A stretch of DNA of 64,000 bases, taken from NCBI GenBank assembly GCA_050738795.1, contig JBOIAD010000113.1:131-64130 (forward strand), read 5' to 3'. Source of the DNA: Steroidobacteraceae bacterium. GTDB lineage: Bacteria > Pseudomonadota > Gammaproteobacteria > Steroidobacterales > Steroidobacteraceae. Shown piece after piece: positions 1 to 64,000 of the stretch. The translations under genes were made by a program, and so were the position numbers. The notes under the pieces were generated by a model that did no database searches, was not told where the DNA came from, and worked only from the letters and a program-made list of their open reading frames with translations. Each line of letters begins with the position of its first letter. Within the stretch, counting starts at the first letter, position 1.

Positions 1-7
1 GGCGGCA

Positions 8-88
8 CAGCGGACAAAAGTCACGCCTTTTGTCCGCGGGCTGAAAGCGCCGCAGGCGACTTTCGGCAATCGGAGCAGCGGACAGAGG
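8..88. repeat. Intergenic double-hairpin repeat (H1+H2 module): one ~68-bp unit plus the start of a second
   Basis: H1 is GCGGACAAAAG-TCACGC-CTTTTGTCCGC (10-37, 11-bp perfect stem). H2 is GAAAGCGCC-GCA-GGCGACTTTC (43-64). CAGCGGACA at 8 recurs at 76. Homologous modules lie at 7776-7858 and 27376-27550. Confidence 0.75.
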
Positions 89-99
89 AGGGCGAGGGC

Positions 100-1467
100 A
101 TGACAATTCCACACATTCTGGTCGTCGACGACGAAGCGGACATCCGTGGCCTTCTGAAGGAGATCCTGTCAGAGGAGGGCTACGAGGTGGACGTCGCCGC
201 CAACGCCGTGCAGGCCAGGGCCTCGCGCGCGCGCCAGACGCCGGATCTCGTCCTGCTCGACATCTGGATGCCGGACGTGGACGGCATCAGCCTTTTGCGC
301 GAGTGGTCCGCGTCCACCACCGATGGCTGCCCCGTCGTCATGATGTCAGGCCACGGCACCGTCGAGACCGCGGTCGAAGCCACGCGGCTCGGTGCTTTCG
401 ACTTCGTCGAGAAGCCGCTGTCGCTTGCAAAGCTTCTGCGCACGGTCGAGCGGGCGCTGGATGCCGGCAAGCGCCGCCGGCAGTCGGGCAAGCTTCTCGT
501 GCCCGCGCTGATGGTGCCTGTGGGCAAGAGCAGGCAGATGCAGCAGCTGCGGACCGAGCTGCAGCAGATCGCCATCAACCCCTCGTCGGTATTGCTGATT
601 GGCGAGCCCGGTTCCGGGAGGGAGGCTTTCGCGCGCTATCTTCATGAGCGTGGCCCGCGAGCGGGACGCCCCTTCGTGACGCTCATCGCGAGCAGCCTGC
701 GCGATGCCGATGCGGAGAGCCGCCTGTTTGGCCGCGAGGAAACCGGCGGCAGCCGCCAGATCGGCCTTCTGGAAGAGGCGGCCGAGGGTACGCTGTTCAT
801 TCACGAGATCGAGGATCTGCCGCCATCGGCACAGCGGCTGCTCGTCGGCGTACTCGAGTCTGGCCAGTTCATGCGCATGGGTGGCACCGATTCCATCCAT
901 CTGAGCGCCCGAGTGCTGTCATCCGCGCAACCTGGCGTCGAGAACCGGGCGGGCTCCGAGGGCTTTCGCCGGGATCTGCTCGCTCATCTGAACATGCTGA
1001 TCGTGCGGGTGCCGCCATTGCGTGACTATGCGGAGGATGTGCCCGAGCTGCTGCGACACTACGTCGATCGTGTGGTGGACGCGGAAGGCCTGCAGTTCCG
1101 GCGCTTCAGCGTGGCCGCGCAGAACCGTCTGCGCAACTACCCCTGGCCGGACAACGTCCGCGAGCTGAAGAACCTCGTGCATCGCCTGCTGATTCAGGGC
1201 GGCGCCGAGGAGATCCGTCTCGAGGAGATCGAGCGTGAGCTGGCCGTGCAGGCGCCCCCGGGGGAACCGCTGGTCAAGCAGGATCTGCTCGCGCTGCCCC
1301 TGCGGGAGGCCCGCGAGCAGTTCGAGCGGGCGTACCTGCAGCAGCAGCTCATGCTGTGCAACGGCAAGGTGGGGCAACTGGCCAAGCGCGTCGGCATGGA
1401 GCGCACCCACCTGTACCGCAAGCTTCGCTCCCTCGGAGTGGATTTCAGAAACATCAGCGAGGACTGA
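100..1467 (+). CDS. NtrC/NtrX-family response regulator (REC + AAA+ sigma54-interaction-like domain + Fis-type HTH) with degenerate AAA+ motifs
   Basis: ATG at 100. Receiver domain: ILVVDDEADIR...LLDIWMPDVDG. Central block: LLIGEPGSGRE...ESRLFGREETGGSRQ...TLFIHEIEDLP...WPDNVRELKN. C-terminal HTH: GKVGQLAKRVGMERTHLYRKL. Strong GC3 bias in this frame. Confidence 0.9.
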   Translation: MTIPHILVVDDEADIRGLLKEILSEEGYEVDVAANAVQARASRARQTPDLVLLDIWMPDVDGISLLREWSASTTDGCPVVMMSGHGTVETAVEATRLGAFDFVEKPLSLAKLLRTVERALDAGKRRRQSGKLLVPALMVPVGKSRQMQQLRTELQQIAINPSSVLLIGEPGSGREAFARYLHERGPRAGRPFVTLIASSLRDADAESRLFGREETGGSRQIGLLEEAAEGTLFIHEIEDLPPSAQRLLVGVLESGQFMRMGGTDSIHLSARVLSSAQPGVENRAGSEGFRRDLLAHLNMLIVRVPPLRDYAEDVPELLRHYVDRVVDAEGLQFRRFSVAAQNRLRNYPWPDNVRELKNLVHRLLIQGGAEEIRLEEIERELAVQAPPGEPLVKQDLLALPLREAREQFERAYLQQQLMLCNGKVGQLAKRVGMERTHLYRKLRSLGVDFRNISED

Positions 1468-1587
1468 ACGGCACAGCCGTGCGCACGGGCTGAGATATTT
1501 CACTCCCCCGGGGCAGTACTGACAAGAAGCGTAACCCGAACTCGGGCCTCCCGGCGTGGCCGCCGGCGGCTTTCGACAGAATGAGGA

Positions 1588-4236
1588 GTGCCGCTCAACT
1601 TGCAGTCGCACGGTTTACGCGTGCTGATCGTCGAGGATGTCCGCGCCGAGTCCGACCTCGCGATCCATCAGCTTGCCCGCGGCGGCATCCAGTGTACTCA
1701 CCTCAGGATCGATTCCGAGCGGACGTTCCGCGCGGCCCTCATCAGCTTTCGCCCACACATCATTCTGTCGGATTTCAGCTTGCCGGACTTCGACGGCATG
1801 GCCGCCTTGAAGATCGCCGTCGATGAGGCGCCAGATGTGCCGTTCATATTCCTGTCCGGCACGATCGGCGAGGAGCGCGCCATCGAAGCCCTGCGGCGCG
1901 GCGCGGTGGACTATGTGCTCAAGACCAACCCTGCGCGGCTCGTACCGGCGGTGCGCCGGGCCCTTCGTGAAGTGAGTGAGCGCGCCCGGCGGCGCATTGC
2001 CGAGCAACAGATCCGTCAGAGCGAGGAGCGTCTGCGGGACATCGTCGATACCTCCCAGGACTGGATCTGGGAAATGGATTCGAGCGGGCAATTCGTGTTC
2101 AGCAGTGAGTCGGTCCGCGGAATCCTCGGCGCGGCGGTTGAGGACGTGATCGGTGCGCGCTTCGAAGACTTCCTTCACGAAGGCGATCGCGCGTCGTTTG
2201 CAGATGCCCTCGGCCGGATTGGAGCCGAGCAGCGTACCGCCACCGGCATCGTGACACGTTGGAATCACTCGGGCGGTGGATTTCGCTGGCTCGAGGGCAA
2301 CTTGCTGGCGCTCATCGGCCCGGACGGAAAGGTATCCGGCTATCGTGGCACGCATCGGGACGTGACCGAGCGCAAGCAGCAACAGGAGCGCATCCTGCGG
2401 TTGACGCGCATGCTGCAGATGCAAAGCGGCGTCAATGCGGCCGTGGTGCGAATCCGGGAGCGCGACGCGTTGCTGCGCGAGGCCTGTCGGCTTGCGCTCC
2501 AGGTAGGTGGCTATGAGAACGTACTGGTGGCGCTCGTGGAGAAAGATGGCGGCCATGCCGTATCCTGGTACCGCGTGGGCATGGAACCGGGGCCGGCGGA
2601 GCCGCGGGAATTTCCGATAGGCGACGGGAGGGAAGCGGATACCAGCCTGGTCGGTCGCGCTCTGCGGACCGGTGAGATCACGATCTGCACCGATCTGACC
2701 CAGTCCGAGCCACCCGTCGCTTGCCGGTCCGAGTTGCTGGCCAGCGGCTTCAAATCGCTCGTGGCGCTGCCGTTCAGTGTCAATGGGGCCCGCATCGGTG
2801 TGCTGTGCCTGGCGTCGCGGGAATCGGACCAGTTGAGCGACGAGGAACTGCTGCTGTTGCAGGACATGACCGCCAACCTGTCCTTCGCAATGCAGTACCG
2901 CCAGAAGGAGTCGGCGGCGCAGTATCTTGCGTACTTCGATGCTCTCACCGGCCTTGCGAAGCGTGCGCTGTTCTGCGAGCGCCTCGACGCCTTGCTGCGA
3001 AATCGCACTGGACCGGAGTCGGACCCTATAGTCGTTGCCTTCGACGTCATGCATCTGAGCAACGTCAATGACACTTTCGGCCGGCACGTCGGAGATCTGC
3101 TTCTGCAGCAGGTGGCAGACCGCGTCAAACATCACGTCGTTGACGACACGCAGATCGGCTATCTCGGCGGCGGCACGTTCGTGCTCGTGCTGCCGCAGGC
3201 GGAGCCCTCCGCCGAGAGTGTCACGGCGCTGCTGGAAAGTACGGTGTTCCGCGACGTCTTCAGGATCGAAGGCCGCGCCATCCGCACCTCCTTCAAGTCA
3301 GGCATCGCGCGCTATCCGCTCGACGGCGAGGACGGCAACACGCTCGCCCAGCGGGCGGAAGCCGCGCTGAAACAGGCAAAGGACGCCGGTGAGCCATACC
3401 TGCACTACCAGGTGCAAATGCACAGCGAGCTCACCGAAAGGCTCGCGCTCGAGCACAGTCTGCGGGGCGCGCTCGATGAGCAGCAGTTCGTTCTGCACTA
3501 CCAGCCGCTGATCAATCTTGCGACGGGCCGCATCGACGGGGCCGAAGCATTGTTGCGCTGGAATGATCCCCAAGGCGGCGGTCTGGTCCATCCGGCGCGG
3601 TTCCTGCCGGTGCTCGAGTCGTCCGGCATGATCGTCGCAGTGGGCGAGTGGGTCTTGCGGAGAGCTGCAGAAGACTGCGAGCACTGGAACCGCGTGGGGC
3701 TCGGTCCCGTGCGCATCGCAGTTAACGTGTCCGCGCAGCAGATCCGCCGGCGCAGGTTCGTGGAGAACTGCCTGGCTGCAGCAGCGATCTGCACGAGCGG
3801 CGGCTGCGGGGTGGATCTTGAAATTACCGAGACCGGGCTGTTGCACGACGTCGAAGGTGCCAGCCGCAAGCTTCGGGAGCTGCGTACGGCGGGAATGCGT
3901 GTCGCCATCGACGATTTCGGCACGGGCTATTCGTCGCTCGGATTGCTGTCGAAGCTTCCGGTGGATCTGCTCAAGATCGACCGCACGTTCATCAGCGGCC
4001 TGCCGACGGATGCGGCGAGCGTCACGCTGGTGTCGAGCATCATCGGGCTGGCGTCAGCCTTCAATGTGCAAACCGTCGCCGAGGGGGTCGAGACCGCGGC
4101 GCAACTCGAGCTTCTGCGCCGGCTGAAGTGCGATCACTCGCAGGGCTTTCTGCATTCCATGCCGGTGCAGGCTGCGGATCTCGAACAGCTGCTGGTGCGG
4201 CAACGTACGGACGCTCTCAGTCTCCAACTCGTATGA
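1588..4236 (+). CDS. Response-regulator receiver-PAS-GAF-GGDEF(degenerate)-EAL signalling protein, probably a c-di-GMP phosphodiesterase
   Basis: REC: VLIVEDV...ILSDFSLPDFDG. PAS: IVDTSQDWIWEMD. GGDEF position reads YLGGGTFVLVL. EAL motifs are intact: GAEALLRW, DLEITET, DDFGTGYSSL, KIDRTFI, VAEGVET, QGFLHS. GTG start at 1588; an alternative GTG lies at 1621. Confidence 0.9.
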   Translation: MPLNLQSHGLRVLIVEDVRAESDLAIHQLARGGIQCTHLRIDSERTFRAALISFRPHIILSDFSLPDFDGMAALKIAVDEAPDVPFIFLSGTIGEERAIEALRRGAVDYVLKTNPARLVPAVRRALREVSERARRRIAEQQIRQSEERLRDIVDTSQDWIWEMDSSGQFVFSSESVRGILGAAVEDVIGARFEDFLHEGDRASFADALGRIGAEQRTATGIVTRWNHSGGGFRWLEGNLLALIGPDGKVSGYRGTHRDVTERKQQQERILRLTRMLQMQSGVNAAVVRIRERDALLREACRLALQVGGYENVLVALVEKDGGHAVSWYRVGMEPGPAEPREFPIGDGREADTSLVGRALRTGEITICTDLTQSEPPVACRSELLASGFKSLVALPFSVNGARIGVLCLASRESDQLSDEELLLLQDMTANLSFAMQYRQKESAAQYLAYFDALTGLAKRALFCERLDALLRNRTGPESDPIVVAFDVMHLSNVNDTFGRHVGDLLLQQVADRVKHHVVDDTQIGYLGGGTFVLVLPQAEPSAESVTALLESTVFRDVFRIEGRAIRTSFKSGIARYPLDGEDGNTLAQRAEAALKQAKDAGEPYLHYQVQMHSELTERLALEHSLRGALDEQQFVLHYQPLINLATGRIDGAEALLRWNDPQGGGLVHPARFLPVLESSGMIVAVGEWVLRRAAEDCEHWNRVGLGPVRIAVNVSAQQIRRRRFVENCLAAAAICTSGGCGVDLEITETGLLHDVEGASRKLRELRTAGMRVAIDDFGTGYSSLGLLSKLPVDLLKIDRTFISGLPTDAASVTLVSSIIGLASAFNVQTVAEGVETAAQLELLRRLKCDHSQGFLHSMPVQAADLEQLLVRQRTDALSLQLV

Positions 4237-4783
4237 CCAACGCGTCGATGTCTGCAGCCTGAAGCTGCTTGCGCAACTTGTTGAGGTCTTCCAGTTTGGT
4301 GATGGGTCCAATTCGCACGCGGTGCCAGACGTCGGCATCGACCGCCACGCGCTGTACTTTTGCGTCGATGCCCTGCATTGCAAGCTGGGCGCGCACGCGG
4401 TCCGCGTCCGACTCATTGCGGTATGAGCCCGCTTGCAGGACATAGACTCCGGGGCGCTCGACGCGCGCTGCCGCCGGGAGATCGCGTTTGACCTCCTTGT
4501 CTTTTTCGGGGACCACGACTTCGAAGTTCGGCAGCATCTCGTAGAAGTCGTACTTCTCGCCCGTGGACGAGGCCGCTGCCGCCTCGGGATCAGCAGGAGC
4601 CGCGCGGTGGGGGTCCGGCAGCGGCGCCTCGTTCTTCTGGTGACTGGCGTCCCGCTTGCCATTCATGTAGTAGACGCTCACGGCGCTAGCGAGGACGATT
4701 CCGACGAGGGCCCCCGCGCCAAACTCGCGCATCCGCCCCACTTTGAGCGGGCGCCTCCTGGCCTTCTTGTAGTCTCTTGTCAT
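4217..4783 (-). CDS. SPOR-domain (peptidoglycan-binding, FtsN/DedD-like) membrane protein
   Basis: N-terminal TM helix: FGAGALVGIVLASAVSVYY. C-terminal SPOR-like block: YVLQAGSYRNESDADRVRAQLAMQGIDAKVQ...WHRVRIGP. Lies directly downstream of argS, a common gamma-proteobacterial arrangement. Confidence 0.8.
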   Translation of the reverse strand: MTRDYKKARRRPLKVGRMREFGAGALVGIVLASAVSVYYMNGKRDASHQKNEAPLPDPHRAAPADPEAAAASSTGEKYDFYEMLPNFEVVVPEKDKEVKRDLPAAARVERPGVYVLQAGSYRNESDADRVRAQLAMQGIDAKVQRVAVDADVWHRVRIGPITKLEDLNKLRKQLQAADIDALVIRVGD

Positions 4784-4820
4784 GCGCTTCGCGCGAAGCG
4801 CGCCGCAGGAAGCGTCCGGA

Positions 4821-6578
4821 TCACATGCTTTCCGGGGCGGAGACGCCGAGTAATGTGAGCCCGTTGCGGATCACCTGCTGTACCCCCAGGACCAGGGCGA
4901 GTCGCGCGTTCCGCAGCCTTGCGTCGCTCACGATGAACTGCTCGGCGTTGTAGTACGTGTGGAAGACATTCGCGAGCTCGCGCAGGTAGTGGACCACCGC
5001 ATGCGGCGCACGATTGGTGGCAGCCAGCGCGAGCACTTCCGGGTAGCGCGCCAGCGAATTGAGCACGGCCTGCTCCTGCTCTCCCGCCAGCATTTGCGCG
5101 CTCGCGAGCCCTTCGGCGCAATCCAGCTCGAAGCCGCGCGCCGCAAGCTGCTTCATGACGCTCGCCACCCGCGCGTGCGCGTACTGGATGTAATACACAG
5201 GATTCTCATTCGTGCGCGCCTTTGCGAGCTCGAGGTCGAAGTCCAGAGGCTGGTCGTGGCTGCGCATCAGATAGAAAAACCGGCAGGCATCGTTGCCGAC
5301 TTCCGCGCGCAGCTCGCGCAAGGTGACGAACTGGGCTTCGCGCTTGCCCATCGGAATCTTCTCGCCGCCGCGCAACAGGTTGACGAACTGCACGAGATTG
5401 ACTTCGAGGCAGTCGCCCGGCTCGCCCATTGCAACGAGGCCGGCGCGCACGCGCGCGACATAGCCGTGGTGATCGGCGCCAAGCACGTCGATCAGGCGCT
5501 CGAACCCCCGCTCGCGCTTTTCGAGGTGGTAGGCGATATCCGATGCAAAATAGGTTCTTGCGCCGTTCTCACGCACCACGACACGGTCTTTCTCGTCGCC
5601 GAAGTCCGTAGCGCGGAACCAGGTGGCGCCCTCCTTCCGGTACAGGCGCCCTTGTGCCTCGAGCCGTTCGAGGGCGCGGTCGATCGCGCCGCTTTCGCCC
5701 AGCGCCCGCTCGGAATACCAGCGATCGAAGCTGACACCGAACGCCTCGAGATCGGCCCGGATGTCGGCGAGCATCTGTTCCAGTGACAGCTCGAGTACGC
5801 GGCGGAATCCGTCGTCACCGATGAGATCGCGCGTCCGCCCGATCAACGCGTCGATGTACGCCTCCTTGTCCCCGGCAGGCGCATCGGCGGGCAGATCCTG
5901 GAGAACGTCCTTCGCGGCTCGCCGCAGCCGATCGCCTGTCTTCAGGCGTAAGTACTCGGCGATCGCGCGAACGTAGTCGCCGCGGTAGCCGTTCGCAGGG
6001 AACGGCAGCTGCTCACCGTTGAGCTCCAGATAGCGCAACCATGCGCTGGCGGCCAGGATATCCATCTGGCGGCCCGCATCGTTGATGTAGTACTCGCGGC
6101 TTACGCTGAACCCCACGGCATTCAGCATGTTGGACAGGGTCGCGCCATAAGCGGCTTGGCGCCCGTGGCCCACATGCAGCGGCCCGGTGGGATTCGCTGA
6201 GACGAACTCGAGCATCACCCGCTGACCGCCTCCCAGATTGCTGCGCCCGTAGCGGTCGCCGAGCTCGTGGATTCTCGCCAGCTCCTGCGAGTACGCTTGC
6301 GGGGTCAGAAAGAAATTGATGAAGCCGGCACCGGCCACTTCGCTGCGTGCAATGAGCGAGTTTGGCGGCAGCGCCGCGACGATCGCCTGCGCAAGCTCGC
6401 GGGGATTGCGCCGGGCTGCTTTGGCGAGCCGCAAAGCGGCATTCGTGGAGAAGTCGCCGTGCTGGAGGTCGCGTGTACGCTCGACGCTGATCGAGGCAGC
6501 GTCGGTTGCATCCGGGATTGAGCCACCCGCCAGCTCGCGCAGTGCGGCCTGCAGAAGTTGCTCGAGTTGCGGCTTCAA
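4821..6578 (-). CDS. argS: Arginine--tRNA ligase
   Basis: Full-length class I ArgRS similarity: HGDFSTNAAL, VSANPTGPLHVGHGR, a KMSKR-equivalent region, and a C-terminal anticodon-binding domain ending GVSAPESM. The track ORF runs to 6734. The conserved N-terminus (L)KPQLEQLLQAAL starts at an in-frame TTG at 6578, giving about 585 aa, typical for ArgRS. Confidence 0.93.
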   Translation of the reverse strand: MKPQLEQLLQAALRELAGGSIPDATDAASISVERTRDLQHGDFSTNAALRLAKAARRNPRELAQAIVAALPPNSLIARSEVAGAGFINFFLTPQAYSQELARIHELGDRYGRSNLGGGQRVMLEFVSANPTGPLHVGHGRQAAYGATLSNMLNAVGFSVSREYYINDAGRQMDILAASAWLRYLELNGEQLPFPANGYRGDYVRAIAEYLRLKTGDRLRRAAKDVLQDLPADAPAGDKEAYIDALIGRTRDLIGDDGFRRVLELSLEQMLADIRADLEAFGVSFDRWYSERALGESGAIDRALERLEAQGRLYRKEGATWFRATDFGDEKDRVVVRENGARTYFASDIAYHLEKRERGFERLIDVLGADHHGYVARVRAGLVAMGEPGDCLEVNLVQFVNLLRGGEKIPMGKREAQFVTLRELRAEVGNDACRFFYLMRSHDQPLDFDLELAKARTNENPVYYIQYAHARVASVMKQLAARGFELDCAEGLASAQMLAGEQEQAVLNSLARYPEVLALAATNRAPHAVVHYLRELANVFHTYYNAEQFIVSDARLRNARLALVLGVQQVIRNGLTLLGVSAPESM

Positions 6579-6746
6579 GGACTTGAGAGTTCCAGCGCTG
6601 GGCGGGGCGGGAAGTCTACCCCATGCGCAGCGCAGGCCCGCACGCGTTTGCCCCACTGCCGAATTCAGGCATCCTTGCGCCGCCTCAATCACGCAGTTTA
6701 AGGAGGGTCCATGCTGTTCCGCCGCCGCCGACATGCGCGTGAGGGC

Positions 6747-7736
6747 ATGCTGAAGCTCATCACCGCCTATTGGCAGTCGCAGCTCGTCTTCGTTGCCGCG
6801 AAGCTCGGAATCGCCGACGTTCTGGTGGCGGGGCCGATGACCGCCGATGTAATTGCGAGGCGCGTCGGCGCGGATGGGCCGTATCTGCAGCGCGTGCTGC
6901 GCGCGCTCGCCAGTGTAGGGGTTTTCTCGACGGACTCACAGGCGCGCTTCGGTCTCACGCCACTGGCGCAGACGCTGCGAAGCGATCATCCCGAATCGCT
7001 GCGCAACTTCGCACTCATGCTCGTCGATGACTACACCTGGCAGGCGTGGGGCGCCCTCGATCACGCGGTGGTGACCGGAGGCTCCGCCTTCGAGCATGTG
7101 CACGGCTTGCCCGCCTTTCCGTACATGCAGCAGCATCCGGAGAAGGAACGGACTTTCTCGGCGTCGATGGCCAGCATCTCGGCGATGGAGAATTCGGCGG
7201 TGGCGCGTGCGTACGCATTCGGCCGCTTGCACAGAGTCGTCGATGTTGGAGGTGCGCACGGGCACCTGCTTGCCACCATCCTGCGTACCTACCCCAATCT
7301 TCGCGGCGTGCTTTTCGACCAGCCACAAGTCGTGGAGGCCGCCGCTCAGACGGGATTCATCACGGCCCCTGATGTGCACAGTCGTTGCGAAGCCGTGGCC
7401 GGGGATTTCTTCGCATCGGTCCCCGAAGGCGCCGACGCCTATGTCATGAAGTACGTCATCCATGACTGGGACGATGACAGAAGCGTTGGCATCCTCCTCA
7501 ACTGCCGCAATGCAATGGCCGCCGACGGCCGCGTACTCGTCGTGGATCACGTCATCTCGAGCGGCAATCGCCGCGACTGGAGCAAGCTGTTGGACATCAA
7601 CATGATGGTGGTGCCCGGCGGCCGGGAGCGCACGAGGAACGAGTTTCGGGACCTGTTCGGTCGTGCGGGACTGAAGCTCAGGCGCGTCATCGCCACCTCG
7701 TCGTCACTGCATATTCTGGAAGGCGTAACGGCGTAG
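6747..7736 (+). CDS. Class I SAM-dependent O-methyltransferase (dimerisation domain + Methyltransf_2-like)
   Basis: N-terminal winged-helix dimerisation region: ITAYWQSQLVFVAAKLGIADVL. SAM motif: VVDVGGAHGHLL. Also VMKYVIHDWDD. ATG at 6747; the track ORF begins at 6711. Confidence 0.85.
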   Translation: MLKLITAYWQSQLVFVAAKLGIADVLVAGPMTADVIARRVGADGPYLQRVLRALASVGVFSTDSQARFGLTPLAQTLRSDHPESLRNFALMLVDDYTWQAWGALDHAVVTGGSAFEHVHGLPAFPYMQQHPEKERTFSASMASISAMENSAVARAYAFGRLHRVVDVGGAHGHLLATILRTYPNLRGVLFDQPQVVEAAAQTGFITAPDVHSRCEAVAGDFFASVPEGADAYVMKYVIHDWDDDRSVGILLNCRNAMAADGRVLVVDHVISSGNRRDWSKLLDINMMVVPGGRERTRNEFRDLFGRAGLKLRRVIATSSSLHILEGVTA

Positions 7737-7775
7737 CTCGTTGGTCGAGCCTCGCCGCCTGACGACCGGCTTTTC

Positions 7776-7858
7776 GCGGGCAAAAACCACGTTTTTTGCC
7801 CGCGGGTGGACCCACGCCGCGCGCTATGGTCCGCCGAAATCGCCGCAGGCGATTTCGG
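7776..7858. repeat. Double-hairpin repeat (H1+H2 module) between convergent genes
   Basis: H1 is GCGGGCAAAAA-CCACGT-TTTTTGCCCGC (7776-7803). H2 is CCGAAATCGCC-GCA-GGCGATTTCGG (7834-7858). Both have perfect 11-bp stems. Stem differences relative to the copy at 10-64 are compensated. Confidence 0.8.
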
Positions 7859-7866
7859 CCTATAAA

Positions 7867-10074
7867 CTAGTACAGCTCGATCGGGTCCACGTCCAGCGCC
7901 CAGCGCACTCGCCGCGCGCTTTGCAGCTGCTCCACTTCCGGCAGCCACGCATCCAGAAAGCGATGCAGGGCACCGCGCTCCGGGCTTTCGATCAGCAGTT
8001 GGGCGTGATAGCGGCCGGCTCGCCTGGCCATGGCGGCCGGGACCGGGCCTAGAAGCTTCACCTCGCGAGGAGGCTTTGCGAGCCCGCGGGCGTCGGCCAG
8101 AAACGCCAGCGCCGCATCGGCCGTTTTGGCAGAATCCCGTACCGCCGCAAGGCGGCTGAATGGCGGCCACGCCGCCTGGGCACGCTCGGCGAGGGCGGTG
8201 CGTGCGAAGCCGTCATAGCCTTCGGTCAGCAGACTCTGCAACAAGGGGTGGGTCGGGAATTCGGTCTGGATCAGCACCTCGCCGGGGCGCGTTCCGCGCC
8301 CGGCGCGCCCTGCGACCTGCACGATCGTTTGCGCCAGCCGCTCGGGCGCCCGGAAGTCCGTGCTGAACAGACCCTGGTCGGCATTCAACACGACGACGAG
8401 TGTCACGTTGGGGAAGTCATGGCCCTTGGTGACCATCTGCGTGCCGATCAGAATGCGCGCCTCGCCGGAGGCCATGCGGCGCATGGCGGTCTCCATGTCG
8501 CCCCGCTTTCGGACCACATCCCGATCCAACCGGACGAGTGCCACACCGGGGAACAGTGCCGCCAGCGCTTCCTCGATGCGCTCTGTTCCCTGTCCGACGG
8601 TCTTTGTGGCAAACCCACATTGCGGGCATCGCGCAGGGAGCGGCGCGTCCGCTCCGCAATGGTGGCATCTAAGCCGGCCCGCGCTGAGGTGTACGGTCAG
8701 TCTTGCGTCGCATTCGGCGCACGGCGCAACCCAACCACAGGCGGTGCAGAGCAGCGTTGGCGCATAACCGCGCCGGTTGAGAAACACGAGTGCCTGGCCA
8801 TCCTCCTGCAGGTGCCGTTCCATTGCCTGCACGGCCGGCGTCGAGATTCCCGCCTGAACCGCACTCGCGCGCAGGTCAACCAGGGCCATTCGCGGCGGCA
8901 CCGCCTGCTCGGTCCGGCGCGAAAGAGACAAGCGGACGTAGCGGCCGGTCGTCACGTTGTGCAGAGTCTCCAATGCCGGCGTAGCAGAGCCGAGTAACAC
9001 TGGAACGTTTGCGCGTTGTGCCCGCACGACGGCCAGATCGCGCGCGGAGTAGCGGAAGCCTCCTTCGTGCTGCTTGAAAGATGCGTCATGCTCTTCATCG
9101 ACGATGATGATGCCGAGATCGGCCATTGGCGCGAAGATGGCCGAGCGCGTGCCCAGAACGATCCTGGCGCGGCCGCTGAATGCTTCGCGCCAAGCGAGCA
9201 GGCGTTCGTGATCGGTCAGCGCCGAATGCAAGACCGTCATCGGGGCATCGAACCGCTCGCGAAAGCGGCCGACGAGCTGGGGAGTCAGCCCGATCTCCGG
9301 CACCAGCACAAGGGAGCGGCGCCCCAACGATAGAACGCGCTCTGTAAGCCGCAAGTACACCTCAGTCTTGCCGCTCCCGGTCACCCCATGCAGCACGAAC
9401 GCGCCAAAGCGCCCCAGCGATTCGGCGACGGCATGCACGGCGATCTTCTGGTCTTCGGCAAGTGGGGGGCCGGCAACCCGCACTCCGATGGGCTCATTCG
9501 CGGTTGCCGGGGTGATGTCCCGCGATGTGATCCAGCCACGTGCGGCCAATGAGCGCGCGGCGTCCCGCCAATTGGGCATGTGCACGCTCAGAGTATCCGT
9601 GGCAAGACTGTCGTGCTGAACGAGATGCTCGAGCAATTGCCTTTGTTTTGGAGCGCGTCGCGGCTCGCCTCGCGCGCAGGCTTCCTGCCCGGTCCCGGTT
9701 GCGCTCCAGTGCTCCTCGGTCGCACTGGCGCTTGCACCCAATCGAAGCGCCTTGGGCACGGCGGCGGAAACGACCTCACCGGCCGGATGGTGGTAGTACT
9801 CCGCCGCCCAGCGCAGTAGCCCGAGCGCGGCGGGGTCGAGAATGGGCCGGGAATCCAGGATCTCCAGGATCGCTTTCAGGCGCTCGGGAGGCAGGTCTGA
9901 CGAGTCCGCGACCTCCATGACCATGCCGACCAGCCGTTGCCGGCCGAAGGGTACGCGAACGCGAGTTCCGGGCTTGATGCACGCATGGTCGGGCGCCGCA
10001 GCGGCGGTCCCGGGCGGCAAATAGTCGAACAGGCGCCGCAGCGGCGTGTCGAGCGCAACGCGAAGGACCGTCAT
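7867..10074 (-). CDS. priA: Primosomal protein N' (replication restart helicase)
   Basis: Conserved N-terminus MTVLRVALDTPLRRLFDYLPP at ATG 10074. Walker A: HGVTGSGKTEVY. DEEH box. Cys-rich zinc region: CTACGW...CAECD...CHHCG...CPQCG. The track ORF is over-extended to 10722. Confidence 0.93.
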   Translation of the reverse strand: MTVLRVALDTPLRRLFDYLPPGTAAAAPDHACIKPGTRVRVPFGRQRLVGMVMEVADSSDLPPERLKAILEILDSRPILDPAALGLLRWAAEYYHHPAGEVVSAAVPKALRLGASASATEEHWSATGTGQEACARGEPRRAPKQRQLLEHLVQHDSLATDTLSVHMPNWRDAARSLAARGWITSRDITPATANEPIGVRVAGPPLAEDQKIAVHAVAESLGRFGAFVLHGVTGSGKTEVYLRLTERVLSLGRRSLVLVPEIGLTPQLVGRFRERFDAPMTVLHSALTDHERLLAWREAFSGRARIVLGTRSAIFAPMADLGIIIVDEEHDASFKQHEGGFRYSARDLAVVRAQRANVPVLLGSATPALETLHNVTTGRYVRLSLSRRTEQAVPPRMALVDLRASAVQAGISTPAVQAMERHLQEDGQALVFLNRRGYAPTLLCTACGWVAPCAECDARLTVHLSAGRLRCHHCGADAPLPARCPQCGFATKTVGQGTERIEEALAALFPGVALVRLDRDVVRKRGDMETAMRRMASGEARILIGTQMVTKGHDFPNVTLVVVLNADQGLFSTDFRAPERLAQTIVQVAGRAGRGTRPGEVLIQTEFPTHPLLQSLLTEGYDGFARTALAERAQAAWPPFSRLAAVRDSAKTADAALAFLADARGLAKPPREVKLLGPVPAAMARRAGRYHAQLLIESPERGALHRFLDAWLPEVEQLQSARRVRWALDVDPIELY

Positions 10075-10185
10075 GGGGTATTCTAAATCAATGGCTTGCG
10101 CTGGCCGCGCGGAGTCAACCAGGTCCGGCGCACGCGCGTTATACATCGCATGTCTGGGTTTGCTACGCTCGCGCCGCCTTATAGC

Positions 10186-10776
10186 ATGCCGTCGGCAACA
10201 TACGGCGACGTGGAACTGTCGGATTCGACTACAAATACCCAATCTCGTGCGCTGAACCAGTTTCTGGCCGGCGTCGAGCTGAAGGCATTCAAGATTGCCC
10301 AGGCGGCGCTGCGCCACGAGGACGACGCGCTCGATGCTGTGCAGGATGCGATGCTTCAGCTTGCGCGCGCGTATGCCGGCAGGCCGGCAGAAGAATGGAA
10401 GCCGCTGTTCTATCGCATCCTCGAGAACCGGATTCGGGACATCCAGCGCCGCCGGACGGTGCGCGGCCGTGTGATTTCCTGGCTGCCGTACCGGGGCGAC
10501 GATGACGAGGATGAGCTGGATCCGATAGCGCAGGCGCCCAGCGCCGACCCACAGCCACCGCGCCGTCTGGAGATAGCGGAGGCGATGGGAGCCCTGGATC
10601 GTGCACTCGAGGCGCTGCCCCGGCGGCAGCAACAGGTGTTCATGCTCCGCACGCTCGAAGGGCTCGACGTGGCGCAGACGGCGACGGCGATGGGCTGCTC
10701 GCAGGGCAGCGTGAAAACACATTATTTTCGCGCGCTGCAGACACTTCGCGCGCGACTCGGAGAGTTCTGGACATGA
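10186..10776 (+). CDS. ECF-type RNA polymerase sigma factor
   Basis: Sigma70 region 2: DDALDAVQDAMLQLARAYAG...WKPLFYRILENRIRDIQRRR. Region 4: LPRRQQQVFMLRTLEGLDVAQTATAMGCSQGSVKTHYFRALQTLR. ATG at 10186; alternative upstream starts exist back to 10096. Confidence 0.88.
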   Translation: MPSATYGDVELSDSTTNTQSRALNQFLAGVELKAFKIAQAALRHEDDALDAVQDAMLQLARAYAGRPAEEWKPLFYRILENRIRDIQRRRTVRGRVISWLPYRGDDDEDELDPIAQAPSADPQPPRRLEIAEAMGALDRALEALPRRQQQVFMLRTLEGLDVAQTATAMGCSQGSVKTHYFRALQTLRARLGEFWT

Positions 10777-11174
10777 GTCCGATCGAGGAATTGCCGGGCA
10801 GGTTCGAGCAGCAGGTGCGGGACGTGCTCGAAGACAGCGTGACGCGTATCGACGGCCGGATCCGGTCGCGCCTGAATCAGGCGCGGCACGCCGCAGTTGC
10901 GGAAGCGGCGCGCCGCCGCCCGATATTCTGGCGACGCTTCGTGCTGATGCCTGCTGCAGGAGCGGTAGCCGCGGCAGTGCTCGTAGCTTTCATCCTCTGG
11001 CCACATTCGCCGCAGATGGAGCTGCCGGTCGCCGAGGGTGGCCATGCCACAGTCGAGGATCTGGATTTACTGGCGGATGGCGATGGGCTCGATCTGGTCT
11101 CCTCCGAGGAGTCGGACGGGTCGTTTTTTGAATGGGCGGTGGAGCAGACGGATTCGAGTGAGACGAGCACCTGA
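10773..11174 (+). CDS. DUF3619-like single-pass membrane protein, putative anti-sigma partner of the upstream ECF sigma
   Basis: ATGA start/stop overlap with the sigma gene. N-terminal amphipathic region, then a TM helix (FVLMPAAGAVAAAVLVAFILW) and an acidic C-terminus. Resembles the DUF3619 proteins that follow this ECF sigma type in beta/gamma-proteobacteria (from memory; needs an HMM check). Confidence 0.7.
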   Translation: MSPIEELPGRFEQQVRDVLEDSVTRIDGRIRSRLNQARHAAVAEAARRRPIFWRRFVLMPAAGAVAAAVLVAFILWPHSPQMELPVAEGGHATVEDLDLLADGDGLDLVSSEESDGSFFEWAVEQTDSSETST

Positions 11175-11491
11175 TGCGCAGTCGTTGTGTCCGCCTCGTG
11201 CTGACGCTGGCAGCCCTGACGTCCGGGTGTGCGGTCGTGCTCGCGGACAACAAGGCGCCCGATTCGACAGCGGACGCTGAATTGCTGGAATTTCTCGGCA
11301 GCGTGGATTCGGGTGCGGATTCACAGGCGGCCGCGCAGGCGGCCGCGGACGATGAAGGCTGGATCGATTACCTGTCGCAGACGGATATCGACGGGGTTGC
11401 CAAAACAGCCGACCCGGGCGGGCCGGCGCGGGCGAAGCAGGTCGCGACGGGGACACCACCTCCGGCGGCCGGAGATAAAAAAGATGAGTAA
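11174..11491 (+). CDS. Small acidic lipoprotein, hypothetical
   Basis: Start overlaps the upstream stop (TGATG). Signal peptide plus lipobox: LAALTSGC. GC3-biased frame. Sits between the DUF3619-like and DUF3106-like genes. Confidence 0.6.
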   Translation: MRSRCVRLVLTLAALTSGCAVVLADNKAPDSTADAELLEFLGSVDSGADSQAAAQAAADDEGWIDYLSQTDIDGVAKTADPGGPARAKQVATGTPPPAAGDKKDE

Positions 11492-12092
11492 GGGGCAATC
11501 CCTCGTACTGGTCGGGCTGCTGGCGGCGGCCACGCCGGCATTGGCGCAACAGGAAACGCCGCCGCAGCCCATTGCACCGCCGGCAGCCCAGGCGCCTTCC
11601 CAGGGCCAGGCGCCCTCCCAGGGCCAGGCGCCCTCCCAGGGCCAGGCGCCCTCCCACGGCGTTCCCTGGTCGAGCCTTTCCGCGGATCAGCAACGGCTGT
11701 TGGGACGTTTCGGCAACGACTGGAATACGCTGCCGCCGGAGCGTCAGCAGGCACTCGCGCGCGGCAGTGATCGATGGCTGGGCATGTCGCCGGAACAGCG
11801 TGAGCGCGCTCAGCGGCGCTTCCAGCGATGGCATTCCCTGCCCCCGGACCAGCGGCGCGCGCTGCGCGATCGCTGGGAGAGATTTCAGTCGCTGCCGCCC
11901 AATGAGCAGGCAGCCGTCCGACAGAATTTCCGTAGATTTCAGCGGTTACCGCTGGACAAGCGCAGGGATCTGCGCGAGCAATGGCGCAATGCCTCGCCCG
12001 CGCAGCGGCAGCACATGATTCAAGAGGTGCGCGAGCATCGGATGAGGCGCATGCAGATGCACGCGCCGCCCCCGCGGCACCCTCGTCATTGA
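11484..12092 (+). CDS. DUF3106-like secreted repeat protein
   Basis: ATG at 11484, overlapping the upstream gene by 8 nt. Signal peptide: LVLVGLLAAATPALAQQ. Contains four QAPS(Q/H)G repeats, then iterated modules such as RAQRRFQRWHSLPPDQRRALRDRWERFQSLPPNEQAAVRQNFRRFQRLPLDKRRDL. Confidence 0.75.
   Translation: MSKGQSLVLVGLLAAATPALAQQETPPQPIAPPAAQAPSQGQAPSQGQAPSQGQAPSHGVPWSSLSADQQRLLGRFGNDWNTLPPERQQALARGSDRWLGMSPEQRERAQRRFQRWHSLPPDQRRALRDRWERFQSLPPNEQAAVRQNFRRFQRLPLDKRRDLREQWRNASPAQRQHMIQEVREHRMRRMQMHAPPPRHPRH
11589..11660 (+). repeat. In-frame 18-bp tandem repeat x4 (CAGGCGCCYTCCCAGGGC) encoding QAPSQG
   Basis: Units at 11589, 11607, 11625 and 11643. The last unit has one mismatch (CACGGC). 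Confidence 0.9.
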
Positions 12093-12169
12093 AGCCAACA
12101 CACCGCGGATAACATCGCCGCGCTGCGGCGCAGAGCACATGGAGACATGGGCCGCAGCCCAGGGGAGTG

Positions 12170-13177
12170 TCATTTGGCCGTTGACGTGACCTTTGGACGC
12201 GTCACCAAGGGCACGTTGCAGACGTCGACATGGCCCGCTGGTACCTTGAACCACTCTTCGCGCCGGTTGCGGCGCGCTTCAACGAATGCCGCGAACGTCG
12301 GCGTATCGGTGCGCAACACTTCCAACTCGGTACGTTGCGCCTCGGGCAGGTCCGAGGCGACGCGTACAGACTTGATGGGAACCCTCTGCTCGGGCTTTTC
12401 GTAAAATCCCAGCGGCCCGCTTCCCCGCGGCAGAGTCGAAAGCCATTCCATTCCCTGCACGACGCGTCCGACCAGCGTCACGTTTCGGTCGAGGTGACGA
12501 GGAGCCTGCCCGGTGACGACATACAATTCGGTGCCGCCGCCACTGTCCACGTCGTTGTCGCGGCCGGCGCCGACCATCCCGTAACAGTGCACGAGCCAGG
12601 CCCGGCCGAACTTTGGATCGACTGCGGCAGGGAAGCCGTCCGAAAATCCAACCTCGGGTGCGTAGGTGTCGGGATCGGGAAGCGGGGTGAATGGTACGCC
12701 CCGCGAGGCGCGCTCGAATTCCGCGGCCAGCGTCCGTTGCGCGTTCTTGATCGGCCGCTTTCCATCCGGATCCGCCCACTGAACGACGTAGTTGTCCTGT
12801 GAGCGGACGATCGCGAGGCCGTCGTAATAACCTTCGCGTGCAAGGGCCTCTATGTTCGCCGCGTGGTGCGGCGCGAACACGGGGTCGAGCTCGATGATCA
12901 CTCGGCCCGCCGGAAGCTCGACATACAGCGTGTTCCGCAAATCCAGCGGCCTCCAATCGGACGCTGCGGAGCCCGCAATCACGTCGGCTGATGTGAGTGG
13001 CCTGCGGGCGTTGTTGGCGGCAGCACCGGCGGAAGACGGCGTCTTGGCTGCCGGCTTGGGCGGTGCCGCGGGACTTGCCGCTGGACTTGCCGCGAGGAGT
13101 GTCGCCGCCAGTAGCCATGGGGGCTGGACAATGGCCAATACGGCAGCGAACCGCGACTGGCTCCAGAATCTTCTCAT
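12170..13177 (-). CDS. Secreted cyclophilin-type peptidyl-prolyl cis-trans isomerase
   Basis: Signal peptide: [17 protein letters not shown]...LLAAS. Cyclophilin-like core: [48 protein letters not shown]...[24 protein letters not shown] at 13177. Confidence 0.85.
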
Positions 13178-13225
13178 GCTGGTACCTCTGCACATGGCAC
13201 TCACGCGCATGCGGGCCGGCGAAGG

Positions 13226-14611
13226 TCAATCGACCGCTTTGATGGCCTGAATGAGCTCCGCGCCGGCTTTCTGCGCATCGCCGTACAGCATGCGCGTGTT
13301 GTCGAGATAGAACAGCGCGTTCTCGATCCCCGAGAACCCGGCGCCCTTGCCACGCTTGATGACGACGACGTTCCTGGCCTTGTCGGCATTCAGAATCGGC
13401 ATTCCATAGATCGGGCTCGACTTGTCCGTGCGCGCCACCGGGTTGACCACGTCATTCGCGCCGATGATCAGCGCTACGTCCGCGGTGTCAAATTCTGAAT
13501 TGATCTCGTCCAGATCGGCGATGAGATCATACGGTACGCCCGCCTCCGCGAGCAGCACGTTCATGTGCCCCGGCATGCGCCCCGCCACCGGGTGAATGGC
13601 GAATTTCACGGTCACCCCCCGATCGATCAGCAGTTGGCACAGCTCCCAGATCTTGTGCTGCGCCTGGGCTACGGCCATGCCGTAGCCCGGCACGACGATC
13701 ACCTTTTGCGCAAAGGCCATCATGACGCCGACGTCCGCCGCCTCGATGGGCTTGAGGCTGCCGGTCACCTCGCCGGTGGCGGCGGCGCCGGTATCGCCGA
13801 ATCCGGAGAACAGCACGTTGCCCAGCGACCGGTTCATGGCCCGTGCCATCAATTGCGTCAGCAGGGTTCCGGCCGAGCCGACGACCGTGCCGGCGATGAT
13901 CATTGCGGCGTTGTTGAGCACGAACCCTTCGAACGCCACCGCAAGTCCGGTGAGCGCGTTGTAGAGGGAAATCACGACCGGCATGTCGGCGCCGCCGATC
14001 GGCAGCGTCATCGTGAGTCCGAGCAGCAAGGCCAGTACGAAGAAAGCCGTGACCACGGTGGGCGAGGCATTGAAGTGAAACGCGACCAGAGCGCCCAGCA
14101 GCAACGCGGCCGCGAGCAGGATCAGATTGAATACCTGCTGCCCGGAGAAGCGCACGCTGCGGGTGATGAGCCCCTGCAGCTTGCCGAAGGCGATCGCGCT
14201 GCCGCTGAAGGAGACCGCGCCGATAATGCCGCCGACTGCCGCGAGCGCCGAAATCGCATAACTCCGACTCTCTCCGCGGTAGAGCTCCACTGCGGCGATC
14301 GCCGCCGCTGCGCCGCCGCCCATCCCGTTGTACAGAGCGATCATCTGCGGCATGTCGGTCATCGCCACTCGCTTGCCGCTCCACCACGCCAGGCCTCCGC
14401 CCACGACGATGGCGGCGCCGATGAGCGGGTAGTTGGTCATCGCCGGGTAGAAAAACGTGACCAGCGTCGCGACCAGCATGCCGGCACCCGCCCACAAAAT
14501 GCCGCTGCGGGCCGTGACCGGCGAGCTCATGCGCTTGAGCCCCAGGATGAACAGGGCCGCCGTGACGAAATAACTCCCCTGGATCAGGGTATCCGCATCG
14601 ATGAGCGGCAT
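13226..14611 (-). CDS. pntB: NAD(P) transhydrogenase subunit beta
   Basis: Multi-TM N-terminal half plus a dIII NADP(H)-binding domain: VIVVPGYGMAVAQAQH...HPVAGRMPGHMNVLLAEA...GANDVVNP. Confidence 0.95.
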   Translation of the reverse strand: MPLIDADTLIQGSYFVTAALFILGLKRMSSPVTARSGILWAGAGMLVATLVTFFYPAMTNYPLIGAAIVVGGGLAWWSGKRVAMTDMPQMIALYNGMGGGAAAAIAAVELYRGESRSYAISALAAVGGIIGAVSFSGSAIAFGKLQGLITRSVRFSGQQVFNLILLAAALLLGALVAFHFNASPTVVTAFFVLALLLGLTMTLPIGGADMPVVISLYNALTGLAVAFEGFVLNNAAMIIAGTVVGSAGTLLTQLMARAMNRSLGNVLFSGFGDTGAAATGEVTGSLKPIEAADVGVMMAFAQKVIVVPGYGMAVAQAQHKIWELCQLLIDRGVTVKFAIHPVAGRMPGHMNVLLAEAGVPYDLIADLDEINSEFDTADVALIIGANDVVNPVARTDKSSPIYGMPILNADKARNVVVIKRGKGAGFSGIENALFYLDNTRMLYGDAQKAGAELIQAIKAVD

Positions 14612-14925
14612 CAGTGCACCCTCGGTCCCGTTCCCTGGCTGCGGCGCGCGCCGCTCGACTTGAACATCTCGAGCATTCGCTCCGTGACGACATAGCCGCC
14701 GACCGCGTTGCCCGCCGCGAGCAGCACGCCGATGAACCCGATGGTCTTTTCGAGAGTCGTGTGCGCTCCGCCGAGCGCGACCATGGCACCGACGAGCACG
14801 ATGCCATGGACAAAGTTGGATCCCGACATCAGCGGCGTGTGCAGGATGACCGGCACGCGGGAGATGACCTCGTAGCCGGTGAAGGCGGCGAGCATGAAAA
14901 TGTAAAGAGCAACGATACCCGTCAT
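14611..14925 (-). CDS. pntAB: NAD(P) transhydrogenase subunit alpha, part 2 (membrane part)
   Basis: 104-aa three-TM protein: LYIFMLAAFTGYEVISRVPVILHTPLMSGSNFVHGIVLVGA. Start/stop junction with pntB at 14611. Confidence 0.9.
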   Translation of the reverse strand: MTGIVALYIFMLAAFTGYEVISRVPVILHTPLMSGSNFVHGIVLVGAMVALGGAHTTLEKTIGFIGVLLAAGNAVGGYVVTERMLEMFKSSGARRSQGTGPRVH

Positions 14926-15003
14926 GTGCGGAACCTCCCCGCGGTTTGCATCAACCCGTGATCGTCCGGGCCATGGAGCCGTACACGTGCGACCCTTGCC
15001 CCG

Positions 15004-16128
15004 TCAGCCTTCGATTGCCTTGCGCGTGGCCTCATGCCTGAGCTCGCCTCCATGCGTAAGGCACGACTGCGCGAAGACCTCATCGTTCCAGTCGATTGCA
15101 AGCTCGCCTTTGCTGATGGCGGGCTTGAGAAAATTGAGGAGATTGCGCGCGTACATCTCGCTCGCGTTGTAGCCGAGAGCGGCGGGCAGATTGACCGCCC
15201 CGATGATCTGTACGCCGTGATGCTCGACGACTTCGCCGGCACGGGTGAGCTCGCAGTTGCCTCCCTGTTCGGCGGCGACGTCCACGATGACCGACCCCGG
15301 TCTCATCCGCTCCACGGCAGCGCGCGAGATGATCTTGGGTGCCGGACGCCCCGGCACGGACGCGGTGGTCACGACCGCGTCAGCCGCCGCGATGCGCGAG
15401 TCCAGCACTTCCTGCTGCTTGCGCTTCTCCTCGTCCGTCAACTCCCGCGCATAACCGCCAGCCGCATCGGCGCTCACGCCGGTGTCAACAAATTTCGCGC
15501 CGAGAGACTTCACCTGCTCCTTCGTCGCTCCGCGCACGTCGTACGCTTCCACGACGGCACCCAGCCGCCTTGCCGTCGCGATTGCCTGCAGGCCGGCCAC
15601 GCCGGCGCCGATAACGAGTACCATCGCAGGGCGGATGGTGCCCGCAGCCGTAGTCAGCATCGGAAGGAATTTCTGCAAGTGGTTGGCTGCGATCAGTACC
15701 GCCTTGTAGCCGGCGATGGCCGCCTGCGATGAGAGCGCATCCATCGACTGCGCGCGTGAGATGCGAGGCACGAATTCCATCGCGAAGCTCGTGATGCCAC
15801 GCTCTTTCAGCGCCTTGACCTCCGCCTGGCGCAGGTAGGCCTGCATGTGGCCGATCACCACGGTCCCCGTTTTCAGGTGCTGAATCTGCTCGATCGACAG
15901 GGGCTGGACGGTCAGAATGACCTCGGACTGCTCGAGGACCGCCGTCGGAGTATCTGCCCACGCCACGTTCTTGAAAGCGGCGTCGGGGAACTGAGCGCGC
16001 GTTCCAGCGCCCCGCTCGATGAGCACCCGGGCGCCGGTCTGGGCAAATTTGTCAGCCACCTCGGGTACCAGGCTGACGCGCGTTTCTTGGGGCGCGCGCT
16101 CACGGAGCGCGCCGATCGTGACTGGCAT
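15004..16128 (-). CDS. pntAA: NAD(P) transhydrogenase subunit alpha, part 1 (dI, NAD(H)-binding)
   Basis: Alanine-dehydrogenase/PNT fold. Rossmann motif: VLVIGAGVAGLQAIATARRLGA. N-terminus: ETRVSLVPE. Confidence 0.95.
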   Translation of the reverse strand: MPVTIGALRERAPQETRVSLVPEVADKFAQTGARVLIERGAGTRAQFPDAAFKNVAWADTPTAVLEQSEVILTVQPLSIEQIQHLKTGTVVIGHMQAYLRQAEVKALKERGITSFAMEFVPRISRAQSMDALSSQAAIAGYKAVLIAANHLQKFLPMLTTAAGTIRPAMVLVIGAGVAGLQAIATARRLGAVVEAYDVRGATKEQVKSLGAKFVDTGVSADAAGGYARELTDEEKRKQQEVLDSRIAAADAVVTTASVPGRPAPKIISRAAVERMRPGSVIVDVAAEQGGNCELTRAGEVVEHHGVQIIGAVNLPAALGYNASEMYARNLLNFLKPAISKGELAIDWNDEVFAQSCLTHGGELRHEATRKAIEG

Positions 16129-16246
16129 GCAGGGCCCTCGAACGTGCTGGGCGTGGCCTGCCGGCCACGCGTTTGGAAATCCTCAAGCGAATTAAGCGGT
16201 TGCAACGTTGAATTCTTGCACAAATCTGCTTTATCTTACAGCGGCC

Positions 16247-16921
16247 ATGCTAGGCATAGATCTCGACAGCGCCGACCACGGCCACCAGGATGACCTGCGC
16301 ATCGTCGCGACCTTCGCGGCGCGCGGGCTCTCGCAACTTGTCCTGCGTACGGACGTGGCCGGTATGCCGCTCGAGTGGATCGACTATAAGGAAGCCGCGC
16401 GACTGTACCATCAGGAGCAGGTCGCTTATACGTGTGGCTCGCCGCTCTACACGCTATACGGCGGTGTGAACGCTGCAAGCGGACTGCGCACGGTGCTCGA
16501 GGTCAACTCGATCGTGGCCACCGTCGGGCACACGGGTAACCCCGGCAACACGCGCCACGACTATGTCCCGCCGCTCAACAACCAAACGCTGTTCCGGCGG
16601 GACGCTTACCTGTGTATGTACTGCGGAATGCGCTTTCCGTCGCGGGAGCTGTCGCGCGATCACATCAGGCCATTCAGTCAGGGTGGCATCGACATCTGGA
16701 CGAACGTCGTGACGGCGTGCCGCCGCTGCAATAACCAGAAGGCATCGCGCACTCCGGAGCAGTCGAAGATGCAACTGATCGCCGTTCCGTTCACTCCGAC
16801 CTATGCGGAATATATTTTCCTCAAGGGCCGGCGCGTGCTTGCGGACCAGATGGAATACCTGCTTGCCCATTTCCCGCGGTCGAGCCCGCTGCACGACCGC
16901 ATCCAGCGCTGGCTGTCGTGA
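16247..16921 (+). CDS. HNH endonuclease-domain protein
   Basis: Zinc/HNH signature: CMYCG...SRDHIRPFSQGGIDIWTNVVTACRRCNNQK. ATG at 16247; an upstream TTG at 16208 is possible. Preceded by the most AT-rich stretch in the window (16190-16245). Confidence 0.85.
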   Translation: MLGIDLDSADHGHQDDLRIVATFAARGLSQLVLRTDVAGMPLEWIDYKEAARLYHQEQVAYTCGSPLYTLYGGVNAASGLRTVLEVNSIVATVGHTGNPGNTRHDYVPPLNNQTLFRRDAYLCMYCGMRFPSRELSRDHIRPFSQGGIDIWTNVVTACRRCNNQKASRTPEQSKMQLIAVPFTPTYAEYIFLKGRRVLADQMEYLLAHFPRSSPLHDRIQRWLS

Positions 16922-16922
16922 T

Positions 16923-17101
16923 GACCCCGAAGACCACCCCAGGAAATCAAGCTTGCATCCGCACACGAGCTTCAACCGTCGACCAGGATGCTTGATTTCC
17001 CGGGGACCCCGGTGAAACCACCCCAGGAAATCAAGCTTGCATCCGCACACGAGCTGCAACCGTCGACCAGGATGCTTGATTTCCCCGGGGACCCCGGTGA
17101 A
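16923..17101. repeat. Two tandem 84/85-bp palindromic elements (P family, REP/MITE-like)
   Basis: Each unit has 11-bp perfect inverted arms GGAAATCAAGC (16942, 17026) and GCTTGATTTCC (16990, 17074) around a 37-nt core containing GTCGAC. The units are bounded by GACCCCG(A/G)..GA direct repeats at 16923, 17005 and 17090. Related copies lie at 27411-27483 and 42512-42586. Confidence 0.9.
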
Positions 17102-18010
17102 GAGCCGGGGGGTGGGGAATTGATCTTTCTGATCGACGCTTCGGTCTACGTGTTCCGTGCGTATCACTCCGTGCTGCCCGACATGATCGATCGGGACGGC
17201 AATCCGGTGCACGCGGTGTTCGGATTCGCCCGCTTCGTGGGCGATCTGATCGAGCGCATGCGCCCAAGATACATCGCGGTGGCTTTCGATCAACGGCTCG
17301 CCAACTCCTATCGCAGCCGCATCTATCCGGCCTACAAGGCGAACCGCGAGCCGCCCCCAGTGGATCTCCCCGCGCAATTCGAGCGCTGCCGGCAGGTGTG
17401 CCGCCACCTCGGGCTCGCGGTATTCACCCATCCGGAATACGAAGCCGATGACATCATCGGCACCCTTGCATGCCAGATGCGGGAGGAGGGTGTGCGCTCG
17501 GCCTTCATTACGCGCGACAAGGATCTCGCGCAGCTCATGCGCGACGGCGACCTGTTCTGGGATTACGGGGCGCGCGAGCAATTCGGCTACCACGACATAG
17601 AACGGCACTACGGCGTTGCGCCTGAGAGGTTTGCCGACTATCTCGCACTCACGGGTGATTGCGTCGACAACATTCCGGGCGTCCCGGGAATCGGACCCAA
17701 AACGGCAGCCGTGCTGATGAAGGAATTCGCATCCCTCGACGATCTGTATGCCGGTCTCGGGCGCGTGGCCGGTCTGAAGCTGCGCGGCGCAAAGACACTC
17801 AGTGACCGGCTGCGCGAGCATCGCGAGTCCGCCTACCTGGCGCGGCAGCTCACGCGCATCACCTGCGACATGGAGCTTGGCGTGGGCGTCGAGGGGTTGC
17901 GCCGCCGGGCGCCGGATGTCTGCGCACTGGGTGGCCTGTACGACCAACTGGGCTTCGGGCCATTTCTGCGCCGCCAGGGAGACCGGCTGGCGCAGCTGGC
18001 CCTGGATTGA
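17072..18010 (+). CDS. Stand-alone 5'-3' exonuclease / flap endonuclease (Pol I N-terminal domain-like)
   Basis: Conserved residues: LIFLIDASVYVFRAYHS...AVAFDQ...RSRIYPAYKANR...EADDIIGT...TRDKDLAQL, plus H3TH region GDCVDNIPGVPGIGPKTA. The start is uncertain: ATG 17072 lies inside repeat copy 2, and an in-frame TTG at about 17120 directly precedes the conserved core. Confidence 0.88.
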   Translation: MLDFPGDPGEEPGGGELIFLIDASVYVFRAYHSVLPDMIDRDGNPVHAVFGFARFVGDLIERMRPRYIAVAFDQRLANSYRSRIYPAYKANREPPPVDLPAQFERCRQVCRHLGLAVFTHPEYEADDIIGTLACQMREEGVRSAFITRDKDLAQLMRDGDLFWDYGAREQFGYHDIERHYGVAPERFADYLALTGDCVDNIPGVPGIGPKTAAVLMKEFASLDDLYAGLGRVAGLKLRGAKTLSDRLREHRESAYLARQLTRITCDMELGVGVEGLRRRAPDVCALGGLYDQLGFGPFLRRQGDRLAQLALD

Positions 18011-18065
18011 GCCGCCTCCCGCGTTGATCGCCGCGGAAGCGGAGCCGCTCCCGGCGGACTCAGCG

Positions 18066-18716
18066 TCAGCTTTGATGGTCCTCGTCGGCGGGTGGCGATT
18101 CGCCCGCAATGCATCCAAGCGGCTCGCCTGAGCCATCCGGACCGCGCGCCTCGAGGTGCACCGTGCGTCCCCTGAGAAGCTGGGTGTCGATGCGCACGAG
18201 CTGGCTGCCATCCGGCTGCATTCGCGCCGCATAATGCGCGGCCGGAAGCTCGTGCCTCTCGGAATCCAGGGCCACGACTCGCAGCTCTCTGGATACTCCA
18301 GGCACTCGCAGAAGCGCCAATTGCGTATCGGCCGCCAGATGCAGCGTAGTGCACTCGTCCGCACCGCGCGTCACGGAAGGGACGTTGAACACAACAGTCT
18401 CCGTAGAGTCGAGGTCGGTCACTTGCGCGCTCCTTCCGGCCCAGCCGCCCGCGGCACCCACGACTCCTGCGCCCAGCAGCGAAGCGGCCATGCGCCAATC
18501 GGTAAACGCAGGCAGATACTGCTTGCGGGCCGGTGGACGCACCGCGGGACGCTGTTCGGGCATGTCGAGCCTGATCGCGCGCCAGGCCTCGACATCATCA
18601 ACACATTCGGCGCACCCCATCATGTGCAGCTCGAACGCCTCTTGCGTGCTCTCATCCAGGCCGTCCGCGACATAGCAGGCAGCCGTCTGATTCGTCTTGA
18701 ACTGTGTGTGGTCCAT
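18066..18716 (-). CDS. Zinc-finger (HxxxCxxC) single-pass anti-sigma factor
   Basis: ATG at 18716, 8 nt after the sigma stop. ZAS-type motif: HMMGCAEC. TM helix: MAASLLGAGVVGAAGGWAG. About 130-aa periplasmic C-terminal domain. The track ORF is over-extended to 18953. Confidence 0.8.
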   Translation of the reverse strand: MDHTQFKTNQTAACYVADGLDESTQEAFELHMMGCAECVDDVEAWRAIRLDMPEQRPAVRPPARKQYLPAFTDWRMAASLLGAGVVGAAGGWAGRSAQVTDLDSTETVVFNVPSVTRGADECTTLHLAADTQLALLRVPGVSRELRVVALDSERHELPAAHYAARMQPDGSQLVRIDTQLLRGRTVHLEARGPDGSGEPLGCIAGESPPADEDHQS

Positions 18717-18724
18717 GGTATTCC

Positions 18725-19375
18725 CTACTCCTTGGTCGATTGCGCAGATCCCGACTCGCCAACCGCGAACCCGTGCCTGCGGAGGATTTCGCCGAATCGT
18801 TGGCGTGCGCGCCAGAGGACCTGATTGAACTGCATGTCGGTCAATTGCAACGACTCGCGGATCGCAATCCGCGGCTCTTCCTGGAGGTAGTACCGTACCA
18901 ACACTTCGCGGTCGCGCTGCACGGGCAGATGGCCCATGAGATCGCGCACGCATCTGGCGAGTTGCTCGTGGTCAAGGCGTTCTTCCAGCGACAGCGCCTC
19001 GTCCTTGAGATTCGTGAGCAACTCCCGATCGTTGTCGTGCCGGTGTGAAAGCTCTCCGCGCCAGTAGGCCGTGGCGAGCTTGCATGCCGTGCGATAGAGA
19101 TAGCCTCCCAGATTGTGCGGGTCATCCAGACCCTCGCTACGGATCTTCTTGATCGCCTGCAAAAACGTGCGCTGCAACAGGTCCTCGGCGGCATCGCGAG
19201 CGATGCGTCTGTGCAGGAATACCTGTAGCAAGGGCCTCCGATATCTCACGTAAAGTTGATTTTGGAGGCTCGTCCGCTCGGCAATGGCTTCTACGAGCGC
19301 TGAATCGTCACGGGCAGCGCGGTCCAGGGGCTTGTCGGGGCAGATCTCTGCCGGCGGTGATTCGATATATGTCAT
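18725..19375 (-). CDS. ECF-type RNA polymerase sigma factor
   Basis: Region 2: AAEDLLQRTFLQAIKKI...GGYLYRTACKLATAYWR. Region 4: LPVQRDREVLVRYYLQEEPRIAIRESLQLTDMQFNQVLWRARQRF. ATG 19375 overlaps the TGA of the upstream S8 gene (ATGA). Confidence 0.88.
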   Translation of the reverse strand: MTYIESPPAEICPDKPLDRAARDDSALVEAIAERTSLQNQLYVRYRRPLLQVFLHRRIARDAAEDLLQRTFLQAIKKIRSEGLDDPHNLGGYLYRTACKLATAYWRGELSHRHDNDRELLTNLKDEALSLEERLDHEQLARCVRDLMGHLPVQRDREVLVRYYLQEEPRIAIRESLQLTDMQFNQVLWRARQRFGEILRRHGFAVGESGSAQSTKE

Positions 19376-20586
19376 GGAGGCGCTTCCCGCTTCGATCCTG
19401 GCTGGCGACAAACGCGCGCTGTCCGGCCCTCCGTTTGCAGTAGGCAAGCATCGGCTAGCGGGACCCCGTCTAAGTATGGCGTCCGCGCCCCAGGTTTAGA
19501 ACGGCGTGGAGTTTTGAGCATTTGCCCTTGTACGACCCTTGCCAGGAACTCGTCTGTATTCAATTTAGCATAGGGAGGCCTTGCCCAGATGCCGGCCAGC
19601 AGACCCGCGAGGATGGCCGTGGAGTTCGAGCTTCCTTGTTCGAGCTGGTAGCGGTTGGGCGGCGAGCCTGCGCCGATCACACAGGCGCTGGGAGACCCCA
19701 GGTTGAGCCCCAGCGGCGCTGGGCTCGTCCCCGGGGAGATCATGTCGTCGTTTCCGATCGGCACGGCCCGGACGATCCGCCGGAAGCGGTATGCGGCAGG
19801 AAAACCGGCGGCAGGCTCTCCTTTGTTGGGCACGCTGGCCACCACGACTGCCGCGCGGGGCGAATCAGGCCGATCGGCGATCTCGGCAAACGCGCTATCC
19901 AGCTCGGGTGTCGTGGCATTCCAATGAGCGCTGAAGCTCAGGATCCGGGCGCCCATGCGTGTTGCATAATTCAGTGCCCGCACCAGGCGTTGTGGATTCG
20001 CATCGTCGTCCACACCCCGATTGCAGCCGACGACACGCAGGATCATGAGGCGTGCGCCATCTGACCCGGCCGCGGCGATTCCCACGCCGTTGTTTCGCCG
20101 GGCCGCCACCAGGCTTGCCATCAGCGTGCCGTGGCTGAAACGCGAACGGCATTCGCCCTTGGGAGAGACATCGGCGCTGTCATCGACGAAGTCCCATCCG
20201 TGGACGTCGTCAACATAGCCATTCCCGTCGTCGTCAACTCCTGGCTTGCCGTGTGCCTCTGCCTCGTTGGTCCAGAGCTGATTGCGCAGATCTTCGTGGT
20301 CGATATAGGCGCCATCGTCGAAGACGGCGACGATGACGGGCTTGTCGGCTTCGTGGTCACTCCAGGCCAGCGAGCCGGCGACGTAGTCAACCCACCATAG
20401 ATTGCCCGCCCGATAGGCGCAGTCGCTCGTGGCAGCATCGTCCACTGGCGTGGACGGCAGAAGCGTTGAGCACTTCAGCGGTTGGCACGGAAACGCCCCT
20501 GCGTCCTGCGCCGGGGCCGGTGGGACAGAGCGGGTGATGAGGAGGAGCAAGCCCACCCCAGCCGCACGGAGGGTGCCCGGCGTCAT
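19372..20586 (-). CDS. Secreted S8 family (subtilisin-like) serine peptidase
   Basis: Signal peptide: AAGVGLLLLITRSVPPAPAQD. Asp region: VIVAVFDDGAYIDHEDL. Ca-binding-like stretch: VDDDGNGYVDDVHGWDF. His region: SHGTLMASLVAA. Ser region: GSSNSTAILAGLLAGI. Confidence 0.88.
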   Translation of the reverse strand: MTPGTLRAAGVGLLLLITRSVPPAPAQDAGAFPCQPLKCSTLLPSTPVDDAATSDCAYRAGNLWWVDYVAGSLAWSDHEADKPVIVAVFDDGAYIDHEDLRNQLWTNEAEAHGKPGVDDDGNGYVDDVHGWDFVDDSADVSPKGECRSRFSHGTLMASLVAARRNNGVGIAAAGSDGARLMILRVVGCNRGVDDDANPQRLVRALNYATRMGARILSFSAHWNATTPELDSAFAEIADRPDSPRAAVVVASVPNKGEPAAGFPAAYRFRRIVRAVPIGNDDMISPGTSPAPLGLNLGSPSACVIGAGSPPNRYQLEQGSSNSTAILAGLLAGIWARPPYAKLNTDEFLARVVQGQMLKTPRRSKPGARTPYLDGVPLADACLLQTEGRTARVCRQPGSKREAPP

Positions 20587-20726
20587 GCCGCAATTCTAGT
20601 CGCGTGCCGCAGCCGAAACCCGGACTTGATCGGCGCCCTTGCGCCAAATGCGGGATCCCCAGGCACAGGATCCCTTGGGGCGGCCCTCGGCACGCCCCAG
20701 GGAAGCCGCGCACATCCGCCGGCAAA

Positions 20727-21314
20727 TCAGTCGCTGCTGTGGATCACGCCGTCGTCATCGAGCTTGACGGAAGTCGGCGAGTTGACCGACTGCATCACGA
20801 TGATCGCGGCGGCGTCACCGGTCACATCGCGTGGGAAGATCAGTACGTGTTCCAACTGTCCCTGAATCCTCGCAAGTCCATACCAGTGCTGCTGCTCATA
20901 ATACGGCTCGGATGCCTGCGCATAGCCCGACATCGCGAGGAACGGCGAGCTCGCCTCCTGGCCGGGAATGCACTCGAAGTCCGCGGGTATGCTGGTCATC
21001 TTCGTGCCGGGGCGGTACTCGAGCTTCATGCCGTTCCAGTTGGCGGCCCAATGTTGCTGAGCGCCATCCTGCGCCTCGAGCACATAGCTGCCGTCCTCGG
21101 CCGGGCGGGGCACTATCCGGAATTTGAGGCCGGTCTGCACGCGGGCCGCGAGCCCGGCGTGTTGCTCGGTGCAGTTCTTCGATACGGTCCATGTCTTGAA
21201 GAAATAGCCGGGGACGGTGGCCGCTTCGGCGGGTGGCGCCGTCGCCGCCCAGCCGACGAGCAAACACTGGGCGATGATCGATGAAGACAGGGATACCTTG
21301 CGGGACAGGGACAT
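20727..21314 (-). CDS. Secreted hypothetical protein (195 aa)
   Basis: Good SD (GAGGAG) upstream of ATG 21314. Signal peptide: IIAQCLLVGWAATAPPAEA. Non-repetitive, balanced composition with two Cys. I do not recognise a family. Confidence 0.65.
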   Translation of the reverse strand: MSLSRKVSLSSSIIAQCLLVGWAATAPPAEAATVPGYFFKTWTVSKNCTEQHAGLAARVQTGLKFRIVPRPAEDGSYVLEAQDGAQQHWAANWNGMKLEYRPGTKMTSIPADFECIPGQEASSPFLAMSGYAQASEPYYEQQHWYGLARIQGQLEHVLIFPRDVTGDAAAIIVMQSVNSPTSVKLDDDGVIHSSD

Positions 21315-21438
21315 GGAGTTCTCCTCGGAGGGTGCACGGCAGGGATGAAACGAATCCGCGGTACATCACTGCTGCGAGGAGGCTGCTTATCTCAGGGAGA
21401 CTTCCGGCTTCAGGCCACGGGCCGACCGCTTGCGAGAT

Positions 21439-24400
21439 CTACAGGGTCGTGTCGGGCCAGCCGTGGAGCGCAAACGCCGCCCAGTCATAGGAGGAGGAAG
21501 CGGTGGCCTGATCGAGCTGCGCCCTGCGCAGGGCGGCCGACGCCGGCAGACGGTCGAGCAGCAAATATCTGTAGAACTGCCGCATGAAGCTCGAGGTGCT
21601 CCGATCGTCGATGCGCCAGTAGCTTGCGATGACGGCAGCCGCGCCCGCCTGCAGGAAGGCTTGTGCCGGACCGAGTACACCTTCACCCGGGAGCAACCGG
21701 CCGCGCGACGTCTCGCACGCGCTGAGTACGACCAGGCTGGAATGCAACTTCAGTGCCAGAATATCCAGCAGCCCGAAAGCGGATGCCGGCCTGCCGGTGC
21801 CCTCTTCGGGTGTCAGTGCGAGCGCCGACAGGCGGGGGCGTTGAGCGTCCACCCGGGCGTGAGTTGCAATGTGCAGCAGATCAACATGTTCATCCGCCGC
21901 GCGGCGCAATGCGCCGGGTACGGCAGCGCACCCGAGAAGCGTCTCGACGCGGCCGGCCGGTCTCGATTGCCGCGCTAGCTGTGCAACCATCAGAACCTCG
22001 GCACGGCTGCCGGGCAGGCGCGGCAGGGCCTCGGTCCAATCGAAGGCCGCCCGCGTGACAGGCTTTGCGCTCGACTCTCCCGCGGCGTCCAGACACTCGT
22101 GGTGCCAGTCGGAAATCCTGAATACGGGGTCGCCGATCAGCTCGATCCGTGGCGCGCTGGCGCGCCCAGCGGAGGGTGTGTGCCCCTGCGTCAGAAACAG
22201 TGCGGACGGCATGATGGACGTTTCCGCATGTTGCAGAACCGTCTGGGCCGCGAAGTTGGAAGACCAGGGAAGTACATTGAATGGAATAGTGTGCAAGGCA
22301 TCGTCGGGCACGAAAATGATCCGTTTGCCGGACAACCTGCTGGTGAGGGGCCACAACGCGAGCCGCGCCAGGCGCTCGGCGGCGGAGCGAACCGTACTGG
22401 CAGGCGACTCGGGGTCCCGCAGCAGCTCGCGCAGCTCGCCGGCCGCGGCGGCGATTTCGCGCCGCCCGCCCAGTTGCACGAGTTGGGCGCTGCCGTTGCC
22501 GTCGATCACGAAAGCAAACATGTCCCGCGAGCCGGCGGCATACTCGACCAGCGTGGCGTCGAGTCGTCCGAGAGCCTGCTTGAGCTGGTTGCGGTCGAAT
22601 GGCTCGACCGTGCCGCGCTCCCGCCGCACTGCGCTGTCCAGCTCGGCGAGCAGGTCCTGATGCTCGGCGCCTGCATTCGCATTGGCGAGCTGAACCACCT
22701 CCCGCAACAACTGTCGATATCGCGCGGCCGGGGGTGCCTCGAGCGGCGACGAGGCATCTCGCTTCGTCTGAGTGATTGCATACCGCAAGCTGCGCGCGCG
22801 TCCCCGCTCCGAAGTCTCGAACGCCAACCACGTCATATCGGGATCAGCTCCTGCTTGCGAGGCATACAGGTCCATCAGCTCCGCGAAGACGGTGTACTGC
22901 GTAGCCAGATAGGTGGCGCGCTTCTCGCCATCGAGCTGGTCGATCGGGACCGCTTCGATCAGATCGGCGGCGGTCTGCAGTGTGCGCGCGGCTTGCGCCG
23001 GCAGCCGTGATGCGCGGTAACCCGCGGAGATGAGCCGCAACGAAGTAACGGTCTGATCGATGTCGCCCCGCGCAACGCTGGTTTCCAGCGCCCGGGTGGA
23101 GTCCTGCAGCGTGCGGGCGCCGTTGCCGGCAAGCAGTGCCGATTTCACGACGCCGAGTTGAGCTGCGCCGCGGTGCTCGTAGGTCGCCGGAAGCGCCGCG
23201 TTGTCGGCGATGCGTAGCGCCCGCCTGAAGCTCGTTTGCGCTCCTTCGGCATCGTTACGTTCCAGAAGCATCGTGCCGCGTGCGTTTGCGAGACGAACCT
23301 GTGTGCGCGAATCCGCGGCGTAAGGGCCGGCGGCATCGAGACAGTGCTGCGCCCGGGCGTCGTCGCCTTCCATCATGAGGAGGTCGCCTAGCGAGAGCAG
23401 CGCATCGAAGACGACGATCCTGTTGGCAGCCGCAAGCGTACGCGCATCGAGAGAATGCCTGCACAACTGCGTGTGTCCGGTATCCGCAGGGGCGGAGAAG
23501 CGATCTGTCGGCGGCGGCCCGGAGGACGCGGACGAGTCAGTTCCGGCAGGGAGGGCCGCGCCGGCCGATGCCAGCAACTCGGGACAGTCGAGCGATGCTG
23601 CGTGCTGCAGGTCATTCTCCGCGTCGGCGAGAGTGCCGATCTGCACCAGGAGACTGCCAGAGCGCGCAAGCGTGCGGCGTACGCCGGGGCAATCTCCGAG
23701 CCCTGCGTACTCGCGCATTGCCGCCGCGTGCGAGTGTGCGCTGCTGCTGAAGAGACCCACTACGCCCTGCAGGCGCCCGAGGTTGTTCCAGATGTCCGCG
23801 GCCACTTTCGGGTCGAGCTCCGGCCGCAGAGCACGCAAGGCGTCCCCATACGCTGACAATGCAAATGCGTAGTTCTTGTCGGCCTCCGCAAGCAGCGCAA
23901 GATTCTGACTTGCGATCGCGTAGCAATCCCAGTCCTGCAGGGCGCGGCAGCTTCGTGCGGCCTGCGCGAAGAGCTCGCGCGCCTTTGCAGGGGCGTCGAG
24001 CATGTACTCGAGAAACCCGGTCATGATGTCGAGTCGCGGCAGCTCGCGCGCACCAGCGCCGCTCGCGGCGTCGTATTTGCGCGCTACGAATAGCCGTTCG
24101 CGCACCCTCGGTGCGACAACATGGACATCGCCGCCTGGCATATCGAGCAGCGCTTTGCCCTGCAGACCGGCGAGCAGGCCGGTAAAGATCGGATCGACCG
24201 CGGTAAAGATCGGATCGGCCTGTTCGCCGTAGTCGGCAAGAGCCTGTCCCGCGAGCGCATAGCTGTCGCGTTTGCGATCGAATCGGCGATACGCCAACTC
24301 TGCCATGGCGTGACGTGCCTCGGCCGACGCCCGCCGCAGACGCTGTCGATCAAATCCGCGAGCGGCGCTGAGGTATTCATCAAAAGCCGTGTTCCAGTCC

Positions 24401-24873
24401 CGCCTCTGCGTGGCGTGGCCCGCAGCGGCGAATGCCCTCTGTGCCCATAAGCCCCTCTCGATGGGCTTCACGAGAGCCGCCGAGATACATGCCTCACCGC
24501 GGATTTCCGGCGAGTCCTGCGCGCGAATACTGACGATGTGCGAATCGGCGTGGCGCACGCCCGTGACCAGTACGATGGTACCGAAGCGCTCGACCGGGCT
24601 TGCCGCCGCAGTCGCCGGATCGTGATCCAGCGTGGCGATGACCGACACCCCCCGTTCTTCGATCCTGATGTCCAGGACGCCGGCGCTGGGCGCGGCAATG
24701 TCCCATGAGGCTTCGACGGTTCCGCCCACCGGGCGGCACGTTCGGAGAAGGATATTCTGCGATGAAGCCTTCGAGCCGCAGGCTGTCAGGAGCAGGCACG
24801 ACGCAAGGACGGCCAGCCAGCCACAGGCGCCCTGGCTGGGCGAGAGCCGCAACGTGCCGGCGGGTGTCGACAT
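21439..24873 (-). CDS. Lipoprotein with N-terminal beta-rich domain, long TPR-like helical repeat region and C-terminal CHAT (caspase-like) protease domain
   Basis: Signal peptide plus lipobox: WLAVLASCLLLTAC. Central Ala/Leu-rich helical repeats. The C-terminal CHAT domain carries the His/Cys dyad: LLHIATHARVD...LVVLSACETSRG...AAAVIASYWRIDD. Confidence 0.88.
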   Translation of the reverse strand: MSTPAGTLRLSPSQGACGWLAVLASCLLLTACGSKASSQNILLRTCRPVGGTVEASWDIAAPSAGVLDIRIEERGVSVIATLDHDPATAAASPVERFGTIVLVTGVRHADSHIVSIRAQDSPEIRGEACISAALVKPIERGLWAQRAFAAAGHATQRRDWNTAFDEYLSAARGFDRQRLRRASAEARHAMAELAYRRFDRKRDSYALAGQALADYGEQADPIFTAVDPIFTGLLAGLQGKALLDMPGGDVHVVAPRVRERLFVARKYDAASGAGARELPRLDIMTGFLEYMLDAPAKARELFAQAARSCRALQDWDCYAIASQNLALLAEADKNYAFALSAYGDALRALRPELDPKVAADIWNNLGRLQGVVGLFSSSAHSHAAAMREYAGLGDCPGVRRTLARSGSLLVQIGTLADAENDLQHAASLDCPELLASAGAALPAGTDSSASSGPPPTDRFSAPADTGHTQLCRHSLDARTLAAANRIVVFDALLSLGDLLMMEGDDARAQHCLDAAGPYAADSRTQVRLANARGTMLLERNDAEGAQTSFRRALRIADNAALPATYEHRGAAQLGVVKSALLAGNGARTLQDSTRALETSVARGDIDQTVTSLRLISAGYRASRLPAQAARTLQTAADLIEAVPIDQLDGEKRATYLATQYTVFAELMDLYASQAGADPDMTWLAFETSERGRARSLRYAITQTKRDASSPLEAPPAARYRQLLREVVQLANANAGAEHQDLLAELDSAVRRERGTVEPFDRNQLKQALGRLDATLVEYAAGSRDMFAFVIDGNGSAQLVQLGGRREIAAAAGELRELLRDPESPASTVRSAAERLARLALWPLTSRLSGKRIIFVPDDALHTIPFNVLPWSSNFAAQTVLQHAETSIMPSALFLTQGHTPSAGRASAPRIELIGDPVFRISDWHHECLDAAGESSAKPVTRAAFDWTEALPRLPGSRAEVLMVAQLARQSRPAGRVETLLGCAAVPGALRRAADEHVDLLHIATHARVDAQRPRLSALALTPEEGTGRPASAFGLLDILALKLHSSLVVLSACETSRGRLLPGEGVLGPAQAFLQAGAAAVIASYWRIDDRSTSSFMRQFYRYLLLDRLPASAALRRAQLDQATASSSYDWAAFALHGWPDTTL

Positions 24874-24912
24874 GCTGATAGCGGAATTCGTGAAATGGCC
24901 GGCAGCGCAGCG

Positions 24913-25017
24913 GCCGTTCTACGCCATAACGGCGATCCATGCCATGAGTCGCCGTGCTACGCCATGAGCATCCATGCCAGGAGCCGCCGTTCTACGCCAT
25001 AAGGACGATCCATGCCA
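24913..25017. repeat. Three imperfect ~35-38-bp direct repeats in the divergent CHAT/acs intergenic region
   Basis: Copies at 24913-24944, 24951-24979 and 24986-25017. Core motif: GCCGT(T/G)CTACGCCAT(A/G)A..(N)GATCCATGCCA. Confidence 0.85.
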
Positions 25018-25130
25018 AGCCTTCCCGGCGCGGACTGCGTCCGCTTGCGGGACGCTCACGGATGCCCTGCGAAACTCGGCTACGCTATGCTCGTGGGCAG
25101 CGCAGGCTTCAGTGCCCGAGGCGGAAGAAC

Positions 25131-27374
25131 ATGACGAACCGGAATATCGAGTCAGTGTTGCTGGAGGAGCGGTCCTTTCCCCCGCCGCCGGACTTCGCGG
25201 CGCAGGCGGGCCTGAAGGCTGCCGACCTGCAGCGGCTGCAGCGCGCCGCGGCCGCGGATCACACGGGATTCTGGGCGGATCTCGCCCGGCAGGAGCTGAC
25301 CTGGCAAACCCCCTTCACCGTCGCGCTGGACGACTCGCGCGCCCCCAACTATCGCTGGTTCACGGACGGGCGGTTGAATGTCTCCTTCAATTGCCTCGAC
25401 ATCCATCTGCAGGAGCGCGGCCACAAGACGGCGATCATTTTTGAAGGCGAGGGCGCAGATACGCGGCGCCTGAGCTATCGCGAGCTGCATACCGAGGTGT
25501 GCCGGTTCGCGCGTGCCCTGAAGGCACAGGGCGTGCAGCGCGGCGACCGCGTGATTATCTATATGCCGCTGATTCCAGAAGTGGTCATCGCGATGCACGC
25601 GTGCAACCGGATCGGCGCGGTTCACTGCGTGGTGTTCGGGGGATTCTCGGCTCCGGCGCTGAAGGACCGGATCGTGGACACCGAGGCCAAGATCGTCATC
25701 ACCGCGGACGGCGGCTGGCGCGCAGGAAATGTAGTCGAGCTGAAGGCAGCGGCGGATAAGGCGCTCGCCTCCGGCTGCCCCAGCGTCAAGCGCGTCATTG
25801 TGTTTCGGCGGACGGGCAAGCCCGTGGCCATGGATGCAAAGCGCGACCTGTGGTGGCACGAAGCAATCGAGGGCCAACCGCCCACATGCGAGCCGGAGTG
25901 GGTCGACGCGGAGCATCCGCTGTTCCTGCTGCACACCTCGGGCTCGACCGGCAAGCCGAAGGGAATCCAGCATTCGAGCGGCGGCTATTTGCTGGGCGCC
26001 AAGGTGACGACCAAGTGGATATTCGATCTTCGGGATGACGATGTGTTCTGGTGCACCGCCGACGTGGGCTGGGTCACGGGACACAGCTATGTGGCCTATG
26101 GGCCGCTGGCAGCCGGCGCAACCGTCGTGCTTTACGAAGGCGCGCCCACGACTCCGGATGCGGGCAGACTCTGGAAGATCTGCCAGACGCATGGAGTCAG
26201 TATCTTCTACACCGCACCGACCGCGATTCGTGCGTTGATGAAGCTGGGGGAGGAGTGGCCGGCGAAATACGATCTTTCGCGCCTGCGCGTCCTCGGCAGC
26301 GTCGGCGAGCCGATCAACCCGGAGGCCTGGATGTGGTATCACCGCGTGATCGGCAAGGGCCGCTGCCCGATCGTGGATACCTGGTGGCAGACCGAGACCG
26401 GCGCCATACTGATTTCCCCGCTGCCGGGCACCACATCCACGAAGCCCGGGTCCTGCACGAAACCGCTGCCCGGCATCGATGCCGATATCGTGGACGACGA
26501 CGGCAAGCCGGTGAGCAAGGCGGAAGCGGGCGGCTATCTGGTCATCAAGAAACCTTGGCCCTTCATGCTGCGAACGCTGTGGCGTGATAACGACCGCTAC
26601 CTCTCAGCCTACTGGCAAAAGTTCAAGAACCGCTACTACGTCGCCGGCGATAGCGCCCGGCGCGACAAGGATGGCTATTTCTGGATCATGGGGCGCATCG
26701 ATGACGTGTTGAACGTGGCCGGGCACCGTCTGGGCACGATGGAGATCGAGTCCGCACTCGTTTCGCATCCAAGGGTGGCGGAAGCCGCCGTCGTCGGCAA
26801 GCAACACGAGATCAAGGGCGAAGCAGTGTTTGCGTATGTCGTGTTTCGCGGGCAGCGTCCGACCGGCGACACCGCCGCGATGGTGGAAGAGTTGCGCAAT
26901 TGGGTCGCGGAGCAGCTCGGCGCAATTGCCAAGCCGGACGAGATCCGGTTCGCGGACAATCTGCCGAAAACCCGCTCCGGGAAGATCATGCGCCGCCTGC
27001 TGCGATCGATAGCGCGCGGCGAGCCGATCGTGCAGGATGTCTCGACGCTGGAGAATCCGGCGATTCTCGACCAGCTGCGCGGAGTGGATGAGGGGCAGGC
27101 GGCGGCGGCCAAGCCTGCGGCCGGGAAGTCCCGGCCGAGTGCACGGAAGCCGGCTGCGAAGCGATTTGGCGCGAAGCGATCGCCTGGGAAACGATCGCCA
27201 GCGAAAAAATCGCCTGCGAAGGGATCGCGTGCGAGTAAATCGGCGGCCCCGAAGGGCAGATCGCAAAAATCCCGGGCGAAGAAAAAATCCCGGGCGAAGA
27301 CGAGCACAGTAAAGCCCAAGCGCCCGCCGGGGAGGCAGACCAGGAAGACGACAGCCAGACGGAAAAGGCGCTAG
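25131..27374 (+). CDS. acs: Acetyl-CoA synthetase with a ~92-aa polybasic C-terminal extension
   Basis: ATG 25131 ([13 protein letters not shown]). AMP-binding motifs: [39 protein letters not shown]. Conserved regulatory lysine context: [11 protein letters not shown]. The tail runs 27096-27371. The track ORF is over-extended to 24954. Confidence 0.95.
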
Positions 27375-27375
27375 C

Positions 27376-27550
27376 GAGCAAAAGCCACGCCTTTTGTGAG
27401 CGGGCACCGCGCCCCGCGAAATTGAGCGTCTTGGTCGACGGCATGCGCACGATGGACGCGTAGAAGCTCAATTTCGTGGGTGGTCCTCGAAAGGGCCGCA
27501 GGCCTCTTTCGGCAATCAGACCAGTGAGCAAAAGCCACGCCTTTTGAGCG
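27376..27550. repeat. Composite repeat mosaic: H1-like hairpin, P palindromic element, H2 hairpin, H1-like hairpin
   Basis: H1-like GCAAAAG-CCACGC-CTTTTG at 27378-27396 and 27528-27546. P element at 27411-27483, with arms CGAAATTGAGC (27417) and GCTCAATTTCG (27466). H2 CGAAAGGGCC-GCA-GGCCTCTTTCG at 27488-27511. Confidence 0.85.
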
Positions 27551-27577
27551 CCACTTCACTCCGAGTGCCTGCACGCG

Positions 27578-29176
27578 TCATGCAAGAGTGATGATCACGC
27601 CTTCGTTTGCGCGCAGATTGACCTCGCCATGGCTCGCTTCGTCTTCGCGATCGAGATGGGTAGACAGAACGATCCGGCCGCGGTTGCCGATGACGTTCGC
27701 GAAAGACACTGCGTGCGGCTCGGCTCCGAGATTCAAGGTCACGAGCAAACGCACTCCTGCGGCTTCGCGAACGAACGCGAGCAGATCGCCCGTCATGGCG
27801 AGCGGGTTGTAAGCGCCGTACACGAGCGCCGGCGTCGCGCGCCTCAACGAGATCAAGCGACGATACAGCGTGAGAATCGAAGTTGGGTCTGCGTTCTGTG
27901 CCTCGACATTGACAACCGGATAGTCGTCGTCAACAGGCAGCCATGGCGTGCCGCGCGTGAAGCCTGCGCTGGCTGAGCCATCCCACTGCATCGGCGTGCG
28001 GCTGGGGTCGCGACCGTGCCCGAAGCCCGGCACGTTCCGTTCGTACGGATCCTGAATCCGGTCCGATGGAATGCTCACATTGAGCATGCCGATCTCGTCC
28101 CCGTAATACATTGTCGGCGTGCCGCGCAGCGTCAGCAGCAGCATCGCCGCCACCCGCGCCTGCTGCACGCCGATGCGGCTGGCGATGCGCGGCCTGTCGT
28201 GATTGCCCAGGACCCAGTTGGGCCATCCTCCTTCGGGCAACGCCGCCTCATACTCGTCGATGAGGGAGGCGATGCCACGTGCATTCCAGGGAGCTTCGAG
28301 GAGTTGGAAGTTGAATGGCAGATTCGCCCCCTTGAGGTCCGCGCCGTAGTAGGCGACGAGGCGCTCGATGGGCAGGTAGATCTCGCCGATCAGGACCCGC
28401 TCGTCGTATTCGTCCATCACACGGCGCAGGCCGGCCACCACTTCCTGCACCTCCGGACGATCGGCGGTGTAGAGCATGAGCTGGCCCGCGTGCGCGGGAT
28501 CACCGGGCCTGCAGGCGCGATTCGGCGGATTGTCGCGAAACTGCTCGTCCTTGATGAGAAGCCACAGGACATCCACCCGGAATCCGTCCACGCCGCGGTC
28601 GAGCCAGAAGCGCAGCACGGCGTGCATGGCTGCGCGCACCTGCGGGTTGCGCCAGTTCAGATCCGGCTGGGCTGCCAGAAACGCGTGATAGTAGTACTGG
28701 CCGCTGCGCTCATCGAATTCCCAGGCGCTGCCCCCGAAATGGCTCAGCCAATTGTTGGGCGGGCCGCCCCCGGGCGCCGGATCGCGCCAGAGGTACCAGT
28801 CGCGTTGCGCGCTGCCGCGGGAAGCGCGCGATTCGATGAACCAGGGATGCCGATCGGAGGTGTGATTCGGGACATAGTCGAGTATCAGCTTCAGGCCCCG
28901 GCGATGCGCCGAATCCAGCAGGCGGTCGAACTCCTCGAGAGTGCCAAAGGACGGATCCACGTTCGTGTAATCCGATACGTCATAGCCAAAGTCCCGCATC
29001 GGCGACGGGTAGATCGGCGACAGCCACACGGCATCGACACCGAGCGCCGCCAGATAATCGAGGCGGCCGATGATTCCGCGCAGGTCCCCGATACCATCGG
29101 CGTCACTATCGAGAAAGGAGCGCGGGTAGACCTGATAGATGATCCCGCGCTGCCACCAGCTTTTATTCGCTCGCAT
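27578..29176 (-). CDS. GH13 alpha-glucosidase / oligo-1,6-glucosidase-type alpha-amylase family protein
   Basis: WWQRGIIYQVYPRSFLDSDADGIGDLRGI...LGVDAVWLSPIYPSP..DFGYDVSDY; LILDYVPNHTS; GVDGFRVDV; GEIY; LGNHDRPR. Confidence 0.92.
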   Translation of the reverse strand: MRANKSWWQRGIIYQVYPRSFLDSDADGIGDLRGIIGRLDYLAALGVDAVWLSPIYPSPMRDFGYDVSDYTNVDPSFGTLEEFDRLLDSAHRRGLKLILDYVPNHTSDRHPWFIESRASRGSAQRDWYLWRDPAPGGGPPNNWLSHFGGSAWEFDERSGQYYYHAFLAAQPDLNWRNPQVRAAMHAVLRFWLDRGVDGFRVDVLWLLIKDEQFRDNPPNRACRPGDPAHAGQLMLYTADRPEVQEVVAGLRRVMDEYDERVLIGEIYLPIERLVAYYGADLKGANLPFNFQLLEAPWNARGIASLIDEYEAALPEGGWPNWVLGNHDRPRIASRIGVQQARVAAMLLLTLRGTPTMYYGDEIGMLNVSIPSDRIQDPYERNVPGFGHGRDPSRTPMQWDGSASAGFTRGTPWLPVDDDYPVVNVEAQNADPTSILTLYRRLISLRRATPALVYGAYNPLAMTGDLLAFVREAAGVRLLVTLNLGAEPHAVSFANVIGNRGRIVLSTHLDREDEASHGEVNLRANEGVIITLA

Positions 29177-29265
29177 GAGTCTTCACAATTGGCGTCCGCC
29201 TCGAGTCCGAAGTACAACGAGGCGTTGCAGCAGTCGTTCCCGTCAATGTTGGACAGGAGAGAGAC

Positions 29266-29742
29266 ATGTCACCGAAGAAGCCCGCGCTCGACCCCCGGTC
29301 AGTCGAGCCCATCAGCAGAACGAACTATCCGGAGCCGTACCGTTCACGCGTGCTGCCCCGCGAGCGGCGGCGGCTCGGAGACGCGGTCGGGCTGACGAAG
29401 ATCGGAATCAACCACACGACGCTGCAGCCCGGCAAGGAATCCTCGATGCGTCACTGGCACACGCACGAGGACGAGTTTGTCTTCATGCTGGAAGGTGAAG
29501 TCGTGCTGCGCACCGGTGAGGGCGAGCAGCTCTTGAGCGCGGGCATGTGCGCTGGGTTTGCGGCGGGGAGCGACGACGGACATCAGCTCATCAATCGCAG
29601 CAGCACGCCGGCGGTATATCTGGAGATCAGCAACCGTGACGCTGAGGACAGCGCTTATTATTCCGATCCCGATGTGGACCTGATGGCGAACCCTCCGAAC
29701 GCCCGGGGACGCTTTACCCGTCGGGACGGAACGCCTATCTGA
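29266..29742 (+). CDS. Cupin-domain protein
   Basis: Cupin motifs: GKESSMRHWHTHEDEFVFMLEGEVVLRTGEG...AGMCAGF. Confidence 0.8.
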   Translation: MSPKKPALDPRSVEPISRTNYPEPYRSRVLPRERRRLGDAVGLTKIGINHTTLQPGKESSMRHWHTHEDEFVFMLEGEVVLRTGEGEQLLSAGMCAGFAAGSDDGHQLINRSSTPAVYLEISNRDAEDSAYYSDPDVDLMANPPNARGRFTRRDGTPI

Positions 29743-29883
29743 GCCTTCGCCCGGCGCACGACCTGCTGCCCGTTCCCCGCGATTTTTTGCCGAGGCGGCC
29801 TGCCGACTGTGGCCATGCGCCTGGTCGGCACGAGGTACGGAACTTGCGGCGTGCCTGCTACGCAAGCCGCTAACGAGGCAAGC

Positions 29884-30243
29884 ATGGGCGAAGTCATACA
29901 TGTCGCCTTCGGCACCGAGCGCGAATGGGAGCAGACCCGAGCGAAGACGGCCGACGGCCTGATCACGATCGGCTCGTTGTTCGGCGACGACGAGGCTCTT
30001 ATGCGCGCCAAGGCGGACTGCGTCTATCAGATTCTGCGGGAGATCGTGGAGGACGTGCCTGCCGTGCAGATCACCACCAGGATGCCCGAAAACCTGTCCG
30101 AAGAGCAGCTCGATGCGCTGACAGGCGTGATCAAGGAAGCTGCGCTGAAAGGAATCGAAATCGCGATGACCCATTCCGTGCAGGTGCTGATGAGCTCCAT
30201 CTACGACCTGTGCACCTCGAAACTGCACGCCTACCCGCAGTGA
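29884..30243 (+). CDS. Hypothetical protein (119 aa)
   Basis: ATG 29884. Balanced, helical-looking composition, unlike the Arg/Ala/Pro-rich shadow ORFs. I do not recognise a family. Confidence 0.5.
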   Translation: MGEVIHVAFGTEREWEQTRAKTADGLITIGSLFGDDEALMRAKADCVYQILREIVEDVPAVQITTRMPENLSEEQLDALTGVIKEAALKGIEIAMTHSVQVLMSSIYDLCTSKLHAYPQ

Positions 30244-30248
30244 GGAGA

Positions 30249-30848
30249 TCAGCGGCCCGCAGGCATCAGTCGCAGGGTGTATGAAACGGTTACGTCGTTG
30301 CCGACCCACTCGGTCGACTTCCAGTCGCCCTGCCCGACTCCGAAGTCGAGCCGCTTGATCGTCGTCTGCCCGGTCAGGTAGCCGGCGGCCTTGCCTTGCT
30401 CGTCGGCCGTGCGGAAAGTGAAAGACACGTGCTGATCGCGTGTGACACCTCGTATCGTGAGTTTACCCACGGCGTCGTAACCGTTTGCCGTCTTGCCGAT
30501 CTGTGTGGAAGTGAAGCGCGCCTGCGGATATTTCGCAACGTCGAACAGGTCGGAGTCGCGCAGCGTGTCGTCGCGCTCCTGATCGCCGGTATCGAGCGAG
30601 CTCATTTGCACGACGACATCGAGCTTGCTCGACGCGAGAGCGTCCGGGGAGAAGTCCAGGGTCACCGGAAACCTGGCGAACTTGCCCTGGTTGCGAGCGC
30701 CGGCCTGGACGAACTGGAATCCGAGCGAGCTCTTCGCCGGATCGAGCGTGTACCGGGTCACCGGCGCGGCGCCGGCTGCCGCCGCCGTGGACAGCGCAAC
30801 AGCAAGTAGAGCGGCACGGAGCGTGAAGCTCGCGGAAACAGTCATCAT
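30249..30848 (-). CDS. YceI-family periplasmic (polyisoprenoid-binding-like) protein
   Basis: Signal peptide: LRAALLAVALSTAAAAGA. YceI-like pattern: YTLDPAKSSLGFQF...FARFPVTLDF...SLDTGDQERDDTLRDSDLFDVAKYPQARF...GKLTIRGVT. Confidence 0.88.
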   Translation of the reverse strand: MMTVSASFTLRAALLAVALSTAAAAGAAPVTRYTLDPAKSSLGFQFVQAGARNQGKFARFPVTLDFSPDALASSKLDVVVQMSSLDTGDQERDDTLRDSDLFDVAKYPQARFTSTQIGKTANGYDAVGKLTIRGVTRDQHVSFTFRTADEQGKAAGYLTGQTTIKRLDFGVGQGDWKSTEWVGNDVTVSYTLRLMPAGR

Positions 30849-30857
30849 TGGTTTACC

Positions 30858-31415
30858 TCAACGGGGTTTGTTCGTGCGGGGCAACATCCGCCTCAGTACG
30901 TCATCCTTCAATACGAAGTGATGCTTCATGGCGGCCGCAACGTGCAGGAAAACGACGGCGTAGAGTGTCGCCGCCAGCGCGTGGTGAGTCTCTCTCATGG
31001 TGTCGTAGAGCCACTTGCTCTTGGGAACGAAATCCGGCAGCTGAAAGAAATTGAACCAGCTGACCGGGAACCCGCGCGCCGAGGTCATCATCCACCCGGT
31101 CAGGGGCATCGCGAACAGCAGCAAGTACAGTGCCGCATGCGTGGAGCGTGCCAGTGCACGCTCGTAGGGCCTGAGCGTGGTCGGCAACGGCGGTGACGGA
31201 TTGGCCCCGCGCCATGCGAGGCGGATCACCGCGAGACCCAGGATGGTGATGCCCACCGACTTATGGCGCGCGAACATCGCCAGCTTCTTCACTCCAATGG
31301 GTAGATCCTCGGCGATATTGGCAAGGATCACTTGCGTGATGATCAATGCGACGATCAGCCAGTGCAGAAACTGGGAGACCGCGCCCCAGCGGGCAGTAGT
31401 GTTTCGAACGGACAT
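30858..31415 (-). CDS. Cytochrome b561 family protein
   Basis: Four-TM protein with conserved His ligands: QFLHWLIVALI...FARHKSVGITILGL...STHAALYLLLFAMPLTGW...THHALAATLYAVVFLHVAAA. ATG 31415; an upstream TTG at 31433 is possible. Confidence 0.88.
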   Translation of the reverse strand: MSVRNTTARWGAVSQFLHWLIVALIITQVILANIAEDLPIGVKKLAMFARHKSVGITILGLAVIRLAWRGANPSPPLPTTLRPYERALARSTHAALYLLLFAMPLTGWMMTSARGFPVSWFNFFQLPDFVPKSKWLYDTMRETHHALAATLYAVVFLHVAAAMKHHFVLKDDVLRRMLPRTNKPR

Positions 31416-31433
31416 GAGTCTAAGCTTAAGCAA

Positions 31434-32210
31434 ATGAGCGTGAGTTTCAAAATGGCGATGTTACGCGACGCCTGCGCGGCGTTCCTCCTGGTCATGTTTC
31501 TCGCGGCTTGCCCAACGGGTCCGCACGGGCCGGGAACGCCTTCGCCCACACCGGTGGAACGCCGGCCAGTGGAACAACCCGCGGCCCCGGAAGTTCCGCG
31601 GCACGAAGGCCGCCCATACGATGTCGCGTCCAGCGAGTCCTTGTTGACCATTCTTGCGTTTCGAGGCGGTGCGTTCGCCAAGGCCGGACACAATCACGTG
31701 ATCGCCGCGCACGACCTGTCCGGGACGGTGTACGTTCCCGATGACGTGACGCATTCGACCTTCGAGCTGCGCTTTTCGGTCGCTCAACTGGCGATCGATG
31801 AGCCTGAGTTGCGCGCGAACGAGGGTGCGGATTTTCCACCGGACGTGCCCGATGCCGCCAAGGAGGGTACCCGCCGCAACATGTTGAGCGAGGCGTTGCT
31901 CAATGGCGCGCAATATCCGGATATCACCCTGGAGTGCGAACGCATTGAAGCCGGCGCGGCTGGAACGGCGACACAAGCGCAGGTGCGCGTCGCCATCCGC
32001 GGTCAAACCCATTCCGTAGCTGTTCCGGTGCGCTACGAGCTGCGCAGCGACCGTCTTGTCGCATCCGGTGAGCTTGCAATCAAACAGAGCGAGCTGGGCC
32101 TGACTCCGTTCAGCGCCATGATGGGGGCGCTGCAGGTCCAGGACGAATTGCACATCCGGTTCCACCTCGTGGCGCATGCCGCGCAGGTCCATGGCGCCGC
32201 GGGAACCTGA
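31434..32210 (+). CDS. YceI-like domain lipoprotein
   Basis: Lipobox: FLLVMFLAAC. YceI-like core: LTILAFRGGAFAKAGHNHVIAAHDLSGTVYV. Alternative ATG starts at 31452 and 31458. Confidence 0.75.
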   Translation: MSVSFKMAMLRDACAAFLLVMFLAACPTGPHGPGTPSPTPVERRPVEQPAAPEVPRHEGRPYDVASSESLLTILAFRGGAFAKAGHNHVIAAHDLSGTVYVPDDVTHSTFELRFSVAQLAIDEPELRANEGADFPPDVPDAAKEGTRRNMLSEALLNGAQYPDITLECERIEAGAAGTATQAQVRVAIRGQTHSVAVPVRYELRSDRLVASGELAIKQSELGLTPFSAMMGALQVQDELHIRFHLVAHAAQVHGAAGT

Positions 32211-32235
32211 GCACGCACTGTCCTACGCCCGCAGG

Positions 32236-32955
32236 TCAAATCACGCCCTCCAGCAGCAGAAGCGATGTTCCCTCGGGGGCTTGCAGCAGAGCGTTGCCCC
32301 CGGCCGCGACGCCGCGCGGCAGGGCGGCGGACATCTTCAGGCCGAGCTCGCGCAGGCGTGAAATGCGTGCGGACATCTGCGGGTCGAGGAATACGAGCAT
32401 CGGCGAGTCGAACGTGCCCGGGTGATGAAACGCGATGTCCAGGTGATCGCTCGTGAGCGGCAGGTGCGCGTAGGGAGTATCCGACTGGCCGGTCGCGACG
32501 AAACCCAACGGCTCCCAGAATTCCCGGGCGGCCTCGAAGTCCCGCGCAGGCAGGCTTAGCTCGCAGAAATAGCCGCACTGCGACATCTCGTCGGGCTCGC
32601 GCGCAACGGGAGAATAAGTACGCGCTTCGATCCCCGTCACCGCATTGCCCGCCACGTCGCAAAATCCGATCTCGTTGAATACCTCATCGCCCGTTCTGCA
32701 CACCGTGAGCTCGATGCCGCGAGCTGCGAATTGTGCCAGGCGGCTGGCAACGCCGGGTACCAGGAACGTAAGCGATGGCGAAGGCGCGCGCCGCTGATGC
32801 AGGCCTATGAACACCCGGCCGTCGGTCAACACACCGTACGCATGCGGCCAGGTGTCAGTCGTGGGCGCCTGCGTGAAGCCGAGTGATTCGTAGAATTCGA
32901 CGGACGCGCGAATGTCCGTGGTACAGATGCTGATCTCGTGGAACCGGCCGAGCAC
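32236..32955 (-). CDS. Two-domain VOC (glyoxalase/bleomycin-resistance/dioxygenase) family protein
   Basis: The motif is repeated: FHEISICTTDIRASVEFYESLGF and YFCELSLPARDFEAAREFWEPLGF. Confidence 0.8.
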   Translation of the reverse strand: MLGRFHEISICTTDIRASVEFYESLGFTQAPTTDTWPHAYGVLTDGRVFIGLHQRRAPSPSLTFLVPGVASRLAQFAARGIELTVCRTGDEVFNEIGFCDVAGNAVTGIEARTYSPVAREPDEMSQCGYFCELSLPARDFEAAREFWEPLGFVATGQSDTPYAHLPLTSDHLDIAFHHPGTFDSPMLVFLDPQMSARISRLRELGLKMSAALPRGVAAGGNALLQAPEGTSLLLLEGVI

Positions 32956-32982
32956 GTTTGCCGCGATCGCCGGGCTGCCGCC

Positions 32983-34059
32983 TCAGGCGGATGCACCGCG
33001 CGCGGCGCCAGCCGGCCGCAGACCCAGCTCGACATGCGTCCAGCCCTGGCAGTGCCGCGCAATGAGCTCGGCCAGGAACCGCGCGTGCTCCGCCCGGGCG
33101 TTGAGGGCGGGCACGTACTGAAAGCGCTCGCCGCCCGCTGCCATGAAGCGGTCGCGATTCTCCATCGCGATCTCCTCCAGCGTCTCCAGGCAATCCACGG
33201 CAAAACCCGGGCAGACCACCGTGACCTGGCGCGTCCCGCGGGCCGGCATCTGCTCCAGCACCTTGCTGGTGTAGGGCTTGAGCCAGCCGTCGGGTCCAAA
33301 GCGGGACTGAAAGCTCACGCTCCACTCGTCGTCCTTCAGCAGGAGCTCATCGGCCAGCAGCCGCGCCGTTTTCTGGCACTTGCAGAAATACGGATCGCCC
33401 TTGTGAAAGTAGCGCTCGGGTATGCCGTGAAAAGAGATCAGCAGATGTTGAGTTCTGCCCTGCGCTTCCCAATGCTGGACGACACTGGCGCGCAGCGCGT
33501 CGATATAACCGGGATCATCGTGGTACTCGGCCACGTAACGCAGCTCCGGCAGCCAGCGCCAGCGGCGCAGCTCGGCATTCACCTGGTCGTAGGCCGCACC
33601 GGTCGTCGCTCCACAGTACTGCGGAAACAGCGGTACGACCAGGATGCGCTGGGCGCCCGACTCGCGCAGCCGCGTAAGCCCTCGAGGCACGGTCGGCTGG
33701 CCGCCGTACAACATTCCGAGCTCGATCGAAAAAGGTGCCAGCACGCGCTGCGCGAGCGTGCCCGTCAGTTCCGTGCGCAGCCGCGTCGACAGATCGAGCA
33801 GGGGCGCTCCGGAAGTCGACCAGATCTTGCGGTACCTGCGCGCGGAGCGCCGTGGCCGCAAGGGCAGGACGAAGCCGTAAAGAATGGGCAGCCACAGCAG
33901 TCGAGGCAGCTCCACCACGCGAGGATCACCAAGCAGTCCCGCAAGGAATCTGCGCACGTCCGCCGGCGCCGCCGAGGCCGGCGTACCCGAGTTCACGAGC
34001 AGGATGCCGATACGCTCGGCGCCGTCGCGGTGGAAATCGGGGGAGCTGATGTAGCGCAT
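32983..34059 (-). CDS. hemH: Ferrochelatase
   Basis: ATG 34059 (MRYISSPDF...IGILLVNSGTP). Also RRFLAGLLGDPRVVELP, LFPQYCGATTGA, SFHGIPERY, and CPGFAVDCLETLEEI. The track ORF is over-extended to 34371. Confidence 0.93.
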   Translation of the reverse strand: MRYISSPDFHRDGAERIGILLVNSGTPASAAPADVRRFLAGLLGDPRVVELPRLLWLPILYGFVLPLRPRRSARRYRKIWSTSGAPLLDLSTRLRTELTGTLAQRVLAPFSIELGMLYGGQPTVPRGLTRLRESGAQRILVVPLFPQYCGATTGAAYDQVNAELRRWRWLPELRYVAEYHDDPGYIDALRASVVQHWEAQGRTQHLLISFHGIPERYFHKGDPYFCKCQKTARLLADELLLKDDEWSVSFQSRFGPDGWLKPYTSKVLEQMPARGTRQVTVVCPGFAVDCLETLEEIAMENRDRFMAAGGERFQYVPALNARAEHARFLAELIARHCQGWTHVELGLRPAGAARGASA

Positions 34060-34156
34060 GGGAGTCAAGATACCGCAAGCCGCGCGCCGCAGGCCACTCC
34101 GGGCGGATGGCTCCCGGCGCAGGGCGCTTTCGACCACCGACCGGGTGTTACGCAGA

Positions 34157-35614
34157 TCACGTAAGGCCCCCGACGCACAGATACTTGATCTCCGTGTAGT
34201 CCAGGATGCCGTAGCGCGAGCCTTCGCGGCCGATTCCCGACTCCTTGATCCCGCCGAATGGCGCGACTTCCGTCGAGATGAGTCCGGTGTTGAGTCCGAC
34301 AATGCCGTATTCGAGCGCCTCGGCCACCCGCCAGGAGCGGGCGAGGTCGCGCGTATAGAAGTAGGCGGCAAGCCCGAACTGCGTATCGTTGGACATGCGA
34401 ATCGCCTGCTCCTCGGTCTCGAAGCGAAACAATGGCGCGACCGGGCCGAAGGTCTCCTCGCGCGCCATCAACATGGCGGGACTCACGTTCGTCACCACGG
34501 TGGGCTGGAAGAACGTGCCGCCCAGGGCATGACGCTTGCCGCCATAGGCAATGCGCGCGCCCTTCGCCAGTGCGTCGGCGACGTGCTCTTCGACTTTGGC
34601 CAGCGCCTTTGAATCGATCAGGGGCCCCTGGTCGGTCGCACCTTTGAGTCCATCTCCCACGCGCAGCTGTGAGACGGCGTCAACCAGCCTGGTCGTGAAC
34701 GCATCGTAAATCGAGGACTGTACGAGCAACCTGTTGGCACAGACGCAGGTCTGCCCCGTGTTGCGATACTTGCTCGTGATGGCGCCGGCGACGGCGGCGT
34801 CGAGGTCTGCGTCCTCGAATACGATGAACGGCGCGTTGCCACCGAGCTCCAGCGACAGTTTCTTCAGCGTGCTCGAGGATTGAGCCATGAGGCGCTTGCC
34901 GATCTCGGTCGAGCCGGTAAAGGTCACCTTGCGTACGCTGGGGTTCGATGTCAGCTCGGCGCCGATCACGGCGGCGCTCTTTCCCGTGACGAGATTCAAC
35001 ACGCCTGGCGGGATTCCGGCGCGCGCGCCCAGCTCGGCCATGGCCAGCGCGGAGTACGGCGTCTGCTGCGCGGGCTTGCACACGAATGTGCAGCCGGCGG
35101 CAAGCGCAGGTGCCGCCTTGCGGGTGATCATGGCTGCCGGAAAATTCCAGGGGGTGATCGCCGCCACGACCCCGATCGGCTGGCGCAAGACGAGCAGGCG
35201 CTTGTCGGCCTGGTGACTGGGGATCACATCGCCATACAGGCGTTTGCCTTCCTCCGCGAACCAGTCGATGAAGGCGGCCGCATAGCCGACCTCGCCCTTC
35301 GACTCCGCCAGCGGCTTGCCTTGTTCGGCGGTCATGATGATCGCGAGATCCTCCTGGTTCGCCATCATCAGCTCATACCAGCGACGCAGTATCGCGCCGC
35401 GCTCCCGCGCCGTCTTCGCCGCCCAGGCCGGGAATGCGGCCGCCGCCGCTTCGATGGCGCGGCGTGTTTCGCCCGCGCCCATGTCAGGCACTGAGCCGAG
35501 CTTCTCGTGCGTCGCAGGGTTGAGCACGTCGTGAGTTGCGCCGCTTGCGGCATTCATCCACTGGCCGCCGACGTAGGCCTGCGTGCGCAGCAGATTGGGA
35601 TCCTGCAACTTCAT
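34157..35614 (-). CDS. gabD: NAD(P)+-dependent succinate-semialdehyde dehydrogenase
   Basis: Near-collinear with E. coli GabD from MKLQDPNLLRTQAYVGGQW through ITPWNFPAAMITRK, SLELGGNAPFIVF, GQTCVCANR and EETFGPVAPLFRF to EIKYLCVGGL. ATG 35614. Confidence 0.95.
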   Translation of the reverse strand: MKLQDPNLLRTQAYVGGQWMNAASGATHDVLNPATHEKLGSVPDMGAGETRRAIEAAAAAFPAWAAKTARERGAILRRWYELMMANQEDLAIIMTAEQGKPLAESKGEVGYAAAFIDWFAEEGKRLYGDVIPSHQADKRLLVLRQPIGVVAAITPWNFPAAMITRKAAPALAAGCTFVCKPAQQTPYSALAMAELGARAGIPPGVLNLVTGKSAAVIGAELTSNPSVRKVTFTGSTEIGKRLMAQSSSTLKKLSLELGGNAPFIVFEDADLDAAVAGAITSKYRNTGQTCVCANRLLVQSSIYDAFTTRLVDAVSQLRVGDGLKGATDQGPLIDSKALAKVEEHVADALAKGARIAYGGKRHALGGTFFQPTVVTNVSPAMLMAREETFGPVAPLFRFETEEQAIRMSNDTQFGLAAYFYTRDLARSWRVAEALEYGIVGLNTGLISTEVAPFGGIKESGIGREGSRYGILDYTEIKYLCVGGLT

Positions 35615-35633
35615 GGGGTGACCTCGCGGGAGC

Positions 35634-36329
35634 TCAGGCGGACCGGCCTTCCTCGCCGGCCACCTGGCGGGCGAGAAATTCGAGCGTGCGCCGGCGGGCG
35701 AGCGCGGCGGCTTCAGGGTCGTAGCTCGCGCGCTGGTCGCAGTTGAAGCCGTGGCCGGCCGCATACTCATGAAAAATCCCCGGCACGTGGGCTGCCTTGA
35801 TCTTCTGCACATCGCTCGGCGGGATGCTTTGATCCCGGGTACCGAAGTGATACATCACCGGGCACCTGGGCTTTCTGTCGAGATGGTCCGCGACCTTGCC
35901 GTAATAGACGATCGCACACGCGAGCGGCAGCTCGCAGGCTGCGACGTACGACAGCGCACCGCCCCAGCAATAGCCCACGGTGCCGACCCGGCCGGAGCGC
36001 CTGACTACCGCCAGGGCCGCACTGAGATCCTTGAGCGTGTCGTCCAGTTTCAGCTGTTGCACGTAGCCGCGGCCTTCCTGCACCTCGGGCTGCGAATAGC
36101 CGAGCTCGATCCCACGGCGCACCCGGTCGAACAGGGCAGGGGCGATCGTGGTGTAGCCGTCCGCGGCAAATCCGTCCGTCACGGCCCGGATGTGGCTGTT
36201 GATGCCGAAAATCTCGTGAATGACCATGACCGCACCGCGCGGCTTGCCGGGCGCGGCCGCCAGGTAGGCCTGAAACTCATGGCGGTCGCGGGCCATGATC
36301 GTGGTGAATTCGCCCATGTATCTGTCCAT
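35634..36329 (-). CDS. Dienelactone hydrolase family protein
   Basis: GAVMVIHEIFGINSHIRAVTDGFAADGY; nucleophile region GTVGYCWGG; C-terminal HGF. Confidence 0.88.
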   Translation of the reverse strand: MDRYMGEFTTIMARDRHEFQAYLAAAPGKPRGAVMVIHEIFGINSHIRAVTDGFAADGYTTIAPALFDRVRRGIELGYSQPEVQEGRGYVQQLKLDDTLKDLSAALAVVRRSGRVGTVGYCWGGALSYVAACELPLACAIVYYGKVADHLDRKPRCPVMYHFGTRDQSIPPSDVQKIKAAHVPGIFHEYAAGHGFNCDQRASYDPEAAALARRRTLEFLARQVAGEEGRSA

Positions 36330-36466
36330 TCGGGGGAGGGGGGTCGATGAGGATACCGTCCCCGATCCCGGAAGGGAAAGCTGGGGGGGATCTGAATGGC
36401 TTCATCAGGTCAGCCGTGGCATTCTGACGCCCGTTTTTCGTGCGGCTCATGCAGCGGAGATGATCC

Positions 36467-37753
36467 ATGCTCGTCGGCTCAGCGGTGAGACGCGTCGCCA
36501 TCGTCGGTGGCGTGCGCATTCCCTTTGCAAGGGCGCATACGGCGTATGCAAAGGTCAGCAACGAGGACATGCTGACTGCCGCATTTCGCGGCGTAGTCGA
36601 GCGGTTCAAGTTGAACGGCGTGCGCCTTGGCGACGCCGCGGCCGGCGCAGTCATCAAGCACACCAAGGACTACAACCTCACGCGCGAATGTGTGCTGTCC
36701 GCCGGGCTGCACCCGCAGACTCCTGGAGTTGATCTGCAGCGCGCCTGCGGTACGAGTCTCGAGGCGGCCATCCTCATCGGTAACAAGATAGCGCTCGGGC
36801 AGATCGACTCGGGCCTGGCCGGTGGCACGGATTCGATCAGTGATGCGCCGATCGTCTATCCGCGCTCCTACCAGCAACTGCTCCTGGAAAGCTTCCGGGG
36901 GCGCACGGCGTGGCAACGGATCAGGCCTTTCCTCGGCTTGCGCCCGCACCATTTCAGGCCAGTACTGCCCGCCGTGGTCGAGCCCCGCACCGGACTGTCC
37001 ATGGGGCAGAGCGCCGAGATCATGGCCAAGCGCTGGAAAATCGCGCGCGAGGACGAGGACAGGCTCGCGTACGAGAGCCACATGAAGGCGGCGGCCGCAT
37101 GGCGCGAGGGGTTTTACGGGGATCTCGTGGTCGAGTACCAGGGCCTGAAGGTCGACAACAACATCCGCCAGGACACGACTCTCGAGAAGCTGGCCAAGCT
37201 GCGGGCGACTTTCGATCCGCAAGGCGGCACGCTGACCGCAGGCAACAGCACCCCGCTCACCGATGGCGCGAGCGCGGTGTTGCTCGCCACCGAGGAATGG
37301 GCGGCGCAACGCAATCTGCCGGTGCTGGCGTATCTGACCTACGGCAAGGCTTGGGCAGTGGATTTCGCAAGCGGCAAGGAAGGGCTGCTCATGGCGCCGG
37401 CCTACGCGGTGCCGGCCATGCTCGCGGACGCGGGCCTGAGCCTGCAGGACTTCGACTACTACGAAATCCACGAAGCCTTCGCGGCGCAGGTGCTGTGTAC
37501 GCTCAAAGCCTGGGAATCAGCCGAATACTGCCGCGACGTGCTCGGGCTGCCCGGGCCCCTGGGCAGCATCGACCGCTCGAAGCTCAACGTGAAAGGCGGC
37601 AGCATTGCGGTCGGGCATCCGTTTGCCGCGACAGGCGCGCGGATCGTCGGCACGCTTGCGAAGATCCTGGCGGGCGATGCCACAGCGAAGCGCGGATTGA
37701 TCTCCGCGTGCACGGCCGGGGGCATGGGAGTCACGGCCATCCTCGAGCGTTGA
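36467..37753 (+). CDS. Thiolase family acetyl-CoA C-acyltransferase
   Basis: RVAIVGGVRIPFARA; active-site Cys context LQRACGTSLEA; C-terminal NVKGGSIAVGHPFAATGARIV and CTAGGMG. Confidence 0.92.
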   Translation: MLVGSAVRRVAIVGGVRIPFARAHTAYAKVSNEDMLTAAFRGVVERFKLNGVRLGDAAAGAVIKHTKDYNLTRECVLSAGLHPQTPGVDLQRACGTSLEAAILIGNKIALGQIDSGLAGGTDSISDAPIVYPRSYQQLLLESFRGRTAWQRIRPFLGLRPHHFRPVLPAVVEPRTGLSMGQSAEIMAKRWKIAREDEDRLAYESHMKAAAAWREGFYGDLVVEYQGLKVDNNIRQDTTLEKLAKLRATFDPQGGTLTAGNSTPLTDGASAVLLATEEWAAQRNLPVLAYLTYGKAWAVDFASGKEGLLMAPAYAVPAMLADAGLSLQDFDYYEIHEAFAAQVLCTLKAWESAEYCRDVLGLPGPLGSIDRSKLNVKGGSIAVGHPFAATGARIVGTLAKILAGDATAKRGLISACTAGGMGVTAILER

Positions 37754-37798
37754 CTCACTGCCTGTCCCCGCAGCGCCCATCTGGATTATAAGTAGGGA

Positions 37799-39595
37799 AT
37801 GGAGGGGGACATTCCCGAGGAAACAGTGCTGCTGCGCGCCGATCTGGGCGTCGTATTGAGTGGCCTGCCCCTGTTCAACGGTCTCGACAGCGACATTCTG
37901 GTCGAGATAGCGGCGGCGGCCGAGTGGCTCTCGCTTCCGGGGGGCGCGACGCTGTTCGCCGCGGGGGAATCACCTGACGCCCTGTATGTCGTCTTGAGCG
38001 GTTGCCTCGGCGTCTTTTCGCCCGAGCACAGCCGGGACCGCCGGCGCTTCATGGGCCGGGTCCTCGCGGGCGATACGGTGGGAGAGATGGGACTGATCTC
38101 CGGCCGGCCGCGCTCCGCCCACGTGGCCGCGCTGCGCGACAGCGAGCTGGTTCGGATCTCGGGCGACTCGTTCAACCGCATCTTCGGCCGCCACCCCCAG
38201 GCCATGATGCGCATCGCGCGCCTGACGGTCGATCGCCTCGAGTTGTCCCAATCGAGCATGCGCGGACCGCGCCACGGCGCGCGCACGTTCACGCTCCTGC
38301 CGCAGAGTCTCGAAGTCGACGTCGGCGGCTTCGCCAGCGAATTCGTGAAGGCGCTCGGCAGGTTCGGCCGAACGGAGCTCGTCTGGAGCGTGCGGGCCGA
38401 ATCCCATACGAGTCACTGGTTCCACAAGATCGAAAACGCCAACGACTTCGTGGTGTACATCGGCGACGCATCTCCGGGCCGCTGGAGCAATCTGTGCGTG
38501 CGGCAGGCAGACGCCCTGTTGTTGCTGGCACGCGCGGAGAGCGTGCCGGGGCGCTGGGCCGCGCTGGCCAACCCGCGCGATTCGAGCATGGCTCCGCAAA
38601 GAGCGGAGCTCGTTCTCCTGCACGACGGCCATCTGGTACGCGGCGCGGCCGCCCGCTGGCTCGCCGATCAGCCCGCAATTGCCCATCATCACATCACTGC
38701 GACGGCGGATATTGCGCGTTTGGCCAGAATGCTCACCGGGCGCGGCGTGGGACTGGTGCTATCCGGCGGCGGGGCGCGCGGCTTCGCGCACATCGGCATC
38801 GTGAAGGCGCTGCGCGAGGCGGGGGTTCCGATCGACCTGGTGGGAGGAACGAGCATGGGAGCCATCCTGGGCGCCGGAGTGGCCCAGTGCTGGAGCGTGG
38901 ACGAGCTGACCCAGCGGTTCCGGCATGCGTTCGTGGAAGCCAAGCCGCTGCGCGACTACACGCTGCCGTTCGTGTCCCTCGTTTCGGGTCGGAAGGTCAG
39001 CAGGCTGCTGCGCAACGATTTCGGCGACACCACCATCGAGGATCTGCCGCTTACCTTCTTTTGCGTGTCCTCCAACCTCACGACCGGCCACTCGGAAGTA
39101 CATCGCCGCGGCGAGGTGTGGCGCTGGTTGCGGGCCTCGGTCGCCATTCCGGGAGTGTTGCCTCCTGTGGTGCACAAGGGCGAAGTGCTGGTGGATGGCG
39201 GCACGATGAACAACCTGCCGGTGGACGCCATGCGCGAGCTCGGGCGCGGACCGGTTATCGGCTGCGACGTCGGCGCGGATCGTGCATTCACGATGGACAG
39301 CGACGAGGTTGACGTCCCGTTGCCGTGGCAACTGATGAGCTGGTTCCAGCTCCGGCGGCGGCGGCCCAATATCTTTCAGATCCTGTGGCGGGCGGGTATG
39401 GTCAACAGCAGCGCCATGACCGCCGCCCACCGCGAAAAGACCGATCTGCTGCTGCAGCCGCCGCTGGCAACGATCGACATGCTCAACTGGACCGCATTCG
39501 AGCGCGCCATCGATGCCGGCTATGAATACGCGGTACGGCGCCTGGAGAAACTCTCTTCGGACTCGCCTCTGCACGCCATCATCTCGAGCATCTGA
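37799..39595 (+). CDS. Cyclic-nucleotide-binding domain + patatin-like phospholipase (NTE/RssA-type)
   Basis: cNMP-binding: LFAAGESPDALYVVLSGCLGVF...GDTVGEMGLISGRPRSAHVAALRDSELV. Patatin: GLVLSGGGARGFAHIGIVKAL...GGTSMGAILGA...VDGGTMNNLP. Confidence 0.9.
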   Translation: MEGDIPEETVLLRADLGVVLSGLPLFNGLDSDILVEIAAAAEWLSLPGGATLFAAGESPDALYVVLSGCLGVFSPEHSRDRRRFMGRVLAGDTVGEMGLISGRPRSAHVAALRDSELVRISGDSFNRIFGRHPQAMMRIARLTVDRLELSQSSMRGPRHGARTFTLLPQSLEVDVGGFASEFVKALGRFGRTELVWSVRAESHTSHWFHKIENANDFVVYIGDASPGRWSNLCVRQADALLLLARAESVPGRWAALANPRDSSMAPQRAELVLLHDGHLVRGAAARWLADQPAIAHHHITATADIARLARMLTGRGVGLVLSGGGARGFAHIGIVKALREAGVPIDLVGGTSMGAILGAGVAQCWSVDELTQRFRHAFVEAKPLRDYTLPFVSLVSGRKVSRLLRNDFGDTTIEDLPLTFFCVSSNLTTGHSEVHRRGEVWRWLRASVAIPGVLPPVVHKGEVLVDGGTMNNLPVDAMRELGRGPVIGCDVGADRAFTMDSDEVDVPLPWQLMSWFQLRRRRPNIFQILWRAGMVNSSAMTAAHREKTDLLLQPPLATIDMLNWTAFERAIDAGYEYAVRRLEKLSSDSPLHAIISSI

Positions 39596-39643
39596 GCAGG
39601 CAGCGTAAGGTCCGATGCCGCCGGCCGCCGGAGTAAACGAGCC

Positions 39644-40345
39644 TTGAATCGCCTCCCGACCCTGGTCGTGTTCTGCCGCCGCCCCGCCCTGGGCAGAGGC
39701 AAGCGGCGCCTTGCGGGCGTGCTGGGCGAGGCAGATGCCTTCAAGATCGCAAACGCGCTGCTGGAGTGCACGCTGGAGGATGCGAACAGCTGGGACGGCG
39801 CACTCGTCATCTCGCCCGCCGGGGCCGAGGATCATGACTGGGCCGCGAGCCTGGTGGCCCCTCCAGCCCGGGTGCAGCCACAGCCGCAAGGCAATCTGGG
39901 CGAGCGCCTCAATGCTGTCGATGCCGCGGTGCGCAACTGCGGCGACGAGCGCCTCGTTTTCATCGGAGCCGATGCGCCTTCCCTGGCGGTTACCGACCTG
40001 CTGGCGGCCGCGGCCATTCTGGATCGGGCGGATGTCGTGTTGGGTCCGGCGGCGGATGGCGGAGTCACTCTCATGGGATCGCGCGTACCGTGGCCCGATC
40101 TCGCCGGCCTTCCGTGGAGCACGCCGGCTCTCGGAACCGCGCTCGAGCTGCATTGCGCGAAGTGCGGCCTGACGGTAGGCCAGACATCCTGCTCGTATGA
40201 TATCGACGAGGCATCGGATCTCGCCGCCGCCTGCCGCGCCCTTGGCGCTGATGAACGTCCTGCACGCCGCCGATTGCATCGGCTCCTCACGGCCGCTGTT
40301 GAGCGTCACGCACTCGCGGGGGCGTCCGCCGACGTGCGCGCATGA
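39644..40345 (+). CDS. DUF2064 / CofC-like nucleotidyl- or glycosyl-transferase ('transferase 1, rSAM/selenodomain-associated'-like)
   Basis: TTG start at 39644. LVVFCRRPALGRGKRRLA...VFIGADAPSL...GPAADGGVTLMG. Stop overlaps the next start (ATGA). Confidence 0.75.
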   Translation: MNRLPTLVVFCRRPALGRGKRRLAGVLGEADAFKIANALLECTLEDANSWDGALVISPAGAEDHDWAASLVAPPARVQPQPQGNLGERLNAVDAAVRNCGDERLVFIGADAPSLAVTDLLAAAAILDRADVVLGPAADGGVTLMGSRVPWPDLAGLPWSTPALGTALELHCAKCGLTVGQTSCSYDIDEASDLAAACRALGADERPARRRLHRLLTAAVERHALAGASADVRA

Positions 40346-41037
40346 AGCGACGTGCTGCCGCCGCACTGGTAGTCGTTCTGTTGCTCGCCGCCGCCGCGAT
40401 CCTGCTGCCCGTGAAGGATTGGCTGCGCGAAGCTCTTGTGTGGACGAACGCACACCGCGAGATTTCCTGGCTGGTCTTCATCGTGTTGTATGTCGTGGCG
40501 ACCGTGTGTCTGATTCCGGGAATCCTGCTCACGCTGGCCGCCGGCGCGATCTTTGGCCTGCCGCGCGGAGTCGCCCTGGTTTCCGTGGCGAGCGTAGCGG
40601 GCGCAACCGCCGCATTTTTCGTCGGCCGCACCTTCATGCGCGAGTGGATCAGCCGCAAGATCGAAGCGTGGCCGAAATTCCGTGCGCTCGATCGCGCGCT
40701 GGGCTCGCGCGGATTCTGGATCGTGCTGCTCACCCGCCTGTCGCCCGCGTTCCCGTACAGCCTTCTCAACTACGCCTACGGTGTATCGGCGGTGCGTCCC
40801 CGGGACTACATTGTCGGCTCCTGGATCGGGATGTTGCCGGCCACCGTGCTGTATGTCTACGCGGGTTCGGCCGCCGCCACCTTGACTGAGGCACTGTCAG
40901 GCGGGATCCAGACCGGCAGATCCGGCTGGGCATTGCTGGGCGTGGGATTCGCGGCAACCATCGGAGTTGCGATGCTGGTGACGCACCTCGCGCGGCGGCA
41001 GCTCGAACGCGAGTTGATAGAGAAAGGGGCACCATGA
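40342..41037 (+). CDS. TVP38/TMEM64 (DedA-related) family membrane protein
   Basis: Multi-TM protein: LIPGILLTLAAGAIFG...FVGRTF...LTRLSPAFPYSLLNYAYGVS. Start and stop overlap both neighbours. Confidence 0.85.
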   Translation: MKRRAAAALVVVLLLAAAAILLPVKDWLREALVWTNAHREISWLVFIVLYVVATVCLIPGILLTLAAGAIFGLPRGVALVSVASVAGATAAFFVGRTFMREWISRKIEAWPKFRALDRALGSRGFWIVLLTRLSPAFPYSLLNYAYGVSAVRPRDYIVGSWIGMLPATVLYVYAGSAAATLTEALSGGIQTGRSGWALLGVGFAATIGVAMLVTHLARRQLERELIEKGAP

Positions 41038-42527
41038 CTTCGACCGGCGAGGCGCGTGGGAATGATTTCTCGCTGGCGCCGGGACCGAGCTTTGATGATG
41101 CCTGGCGCAGGCTCGTCTTCCCACGTGACTATCGCAATCCCCAGCCTGCGCCATGTTACAACCTGACGGTCATCGGCGCCGGCCCGGCAGGTCTCGTGAC
41201 GGCCATCGCCGCCACCGGCCTCGGCGCGAAAGTCGCGTTGGTCGAGCGCCACGCCATGGGTGGCGACTGTCTCAATGTCGGCTGCATACCCTCCAAGACG
41301 CTCCTCGCCGGGGCTGCGGGCGGGCTCTCGTTCGCGGACGCCATGGCCCGCGTGAAGAGGGTTCGCGCGCAGATTGCGCAGCACGACTCCGTCGAACGCT
41401 TTGTGAAGGCCGGCGTGGACGTCTTTCTCGGCGAAGCAACTTTCGAGCGCGCGAACGAAGTTCGGGTTGGAGAGGCCGTGTTGCGAGCTCGCCGGATCGT
41501 CATCGCGACCGGGGCGCGTGCGGCCATCCCGCCGATACCCGGCCTCAGCGAACTGGCACCGCTCACGAACGAGACGGTGTTCGACCTGGCCGGCCAGCCT
41601 CGGCGTCTCGCCATACTCGGCGCGGGGCCCATCGGTTGTGAGCTGGCGCAGGCGTTCGTCCTCCTGGGAACGCACGTGGATCTCATCGAGATCGAGCCTC
41701 AAGTGTTGCCCCGGGAAGATGCCGATGCTGCCAGGCTGATAGCGGGTGCACTTGCGCGCGACGGTGTTGGGATACATCTGGGGGTACGTGTTGCGTGCGC
41801 ATCTCGCTCCCCGGAGGGCAAGACTCTGGTGCTGGAAGACGGCACCCGCATCGAGACGGATGAAGTCCTCGTCGCAGTTGGGCGGCTGCGCAATGTCGAG
41901 GCCCTGCACCTGGAGAATGCCGGCGTCCGTTTCGATCCGAAATCCGGAATCGAAGTGGACGCGAGCCTGCGAACATCTCAGCGAAACATCTTTGCGGTGG
42001 GTGACGTCTGTTCGCCGTATCAATTTACACATGTGGCTGATGCGCACGCGCGCGTGGTCATCCGCAACGCCTTGTTTCATTCGCGGGCCCGTGTGGACCG
42101 GCTCGTGATTCCCTGGTGCACCTTCACCAGGCCCGAGCTCGCCCGCGCAGGGGCTACGAGCCGCGAGCTGGAGCGCGCCGGCCGGGCTTATGACCGCTAC
42201 CGGATCGGGTTTGGCGAGCTCGATCGGGGCCGCACGGATGACGCCACGGACGGTTACGCGGAAGTGCTCACCGCAAAGGGCACGGACCGGATTATCGGCA
42301 CGACGATCGTCGGCAAGGATGCGGGCGAGCAGATTGCACCGGTCGTACTCATGATGGTGCGTGGTATCGGGTTGCGGGAATTGAGCGCTCTGGTGGTCAC
42401 TTACCCGACGCGCTCCGAATACCTTCGCCGGCTGGCCGATGCTTACAGCCGGACCCGGCTGACGCCAAGGGTGGCGCGTATACTCAAATGGTGGCTGGCC
42501 CGCGGACACCGGGCCCCGCGAAATTGA
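41034..42527 (+). CDS. Class I pyridine nucleotide-disulfide oxidoreductase (MerA/dihydrolipoamide dehydrogenase-like flavoprotein)
   Basis: FAD motif: LTVIGAGPAGLV. Redox-active disulfide: GGDCLNVGCIPSK. NAD motif: LAILGAGPIGCELA. No C-terminal Cys pair. The last 5 codons and the TGA lie inside a P repeat element. Confidence 0.88.
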   Translation: MTSTGEARGNDFSLAPGPSFDDAWRRLVFPRDYRNPQPAPCYNLTVIGAGPAGLVTAIAATGLGAKVALVERHAMGGDCLNVGCIPSKTLLAGAAGGLSFADAMARVKRVRAQIAQHDSVERFVKAGVDVFLGEATFERANEVRVGEAVLRARRIVIATGARAAIPPIPGLSELAPLTNETVFDLAGQPRRLAILGAGPIGCELAQAFVLLGTHVDLIEIEPQVLPREDADAARLIAGALARDGVGIHLGVRVACASRSPEGKTLVLEDGTRIETDEVLVAVGRLRNVEALHLENAGVRFDPKSGIEVDASLRTSQRNIFAVGDVCSPYQFTHVADAHARVVIRNALFHSRARVDRLVIPWCTFTRPELARAGATSRELERAGRAYDRYRIGFGELDRGRTDDATDGYAEVLTAKGTDRIIGTTIVGKDAGEQIAPVVLMMVRGIGLRELSALVVTYPTRSEYLRRLADAYSRTRLTPRVARILKWWLARGHRAPRN

Positions 42528-42621
42528 GCGTCTTGGTCGACGACAGTCGCACGTTGGACGCGTAGAAGCTCAATTTCGTGGGTGGTGTACCGGGCCCCGC
42601 GAAATTGAGCGTTTTCAAGGG
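42511..42621. repeat. P palindromic element plus a partial second copy (left arm only) inside an operon
   Basis: Full copy at 42512-42586, with arms CGAAATTGAGC (42519) and GCTCAATTTCG (42568). Near-identical to 27411-27483. GGGCCCCGCGAAATTGAGCG is repeated at 42511 and 42592. Confidence 0.9.
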
Positions 42622-42640
42622 AAGACTGGATGGCCCTGCA

Positions 42641-43327
42641 ATGCGCCTCGCCCTGATAGTGCCGACACTCGACGACGACACCGCGCTCGCGCACTTCCTT
42701 ACGCAGCTTGCGGGACTCGATCTGCCCCCCGACGAGGTCATCGTCGTGGATGGGGGCTCACGCAGCTCGACAGCGCAGATCTGCCGCGACTTTGGCTGCA
42801 CGTGGATGTCTGCGCAGCAAGGCAGGGGCGTGCAGTTGAGGGCTGGCGCCGCGCGCGCGAATGCGGACGCATTGTGGTTCGTTCACGCTGACTGCCAATT
42901 GCACCCGGACGCGTCCAAGGCGATCCGCGCCGCGATCGCAACTGGAGAGGCGGGAGGTTATTTCCGCTTCCAGTTCGGCGGGGAACGCCGCGCGCTGAAA
43001 CGCTTCCTCGAGTGGTGTATCGCATGGCGCTGCCGCGCGGCGATGGTCTATGGCGACCAGGGCATTTTCGCAACGCGCAGCGCCTACGATGCGAGCCCCG
43101 GCTTCAGCGCGCAGCCACTGTTCGAGGAAGTGGCGCTCGTTCGCGCGCTCAAGCGCAGCGGCCGCTTCGCCGCGCTCGCATTGCCGATTATCGTGTCGTC
43201 GCGACGTTGGGAACGTGATGGCTTCCTGCGCCGGACACTGCACAACCGCGCGCTGGCGCTTGGGTTTCTCCTGGGCATCGACTCGATGACACTCGCACGC
43301 TGGTATCGCACCCGGGTCTCCCAATGA
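42641..43327 (+). CDS. Family 2 glycosyltransferase ('transferase 2, rSAM/selenodomain-associated'-like)
   Basis: ATG 42641 (MRLALIVPTLDD). VIVVDGGSRSST; WFVHADCQL; GDQGIFATR. Stop overlaps the radical SAM start. Confidence 0.82.
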   Translation: MRLALIVPTLDDDTALAHFLTQLAGLDLPPDEVIVVDGGSRSSTAQICRDFGCTWMSAQQGRGVQLRAGAARANADALWFVHADCQLHPDASKAIRAAIATGEAGGYFRFQFGGERRALKRFLEWCIAWRCRAAMVYGDQGIFATRSAYDASPGFSAQPLFEEVALVRALKRSGRFAALALPIIVSSRRWERDGFLRRTLHNRALALGFLLGIDSMTLARWYRTRVSQ

Positions 43328-44259
43328 GCACGGCACACCGAGGCCTCGCAGATCTTCAGGATTGGCTGCGGACGCCGCTCGGCGATCCGCGCGGCTACAT
43401 TCAGCCGCACACGCTGTCGGAGCTTTGGTTTCACACCGGCACGGCCTGCAATCTGGCGTGTCCGTTCTGCCTCGAAGGCTCGAAGCCGGGCGATCGGCGC
43501 CTCGGCCGAGTCAGTTTCGTGGACGTGAAGCCCTTCATCGACGAGGGCGCGGCACTGGGCGTGAAACAGTTCTCGTTCACGGGCGGCGAGCCTTTCATCA
43601 TCAAGGATCTCGTGCGGATTCTCGACTACGCTCTCGAGCGCGCTCCGGCTCTTGTGTTGACGAACGGGGTGGATGCGCTCCCGAGACGCATCGGCAGACT
43701 CCTTCCTCTGCGAGCCAAGCCGCACAAGTTGAGCCTGCGGGTGAGTATCGACTATCCCCAGGCCGCGCGGCACGATGCCGGCAGGGGCTCCGGAAAATTC
43801 GCCGAGGCATGGCAAACTCTCAGGTTGCTGCACGAAGCAGGTTTCAGGGTCTCCGTCGCACGACAGATGGAAAAAGGAGAGGATCGCACGGCGACGCAGA
43901 GCGAATACCGCCGCCTCATGCGCGCGTACGGTCTCCCGGAGGAAACGAACATCGTCGCGTTTCCGGAATTCGGCGTGCCGGGCTCGCATGCGGATGTGCC
44001 GCATGTAACGCACTCGTGCATGACGACGTATCAGACCGAGGCGAGCCGGCGAGAATTCATGTGCGCGTACAGCAAAATGGTCATCAAGGAAAACGGCCAC
44101 ATGCGGGTGTACGCGTGTACGCTCGTTGATGACGATCCCGCCTACGATCAGGGCGGCAGCCTGCGCGACAGCCTCGGCAAACGTGTCATGTTGCGGCACC
44201 ATCGGTGCTTCAGTTGTTTCAAATACGGCGCGTCCTGCAGCGAGACCCAGGGCCATTGA
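43324..44259 (+). CDS. Radical SAM protein with Cys-rich C-terminal domain (distant ArsS / rSAM-selenodomain-like)
   Basis: CX3CX2C cluster: HTGTACNLACPFC. SAM-binding: FTGGEPF. C-terminal Cys-rich region: MCAYSKM...YACTLVDDD...HHRCFSCFKYGASCSE. Confidence 0.85.
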   Translation: MSTAHRGLADLQDWLRTPLGDPRGYIQPHTLSELWFHTGTACNLACPFCLEGSKPGDRRLGRVSFVDVKPFIDEGAALGVKQFSFTGGEPFIIKDLVRILDYALERAPALVLTNGVDALPRRIGRLLPLRAKPHKLSLRVSIDYPQAARHDAGRGSGKFAEAWQTLRLLHEAGFRVSVARQMEKGEDRTATQSEYRRLMRAYGLPEETNIVAFPEFGVPGSHADVPHVTHSCMTTYQTEASRREFMCAYSKMVIKENGHMRVYACTLVDDDPAYDQGGSLRDSLGKRVMLRHHRCFSCFKYGASCSETQGH

Positions 44260-44298
44260 CCCGCGCGGCCATTGACCCGCGCGGCCATTGACGCGCGC
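44251..44298. repeat. 16-bp tandem repeat x3 (GGCCATTGACCCGCGC)
   Basis: Units at 44251, 44267 and 44283; the third has one mismatch. The first unit contains the TGA stop of the radical SAM gene. The array fills the convergent gap up to the MTAP stop at 44301. Confidence 0.9.
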
Positions 44299-44300
44299 GG

Positions 44301-45146
44301 TCAGCCGGTGAGAAAACCCAGCAGCGCTCGCTGATCGGCGGTCATGCGCTCCCGCGGTGTAACGATCGCGGCCCGCAATGCCTGCCGGCAGGGACGCGAT
44401 TCATCTTCCACGTACTGACCGACAACCTGGGCGACGAGTCGCTGCACGCGCTCGAGACTGCTGCGGAACAGGCCGATGACCTGTTCCGCTGAAGCATGTT
44501 GCTGCGAGTCATCGAGCCAACAGTCGTAGTCGGTGGCGACGGCGATCGTGCAGTAGCCCAGCTGGGCTTCGCACGCCAGGAAGACCTCCGGCACATTGGT
44601 CATACCCACCAGGTCCGCGCCGGCGTTGCGCAGGAAGAAGCTTTCGGCCCGGGTGCCCAGTCGGGGCCCCTCGACACACGCGTAGGTCTGGTCCTCGTGG
44701 ATGGGCAATTCGAGGGACCGCGCGGTGCGTGCGATGAGTGCCGCGGTCATCCTGCACGTTGGTTGTGCCGTGGAGACGTGTGCGACGAGTCCCCTGCCGA
44801 AGAAAGTGGAAGCGCGCAGCCCTTTGGTGAAATCGATGTACTGCGAAGGGAGGGCGAGGTCGCCCGGGCGGACCTGCTCGCGAAGGCTGCCGACCGCCGA
44901 GACGCCGACGATGGTGCGCACGCCAAAGCTCTTGAGTGCCCAGATATTGCCGCGGTAGTTGATCTCGCTCGGCAGCAGATCGTGATGCAGCCCGTGGCGC
45001 GCGAGGAACGCGACATTTCGCCCCTGCAACACACCAAGCACGATGGGCGAGGATGGCGCGCCGAAGGGGGTAGTCACCTCGCGTACGTCCGTGACCTGTA
45101 GCTCATCCATCTGGTACAGGCCAGTTCCGCCTATGATGCCGATCAT
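44301..45146 (-). CDS. mtnP: S-methyl-5'-thioadenosine phosphorylase (PNP family 2)
   Basis: ATG 45146 (MIGIIGGTGLYQM). FLARHG; GVSAVGSL; MTNVPEVFLA. The track ORF is over-extended to 45317. Confidence 0.85.
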   Translation of the reverse strand: MIGIIGGTGLYQMDELQVTDVREVTTPFGAPSSPIVLGVLQGRNVAFLARHGLHHDLLPSEINYRGNIWALKSFGVRTIVGVSAVGSLREQVRPGDLALPSQYIDFTKGLRASTFFGRGLVAHVSTAQPTCRMTAALIARTARSLELPIHEDQTYACVEGPRLGTRAESFFLRNAGADLVGMTNVPEVFLACEAQLGYCTIAVATDYDCWLDDSQQHASAEQVIGLFRSSLERVQRLVAQVVGQYVEDESRPCRQALRAAIVTPRERMTADQRALLGFLTG

Positions 45147-45261
45147 CGGGTTGCTCCTGGCCGGGCGTTCGCGCGGGCAGCAATTGCGCGGGCGGCCTTC
45201 GACGCGGCAAGATGCCTCAATCGACGGCCCGACAACAAGTCGAAACAACGGACGAGCATCC

Positions 45262-46056
45262 ATGGAGCCTGCTGCTATCGCATCTCGTGGAGTATCGGTG
45301 TGGCCTGCCCGGCTCACCCGGGGAGGCCTGTGGACCCTGGGGGTCGGCCTGGCGCTGATGGGCGTGTCCGGACCCCTGAATCGCTATGCCCTCGTGGACT
45401 TCCGCCTGGCGCTGCTGGCCTTCGTCGCGGGGATTCTGGTAAGCGCCATCGGGACCCTGCTCACGATCGTGGGCGTAGTGGGGGCACGATGGCGCCAGGC
45501 GCACATTCCCGGGGTATTCGCCGGAGCCGGCATCGTGGTGGGTCTGATAGTGGTCGGATCCATGGTGCTGTGGATCGGCCGGGCGATGTCAGCACCGCCG
45601 ATTCACGAGATCAGCACCGATCTCGCCGATCCGCCCGCCTTCGTGGCGGTCAAGCCGCTGCGCAGCCAGGCGGGTGCTGTCAATCCCCCTGAATATGCAG
45701 GTCAAGTCAAGGGGCCGGGCGGTACCATCGATGTGCGCCGCTTGCAGCGCGAGCACTATCCTGACATTCAGCCGCTGCAGCTTGGCGTGCGGCCGGACGA
45801 GGCGCTCGGTCACGCCCGGCGCGTAGCGGAGGAGCTGGGATGGAAGATCGTTGCCTACGTGCCGGCGCAAGGCCGTCTCGAAGCCACCGACTCGACAGCC
45901 TTCTTCGGCTTCAAGGACGACGTGGTAGTGAGGGTCCGTCCAAGCGGCGCGGGTACGTTGCTGGACGTCCGATCCAAGTCGCGCGTTGGGCTGGGGGATG
46001 CCGGAACGAACGCAAAGCGCGTCAGGGCGTTCCTCAGACTGATGGGGAAGCGTTGA
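45262..46056 (+). CDS. DUF1499-domain membrane protein
   Basis: Three N-terminal TM helices, then a DUF1499-like C-terminus: ATDSTAFFGFKDDVVVRVRP...LDVRSKSRVGLGDAGTNAKRV. ATG 45262. Confidence 0.75.
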   Translation: MEPAAIASRGVSVWPARLTRGGLWTLGVGLALMGVSGPLNRYALVDFRLALLAFVAGILVSAIGTLLTIVGVVGARWRQAHIPGVFAGAGIVVGLIVVGSMVLWIGRAMSAPPIHEISTDLADPPAFVAVKPLRSQAGAVNPPEYAGQVKGPGGTIDVRRLQREHYPDIQPLQLGVRPDEALGHARRVAEELGWKIVAYVPAQGRLEATDSTAFFGFKDDVVVRVRPSGAGTLLDVRSKSRVGLGDAGTNAKRVRAFLRLMGKR

Positions 46057-46084
46057 GCCGCGCCCATACCCCCGTAGCCAGTAC

Positions 46085-47671
46085 ATGAACAAACCCGGCA
46101 TCGATCGCGTTTTCGAGCGGCGCCTGTCCGCACTGGTGAACAGCGGCCAGCCGCAGATCCTGCAAGGCGGCCGCAAAGGAGTCGAGAAGGAATCGCTGCG
46201 CGTGAGGCCCGACGGTATGCTGGCGAACACCCCGCATCCCCGCTCGCTGGGATCGGCACTCACCAGCGTTCACATCACGACGGACTATTCCGAGTCGCTG
46301 ATCGAGCTGGTCACGCCCGCCTTTACCGCGAGCTGGGAGCTGCTGCAATACCTGCTCGATCTGCACCAGTTCGTCTACCGGCACCTGGGCGAGGAGCTGC
46401 TGTGGGCGACGAGCATGCCCTGCGCCATCCAGCGCGACGAGGACATTCCGATCGCCGAGTATGGCAAGTCGCACATCGGGCGGATGAAGACCGTTTATCG
46501 GCGCGGGCTCGGGTTGCGCTACGGGAGGATGATGCAGGCCATCTCGGGCGTGCATTTCAACTATTCGTTCCCGATCCCCTTCTGGGAGCTCTACGCGGAT
46601 GTGCGCGAGTCGCGCGAGCGCGGCACGGACTTCATCTCGGCCAGCTATTTCGAGCTGCTGCGCAACTATCGGCGGTTTGGCTGGATCGTGCTGTATCTGT
46701 TCGGCGTGTCACCGGTGGTGTGCAAATCCTTCCTGAAAGGCCGCAGCTTCGAGCTCGCCGACCTGACGAGCGACACGGCCTATGAGCGCTACGCGACGAG
46801 CCTGCGGATGAGTGACCTCGGATACCGCAATCGTAACCAGGCGGACTTGCGCGTCTCGGTGAACAGTCTCGACGAATATGTGCGCGATCTGACACACGCG
46901 ATTACCACCGTACACCCTCCCTACCAGGCACTCGGCGTGCAGGATGCCGGCGGCGAATACCAACAGGTCAATGCCAACGTGCTGCAGATCGAGAACGAGT
47001 ATTACAGCTTCATCCGGCCCAAGCGGGTGGCGCGGTCAGGCGAGCGGCCGACCAAGGCGCTGCAGCGCGCCGGCGTCGAGTATGTCGAGGTGCGCGCGCT
47101 GGATGTGAGCGCCTTCGATCCCGTCGGCGTCAATCAGAACAAGTTGCGCTTCCTCGAAGCATTCCTGGCGCTGTGCCTGATGAAGGAGAGCCCGCCCATC
47201 GGCGACCTGGAGCAGAGCGCGCTCGATGAGAACCACGTGACCATCGCCAGGCGCGGGCGGGAGCCCGGACTCGAGCTTTGGCGTGAGGGGCGCATGGTAC
47301 CCATGCAGGCCTGGGCGCGGGAGCTGCTGGATTCGATGACGGGCATTTGCGAAGTCCTCGACCGGGACGATCCCTCCCGGCCCTACTCGCAGGCGCTCGC
47401 GATGCAGGCTGCCAAGCTGCAGAACGTGGCGCTCACACCGTCGGCGCGGCTCATGGCCGAGCTCGCCGAGAGCGGCGAGTCGTTCTTCGATCTCGCGCTG
47501 CGCATGTCGAAGACGCACAAGGCCTATTTCCTCGATCTGTATGCGCCCAACGAGGAGCGGCTCGCCGACTTTGCCGCGCAGGCGCGCGAGTCGCTGGCCA
47601 GGCAGGCCTCGATCGAGGCGGGCGACAAGGGCACCTACGAAGAATACCTGGCCAGGTATTTTGCGAACTGA
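46085..47671 (+). CDS. gshA: Glutamate--cysteine ligase
   Basis: Collinear with E. coli GshA: RGVEKESLRV...HPRSLGSALTSVHITTDYSESLIELVTP...ISGVHFNYS...YVEVRALD. Confidence 0.95.
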   Translation: MNKPGIDRVFERRLSALVNSGQPQILQGGRKGVEKESLRVRPDGMLANTPHPRSLGSALTSVHITTDYSESLIELVTPAFTASWELLQYLLDLHQFVYRHLGEELLWATSMPCAIQRDEDIPIAEYGKSHIGRMKTVYRRGLGLRYGRMMQAISGVHFNYSFPIPFWELYADVRESRERGTDFISASYFELLRNYRRFGWIVLYLFGVSPVVCKSFLKGRSFELADLTSDTAYERYATSLRMSDLGYRNRNQADLRVSVNSLDEYVRDLTHAITTVHPPYQALGVQDAGGEYQQVNANVLQIENEYYSFIRPKRVARSGERPTKALQRAGVEYVEVRALDVSAFDPVGVNQNKLRFLEAFLALCLMKESPPIGDLEQSALDENHVTIARRGREPGLELWREGRMVPMQAWARELLDSMTGICEVLDRDDPSRPYSQALAMQAAKLQNVALTPSARLMAELAESGESFFDLALRMSKTHKAYFLDLYAPNEERLADFAAQARESLARQASIEAGDKGTYEEYLARYFAN

Positions 47672-47728
47672 ACACGCGAGCGCCGGCGCGCCTTGCGTAC
47701 GCGCCGCGAAGACCCGATCCTTTCCACC

Positions 47729-48673
47729 ATGAATGCACTCTCCATCCGCGGGCTCACGAAGGTCTACAAGAATGGCGTACAGGCGCTCAAGAGCGTCGAT
47801 CTGGAGGTCGAGCAGGGAGATTTCTTTGCTCTGCTCGGTCCGAACGGCGCCGGCAAGACGACGCTCATCGGCATCGTGACCTCGCTCGTCAACAAGACGG
47901 GCGGGCAGGCGAGCGTCTTCGGCCACGACATCGATCGCGATCTCGAGGCGGCCAAGGCCTGCATCGGTGTCGTCCCGCAAGAGCTCAATTTCAACATGTT
48001 CGAGACTCCGCACACGATCGTCGTGAACCAGGCGGGCTTCTACGGCATTCCACGTCCCGTCGCGCGGGTGCGCGCGGAACGCTATCTGAAGCAGCTGCAG
48101 CTGTGGGACAAGCGGGACAAGATCTCGCGTGGCCTGTCCGGCGGCATGAAGCGGCGGCTGATGATCGCACGCGCACTCATGCACGAGCCGCGGCTGCTGA
48201 TTCTCGATGAGCCGACGGCCGGCGTTGACATCGAGATTCGCCGCTCCATGTGGGACTTCCTGCGCGAGATCAACGCGCGCGGCACGACAATCATCCTCAC
48301 GACGCACTATCTGGAGGAGGCGGAGACGCTCTGCCGGAACATCGCGATCATCGATGGAGGCCGCATCGTCGAGCGGGATCGGATGAGCAGCCTGCTGCGC
48401 CGGCTCAACACGGAAACCTTCGTGCTCAACCTGCGCAATGTGCTGGCGAGCCCGCCCGGGCTGCAGGGCTACCTCCTGAGGCTCATCGATGAACACACTC
48501 TGGAGGTGGAGATCTCCAGGGAACAGAACCTCAACGAGCTGTTCGCGCGGCTGTCGACGGCCGGTATCGAAGTGCTGAGCATGCGCAACAAGGTGAACCG
48601 GCTCGAGGAGATCTTCATGCGCCTGGTGGAAGGGCACGCGCCCGCTGCCATGCCGCGGGCAGGCCACTCCTGA
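47729..48673 (+). CDS. ABC transporter ATP-binding protein (ABC-2 type exporter)
   Basis: ATG 47729. Walker A: GPNGAGKTT. Signature: LSGGMKRRL. Walker B: LLILDEPT. Confidence 0.92.
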   Translation: MNALSIRGLTKVYKNGVQALKSVDLEVEQGDFFALLGPNGAGKTTLIGIVTSLVNKTGGQASVFGHDIDRDLEAAKACIGVVPQELNFNMFETPHTIVVNQAGFYGIPRPVARVRAERYLKQLQLWDKRDKISRGLSGGMKRRLMIARALMHEPRLLILDEPTAGVDIEIRRSMWDFLREINARGTTIILTTHYLEEAETLCRNIAIIDGGRIVERDRMSSLLRRLNTETFVLNLRNVLASPPGLQGYLLRLIDEHTLEVEISREQNLNELFARLSTAGIEVLSMRNKVNRLEEIFMRLVEGHAPAAMPRAGHS

Positions 48674-49485
48674 TGGACACGGCAGTCAACGATGCCAGCG
48701 CCCCACCGGTCGATCCGGGCGTCGTGCGCTGGATCGGGTTCAAGACCATCGTCATCCGCGAGTACGACCGCATCATCCGCATCTGGGGCCAGACGATCGT
48801 CCCGTCCGCGGTGACAGCGACCCTCTACTTCGTGATCTTCGGCAGCCTGATCGGACGGCGCGTCGGCACGATGGGCGGCTTCGACTACATGCAGTACATC
48901 GCCCCGGGCCTCATCATGATGTCGGTGATCACCAACTCGTACGCGAACGTCGTGTCGTCCTTCTTCGGCGCGAAATTCGGCAAGCACCTGGAAGAGATGC
49001 TGGTGTCACCGCTGCCGCCCTGGATCATCGTCACCGGCTATGCGGCGGGCGGCCTGGTCCGGGGAATGCTCGTCGGCAGCGCGGTCACGGCCGTGTCGCT
49101 CGCGTTCACGCACCTGCACGTGCATCACATCCTGATCATTCTCGCGGCGGTGGTCCTGACTTCCCTGACTTTCTCCCTCGGCGGATTCCTGAACGCGCTG
49201 TTCGCGAAGAATTTCGATCAGGTCAACTTCATCCCGGTGTTCGTGCTGACGCCGCTCACGTACTTCGGAGGCGTCTTCTACTCGGTCAGCCTGCTTCCGG
49301 GCTGGGCGCTGAAGCTGTCCTACATCAACCCCATCCTGTACATGGTCAATGCCTTCCGCTACGGCTTTCTGGGCGTCTCGGACGTGAACGTCGGCATCGC
49401 CTTCATGCTCATGCTCGCGGCGGCGTTGACGCTGTTCACCACCGCCGTGGTGATGATGCAACGCGGCACCGGAACGCGGGAATAG
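48673..49485 (+). CDS. ABC-2 type transporter permease
   Basis: Six-TM protein whose start abuts the stop of the ATPase gene. ABC-2 style hydrophobic profile. Confidence 0.88.
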   Translation: MDTAVNDASAPPVDPGVVRWIGFKTIVIREYDRIIRIWGQTIVPSAVTATLYFVIFGSLIGRRVGTMGGFDYMQYIAPGLIMMSVITNSYANVVSSFFGAKFGKHLEEMLVSPLPPWIIVTGYAAGGLVRGMLVGSAVTAVSLAFTHLHVHHILIILAAVVLTSLTFSLGGFLNALFAKNFDQVNFIPVFVLTPLTYFGGVFYSVSLLPGWALKLSYINPILYMVNAFRYGFLGVSDVNVGIAFMLMLAAALTLFTTAVVMMQRGTGTRE

Positions 49486-49514
49486 GCCATGGCGCGCTTC
49501 TGCGGGCGCAGCCC

Positions 49515-50408
49515 ATGAAAATCGCCTTGGTGACCGCACGTGCCGCACGTGGACTCGATGAGGACGAGCCTCCTCTTCGCCTGGCGCTGCAGGCGGCCGG
49601 TTGCGAGGCGGAGGCGGCCGAGTGGGACGATGTCCGGGTTGACTGGTCCTCATTCGACCTGGCGCTGCTGCGCTCGGCCTGGGACTACGCGGAGCGCCTG
49701 TCGGAATTCCTGGCGTGGGTCCAGAGCGCCTCGACGCTGACGCACGTGTTGAATCCGCTGCCCGTGGTGCGCTGGAACACGGACAAGCACTATCTTGCCC
49801 AACTTTCGAAAGCGGGCGTCGCGACGGTTCCCAGTACGTTCATGGAACCCGGCGAGGCGGCGGGGCGCGCTGTCGAGCAATTCCTGCGAGTGCACGCCAA
49901 TGCGCAGATCGTGGTCAAACCAGCGGTGGGCGCGGGATCGCGTGACACCCAGCGTCATCGGCGCGTGGAAGCAGGCGCCGCCGTGGCGCACGCTCAGCGA
50001 CTGCTCGACGCAAATCGCAGCGTGTTGCTGCAGCCGTATCTGAATCGGGTGGACGACGACGGCGAGACTGCTTTGATGTACTTCGAGGGCCGCTTCAGTC
50101 ACGCGGTCCGCAAGGGCCCGCTGTTACCTCCGGGCGGAGATGCCACGACCACGCTGTTCGCCGCGGAGACCATCACCCCGCGAACCCCTGGAGCGGATGA
50201 GCTTCGACTGGCCGACCAGGTGATGTCCGCAATTCCGTTCGACACACCGCTGTACGGGCGCATCGATCTCCTTCGGGACGACGATGGGACGCCGTGTCTG
50301 CTGGAGCTGGAATTGACCGAGCCGTCGCTGTTCTTCGGCCATGCAGCGGATTCGGCAGAGCGGTTCGCAGCGGCGATCCTTCGCTGGCACGCGCGCCTCG
50401 CGAAGTGA
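49515..50408 (+). CDS. ATP-grasp domain protein (RimK-like fold), function unknown
   Basis: MKIALVTARAARG...WNTDKHYLAQLSKAGVATVPS...IVVKPAVGAGSRD...LLQPYL...GRIDLL...LELELTEPSLF. Confidence 0.7.
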   Translation: MKIALVTARAARGLDEDEPPLRLALQAAGCEAEAAEWDDVRVDWSSFDLALLRSAWDYAERLSEFLAWVQSASTLTHVLNPLPVVRWNTDKHYLAQLSKAGVATVPSTFMEPGEAAGRAVEQFLRVHANAQIVVKPAVGAGSRDTQRHRRVEAGAAVAHAQRLLDANRSVLLQPYLNRVDDDGETALMYFEGRFSHAVRKGPLLPPGGDATTTLFAAETITPRTPGADELRLADQVMSAIPFDTPLYGRIDLLRDDDGTPCLLELELTEPSLFFGHAADSAERFAAAILRWHARLAK

Positions 50409-50625
50409 GCGGGCGCCGGACGGGACTCAAAGTTGCTGCTGACGGCGCGGACTTGCGTGTTGCGCTGGACCCCCGGATTCTGAGGCGCAACACACCAAAT
50501 CGCATCCAAGTCCCTGTCGCAACGAAACATTCACACTTGCGTCATGGATCTGACGTGCTGGCGATGAATGCTGAAGCGCTAGGAAACCACGGGCAGCGGC
50601 ACCGCCGTGGTTCGTAAGGGCTGAC

Positions 50626-51165
50626 ATGAAGTCGAGCGGTTTGAATGCGTTCATGGCGCGCATCGACGCGGTCGAATACGGCATCTGCCGTAAGCTCAAT
50701 CGTGGCGCATCGCTGACGCTTCCGCGGCGCACGTTCCAAATAGCCAGCCGCCTGGGTGATGGCATCGCCTGGTACGTGCTGCTTCTCGCGCTGCCGGTGC
50801 TCTATGGAGCTCCAGCGGTGAAACCTGCCATCATCATGGCGCTCACCGGCGCGCTGGGGGTCGCGCTGTACAAGCTGCTCAAGCGTGTTTTCGTTCGCGA
50901 GCGGCCGTTCATCACCCATTCTTCCATTGCGCTCGCCGGCTCGCCCCTGGATCGATACAGCTTCCCTTCAGGCCATACGCTGCATGCCGTGTCGTTTGCC
51001 TGGCAGGCCTCGATGCACTTCCCCGAACTGAGCTGGGTGCTCGTGCCTTTGGCTGCGCTCATCGCCAGCTCGCGCGTCGTCCTCGGATTGCATTATCCGA
51101 CCGACGTGCTGGTCGGTGCGGTCATCGGGGCGTCGCTCGCCGAGTTCGGCTTGTCTCTAACGTAA
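50626..51165 (+). CDS. PAP2 family phosphatase (membrane)
   Basis: PAP2 motifs: KRVFVRERP...SFPSGHT...SRVVLGLHYPTDV. Confidence 0.88.
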   Translation: MKSSGLNAFMARIDAVEYGICRKLNRGASLTLPRRTFQIASRLGDGIAWYVLLLALPVLYGAPAVKPAIIMALTGALGVALYKLLKRVFVRERPFITHSSIALAGSPLDRYSFPSGHTLHAVSFAWQASMHFPELSWVLVPLAALIASSRVVLGLHYPTDVLVGAVIGASLAEFGLSLT

Positions 51166-51454
51166 CCTGCGAAAAGACCTGGCAGAGCACGGCCGAGCTT
51201 ACGCGCGAACGTGGTCCTCCGCCGCAACGGCTCGACGTCTTGCCGACCTGTACGGGGGCTGCGGCCCGCTCTGGGATCGCAGACTGTGGCGGCCTGAGCA
51301 GGAGCGCCGCCCGTCGCCGGACAATCGTCGCACAGGCGCGACAGCGCTGGAAACGGCGGCGTTCTGCGCTACACTTTGAGGACGTCTGCCGGGCAGGAAG
51401 GCACGCCTTTGAGCCCGCCGGGTGCACAATCTGGGGGGGTGTTTGGAGCAGGGC

Positions 51455-52864
51455 ATGGGAGCCAAGCGCGCGCTGATCGTCGACGATTCGAAGTCCGCGC
51501 GCCTGTTTCTCGCGCGGATCCTCGAAAAGTACGAGATCGACGTCGACAGCGCGGAGAATGCCGAATCCGCGATCGAGTATCTGGCCAGCCACCGGCCGGA
51601 TGTGATTTTCATGGACCACCTCATGCCGGGCATGGACGGCTTCCAGGCGGTCCAGGCCATCAAGAACAATCCACTCACCGCGACGATTCCCATCCTGATG
51701 TACACCTCCCAGGAGGGCGAACTGTACTTGGGGCAGGCCCGCGCGCTGGGCGCCGTCGGTGTTCTGCCCAAGCAGATCAAGCCCACCGACGTATCCAAGG
51801 TCCTGTATCAGCTGCACCTGCTGACCGAGCGGCGCAGCTCGTACCAGTCGAGCTTCCGGGCTCTGAACATGCCCTCGCCGGAGGGTGCGTCGGCCGATCA
51901 CAGCGCTGCGAACGACTCGGGTGTGGTACCCAAGGTGCTCACCGAGACGAGCTTGCGAGAGCAGTTCGCCGAGCTGCGCAGGGCTCTCGTCGCGGGTGTG
52001 GACACCCAGACGGACCGCATTACCGCCGAAGTCCGCGCACTGCTGCTCGAGGCGCTGCCTCCGCCCCCGCTGGACGGAATTCCGACACCACCATCGCGTC
52101 CGCTTCCGCAGTGGGGATGGCTTGTTGCCAGTGTCGCGCTCGCGATCGCGCTGGGCAGCACAGCGTTGTGGTGGCAGCAGGTGAAGCAAATGCGGATGTT
52201 GACGGCGGACGTGGCGCAACTCCGTCATGATGTGGTGGAACACGCCGCCTCTGCGGGAATTGCTGCCCCGGGTCCCGCGTCCGGTCGTGCGCCCCTGACT
52301 ATGGGCTCGGCCGGCGGAGCGGATGCAGGGGCCCACTCCGCCGTGCCCGCCGCGTCAGCCGACTTACCCGGGACCGCGGCGGCGCAACCAGCTCCCAGAG
52401 CACTGCCGACGGATACCAGGCCGATGATCGTGCCGGTACCCTATGCCGCGGATGCCCTCGGCGGCCCCCGACTGGAGCTCATTCGCCAGCTCCTGGATCG
52501 GCTGGTCAGGGAAAGCCGCAGCGGCGTCGTGGATATCAAGTCGTTCGCGGGCCGCTTCTGTCTCATGGGCAATGTAACGGATGGGTTTTCCCTTGCACCG
52601 GACGAGAGTCCGTTCGCGAAGTGCGACGTCGTCGGGAATCCGTCGGACGATGCCCTGTCCGCCGCACAACGCATTCCGCTTCCGTTCGCGAATCTCGCCG
52701 GCGCAGTCCGGAATGCTTCGCGCGGGACGCTCGATGTACAGCCCTCGACCGGGGATGCGACCGCAACCGTGGCACCCTATCCACAGGTCGTCCCCGATCT
52801 CACCGCCGGCGCATGGAATCGGGCGGCCGGCGCCAATAACCGGATCGAGATCCGGGTGCGATAA
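51455..52864 (+). CDS. CheY-like receiver-TM helix-periplasmic C-terminal domain protein
   Basis: SD GGAG, then ATG 51455. REC: ALIVDDSKSARLFL...VIFMDHLMPGMDG...PILMYTS...LPKQ. TM helix: WGWLVASVALAIALGSTALWW. The ~190-aa C-terminal domain ends NNRIEIRVR. Confidence 0.85.
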   Translation: MGAKRALIVDDSKSARLFLARILEKYEIDVDSAENAESAIEYLASHRPDVIFMDHLMPGMDGFQAVQAIKNNPLTATIPILMYTSQEGELYLGQARALGAVGVLPKQIKPTDVSKVLYQLHLLTERRSSYQSSFRALNMPSPEGASADHSAANDSGVVPKVLTETSLREQFAELRRALVAGVDTQTDRITAEVRALLLEALPPPPLDGIPTPPSRPLPQWGWLVASVALAIALGSTALWWQQVKQMRMLTADVAQLRHDVVEHAASAGIAAPGPASGRAPLTMGSAGGADAGAHSAVPAASADLPGTAAAQPAPRALPTDTRPMIVPVPYAADALGGPRLELIRQLLDRLVRESRSGVVDIKSFAGRFCLMGNVTDGFSLAPDESPFAKCDVVGNPSDDALSAAQRIPLPFANLAGAVRNASRGTLDVQPSTGDATATVAPYPQVVPDLTAGAWNRAAGANNRIEIRVR

Positions 52865-52931
52865 ATGAGCGGGCGGCAGGCCGCCGCAGGCGGCTTGCCG
52901 CCGATCAACGCAGGACTCATCGCTTCCCACC

Positions 52932-53978
52932 GTGTTGTTTCGACCTGACGAAGAATTCCGTCCCCCGCGCTGGCTGCGCAACCGGCACCTTCAATCGATG
53001 CTGGCCAGCACGGCCGCACGCCGCGGCTCGATCGCGCGGCGCACGGGCGCAGTCGTCGCGGCCGAAAAGGAAATACTGCTGGATTGCGGGGACGGTGTGC
53101 GCCTGCAGTGCTTTCGATCCAGTCCTCCCAACAGCACCGGCAGGCCCGCGGTCATCCTGCACGGCTGGGAGGGCAGCGCGCAGTCGCTGTACATCCTGTC
53201 ACTCGCGCAGCAGCTCTTCGATCGCGGGTTCGAAGTCGTGCGGCTCAATCTGCGCGATCACGGGGAGACTCATCATCTGAATCGGGACCTCTTCCATTCC
53301 TGCCGCCTGTCCGACGTCATTGGCGCGCTCCGGAATCTGCAGCGCGTATTCCCGGGCAGGCCGCTGAGCCTGGCGGGCTTCTCCCTCGGCGGAAACTTCA
53401 TGCTGCGCGCGGCGGCCCAGGCGCACGCAGCGCATTTGAATATTGCGCAGGTCGTGGCTGTCTCGCCGGTCCTGGATCCCGGGGAGACTCTGGTCGCGCT
53501 GGAGCGGTCCTTTCCGGGCTATCAGCTGTATTTCGCGCGCAAATGGATGCGCTCGCTGCTCAAGAAGCAGGCCGTGTGGCCGGGGCACTATGACTTCCGG
53601 GAGCTTGGGCGGATGGCGGACCTGCGCCACATGACCGCGGAGCTGGTGCGCCGCTTCACCGAGTTTCCCAGTCTCGAGGACTACCTGAACGGGTACGCCA
53701 TCACCGGCGGGCGGCTCGCCAGGCTCGAAGTGCCCGTGCGCATCATCACCTCGCTGGACGATCCCATCATCCCGGCGCACAGCCTGCAGCGGCTGGCGCG
53801 CTCTTCCTGTCTGCAGGTTACCGTGACCCGCCATGGCGGGCACTGCGGTTTTCTGGAGCGGCTCGCCGGGCCCAGTTGGGTGGAGCGCAGGATCGTCGCG
53901 GAGTTTGAAGGCGCTGCCGCGGCTGTCGCCGATTTTGAACGCGCCGCCACGGCCGTGGCCCCCGATACCCCGCCATAG
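52932..53978 (+). CDS. Alpha/beta hydrolase (YheT/ABHD-like)
   Basis: GTG start at 52932. VILHGWEGSAQS; nucleophile elbow AGFSLGGN; C-terminal GGHCGF. Confidence 0.85.
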   Translation: MLFRPDEEFRPPRWLRNRHLQSMLASTAARRGSIARRTGAVVAAEKEILLDCGDGVRLQCFRSSPPNSTGRPAVILHGWEGSAQSLYILSLAQQLFDRGFEVVRLNLRDHGETHHLNRDLFHSCRLSDVIGALRNLQRVFPGRPLSLAGFSLGGNFMLRAAAQAHAAHLNIAQVVAVSPVLDPGETLVALERSFPGYQLYFARKWMRSLLKKQAVWPGHYDFRELGRMADLRHMTAELVRRFTEFPSLEDYLNGYAITGGRLARLEVPVRIITSLDDPIIPAHSLQRLARSSCLQVTVTRHGGHCGFLERLAGPSWVERRIVAEFEGAAAAVADFERAATAVAPDTPP

Positions 53979-54007
53979 CCTCATCCGGCGCGGACGCCCG
54001 CGTGTGC

Positions 54008-54421
54008 TCAGCGCTGCTCCGGCTTCGCGGCCGCGGCGCGCTTTTCTTCGAACCTGAGGATCGGCTGGCCGCTGGTCACCGTGACTTCACCGTCTACCAC
54101 CGCGCCCTTGGCGATGGCGATGGTGCGCGCAACGATGTCGGCGTGAATGACCGCGGTGGCGCCCACCTCGAGCTTCTCTTCGACAACCAACTTGCCGCGG
54201 ATGTGTCCGGCGATCACGGCCGCCTGCGCGTGGATCTCGCCTTCCCACTGCGATCGGGCCGCCATGCTCAGCGCGCCGCCCACGCGCCCATCGCCCCGGA
54301 TGACGCCGCACACCACGAGCGGGCCGCCGGTCTCCAGATCTCCGGTGAGGCGGCTCCCCTCCGCAACGAAAGTCGGCGAGCTTCCGAGCTGATCGATCAG
54401 TCTGCGCTTCGGTAGGCTCAT
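54008..54421 (-). CDS. Bactofilin (polymer-forming cytoskeletal protein)
   Basis: Beta-helical repeat pattern: LTGDLETGGPLVVCGVIRGDGRV...IHAQAAVIAGHIRGKLVVEEKLEVGATAVIHADIVARTIAIAKGAVVDGEVTV. Confidence 0.85.
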   Translation of the reverse strand: MSLPKRRLIDQLGSSPTFVAEGSRLTGDLETGGPLVVCGVIRGDGRVGGALSMAARSQWEGEIHAQAAVIAGHIRGKLVVEEKLEVGATAVIHADIVARTIAIAKGAVVDGEVTVTSGQPILRFEEKRAAAAKPEQR

Positions 54422-54603
54422 CGTGACTCCAGTGGCAAGCCAGGCAGGTCGGGTGATCGGCGCCGCAGCTCCCGCGCGGCGAACTGCTGCTCCCGCGAGG
54501 CGCCCGGCAGCTCGTGCCGCGAGCCGCAGGCACGGGCCGCGGAAACCTGATTTCCCGATGGTGGCCTAGAATAGCTGGCGGCCGCAGTGAGAAGGTGCTG
54601 ACG

Positions 54604-55380
54604 ATGATCACAATCCGGGCAGGAAAAGTTGCGATGGGCGTCTGGCTACTGATGCTGGCGGCGGGGTGCAGCCGCGAGCAGCAGGACTGGCGCTCGGCCG
54701 AAGCGGCCGACACCATGGAGAGCTATGGTCAATTCATCGAGCGCCACCCCGAAAGTGAGCTCGCTACACAAGCCCGGCTTCGCGTGACGCAGCTCGGAGA
54801 GGATCAGGACTGGCAGCAGGCCGGAAGTGCGGATACCGCAGAGGCCTACAGGCAGTTTCTCGCCCAGCACCCCAGCGGGAAGTGGGCGCAGGAGGCGCGG
54901 ATTCGCATCGAGAATTTTTCGCTGGGGGCGCAGCCTGAGGGTGCGATTTCTGCTGCACCGGCAGCCCAACCAGCACAACCTCGAACGGGGCCGGATCAAG
55001 GGACGGCACTCATCGCGCCCGGCGACGCCGCGGTGCCCGGTGCCGCCGTGCCCGGAGACGCCGCCGTGCAGCCGCAGCCGGAGCGCACCGCAGCAGCTCG
55101 CGCTTCGACGCCGGTCGCGGGGTCAAGTAGCGTCGCGGGCGCTGCCGTTCAGCTCGGAGCGTTCAGCAGCGAAGCGGGCGCGAACAACGAATGGCGGGTC
55201 CTCACGGGGCGTTTCGGTCCTGAGTTGCAAGGGCTCTCCGCACAGGTCGCCGTGGCGGATACGCCCTCAGGACGCCTTTATCGGCTTCAGGCGCGCGTCG
55301 CTGATGAACCCCATGCGCGCGCGCTCTGCGATGAGCTCAAGAAGCACGCGCAGGGTTGCATCGCGGTGTTGCGGCACTGA
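54604..55380 (+). CDS. SPOR-domain lipoprotein
   Basis: Lipobox: LLMLAAGC. Two DW..A......AY..F...HP repeats. C-terminal SPOR: AVQLGAFSSEAGANNEW...YRLQARVADEPHARALCDEL. ATG 54604. Confidence 0.8.
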   Translation: MITIRAGKVAMGVWLLMLAAGCSREQQDWRSAEAADTMESYGQFIERHPESELATQARLRVTQLGEDQDWQQAGSADTAEAYRQFLAQHPSGKWAQEARIRIENFSLGAQPEGAISAAPAAQPAQPRTGPDQGTALIAPGDAAVPGAAVPGDAAVQPQPERTAAARASTPVAGSSSVAGAAVQLGAFSSEAGANNEWRVLTGRFGPELQGLSAQVAVADTPSGRLYRLQARVADEPHARALCDELKKHAQGCIAVLRH

Positions 55381-55480
55381 CCAACCCCGCGGCGTTCGGT
55401 CCAAAGCTGACAATTCTGGTCACGATGAACGGGTTCTCAGGAGCACGCTAAGCTCTTGTTTTAAATGAGACCGGGGAGCC

Positions 55481-55495
55481 TGGCACAAGGTTTGC
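55481..55495 (+). promoter_or_regulatory. Sigma54 (-24/-12) promoter
   Basis: TGGCACaaggtTTGCT matches the TGGCAC-N5-TTGCW consensus exactly in sequence and spacing. It is the only such match I found on either strand. An AT-rich tract (TTGTTTTAAATGA, 55456-55468) lies just upstream. Confidence 0.7.
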
Positions 55496-55506
55496 TTTAG
55501 CTAGGC

Positions 55507-55593
55507 GGCAAGGCTTGAATCGCGAACAACTTCCCCGGTGTTCGCCTCCTCGGCGCCGCGATGCGACTTCCCCCGCTCGCGGCGCTTTTTTAT
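55507..55593 (+). ncRNA. Candidate sigma54-dependent small RNA (~85 nt), or a terminated leader
   Basis: Predicted TSS is ~12 nt after the -12 GC. Hairpin 1: GCGAACA-ACTTCCCCGG-TGTTCGC (55522-55545). Linker: CCTCCTCG. Hairpin 2 plus U-tract at 55553-55593. No plausible ORF. The next ATG of a real gene is at 55744. Confidence 0.45.
55553..55593 (+). terminator. Rho-independent terminator
   Basis: GCGCCGCGA-(15-nt loop TGCGACTTCCCCCGC)-TCGCGGCGC, followed by TTTTTTAT. Confidence 0.65.
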
Positions 55594-55743
55594 CGCCGGC
55601 GGTGGAGGCCCTTGCAGCGGCCCAGCCCCATACCCATTGTCTGCCGTACCTGGCCGCGGATCCGTACAAAAGTACGCGCACCCCGCTGTCTATCCCTTCC
55701 GGTCAGGGCCCTTATTCCACGTCCCGCCGTTAGACTTCCAGCC

Positions 55744-57081
55744 ATGAACAAGAGCTTCGGATCGCATTTCCTCGCCGCGGGCTCACCGGCTGCGGTTGCC
55801 GTGACGCCGGCACTTGCAGTGCCCGGACGCGAGCTGGTGCGCAGCACGACGCTTGCAAATGGACTGAAGATCATCGTTTGGCCGGTCCACGCGATTCCCA
55901 ACATCGCGCTCTACAACTGGGTTCGCGCTGGCAGCCGCAACGAGGCGCCTGGAATCACCGGCCTGGCGCATTTCTTCGAGCACATGATGTTCAACGGCAC
56001 CACGCGCCGCCAGCCTGGCGAGTTCGATCGGCTCATGGAAGCGCAGGGTGGTGCCAACAACGCCTTCACGAGCGATGACGTAACGGTCTACCAGGACTGG
56101 TTCCCCAGCAATGCGCTCGAGCTCGTGTTCGATCTGGAATCCGATCGTGTCGCCCACCTCGCGTTCGTCCCTGAAGTCATCGAAAGAGAGCGTGGCGTCG
56201 TCTATTCCGAGCGCCGCCTGCACGTGGAAGACAACAACCAGGGTTTGCTGAGTGAGCAGGTTCAGGCCAGCGCATTCGTCGCACACCCGTACCGATTTCC
56301 GACGATCGGCTGGCCGTCCGACATCCAATCGTGGCGTATCGAGGACCTGCAGCGGTTCTTCAGAACCTTCTATGCACCCAACAATCTGACGCTCGTGCTC
56401 GCCGGCGACCTGGTGCCGGAGCCGATGTTCGAGCTCGCGAGCAGGTACTTCGAAGCCATCCCGCGACAGCAGCCGCCAGATGACGTCCGCACGCGCGAGC
56501 CGGAGCAACTCGGTGAGCGCCGTATCGTCCTGCGGCGCAAGGCGCAAACTCCGCTTCTGCAATACGCGTACAAGGCGCCAGCGGCCTCGGACTCGCGCGG
56601 GCCGGCGGTGAGCCTCCTGTTATCGATCCTCGTCGACGGCGATTCGTCGCGTCTGCACCGCAGGCTGGTGGAGGAGCGGCAGGTCGCGATCGAGGTCAGC
56701 GGCCATTGGCAGGAGGGCTTCGATCCCGGGCTGCTGTGGTTGTATCTGACACTGCCTGAAGGGTCGAATCCCGATGCAGTGCAGCCAGTGATCGATGACG
56801 AGCTGCAGAGCGTGGCGGCGCGCGGTGTGACGGACGCCGAGCTGGTGCGGGCAAAGAACATTGCCGCGGCCGGTTTCTGGAAGAAGCTCGCCACCCTGGA
56901 CGGCAAGGCGCAGTTGCTCGGCGAGTACGAAGTGTTTCACGGCGACTGGCGCAGGCTCTTCGATGCACCCGCGCAATTCGACAAGGTGACGCGGTCGCAG
57001 GTGCAGGCGATGGCGCGCGAAATTCTCGATGTACGCCGGCGCACGACCGGCGTGCTGATTCCCGAGGACGAGAAGGCGTGA
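55744..57081 (+). CDS. M16 family (pitrilysin-like) zinc peptidase, catalytic subunit
   Basis: ATG 55744. Signal peptide. Inverted zincin motif: HFFEHMMFNGT. Also GGANNAFTSDDVTVY. The track ORF is over-extended to 55561. Confidence 0.9.
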   Translation: MNKSFGSHFLAAGSPAAVAVTPALAVPGRELVRSTTLANGLKIIVWPVHAIPNIALYNWVRAGSRNEAPGITGLAHFFEHMMFNGTTRRQPGEFDRLMEAQGGANNAFTSDDVTVYQDWFPSNALELVFDLESDRVAHLAFVPEVIERERGVVYSERRLHVEDNNQGLLSEQVQASAFVAHPYRFPTIGWPSDIQSWRIEDLQRFFRTFYAPNNLTLVLAGDLVPEPMFELASRYFEAIPRQQPPDDVRTREPEQLGERRIVLRRKAQTPLLQYAYKAPAASDSRGPAVSLLLSILVDGDSSRLHRRLVEERQVAIEVSGHWQEGFDPGLLWLYLTLPEGSNPDAVQPVIDDELQSVAARGVTDAELVRAKNIAAAGFWKKLATLDGKAQLLGEYEVFHGDWRRLFDAPAQFDKVTRSQVQAMAREILDVRRRTTGVLIPEDEKA

Positions 57082-58487
57082 GCACCGCGCGCGGTGCGGG
57101 CGTGAGGGTTCCGGTCCATGAGCGCATCGTGCTCGGGAACGGGCTGACTCTCATCGTCATGCCGCGCGACGATGTCCCATTGATTGCGTTCAACGCCGTT
57201 CTGCGGGGCGGCGAGTCCGCCAGTGCCGCGGACAAATCCGGCGTCGCATCCCTCGTCGCGGGGCTGCTGGAGAAAGGCGCCGGCGCACGGGATGCGTTTG
57301 CTTTTGTCGACGCGGTCGAAGGTGTGGGCGGCACCTTCAATGCGCGCGCGGGCCCCGAGTCGATCACGCTCGGTGGACAGTTCCTGGCGCGCGATCAGCA
57401 CCTGATGCTCGAGCTGCTGGCGGATGCGCTCCTGCGGCCGCGGTTCGCGATCGAGGAGTTTGCAAGCCTGCGGGCACGCCAGATCGAGCTGATCAAGGCC
57501 GCGAAGGATTCCGACCCGTCCGGGCTGCTGGGCACCTATGGCCGCGCATTCCTGTTCCGCGGTCATCCCTACGGCCGCCCGGTCATTGGCAGCGAAACGT
57601 CCCTGGCCAAGGTCACTCACGCCGACGTCCTGGAATATCACCATGCATGCTTCGGTGCCGACCAGCTCACCCTCGTGGTGGCCGGCGACATCGATCCCGA
57701 CTGGCTCAAGCGAGCGGTGTACCGGGCGTTTGCCGAATGGCCGGCTGCGGCGCGGCCCGCGCCGCGGCTGCAGCAACCGGCGCGGGCGCGACAGCGGCGG
57801 GTGTTGCTGGTCGATTCGCCCGGCTCGGCCCAGACGCACTTCTGGATCGGCAACGTCGGTGTGGACCGGCACTATTCCGAGCGCGCCGCGCTCGATCTGG
57901 CCAACACACTCTACGGCGGGCGCTTCACGTCCATGCTCAACACCGAGCTGCGCGTGAAGTCCGGGCTCTCGTATGGCGCGCGTTCCGGATTTACACGTGG
58001 CAGCGTGGCTGGAGAATTCGCGATGCGCTCGTTCGCGCAGACCCGGGATGCCGGCAAAGCGCTCGATCTTGCGCTGCAGACCCTCGAGCGGCTGAAGCGC
58101 ACCGTCGTGAGCAGCGAGATGTTGGATTCGGCGCGCGCCTACGTACTGGGCCAGTACCCGCTCGGCTTCGAGACGGCCGCGGACTGGGCCGCCGCTCTGG
58201 GCGAGCTCGAGTTGTACGGCCTGGGTGCCGGATACATCGAGGACTACGGCTCGCAGCTCCAGGACGTGACGCTGGCACAGGTCCACGCCGTCATCGAGAA
58301 GGCTTTTCCATCGCCCGAGGCAGTGGCCGTCGTTCTGATCGGTGATGCCGCTCATCTGCGCGCGCAGGTCGGCGGATATGGGCCCGTCACGCACATGCCG
58401 CTCACGCAGCCGGACTTCGATGCCGGGTTCAACCGCTTGCCTTCGCGGGCCGCCGTCCCCACGTCAACGGCAAATTCGAGGCTGTAA
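57078..58487 (+). CDS. M16 family peptidase, non-catalytic partner subunit
   Basis: Start overlaps the upstream stop. M16 fold similarity but no HxxEH motif. Confidence 0.85.
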   Translation: MSTARGAGVRVPVHERIVLGNGLTLIVMPRDDVPLIAFNAVLRGGESASAADKSGVASLVAGLLEKGAGARDAFAFVDAVEGVGGTFNARAGPESITLGGQFLARDQHLMLELLADALLRPRFAIEEFASLRARQIELIKAAKDSDPSGLLGTYGRAFLFRGHPYGRPVIGSETSLAKVTHADVLEYHHACFGADQLTLVVAGDIDPDWLKRAVYRAFAEWPAAARPAPRLQQPARARQRRVLLVDSPGSAQTHFWIGNVGVDRHYSERAALDLANTLYGGRFTSMLNTELRVKSGLSYGARSGFTRGSVAGEFAMRSFAQTRDAGKALDLALQTLERLKRTVVSSEMLDSARAYVLGQYPLGFETAADWAAALGELELYGLGAGYIEDYGSQLQDVTLAQVHAVIEKAFPSPEAVAVVLIGDAAHLRAQVGGYGPVTHMPLTQPDFDAGFNRLPSRAAVPTSTANSRL

Positions 58488-58493
58488 CGACGC

Positions 58494-59498
58494 ATGGAAT
58501 ACCGTGACTATTACCAGATGCTCGGAGTGGGCCGCACCGCGGCCGCGGATGAGATCAAGAAGGCCTACCGGCGCCTGGCCCGCAAGTTCCACCCCGACGT
58601 CAGCAAGGAGGCCAATGCGGAGCAGAAGTTCAAGGAGGTCCAGGAGGCCTACGAGGTTCTGAAGGATCCCGAGAAGCGCGCCGCGTACGATCAGCTCGGG
58701 AGCGACTGGAAGTCCGGCCAGCAGTTCCGGCCGCCGCCGGATTGGGGCAGCGGGTTCGAGTTCCGTGGCGGCCCGCGTGCGCGGCAAGGCGGAGCGCGGC
58801 GCGGCGGGGCGCGGCAGGAAGAGGCCTTCGAGGATGCGGAAGGCTACAGCGATTTCTTCTCCTCGCTGTTCGGCGCCCGCGGGTTCGGCGGTGTTGGCGG
58901 GGAAAATCCCTTCTCCTCTTCGGGCGGCCGGCGGGCTGCCCGCGACCATCACGCGCGCGTCGATATCGACCTCGAAGAGGCTTATGCCGGCACAACGCGC
59001 ACGCTCGAGCTGAAGCGCCCCGAGCTGAAGCCGGATGGCACCCTCGATCTGAAGACGCATACCGTGCGTGTCACGATCCCCGCAGGTGTCACGGAGGGCC
59101 AGCTGATCCGTCTCGCCGGTCAGGGGGAGCAGGCATCCGGTGGTGGCCGTCCAGGCGACCTGTACCTCGAAGTCCGCATCAAGCCGCACACGGTGTTCCA
59201 ACTTGACGGGCGAAACGTGACGCTGACGTTGCCGATCGCGCCTTGGGAGGCTGCCCTCGGTGCGGCGGTGACGGTGCCGACGCCGGGAGGCCCGGTCGAG
59301 ATGCACATTCCCGCCGGCTCGCAGTCGGGTCAGAAGCTGCGTTTGCGGGGACGGGGACTTCCCGGCCAGCCCGCGGGTGATGAGTACATCCAACTCAAGA
59401 TCGTCGTCCCGCCCGCCAACTCGCCCGAGGCTCGCGCGTTGTACGAGCAGATGAGCGAGAAGATGGCTTTCGACCCGCGCGCCGATCTCGGGAGGTGA
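58494..59498 (+). CDS. cbpA: Curved DNA-binding protein / DnaJ-class co-chaperone
   Basis: J domain: [32 protein letters not shown]. Gly/Phe-rich linker. DnaJ C-terminal domains without the zinc-finger module. Confidence 0.9.
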
Positions 59499-59827
59499 CA
59501 GTCATGCCGGACCGGAACACAGCGCCGGACGCGCACCTGCTCGGCGAGAGCGACTGGATCGCCGCCGCCGACGCGTGCCGGCTGTGTCTAATCGACCTGA
59601 CGGCCATCGTGGAGCTGGTCGATCTCGGGGTGGTGGCTTCCCGCGGCCCGGCACCTCAAGAATGGCAGTTGCCCGCGGCGGCGCTGCCGCGGCTGCGCAT
59701 CGCCGGCAGACTGATGCGCGATCTGGGCGTAAACGTGACTGGCGCGGCGCTTGCGGTCGAGTTGCTGGAGGCGCAACGCGAGCTGGAACGGCGGATTCGC
59801 AGCCTGGAGCGCCTCGTGCATCGGTGA
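59495..59827 (+). CDS. cbpM: Chaperone-modulator protein CbpM (MerR-like)
   Basis: Start overlaps the cbpA stop. 110 aa, with the typical ...LVELGVV......RL.R..RL..DL..N..G.ALAL.LL pattern. Confidence 0.85.
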
Positions 59828-59872
59828 TTCATGCGTGCCCGAGCGGGAGTGCTCAACCAGGAAACGCGCGGC

Positions 59873-60523
59873 TCATTGCCCGAAGCTCTGTGGATTGCCC
59901 TTCAGGTAAGCCTCTTCCTCCGGCGTGTTGCTGCGCCCGAGGAGATGATTACGGTGCGGAAAGCGGCCGAATTGACGGATGAGCTCGCGGTGCTCCTGTG
60001 CGGATTCCAGCGCGTTCTCCATGGTGGCGCGTAGCTCGGCCGGCGTCTCCGTGACCAGCCGCTTGTAAGCGGCAACCGACTCGTCCTGGACTTCCAGCGA
60101 TTCAGCGTGCTGCAGTGGAAGGTAGAAGACAATCCGCTCCACCACGTTGAGTGCGCCGTCGGCAGCGGATTGCATCCCGGACAATGCAAGCCCCAACGCC
60201 TGCTCGTCATACGCAAAGGCGCGCGCCGTGCCCCGATAGATCTGGCGAGGGAATTGATCGAGCAGAATGATCAGGCTCAGCCGGCGGCGGGGGCTGTCGG
60301 CCCAGCCGTCGAGAACCCCGCGCGCCGCGCGCTCGACCAGGTCCAGGAATTCGGACCGGATCAACTCGTCGCGCTGCCGCACCAGTTGCGGATCGGACTC
60401 GAACCACAGGCTCGCGCGCCGCCGCAGCGACTGCGCCCGGGAGGCCGGGTCGCCCTGGCTGGGCAACGAGCCCGTCCAGGGCTTGCCGAACCAGAACTCA
60501 CGCACTTTGAGAGCTTCGTCCAT
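59873..60523 (-). CDS. DUF924 family protein
   Basis: ATG 60523 (MDEALKVREFWFG). RLSLIILLDQFPRQIYRGTARAFAYD; FGRFPHRNHLLGRSNTPEE. The track ORF is over-extended to 60775. Confidence 0.85.
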   Translation of the reverse strand: MDEALKVREFWFGKPWTGSLPSQGDPASRAQSLRRRASLWFESDPQLVRQRDELIRSEFLDLVERAARGVLDGWADSPRRRLSLIILLDQFPRQIYRGTARAFAYDEQALGLALSGMQSAADGALNVVERIVFYLPLQHAESLEVQDESVAAYKRLVTETPAELRATMENALESAQEHRELIRQFGRFPHRNHLLGRSNTPEEEAYLKGNPQSFGQ

Positions 60524-60527
60524 GCCG

Positions 60528-62303
60528 TCACTCCGACTTGGCCTCGTCGGCCTCGAACAGCTTCTCGAGCTGCTGGGCGGCCTCGCGCGAGGCGGCGAGG
60601 AACTTGGTCTCGTCCTCCTTGACCGCGTACTGGGCCTCGAGCGTCGCTTCGTCGTGCTGGCGGAATTTGCGCACCGCGGCGCGAGCGCTGGCGGTCGCCT
60701 CGCCAAGTGTTTCAAGAACCGTTGCAGCCATCTCCAGGCTCGAGACGTACGTCTCGCGGATGATGTAACGCACACCCAGGTCCTTCAGCGCAAATGCATG
60801 CTGACGATTGCGGGCACGGGCCAGGATCTTGAGCCGCGGGAATTGCTCGCGAACGAGTTCCGCGGCGCGGACTGACGCGTCGACGTCGTCGATCGCAAGC
60901 ACGAAGACCGCGGCAGTCTCCGCACCCGCTGCACGTAGCAGATCAAGACGCGAAGCATCTCCGTAGTACACCTTGTTTCCGAATTTACGCACGAAGTCCA
61001 CGTGGGTCTGGTTGGAGTCGAGGGCTGTAAAGGCAATGCGTCGGGCACGCAGAACACGTGCCACGATCTGACCGAAGCGACCGAAGCCCGCGATGATCAC
61101 CCGGTTCTCGCCTTCGTCGATACCATCGAAGGGACGCTGCGGCTCCGCACCCCAACGATCCAGCAACTCGTCGTGCAGAATCAGCAGCAGCGGGCCGAGC
61201 ATCATCGAGAGGGTCACGGCCAGGATCAACAGGTCGGCCGTCCCGCTGTCTACGAGGTGCTCGCGTGCCGAGAGCGTGAACAGCACGAATGCGAATTCGC
61301 CGCCGGCCGGCAGTGTGAAGCCCAGTTTCCACGCCGAGCGGCCGGACTGGCCGCTCGCCCTGCCCAGCGCCGTCACCGCCAGGAGCTTGATCGCGATAAA
61401 TCCGGCGGTCACCAGCAGAACCTTCCACGGCTCCGACAGCAGCAGCCCGAGATTCGCGGCCATGCCCACCGCAACGAAGAAGAGGCCGAGCAGCAGGCCC
61501 TTGAAAGGCTCCAGGTCCGCCTCGAGCTCGTGGCGGAATTCGCTGTCCGCGAGCAGCACACCGGCCAGGAAGGCTCCGAGGGACATCGACAACCCCGCCA
61601 GGTTGGCCAGCAGGGCCGTCCCGATGACCGTAAGCAATGCCGCAGCGGTGAATACCTCCGACACCTTGAGCCGCGCAACGACGCGCAATGCCGGCCGGAG
61701 AATCAACCGTCCGCCGATGACGATCGCCGCCATTACCACGAGCAGCTTGGCCAGCGTAAGCCATCCCATGCCGCTCGGGACCGCTGCGCGGGAAGTCCGG
61801 GATAACAGCGGCAGCGCTGCAAGGACGGGGAGCACGGCAAGATCCTGAAACAGCAGGATGCCAAAGGCCGCCCGCCCATGCGGGCTCTTGAGCTGCGTGC
61901 GCTCTGCGAGGAGCTGCAACACGAGGGGCGTCGAGGACAGGGAGAGGCCGAAGCCCACGATCAGCGCGGCGGCCGGTGCCAGACCGAGCATCCATCCCGC
62001 AGCGCCGAGCAGCAGCGCGCACACGAGCACCTGTGCGATGCCCATCCCGAAGACGATCCGCCGCATCACCCAAAGACGGGTGGGCTGCAATTCCAGCCCG
62101 ATGATGAACAGCAGCAGCACGATGCCGAATTCCGCGAAGCTCATGATGCTCGGGACGTCGTGGACCAGGCGAAAGCCCCAGGGACCGATGACCATGCCGG
62201 CCGCCAGGTAACCGAGGATCGAGCTCAGCCTGAGGAGACGGAACACGGACACCGCCAGGACGGCGGCGCCGAGCAGAACGGCGGTTTGAGCGAGTGAGAT
62301 CAT
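60528..62303 (-). CDS. CPA2 family monovalent cation:proton antiporter with RCK/TrkA-N domain (KefB/KefC-like)
   Basis: About 12 TM helices: LGYLAAGMVIGPWG, EFGIVLLLFIIGLEL. RCK Rossmann motif: VIIAGFGRFGQIVARVL. Confidence 0.9.
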   Translation of the reverse strand: MISLAQTAVLLGAAVLAVSVFRLLRLSSILGYLAAGMVIGPWGFRLVHDVPSIMSFAEFGIVLLLFIIGLELQPTRLWVMRRIVFGMGIAQVLVCALLLGAAGWMLGLAPAAALIVGFGLSLSSTPLVLQLLAERTQLKSPHGRAAFGILLFQDLAVLPVLAALPLLSRTSRAAVPSGMGWLTLAKLLVVMAAIVIGGRLILRPALRVVARLKVSEVFTAAALLTVIGTALLANLAGLSMSLGAFLAGVLLADSEFRHELEADLEPFKGLLLGLFFVAVGMAANLGLLLSEPWKVLLVTAGFIAIKLLAVTALGRASGQSGRSAWKLGFTLPAGGEFAFVLFTLSAREHLVDSGTADLLILAVTLSMMLGPLLLILHDELLDRWGAEPQRPFDGIDEGENRVIIAGFGRFGQIVARVLRARRIAFTALDSNQTHVDFVRKFGNKVYYGDASRLDLLRAAGAETAAVFVLAIDDVDASVRAAELVREQFPRLKILARARNRQHAFALKDLGVRYIIRETYVSSLEMAATVLETLGEATASARAAVRKFRQHDEATLEAQYAVKEDETKFLAASREAAQQLEKLFEADEAKSE

Positions 62304-62448
62304 GATTCCCTACCCTGCGCTGCGCGCAACTTTCCCGCGGGTTCGCGGAAGACGCCGCAAGGAGTCGCGGCGCGTGCGCCTGGAGATTGTCGCAGGAATC
62401 GGGGCGTCCAATGGGGTCGCTTGAGTTCTGCGGCTGCGGCCCCATGCC

Positions 62449-63435
62449 TTGCCTCCTATGTTGGACGAGAACGATTCCTCCCCCGGAGGCAGCAGTCTTC
62501 CGGACGAGGTACTGGACGCGTATTCACAGGCGGTCGTCGGTGCCGTCGAGCACGTCGGTGCCGCCGTAGTAAGCGTCTATGTAGGGGGTGCAGGCGAAGC
62601 GGCGCGAGCGCGCGGTGGTGCCGGATCCGGTGTAGTCGTGACTCCAGACGGCTACGTATTGACCAACGAGCATGTCGTTCAGGGAGTCCAGGACGCCCGC
62701 GTCGCTTTCGTGGACGGTCGCAGTGTCCCCGCAATAGTCGTCGGTCGCGATCCCGCAACCGACCTCGCAGTGCTACGAGCCCAGGCGGGAGCGCTTCCGT
62801 ACGCGCGCCTCGCAAGTGCACCGCCTCCTCGCGTCGGACAACTGGTCGTCGCCGTGGGAAACCCCTTCGGGTTCGAGTCAACGGTTTCCGCTGGCGTGGT
62901 CAGTGCCTTGGGTCGTTCACTCCGAAGTCGGCATGGACGTCTCATCGAAGGGGTTGTCCAGCATACCGCGGCACTCAATCCGGGTAATTCTGGCGGGCCG
63001 CTCGTCGATTCGAGGGGACGGGTCGTAGGCGTCAACACCGCAATCATCGCAATGGCGCAAGGGATCGGATTCGCCGTACCGGCCGCCACCGCCCAGTGGG
63101 TTCTGACGGAGATCCTTACACAGGGACGCGTGCGGCGAGCCTACCTCGGTGTGACAGTGCGCGATCGTCCGCTGGATCTTCGTCTGGTCCGCGCGCTCAA
63201 TTTGCCTGTGACGCGTGCGATTGAGATTACGAGCCGCGATGAGCAGGGTCCCGCCGCTCGATCTGACCTGCATTCCGGTGACCTGATCGTGGCTGTGAAC
63301 GAGGCGCCGGTTGACGGGATCGATGCGCTGCACCAGCAGCTCAGTCGCTGGCAGGTGGGTACGGCGCTCACCCTCCACATCGTCCGGCGCACTCAGAGTT
63401 TGAAGGTCTCGCTGACGCCTCGCGACCCAGGCTGA
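62449..63435 (+). CDS. S1C (HtrA/DegP-like) trypsin-fold serine peptidase with one PDZ domain and no signal peptide
   Basis: Triad contexts: [24 protein letters not shown]: GVTVRD...[18 protein letters not shown] at 62449 or ATG at 62458. Codon usage is visibly less GC3-biased than its neighbours. Confidence 0.85.
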
Positions 63436-63575
63436 TTGCAGTCAGCGCCGCGGGAGGCGGTAGCCGCCTGCACGAGCTCGCCCCGGCCTGGGGCGACGGC
63501 GATGGATCCGAGTGGGCCGCGGACGGGCATTCGGTGCAATCGGCTGCTCGAAGGGCATGGGATCCAATCGGCTGC

Positions 63576-63603
63576 TTGAAAGCGTTTCTTGGGCCGGTAT
63601 TAT
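63576..63603 (+). promoter_or_regulatory. Putative sigma70 promoter upstream of gltB
   Basis: -35 TTGAAA (63576-63581), 16-nt spacer, -10 TATTAT (63598-63603). About 200 nt upstream of the gltB ATG. Confidence 0.4.
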
Positions 63604-63806
63604 CGGAGCATTGTGAAGGTGTAGACAGGCGACCGAAGCGCGGGCTGCAAGGCCTCCTGACCCGTGCGATCTCGACTGCTTTCCCGCGGGCGGCGAACCT
63701 CGGCGGGTCTCCTGACCGAAAGATTTCCGATCGGGCCGTTGCAGGATGTGACCTGCCGCGGAAGTGCGCGCACGCGCGGCTTTTCTGCACAAGACGCTAC
63801 GAGGCC

Positions 63807-64000
63807 ATGACGATGAGCTGTGCCGACACGGGACTCTATAAGGCAGCCTACGAACGCGACAGTTGCGGCTTTGGCCTGATCGCCAATCTCGACGACCAGC
63901 CAAGCCACTGGCTGATCCAGACCGCGATTATCTCTCTCAACCGGCTGACCCACCGTGGTGCGATAGCCGGCGACGGCAAGACCGGGGACGGCTGCGGGCT
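63807..64000 (+). CDS. gltB: Glutamate synthase large subunit, 5' fragment truncated by the window end
   Basis: My own translation from ATG 63807 gives [64 protein letters not shown]. This is the Ntn-amidotransferase N-terminus (CGFG...LTHRGA...GDG.G). It is absent from the ORF track because it is open-ended. Confidence 0.85.

Follow-up and report, generated by a model that had tools for sequence, protein, structure and literature searches.

What does it mean when exported proteases are encoded beside an ECF sigma factor and its anti-sigma: is the sigma factor gated by proteolysis, and would such a design be new? The question is raised by five co-directional genes on the minus strand of a 64-kb stretch of Steroidobacteraceae DNA (the window), which an initial annotation had read as a possible CRISPR-independent, protease-gated sigma switch. 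All five open reading frames were confirmed, as were the intergenic gaps of 124, 140, and 8 nt, the ATGA overlap at 19372-19375, and the named motifs (lipobox, His/Cys dyad, Asp/His/Ser contexts, HMMGCAEC). The genes are as follows.

21439-24873, minus: TPR-CHAT lipoprotein, 1144 aa; signal peptide with lipobox LLLTAC, N-terminal beta-rich region, long helical repeats, CHAT caspase-like domain at residues 831-1138
20727-21314, minus: p195, secreted protein, 195 aa; lineage-restricted family, two invariant Cys
19372-20586, minus: secreted S8 subtilase, 404 aa; signal peptide, eight invariant Cys; Peptidase_S8 7.5e-17 (Pfam)
18725-19375, minus: divergent ECF sigma factor, 216 aa; TIGR02937 51.1 bits against a cut-off of 42.9; Sigma70_r2 2.9e-06
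18066-18716, minus: Class I zinc anti-sigma, 216 aa; H3...H31-x3-C35-x2-C38 domain, membrane segment ~74-94, linker, predicted Ig-like domain ~120-206

Gene order and transcription units

Gene order was compared across 27 related species-level genomes, all Steroidobacteraceae or Gammaproteobacteria MAGs. The identical five genes appear in the same order in 21 of the 27 GTDB species loci; the remaining six are cut by contig ends and are consistent as far as the sequence reaches. The co-occurrence on which the initial annotation staked its proposal is therefore kept throughout, but it says less than it seems to, because the module occupies one chromosomal housekeeping site in 27/27 genomes and its flanks (acs-like, 5'-3' exonuclease, HNH, and pntAB genes) are conserved like the module itself. 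The gene order is thus vertically inherited within one family, and synteny of this kind is by itself no proof of functional linkage. Since the flanks are conserved as much as the module, and since genes conserved next to ECF factors may be their targets no less than their regulators, as the authors of the ECF classification emphasize (PMC7826278), the proteases and p195 might be outputs or mere neighbors of a sigma/anti-sigma pair that responds to a different envelope cue. In that case CHAT, p195, and S8 would form a periplasmic or surface system of proteolysis or maturation, either controlled by the sigma factor or sharing its locus by descent. We consider this somewhat unlikely, though it deserves to be weighed seriously.

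Spacing within the module bears on the matter. The 4-nt ATG/TGA overlap between S8 and sigma is preserved in 22 of 25 loci, the gap from sigma to anti-sigma is 6-15 nt across loci, and, judged by such spacing, only these three genes are tightly coupled. A single five-gene operon is unlikely, as promoter-like elements precede CHAT, p195, and S8 separately. The transcription units appear to be three (CHAT; p195; S8-sigma-anti-sigma), and CHAT and p195 could follow controls that the sigma unit does not share. The pertinent elements are these.

24909-25018, minus: promoter-like cTTGGCA-N16-CGTAGAA, about three tandem 35-nt copies, upstream of CHAT
21368-21394, minus: bipartite TGAGATA-N15-GCAGT, 54 nt upstream of the p195 ATG
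20593-20598, minus: TAGAAT -10 box, 6 nt upstream of the S8 ATG
1491-1517, plus: second exact TGAGATA-N15-GCAGT, upstream of an RR-PAS-GAF-GGDEF-EAL gene (1588-4236, plus)

A -10 box so close to the S8 start implies a leaderless S8-sigma-anti-sigma mRNA made from a housekeeping-type promoter. The sequence TA(C/G)AAT lies 5-7 nt before the S8 start, without a Shine-Dalgarno sequence, in 22 of 25 loci and also in L028, once its start is re-assigned; TAAGAT, TATGAT, and TAACAT occur as rare variants, the distance in L001 is 9 nt by the assigned start, and no box was found upstream of S8 in L004. No conserved -35 element precedes the box in the orthologous loci, and in several of them the GC-rich hairpin ending the p195 unit abuts it. 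The message looks leaderless and is apparently constitutive. That S8 lies upstream of sigma in one such unit, with the overlap preserved, counts against S8 as a downstream target and suggests instead a stoichiometric partner.

The promoter-like elements of CHAT and p195 lend themselves better to the notion of outputs. The CHAT repeat (period 35, 2.9 copies by TRF) is represented by a single unit in 19 of 27 loci; the unit departs from a clean sigma-70 -10 box in having no T at -7, and CGTA occurs within it. In orthologues the first base of the p195 element lies 66-81 nt before the ATG, and the element is followed by a variable hairpin and then a conserved GAGGAG Shine-Dalgarno sequence. It is exact in 30 of 31 loci, in single copy each, both its halves are invariant in the upstream alignment, and Rfam gave no match for it. 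It is not sigma-70-like and is a candidate alternative-sigma promoter; were it an ECF target promoter, p195 would be an output.

The second copy of the element lies about 20 kb from p195, the chance expectation for an exact match being about 0.008 in 128 kb. It is conserved upstream of 13 GGDEF-EAL orthologues from metagenomes, and all 45 matches in the 972 kb searched are upstream of p195 or of this one GGDEF-EAL gene, which may tentatively be regarded as the second member of a regulon. ECF promoters commonly bear AAC/CGT hallmarks. Since the element has none, and since another ECF sigma is encoded 8 kb away (10096-10776), assigning the element to the sigma factor of the module is a guess.

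Export and active sites of the encoded proteins

All non-sigma components had been predicted to face the periplasm, and all four indeed look exported, to judge from their N-terminal sequences and invariant Cys pairs. Profile searches recovered CHAT, Peptidase_S8, and sigma70-ECF as anticipated; the TPR matches were weak, zf-HC2 fell below threshold, and Pfam detected only region 2 of the sigma factor. The sigma factor is divergent enough that a PDB sequence search returned no sigma factor at E<0.01, and a search of plasmids found no relative of it at 1e-8.

The CHAT domain is matched at 5.9e-52 (Pfam), with weak matches to TPR_12 and TPR_2. The protein contains HIATHA and LSACET, and alignment of 23 orthologues, only 44-63% identical, shows H1001, H1005, and C1052 to be invariant. 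Far from the dead CHAT domain that careful alignment might have revealed, the catalytic residues are intact in every orthologue, and their invariance at such low identity argues for retained catalysis. The lipobox Cys is kept in the N-termini of orthologues, mostly without Asp at +2, and residues 14-34 form the sole N-terminal hydrophobic segment; the lipoprotein is probably tethered to the outer membrane, facing the periplasm. A PDB sequence search with it gave no meaningful match (Csx29, 8D9H, at E 0.39).

The S8 protease was also said to have its catalytic contexts intact, and this is borne out: Asp, His, and Ser align with the triad of deseasin 3VV3, and FDDG, SHGT, and GSSNS do not vary among 26 orthologues. 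S8 is the most conserved non-sigma part of the module (65-82% identity). No I9 propeptide was found in it by Pfam profile search.

The zinc domain of the anti-sigma scores 20.9 bits with zf-HC2, just below the Pfam cut-off of 22.2, and HMMGCAEC is present. It also matches NF052375 (NCBIfam anti-sigma, 3.7e-05) and, weakly over HxxxCxxC, RslA (3HUG); several orthologues bear a precomputed PF13490 match, and H3, H31, C35, and C38 are invariant (23-29 distinct orthologues were compared across the module proteins). The membrane segment is Gly/Ala-rich and only moderately hydrophobic (Kyte-Doolittle 19-residue maximum 1.29). Beyond it, the juxtamembrane linker TDLDSTxTVVFNxPSVxRG is invariant, no other periplasmic part of the protein being so well conserved, and the periplasmic domain carries an invariant Cys pair, C122 and C202. 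This domain models as Ig-like: in an AF2 model of medium quality at best (pLDDT 71-86 for the C-terminal domain), Foldseek matched it to Ig I-set domains (E 2e-4, target-normalised TM 0.55-0.60).

The fourth exported protein, p195, had been described as belonging to no recognisable family, and none was found in Pfam, NCBIfam, or PADLOC. It falls into 590 clusters at 90% identity, whereas at 50% a set of 1.84 billion proteins contains just 36 representatives; the anti-sigma family (465 clusters) is distributed similarly, and by these counts both are confined to the same lineage as the module. The p195 gene has the highest GC3 of the five (0.82). The AF2 model, again no better than medium in quality (mean pLDDT 71, pTM 0.71; residues 1-31 disordered, as a signal peptide would be), weakly suggests an 8-stranded calycin-like beta-barrel, the top Foldseek PDB matches all being lipocalins or FABPs, at E 0.016-0.3 and TM 0.37-0.48.

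A barrel of this sort calls to mind RseB, which resembles a barrel, binds lipids, and protects RseA, and the staphostatins and serralysin inhibitors, 8-stranded barrels encoded beside their proteases. Perhaps, then, S8 is the sole site-1 protease. In that arrangement p195, like RseB or like staphostatin and AprI-type inhibitors, would cover either the anti-sigma or S8 as long as no hydrophobic ligand is bound, and TPR-CHAT would serve as sensor or scaffold, its caspase-like site playing no part in cutting the anti-sigma. The tight coupling of S8 to sigma and anti-sigma fits this, as does its lack of an I9 propeptide or inhibitor domain (Pfam). Moreover, the CHAT site of DdvA has an inactive resting geometry, and silence in the absence of a signal was expected of its dyad mutants (PMC11506125). 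However, the invariance of the CHAT His and Cys at 44-63% identity speaks for catalysis being retained, the evidence for a calycin fold is weak (E about 0.02, TM below 0.5), and a search for similarity between p195 and known inhibitors detected none. All told, we judge the arrangement unlikely.

Relation to known sigma switches

The initial annotation took type III-E CRISPR as the link between CHAT proteases and ECF factors. That is incomplete: DdvA/DdvS (PMC11506125) and ECF54 (PMC8999054) are also known, so that a sigma switch gated by a protease without CRISPR is no new idea in the literature. By comparison, the module seems a split variant of published designs rather than something wholly new.

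In DdvA/DdvS of Myxococcus xanthus, as in the module, a single-pass anti-sigma of the zinc (HxxxCxxC) type restrains an ECF sigma, and a periplasmic TPR-CHAT has an intact His-Cys dyad. There the TPR-CHAT is fused to the anti-sigma and proposed to be its own site-1 protease ahead of RseP, on which dependence has been shown (PMC11506125); CHAT-mediated site-1 cleavage, then RseP, is the proposed logic common to both. In the module, however, the TPR-CHAT is encoded as a lipoprotein of its own, a predicted Ig-like domain of ~100 residues makes up the anti-sigma ectodomain, and the set is enlarged by an S8 protease and a calycin-like protein. The PDB search with the CHAT protein found no sequence similarity to a DdvA chain. 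That DdvA unites both functions in one protein (PMC11506125) speaks against the view of the proteases as outputs or neighbors. So does the recurrence of exported CHAT proteins adjoining ECF-like sigmas in unrelated phyla, on plasmids of Acidobacteriota and Gemmatimonadota: on a Granulicella plasmid the gene for an exported TPR-CHAT is followed by one for an ECF-like protein and next by one for a single-pass anti-sigma-like protein, and on a Gemmatirosa plasmid an ECF-like sigma overlaps S8 by 4 nt and is followed by two TPR-CHAT genes. Sequence comparison found no specific similarity of the sigma and S8 of these plasmids to the module proteins, so what recurs is the domain types, not an orthologous module.

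ECF54 of Actinobacteria has a conserved context of carboxypeptidase, subtilase, and CHAT (PMC8999054), and proteolytic sigma control has been proposed for it (PMC8999054, PMC7826278). The likeness is one of neighborhood description: ECF54 is described without an anti-sigma and with a carboxypeptidase, whereas the module has the reverse, in a gammaproteobacterial host and with exported proteases. Type III-E Craspase (Cas7-11, Csx29, Csx30, and an RpoE-like sigma) likewise links TPR-CHAT genetically to an ECF-like sigma, the proposed switch being cleavage of a sigma-binding partner. In contrast, the module has no cas genes, crRNA, or Csx30, and its CHAT protein is exported while Csx29 is cytoplasmic. 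The claim that cas genes are missing holds within the 64 kb, which contain neither an ORF of Cas7-11 size nor a CRISPR array, and the 18-bit score with the Csx29 model falls short of its cut-off of 300.

Both DdvA/DdvS, which governs a CBASS-CRISPR island (PMC11506125), and Craspase invite the thought that the module is an anti-phage or conflict system, the envelope CHAT detecting a phage component and turning on defence genes. The CHAT protein does weakly match PADLOC BovA (6.4e-05) and the Csx29 model (8e-4). But the other four proteins have no PADLOC match, the module lies between housekeeping genes in every genome, with no flanking defence genes, the window contains neither a CRISPR array nor a large cas ORF, and the candidate regulon is p195 and a c-di-GMP enzyme. 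A defence role is quite improbable.

The RseA/RseB/DegS/RseP pathway of E. coli offers another parallel: there too the anti-sigma crosses the membrane once and has a small domain in the periplasm, the site-1 enzyme (here a candidate) is a dedicated serine protease of the periplasm, and a barrel-like periplasmic partner could gate cleavage. The differences are that DegS is an S1 enzyme and the candidate here an S8, that RseB and p195 are not homologous, and that the module has an extra caspase-like lipoprotein. In this regard, the site-1 protease of eukaryotic SREBP is an S8 subtilase, a mechanistic precedent for S8 in that position.

A possible signalling scheme

Protease gating of the sigma factor is plausible from the sequence, and gating through cleavage of the anti-sigma is the best explanation of the locus as a whole, though we hold it tentatively, at slightly less than even confidence. 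At rest, the sigma factor would be held at the inner membrane by the single-pass zinc anti-sigma, both made with the periplasmic S8 from one leaderless mRNA, the start of sigma translationally coupled to the stop of S8. The TPR-CHAT lipoprotein, p195, or both would perceive a signal in the envelope and thereby permit a site-1 cut in the ectodomain or the linker of the anti-sigma. Of the candidates for this cut, S8 is the most closely coupled, and CHAT may act directly or by activating S8. A general site-2 protease of the RseP type, together with cytoplasmic proteases, would then free the sigma factor, which most likely would read TGAGATA-N15-GCAGT. The genes present, their intact active sites and export signals, their joint conservation throughout the lineage, the three promoter-like elements, and the cis element common to p195 and the GGDEF-EAL gene are observed; who cuts whom, the nature of the signal, and the pairing of sigma with element are matters that we infer.

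If gating works in this way, the output of the sigma factor would be a rise in p195, acting as feedback, and in the GGDEF-EAL enzyme of c-di-GMP metabolism. The module may then be, with the same tentativeness that attaches to the explanation as a whole, a vertically inherited envelope signalling set of an uncultured lineage of Steroidobacteraceae, a family of soil bacteria.

The five genes and their products

Five co-directional ORFs occupy positions 18066-24873 of the minus strand, exactly where the initial annotation had placed them. The spacing it reported is also correct: gaps of 124, 140, and 8 nt, and an ATGA in which the stop codon of the S8 gene overlaps the start codon of the sigma gene.

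21439-24873, minus strand: CHAT gene (ORF read; Pfam CHAT)
20727-21314, minus strand: p195 gene, encoding a secreted protein of 195 aa (ORF read; no family)
19372-20586, minus strand: S8 peptidase gene (ORF read; Peptidase_S8)
18725-19375, minus strand: sigma gene (ORF read; TIGR02937)
18066-18716, minus strand: anti-sigma gene (ORF read; zf-HC2 just below threshold)

HMM searches confirmed CHAT and Peptidase_S8 and gave a match above cut-off for the ECF model, a zf-HC2 match just below cut-off, and weak TPR matches. The p195 protein, which had been described as belonging to no recognizable family, indeed has no match in Pfam, NCBIfam, or PADLOC.

The window has a G+C content of 64-67%, and the genes that flank the module are of the housekeeping kind: a divergent acs-like AMP-binding gene, a convergent 5'-3' exonuclease gene, an HNH nuclease gene, pntAA, pntAB, and pntB. 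An 84-nt tandem repeat (16933-17101; 2.0 copies, 97% identity) fills the gap from the HNH gene to where the exonuclease gene starts. One might suspect a defence system, as the CHAT protein has a weak PADLOC match to BovA, but PADLOC finds nothing else in the module and its context is housekeeping. Defence was thus rejected as the main reading, and we consider it very improbable.

Conservation of residues was counted over 23-29 distinct orthologues. The CHAT protein has what marks members of that family (clan CD, caspase-like): a full domain (Pfam CHAT, E 5.9e-52, profile positions 3-288 of 289) and a His/Cys dyad. The dyad is intact on alignment, the His residues of HIATH and the Cys of LSAC being invariant in the orthologues. 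Their N-termini keep the lipobox Cys, mostly with no Asp at +2. In E. coli, Asp at that position governs the membrane destination of lipoproteins, so the sequence suggests that the CHAT lipoprotein is tethered to the outer membrane. The S8 protein belongs to peptidase family S8 (Peptidase_S8, E 7.5e-17), with its triad in the order and motifs of subtilases. Its Asp, His, and Ser line up with the triad of deseasin 3VV3, and all 26 orthologues keep the motifs FDDG, SHGT, and GSSNS unchanged.

The sigma factor belongs to the ECF class (group 4), matching TIGR02937 over residues 38-194 with 51.1 bits (cut-off 42.9). Pfam Sigma70_r2 gives 27.4 bits (cut-off 24), whereas sigma-4 falls within the NCBIfam match alone. 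Every match to NCBIfam equivalog and subfamily models falls far under cut-off, and no sigma structure in the PDB is matched at E<0.01. The anti-sigma protein is of class I, the zinc (ZAS) type, with an HxxxCxxC-type N-terminal domain encoded 8 nt from the sigma gene. The residues H3, H31, C35, and C38 do not vary among 24 orthologues, and zf-HC2 scores 20.9 bits (cut-off 22.2). The membrane segment of the anti-sigma is rich in Gly and Ala and only moderately hydrophobic, and within its periplasmic part conservation is highest in the juxtamembrane linker, TDLDSTxTVVFNxPSVxRG. Outside the active sites, invariant Cys residues number two in p195, two in the periplasmic domain (ectodomain) of the anti-sigma, eight in S8, and about ten in CHAT, which fits predicted residence of the four non-sigma proteins in an oxidizing compartment.

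The AF2 model of p195 (pLDDT 71, pTM 0.71) shows an eight-stranded barrel after a disordered signal peptide. Almost all of its top 50 Foldseek matches are calycins (lipocalins and FABPs), yet all of them are weak, with E 0.016 at best and TM 0.37-0.48. The anti-sigma model is poor overall (pLDDT 55), its N-terminal part appearing as three helices of low confidence, but residues 120-206, at pLDDT 71-86, match Ig I-set domains (Foldseek E 2e-4, target-normalized TM 0.55-0.60). Kinship between p195 and the anti-sigma ectodomain was considered and rejected (hhalign probability 0.1%).

Conservation of the locus and its upstream elements

The homologues of p195 are labelled Steroidobacteraceae, and the family is narrow: it amounts to 590 clusters at 90% identity, but at 50% no more than 36 representatives were found among 1.84 billion proteins. 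The distribution of the anti-sigma is much the same (465 clusters), and for both proteins the homologue lists were filled up by orthologues. A genome scan with p195 as query, taking one genome per GTDB species, found 27 loci, all from Steroidobacteraceae or unclassified gammaproteobacterial MAGs and none from a named cultured species. When the five proteins and the flanks were compared by tblastn, the order of the genes and the identity of their neighbors proved the same in every locus as far as the contigs reach. All five genes are present in 21 of the loci, and contig ends cut the other 6. Identity to the window proteins is 65-82% for S8, 57-85% for sigma, 44-63% for CHAT, 41-75% for p195, and 41-71% for the anti-sigma. 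Since the five genes, their order, and their flanks are kept in every locus, the module is, judging by this comparison, an old feature of the lineage, inherited vertically.

A few sequences depart from the pattern. One protein (P0139) appears to join the C-terminal part of CHAT to p195 in a single chain, the CHAT ORF is broken in locus L013, and the sigma and anti-sigma ORFs are shortened in L028. Frameshifts or misassembly of the MAGs are the probable cause, though in some lineages the module may be decaying. NCBI assigns to Chloroflexota one orthologue of the anti-sigma (P0254), which shares 70% identity with the protein of the window; it lies on a 2.3-kb contig, and the label is most likely a binning error.

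Conserved synteny had been proposed as a check on the functional link between the genes. The order is indeed kept across related genomes, but so are the flanks, so within this family synteny is weak evidence of functional coupling. Perhaps, then, the proteases and p195 are targets of the sigma factor or simply its neighbors, in which case the locus would be an ordinary lineage-specific ECF module. We regard this as rather unlikely, though a serious alternative.

What is new in this analysis is a predicted transcription architecture. Alignment of intergenic regions across species brought out three distinct conserved elements, one each before S8, p195, and CHAT:

20593-20598, minus strand: TAGAAT box before S8 (cross-species alignment)
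21368-21394, minus strand: TGAGATA-N15-GCAGT upstream of p195
1491-1517, plus strand: second exact copy of TGAGATA-N15-GCAGT, before a response-regulator-PAS-GAF-GGDEF-EAL gene (1588-4236, plus strand)
24909-25018: CHAT upstream unit TTGGCATGGATCG..TTATGGCGTAGAACGGC, in about 2.9 tandem 35-nt copies

The elements emerged solely from the alignment. A generic scan of the locus for sigma-70 promoters and terminators gave nothing above shuffled sequences and detected none of the three.

In nearly every locus, TA(C/G)AAT stands 5-7 nt ahead of the S8 start codon, with no Shine-Dalgarno sequence and no conserved -35, a geometry that is by all appearances that of a leaderless mRNA with a housekeeping-type -10 box. 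In 22 of 25 loci the end of the S8 gene overlaps the beginning of the sigma gene, and the gap from sigma to anti-sigma is 6-15 nt in nearly all. Because of the shared upstream box, the overlap, and the short gap, the three genes are evidently a single tightly coupled unit. Hairpins abutting the S8 -10 box are clear in some other loci only; an intrinsic terminator in the 140-nt gap of the window was rejected, the folding being no better than that of shuffles (z -0.6).

The element before p195 is invariant and bipartite, its start lying 66-81 nt upstream of the ATG, and it is followed by a variable hairpin and then a conserved GAGGAG. An Rfam search of the region containing this leader (17500-25500, E<=1) returned only a chance viral hairpin. 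The second copy is conserved as well: in a metagenome scan with the GGDEF-EAL protein, TGAGATA-N15-[GC]CAGT was kept upstream of 13 orthologues (loci L032-L042, L048, and L050), where a conserved ACCCGA...TCGGGT hairpin follows it. The GGDEF-EAL gene comes directly after a gene for a sigma-54-dependent response regulator (100-1467). All 45 matches in the 972 kb examined lie in the p195 or GGDEF-EAL context, against about 0.2 expected by chance. We read the element as a putative promoter for an alternative sigma factor, and that the module's own ECF sigma reads it is a testable guess. An alternative reader would be a second ECF sigma (10096-10776, plus strand; Sigma70_r4_2, 4.8e-17), about 7 kb from the module. 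Two small ORFs of no family follow this second sigma gene (to 11491, plus strand), one with a lipoprotein-like N-terminus, and the arrangement is found also in loci L001 and L004. Just past them, at 11588-11660, is the 18-nt unit CCAGGCGCCCTCCCAGGG in 4.1 tandem copies (96% identity).

Upstream of CHAT, cTTGGCA-N16-CGTAGAA is found in 19 of 27 loci. The unit falls short of a clean sigma-70 box, having no T at -7, and, repeated in the window, is single in the orthologous loci. The tandem copies overlap the 5' end annotated for the divergent AMP-binding ORF, so the true start of that ORF probably lies further downstream. A sigma-54 reading of the TGGCA box and of the TGAGATA element was rejected on inspection, since it agrees with neither the spacing nor the -12 GC.

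Relation to published systems

The initial annotation took the type III-E CRISPR system as the established link between a CHAT protease and an ECF sigma factor. It is one known link, but DdvA/DdvS and ECF54 are closer precedents. The absence of cas genes is borne out: the 64-kb window contains no CRISPR-like array and no ORF longer than CHAT (1144 aa), and the flanks are housekeeping genes. Nor is the CHAT protein a Craspase component, as it scores 18.3 bits with the Csx29 model NF041237, whose cut-off is 300. Compared by sequence with PDB chains, it matches nothing beyond Csx29 (E 0.39), and not DdvA.

In Myxococcus xanthus, the zinc anti-sigma DdvA crosses the membrane once, and a TPR-CHAT with a His-Cys dyad forms its periplasmic domain; degradation of DdvA after removal of the ectodomain was shown to depend on RseP, and its authors propose signal-induced self-cleavage by CHAT as the site-1 step (PMC11506125). 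Such fusions have been reported only in Myxococcota and one Comamonas (PMC11506125). Here, in contrast, CHAT and anti-sigma are separate proteins, whose genes lie about 2.7 kb from each other and enclose two more, and they are separate in all 21 complete orthologous loci. ECF54 is described as having no anti-sigma; its conserved neighbors are a carboxypeptidase, a subtilase, and a CHAT protein, and proteolytic control has been proposed (PMC8999054; PMC7826278).

Plasmid relatives of the CHAT domain extend the comparison. On Granulicella tundricola pACIX901 (L112, 4523-9374), an exported TPR-CHAT is followed directly by two "hypothetical proteins", the first a divergent ECF-like sigma (TIGR02989, 3e-10, below threshold) and the second a single-pass anti-sigma-like protein with a beta-rich ectodomain of ~130 residues and no Cys ligands. 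On Gemmatirosa kalamazoonensis plasmid 2 (L115, 1760-9674), an unannotated cluster has an ECF-like sigma overlapping by 4 nt an S8 (250 aa, no signal peptide, cytoplasmic-looking), then a short ORF and two large TPR-CHAT genes, the first with a signal peptide. This cluster resembles the published context of ECF54, but its host belongs to the Gemmatimonadota. CHAT relatives on Paraburkholderia and Variovorax plasmids have other contexts. The sigma, S8, and anti-sigma proteins of Gemmatirosa and Granulicella were rejected as orthologues of the module proteins (BLASTP not significant), and plasmids yielded no relative of the module's sigma at 1e-8. What recurs is apparently a combination of domain types, varying in order and topology, rather than an orthologous module.

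The module is then no category of its own. The CHAT/anti-sigma idea that DdvA embodies reappears here in split, exported form, and the module is also a variant of the ECF-subtilase-CHAT neighborhood noted for ECF54. Its additions are a putative barrel protein confined to the lineage, an Ig-like ectodomain on the anti-sigma, an apparently leaderless unit of S8, sigma, and anti-sigma genes, and a distinctive cis element shared with the GGDEF-EAL gene.

A possible protease-gated switch

The initial annotation proposed a CRISPR-independent sigma switch gated by proteases. What it observed is confirmed, and what it made of the observation is partly supported. A sigma/anti-sigma switch driven by dedicated periplasmic proteolysis is the best-supported reading, held tentatively, as we judge it nearly as apt to be right as wrong. 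The predicted architecture of the anti-sigma (single-pass, with a small ectodomain, a conserved linker, and periplasmic proteases encoded nearby) is compatible with regulated intramembrane proteolysis. Of the candidates for the site-1 enzyme, S8 would be the most closely coupled: it is apparently encoded on one transcript with sigma, the two genes overlap at stop and start, and sigma aside no part of the module is better conserved. An S8 protease acting at site 1 has a precedent in the SREBP pathway. Alternatively, S8 might act alone, with CHAT serving as a non-catalytic sensor, which we think unlikely. Under protease gating as we prefer it, the CHAT lipoprotein would be sensor and also co-protease or activator, and p195 would be a partner that gates cleavage or binds a ligand (gating at site 1 by a barrel-like protein has a precedent in RseB), or else a feedback product. 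Release of sigma would be completed by a general enzyme of the RseP type, and sigma might then act through the TGAGATA element on p195 and the c-di-GMP enzyme.

A more elaborate version, quite improbable in its entirety, would be a split, three-tier protease relay in the envelope, running from TPR-CHAT sensor, subtilase, and barrel gate through anti-sigma and sigma to c-di-GMP turnover. In it, an outer-membrane-tethered, caspase-like TPR-CHAT sensor would activate or license the periplasmic subtilase, a lipocalin-like ligand-binding protein would gate the subtilase step, and the subtilase would clip the Ig-like ectodomain. The freed, divergent ECF sigma would read the unusual TGAGATA-N15-GCAGT promoter, linking envelope sensing to c-di-GMP turnover.

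Outside CRISPR, DdvA is the sole studied case of a link between a caspase-like CHAT protease and an ECF sigma factor, and its self-cleavage could not be demonstrated because the protease is fused to its presumed substrate and the trigger is unknown. The separable parts of the present module (CHAT lipoprotein, S8, small Ig-like ectodomain, and candidate gating barrel) would permit reconstitution in trans, and since the protease and its presumed substrate are not joined in one polypeptide here, the idea drawn from DdvA of CHAT as a site-1 protease becomes testable in that way. If the protease-gated reading is true, a bacterial subtilase would join the site-1 proteases, mirroring S1P of the SREBP pathway, and an abundant, uncultured soil lineage may possess an output from sigma factor to c-di-GMP.

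Follow-up and report, generated by a model that had tools for sequence, protein, structure and literature searches.

Introduction

In RsaE/RoxS of the Firmicutes, hairpin loops carrying runs of C pair with G-rich, Shine-Dalgarno-proximal mRNA. The 6C sRNA of Actinobacteria also binds mRNAs via C-rich loops (PMC6486639), and the C-rich loops of sX13 (4C and 5C) pair with G-rich motifs in mRNA 5'UTRs in an Hfq-independent manner (PMC3771888). The sX13 gene is always located downstream of polA (PMC3771888), whilst no primary start has been mapped for it, no sigma54 promoter has been reported and the RNA is apparently a processed transcript (PMC3300014). Dependence on sigma54 and an enhancer-binding protein has been described for another set of sRNAs, namely Qrr1-5 (LuxO), GlmY/GlmZ (GlrR/QseF together with IHF), NrsZ (NtrC), CrcZ/CrcY (CbrB), NcS25 and GlnZ (PMC3045617, PMC10162802, PMC10117139, PMC9731577).

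The element analyzed here, from a member of the Steroidobacteraceae, has features in common with both kinds of sRNA. With the sigma54-dependent sRNAs it shares a -24/-12 promoter with upstream sites and a short, terminator-ended predicted RNA, to which a possible IHF site can be added in the case of GlmY/GlmZ, but it shows no homology to Qrr, GlmY/GlmZ, NrsZ, CrcZ, NcS25 or GlnZ. With sX13, its best or near-best resemblance in Rfam, it shares an origin in a related gammaproteobacterial lineage and a series of consecutive hairpins with CCCC/CCCCC loops, the last of which is the terminator. The RNA studied here is predicted to form two hairpins, whose loops hold 4C and 5C, in contrast to the three stem-loops and 115 nt of sX13; a third C-rich hairpin is present in some relatives. 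The neighbouring genes also differ, with polA next to sX13 versus SPOR and M16 genes around this element (in about 100 loci among the matches listed), and the most conserved feature of the element is, unlike in sX13, the sigma54 promoter with its upstream activator site. The 6C and RsaE/RoxS RNAs likewise have two or more hairpins with C-run loops, but they belong to unrelated phyla, have sigma-A type promoters and gave no Rfam match here, so that the likeness is one of design and not of homology.

To our knowledge, no riboregulators have been described in the Steroidobacteraceae, a group that is abundant in soil and has almost no cultured members, and a literature search for Steroidobacter sRNAs returned nothing relevant. 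We regard the element, with a probability of roughly 0.7, as the gene of a trans-acting sRNA that would be activated by sigma54 and an enhancer-binding protein and would pair its CUUCCCC loops with G-rich mRNA. As both sigma54-dependent sRNAs and C-rich-loop sRNAs are already well known, no paradigm would be changed by this reading. It would, however, add to soil Steroidobacteraceae an sRNA family that is not catalogued in Rfam 15, and C-rich hairpin loops would once more recur as a seed design in high-GC bacteria.

Results and Discussion

Organization of the locus

The features discussed below were located in the window, that is, the whole 64,000-nt stretch of DNA that was analyzed, and are all on the forward strand.

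54514..55380, +: SPOR-domain protein gene (Pfam SPOR), the upstream neighbour, whose synteny with the element is the most stable
55398..55423, +: candidate enhancer-binding protein site GGTCC-aaagc-TGAC-aattctg-GTCAC, with three GTCA-type half-sites in a conserved island
55449..55466, +: A/T-rich motif TAAGCTCTTGTTTTAAAT, a possible IHF/DNA-bending site at a conserved position between the upstream site and the promoter
55481..55496, +: sigma54 -24/-12 promoter TGGCAC-aaggt-TTGCT (TGGCACAAGGTTTGCT), an exact consensus match, conserved upstream of hairpin 1
55507..55591, +: predicted sRNA of ~85 nt, its start placed ~11 nt after the -12 element (±2 nt) and its 3' end in the U-tract
55522..55545, +: hairpin 1, GCGAACA/UGUUCGC, with loop (A)ACUUCCCCGG, the proposed seed loop 1
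55546..55552, +: unpaired linker CUCCUCG, rich in pyrimidines
55553..55591, +: hairpin 2, the predicted intrinsic terminator, GCGCCGCGA-U-GCG / ACUUCCCC / CGC-UCGCGGCGC followed by U6, with the proposed seed loop 2
55744..58487, +: two M16 peptidase genes (55744-57081 and 57078-58487; Pfam M16), downstream of and outside the sRNA unit

Reading of positions 55200-55900 gave 363 nt between the stop of the SPOR gene (55380) and the ATG of the M16 operon (55744), in agreement with an initial annotation of this DNA, and no credible ORF was found within the element, as had also been claimed there; the short forms of the element in relatives likewise have none. A BLAST comparison of the intergenic region with plasmids gave no match.

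The gene order 5' of the element is constant and consists of a response regulator (51422-52864), an alpha/beta-hydrolase, a 137-aa hypothetical protein (54002-54415) and the SPOR gene, a homolog of which lies 5' of the element in 101 loci among the matches listed. The 3' partner varies. The first M16 gene (M16a) is found 170-500 nt away in most loci listed, but it is 2.5-3.7 kb from the element in about 12 loci among the matches listed, and three others (L094, L170 and L181) have no M16 genes downstream, the nearest recognized gene there being DnaJ-like. Additionally, L009, L014, L016 and L019 lack the element, and M16a directly adjoins the SPOR gene in them, which indicates a patchy distribution within the family.

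These neighbourhoods bear on the possibility that the element acts as a 5' leader or attenuator for the M16 operon. In that case the M16 genes would be transcribed from the sigma54 promoter, and attenuation would be regulated at the terminator hairpin. The element does have the same orientation as M16a and ends 152 nt before it in the window, most of the listed loci keep the two close together, and a search of the gap gave no sigma70-like promoter for M16. Nevertheless, linkage is broken in about 15 loci among the matches listed, either by the 2.5-3.7 kb of intervening DNA or by the absence of M16, and this displacement or loss in some relatives indicates that the element is not an M16 leader. 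The same is suggested by the four loci in which SPOR and M16a adjoin without any such leader, by the end of conservation at the T-run, beyond which the spacer is unalignable, and by the lack of a conserved anti-terminator pairing, since the hairpins fold independently of each other and the linker varies. For these reasons an M16 leader seems very unlikely, and a gene for a self-contained small RNA is preferred.

Association of a sigma54 promoter with the hairpins

The perfect -24/-12 match noted in the initial annotation was located at 55481-55496 (TGGCACAAGGTTTGCT), where it agrees exactly with the consensus. By itself this is not a rare event. Allowing up to one mismatch, TGGCAC-N5-TTGCW was matched three times in the window versus 1.8 expected; two of the matches are perfect, including the promoter, and the second perfect one sits within a CHAT-domain ORF. 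On the minus strand, the sigma54-like sites at 21743-21758 and 31120-31135 are inside ORFs and were taken as chance occurrences for that reason. The predicted fold of the RNA is also of limited significance in the single sequence (z-score -2.4). Promoter and fold in the window sequence are therefore weak evidence, not clearly beyond chance, and the reality of the element is settled by comparative data, in which promoter, upstream palindrome, both hairpins and the T-run stand out as conserved islands in otherwise diverged intergenic DNA.

The most direct of these comparisons was a metagenome scan in which hairpin 1 alone was used as the query (GAACAAC-N0-2-TTCCCCGGTGTTC), with promoter and terminator left out of the pattern. 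At least 120 metagenome contigs, together with the window and six genome loci, made up a set of 127 instances. Amongst the matches listed, TGG[CT]A[CT]-N5-TTGC was present 16-254 nt upstream of hairpin 1 in 124/127 instances, so the claim of a sigma54 promoter stood up in a search that was blind to it. Two of the three exceptions were cut by contig ends and the third was a spurious match without a terminator. In the matches listed, GG, GC and the spacing between them are invariant while the N5 spacer and the surrounding bases vary; canonically spaced GG/GC elements directly upstream of the RNA are what would be expected of a sigma54-dependent sRNA.

From the window alone, it could be argued that a sigma54-like hexamer pair and the terminator of the SPOR gene lie together by chance, given the three consensus matches against 1.8 expected, the position of two of them inside ORFs and the modest fold z-score. 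This explanation is refuted for practical purposes by the 124/127 association, by the upstream palindrome, by the covariation and by the conservation footprint described below. Altogether, the reading as a small RNA gene with a sigma54 promoter and a terminator of its own appears quite probable.

Upstream activator site and A/T-rich element

Activation of a sigma54 promoter would require an enhancer-binding protein, and a search upstream of the element, as proposed with the initial annotation, revealed a conserved candidate site. Its core is the palindrome TGAC-N7-GTCA, located at 55408-55422 in the window, 73 bp 5' of TGGCAC and ~100 bp upstream of the predicted transcript start. The palindrome was present in 116/119 distinct upstream regions among the matches listed, at -72 to -80 from TGGCAC, and no variants with N6 or N8 spacing were found among these 119 regions. 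The extended consensus, cGTCc.aa.cTGACaat...cGTCAC, contains three half-sites, and the palindrome and third half-site fall where activator sites of the sigma54 class are expected, ~80-150 bp from the promoter.

The palindrome does not appear to match the activator sites known for LuxO, GlrR (TGTC-N10-GACA), NtrC and CbrB, and a literature search for TGAC-N7-GTCA gave nothing relevant. No enhancer-binding protein, as recognized by the GAFTGA motif, is encoded within the 64-kb window. The product of the conserved response-regulator gene that lies 3-5 kb upstream (51422-52864) was considered as the activator and rejected, as it has a receiver domain only and no sigma54-interaction domain. The readable control region, consisting of activator site, A/T element and -24/-12 promoter, could serve as a handle for the cognate enhancer-binding protein and its signal.

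An IHF-like A/T-rich tract upstream of the promoter had also been pointed out in the initial annotation. The motif at 55449-55466 overlaps a weak terminator-like hairpin (55438-55458), and in relatives its consensus AAgt..tTg.TTt (TAAG..TTGTTTT) lies at a fixed distance from the promoter. The conservation of its position was thus borne out, but its assignment to IHF was not, since a perfect IHF match occurs in the TGGTAY clade alone (AATCAATGATTTA) and the overall match is no better than in shuffled sequence, as holds for most lineages; IHF binding accordingly stays conjecture. In the arrangement that we propose, the candidate enhancer-binding protein would bind the array of GTCA/TGAC half-sites ~100 bp 5' of the start and activate the sigma54 promoter, possibly helped by DNA bending at the A/T-rich element between site and promoter.

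Predicted transcript, hairpins and terminator

The start at 55507 is predicted from the geometry of the sigma54 promoter. In the shortest relatives the hairpin follows 14 nt after TTGCT, leaving a leader of 4 nt. The minimum-free-energy fold obtained with RNAfold for the window sequence consists of two hairpins (-36.4 kcal/mol), and hairpin 1, the linker, hairpin 2 and the T-run were each found where the initial annotation had placed them. Hairpin 1 is composed of GCGAACA (55522-55528), the loop ACTTCCCCGG (55529-55538) and TGTTCGC (55539-55545). The arms of hairpin 2 are GCGCCGCGA (55553-55561) and TCGCGGCGC (55577-55585), with T6 at 55586-55591; according to RNAfold, this hairpin is extended by three inner GCG/CGC pairs that leave the loop ACUUCCCC, and both loops then expose CUUCCCC.

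Covariation was evaluated in an alignment of 110 distinct core sequences collected by the hairpin-1 pattern (among the matches listed). For hairpin 2, both-sided changes were observed at 10/12 pairs, and 95.6% of the cells were paired in this alignment of listed matches; the observed covariation score was reached by 0/500 shuffles and all slid registers collapsed. Hairpin 1 showed no covariation; it is invariant in the alignment, and the search pattern itself dictated most of its positions, although its outer two pairs, which lie outside the pattern, were also invariant in 110/110 sequences among the matches listed. Of the two stems for which the initial annotation had suggested this test, covariation was obtained for the terminator and not for hairpin 1. 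Both hairpins were recovered unguided by RNAalifold.

When the entire intergenic region was aligned with MAFFT for the ten closest relatives, discrete conserved islands emerged at the SPOR gene 3' end, the candidate activator site, the TAAG..TTGTTTT motif, the -24/-12 elements and the two hairpins, the second with its T-run; immediately after this run, conservation was lost. Both hairpins are kept as islands in otherwise diverged intergenic DNA, which answers the question of their conservation in relatives raised with the initial annotation. As read from these alignments, the footprint outlines a transcription unit complete in itself, and the general hallmarks of a terminator-ended sRNA (non-coding sequence, a GC-rich hairpin followed by a U-tract and conservation confined to the unit) were all found. 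The promoter association, the palindrome, the covariation, the boundary at the T-run and the independence from M16 agree in supporting the core of the initial annotation, a sigma54 promoter that would drive a short, terminated RNA of two hairpins.

Distribution in relatives

Relatives identified by their M16 protein are Steroidobacteraceae MAGs, with 61-77% identity in L001-L016, and in ten of these loci a sigma54 consensus 5' of the M16 gene is followed by C-rich hairpins. Hairpin 1 agrees exactly with that of the window in six of the ten; over all 7 synteny-derived genome loci that have it, the one difference is a 2-nt loop insertion, seen in L006 and L012. The more distant loci L015 (Povalibacter sp.), L018 and L023 have retained promoter and palindrome together with a (U)CUUCCCC-loop terminator, but the terminator stem differs (GACGCCGCCAG / CUGGCGGCGUU) and hairpin 1 is remodelled, with its apical loop replaced and without CCCC.

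A covariance model built from the alignment of 110 sequences scored 95.3 bits in the window, where it found a single copy, and 30-32 bits (E ~1e-5) in L015, L018 and L023. Nothing else credible was obtained over 614 kb beyond the window and these three distant relatives; a match of 21 bits in L032 had no promoter or terminator and was rejected. Judged from these comparisons, the element belongs to an RNA family that is maintained within a subclade of the Steroidobacteraceae whose members are uncultured.

Comparison with Rfam families

No Rfam family matched the window or 40 loci at gathering threshold. The models of Qrr, GlmY, GlmZ, NrsZ and CrcZ were also unlisted in E-value mode at E<=10 for the region and at E<=5 for 15 relatives, which agrees with the distinction from Qrr and NrsZ made in the initial annotation. 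Below threshold, sX13 (RF02232) reached 18.7 bits (E=0.23) in the window and 21.8-26.8 bits in 6 relatives, compared with a gathering score of 50. Some relatives also gave alpha-r14 (RF02344, 21-32 bits) and ErsA/Pseudomon-1 (RF01719, 30.7 bits), with gathering scores of 58.8 and 50, respectively; in single relatives these were slightly above sX13, and the ncS54 match was of the same order.

Membership in sX13, ncS54, alpha-r14 or ErsA was rejected, all of the scores being sub-threshold, and sX13 membership additionally fails on synteny and promoter. The alpha-r14 and ErsA matches can be traced to the combination of C/U-rich loops and a terminator behind them, and those RNAs come from other taxa and have other promoters. 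The claim of a distinct family consequently holds at the Rfam threshold, but the weak, sub-threshold likeness to sX13 in architecture had not been considered there.

C-rich loops and their possible targets

Anti-Shine-Dalgarno-like motifs had initially been proposed for both loops and for a CCUCCUC linker. The loops are the part of this proposal that was retained. At least two C4 runs are present in 59/60 short-form RNAs among the matches listed, and the hairpin-2 loop is CUUCCCCC or UUUCCCCC in ~90% of the sequences (matches listed). In the TGGTAC/TGGTAT clade, the C-run of the terminator loop is lost and an extra 5' hairpin, AAGGUU-UUCCCCU-AACCUU, is present, and several medium-length forms have further hairpins with UUCCCC or UACCCC loops. 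The linker, on the other hand, reads TGCCTGA, TACGGT, TTCTT and so on elsewhere; it is mostly C/U-rich, but its sequence is not conserved. As judged from this pattern of retention, the C-rich loops, two per RNA, are a selected feature and the linker is not.

The ~85-nt RNA would consist of a short leader, hairpin 1 showing ACUUCCCCGG, the pyrimidine-rich linker, the terminator hairpin showing CUUCCCCC and a U-tail. Its two C-rich loops would most likely pair with GGGGAAG-like sites at or near the Shine-Dalgarno regions of several mRNAs and thereby repress translation, as in sX13, 6C and RsaE/RoxS. By analogy with those RNAs, we give an action through loop pairing with G-rich mRNA sites somewhat better than even odds. 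Within the window, a search for GGGG-type motifs near start codons, combined with RNAduplex of the loops against 55 initiation regions, yielded no target. A G7 run before the response-regulator gene (51422-52864) was considered as a target and discarded, as it is not conserved in orthologs.

The loops could also be read as a protein-binding or decoy RNA, in which hairpin 1 would be recognized by an RNA-binding protein or a ribonuclease and would not act as a pairing seed. The stem and loop of hairpin 1 are invariant across genomes in which the neighbouring protein is 62-79% identical, which exceeds structural need, and two similar loops per RNA are typical of decoys. Some of this invariance is, however, an artefact of the search pattern, and the RNA has no known protein-binding motif and no GGA loops of the CsrA/RsmA type. 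Moreover, base-pairing by C-rich loops is well documented (PMC3771888, PMC6486639). A decoy function is consequently considered unlikely, and the loops are preferably viewed as pairing seeds.

Variable 5' module

The distance between promoter and hairpin 1 falls into three classes among the matches listed, of 16-63, 76-130 and 202-254 nt. The short class corresponds to RNAs of ~72-122 nt and includes the window, where 27 nt give the RNA of ~85 nt, and the class of 76-130 nt carries extra hairpins. In the long class, a 60-aa ORF (MARSTVTLILPHAQGVASMRPAMAGMLVKRRRGGSVMFAPIDARLARAQLAAIHAVKVSR) or a divergent 67-aa version of it lies between promoter and hairpin 1. The long form was found in 38 loci, about a third of the relatives, and the short ORF-less forms are the majority (60/119), both among the matches listed. 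No trace of the 60-aa ORF was found in the window.

The 60-aa ORF starts with GTGATG 12-15 nt after TTGCT, and the long-form mRNA would for this reason be essentially leaderless. In 27 full-length copies (matches listed), variable sites were distributed over the three codon positions as 23, 15 and 45, and synonymous codon differences amounted to 59% in frame versus 19% and 5% out of frame, a substitution pattern that we interpret as a clear coding signature. Comparison of the ORF with Pfam and NCBIfam gave no match, and all 180 protein clusters homologous to it are named 'hypothetical protein'.

With this ORF in about a third of the relatives, the element might be the remnant of a sigma54-driven, leaderless 60-aa gene whose hairpins had been its 3'UTR and terminator, and which would retain little or no function of its own after deletion of the ORF in the lineage of the window. 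The coding signature of the ORF in the 38 long-form loci listed and the 180 clusters of hypothetical proteins speak for such an origin. The ORF-less forms nevertheless span M16a identities of ~60-87%, in addition to being the majority of the listed matches, and they keep the upstream site, the promoter, hairpin 1 and the covarying terminator, which would be unexpected under decay. The most distant relatives, L015, L018 and L023, are also without the ORF, so that the hairpins are the common denominator. We therefore find a remnant quite improbable and retain the reading as a small RNA gene, with the qualification that in long-form loci the hairpins are an mRNA 3' end, so that the locus does not stand for a pure sRNA everywhere.

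A broader reading is that the locus is not a simple sRNA but a modular, sigma54-controlled RNA scaffold under a not-yet-described enhancer-binding protein that recognizes TGAC-N7-GTCA. Its invariant 3' module (hairpin 1 and the C-rich terminator) would be joined to nothing, to extra C-rich hairpins or to the leaderless 60-aa ORF, and the sequence-invariant hairpin 1 could additionally serve as a protein recognition element. We consider this version doubtful, but, if true, one orthologous site would hold a natural series from pure sRNA to dual-function (coding and regulatory) RNA. The length variants at this site could in any case provide a natural experiment on the interconversion of sRNAs and small-protein mRNAs. 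Amongst the described sigma54-dependent sRNAs, it is GlnZ that the long-form relatives resemble, as GlnZ is the 3' end of a sigma54-dependent mRNA.

Variation of the locus among relatives

The stop codon of the SPOR gene abuts or overlaps the start of M16a, the first M16 peptidase gene, in four Steroidobacteraceae whose genomes lack the sRNA locus at this position:

L009:2830-2880, SPOR-M16a junction without the sRNA locus
L014:2890-2910, SPOR-M16a junction without the sRNA locus
L016:2880-2890, SPOR-M16a junction without the sRNA locus
L019:2890-2900, SPOR-M16a junction without the sRNA locus

On the evidence of these abutting genes, the sRNA element has been either inserted into a SPOR-M16 junction or precisely lost from one.

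Sister lineages carry a conserved, essentially leaderless 60-aa ORF between the sigma54 promoter and the two hairpins, as in the following example:

L006:2608-2790, + strand, region of the conserved ORF after the sigma54 promoter

The same promoter-ORF-hairpins arrangement was observed in L012, L010 and, among the matches listed, some 35 loci from metagenomes, L092, L108 and L127 being examples. The coding signature is clear for the 60-aa form (MARSTVTLILP...IDARLARAQL...KVSR), and a divergent 67-aa version occurs in L010, L081, L129 and L185; no known domain was found in either form. The RNA of the ORF-bearing locus in these lineages may be dual-function, or it may be a 3'UTR-derived sRNA.

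One clade (L095, L105, L119, L132, L144, L160, L162, L197) is distinguished by a -24 element reading TGGTAC or TGGTAT; it is also the clade in which a match to the IHF consensus, AATCAATGATTTA, was observed upstream of the promoter. An additional hairpin at the 5' side (AAGGUU-UUCCCCU-AACCUU) is present in all eight members. The terminator loop is without a C-run in six of them, CCCC being kept in L132 and L162. In the medium-length forms, where 76-130 nt separate the promoter from hairpin 1, a G-rich motif (GAGGAGUG / GGAGUGCUGGAGGC) recurs in the variable 5' region (L100, L123, L133, L135, L140, L157, L168, L177) and might mask the proposed seed by base-pairing with the C-rich loops of the same RNA.

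Other features of the window

Additional elements were located near the promoter and elsewhere in the window:

55438-55458, + strand, weak terminator-like hairpin CAGGAGC...GCTCTTG, then TTTTAAAT
21743-21758 and 31120-31135, - strand, two further sigma54-like sites, one perfect and one with one mismatch
44289, 47877, 49943 and 57145, + strand, four other copies of TGAC-N7-GTCA

The hairpin, which partly coincides with the conserved A/T motif located between the upstream TGAC-N7-GTCA site and the promoter, could also serve as the terminator of the SPOR gene. Both sigma54-like sites fall within ORFs, the second perfect consensus, TGGCACTGAAGTTGCA, in a gene for a CHAT-domain protein and the site with one mismatch in a different ORF; they are probably chance matches. 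Shuffled sequences predict 0.87 occurrences of TGAC-N7-GTCA in the window, and five were counted.

The response-regulator gene at 51422-52864 has its true start at the ATG yielding MGAKRALIVDD, and its product consists of a receiver domain followed by ~350 aa without a recognised domain. Approximately 40-50 nt upstream of this gene, the motif GTTCTGCGCTACACTTT is conserved in the window (51340-51440) and in orthologs (e.g., L093, L138, L180), and resembles a promoter.
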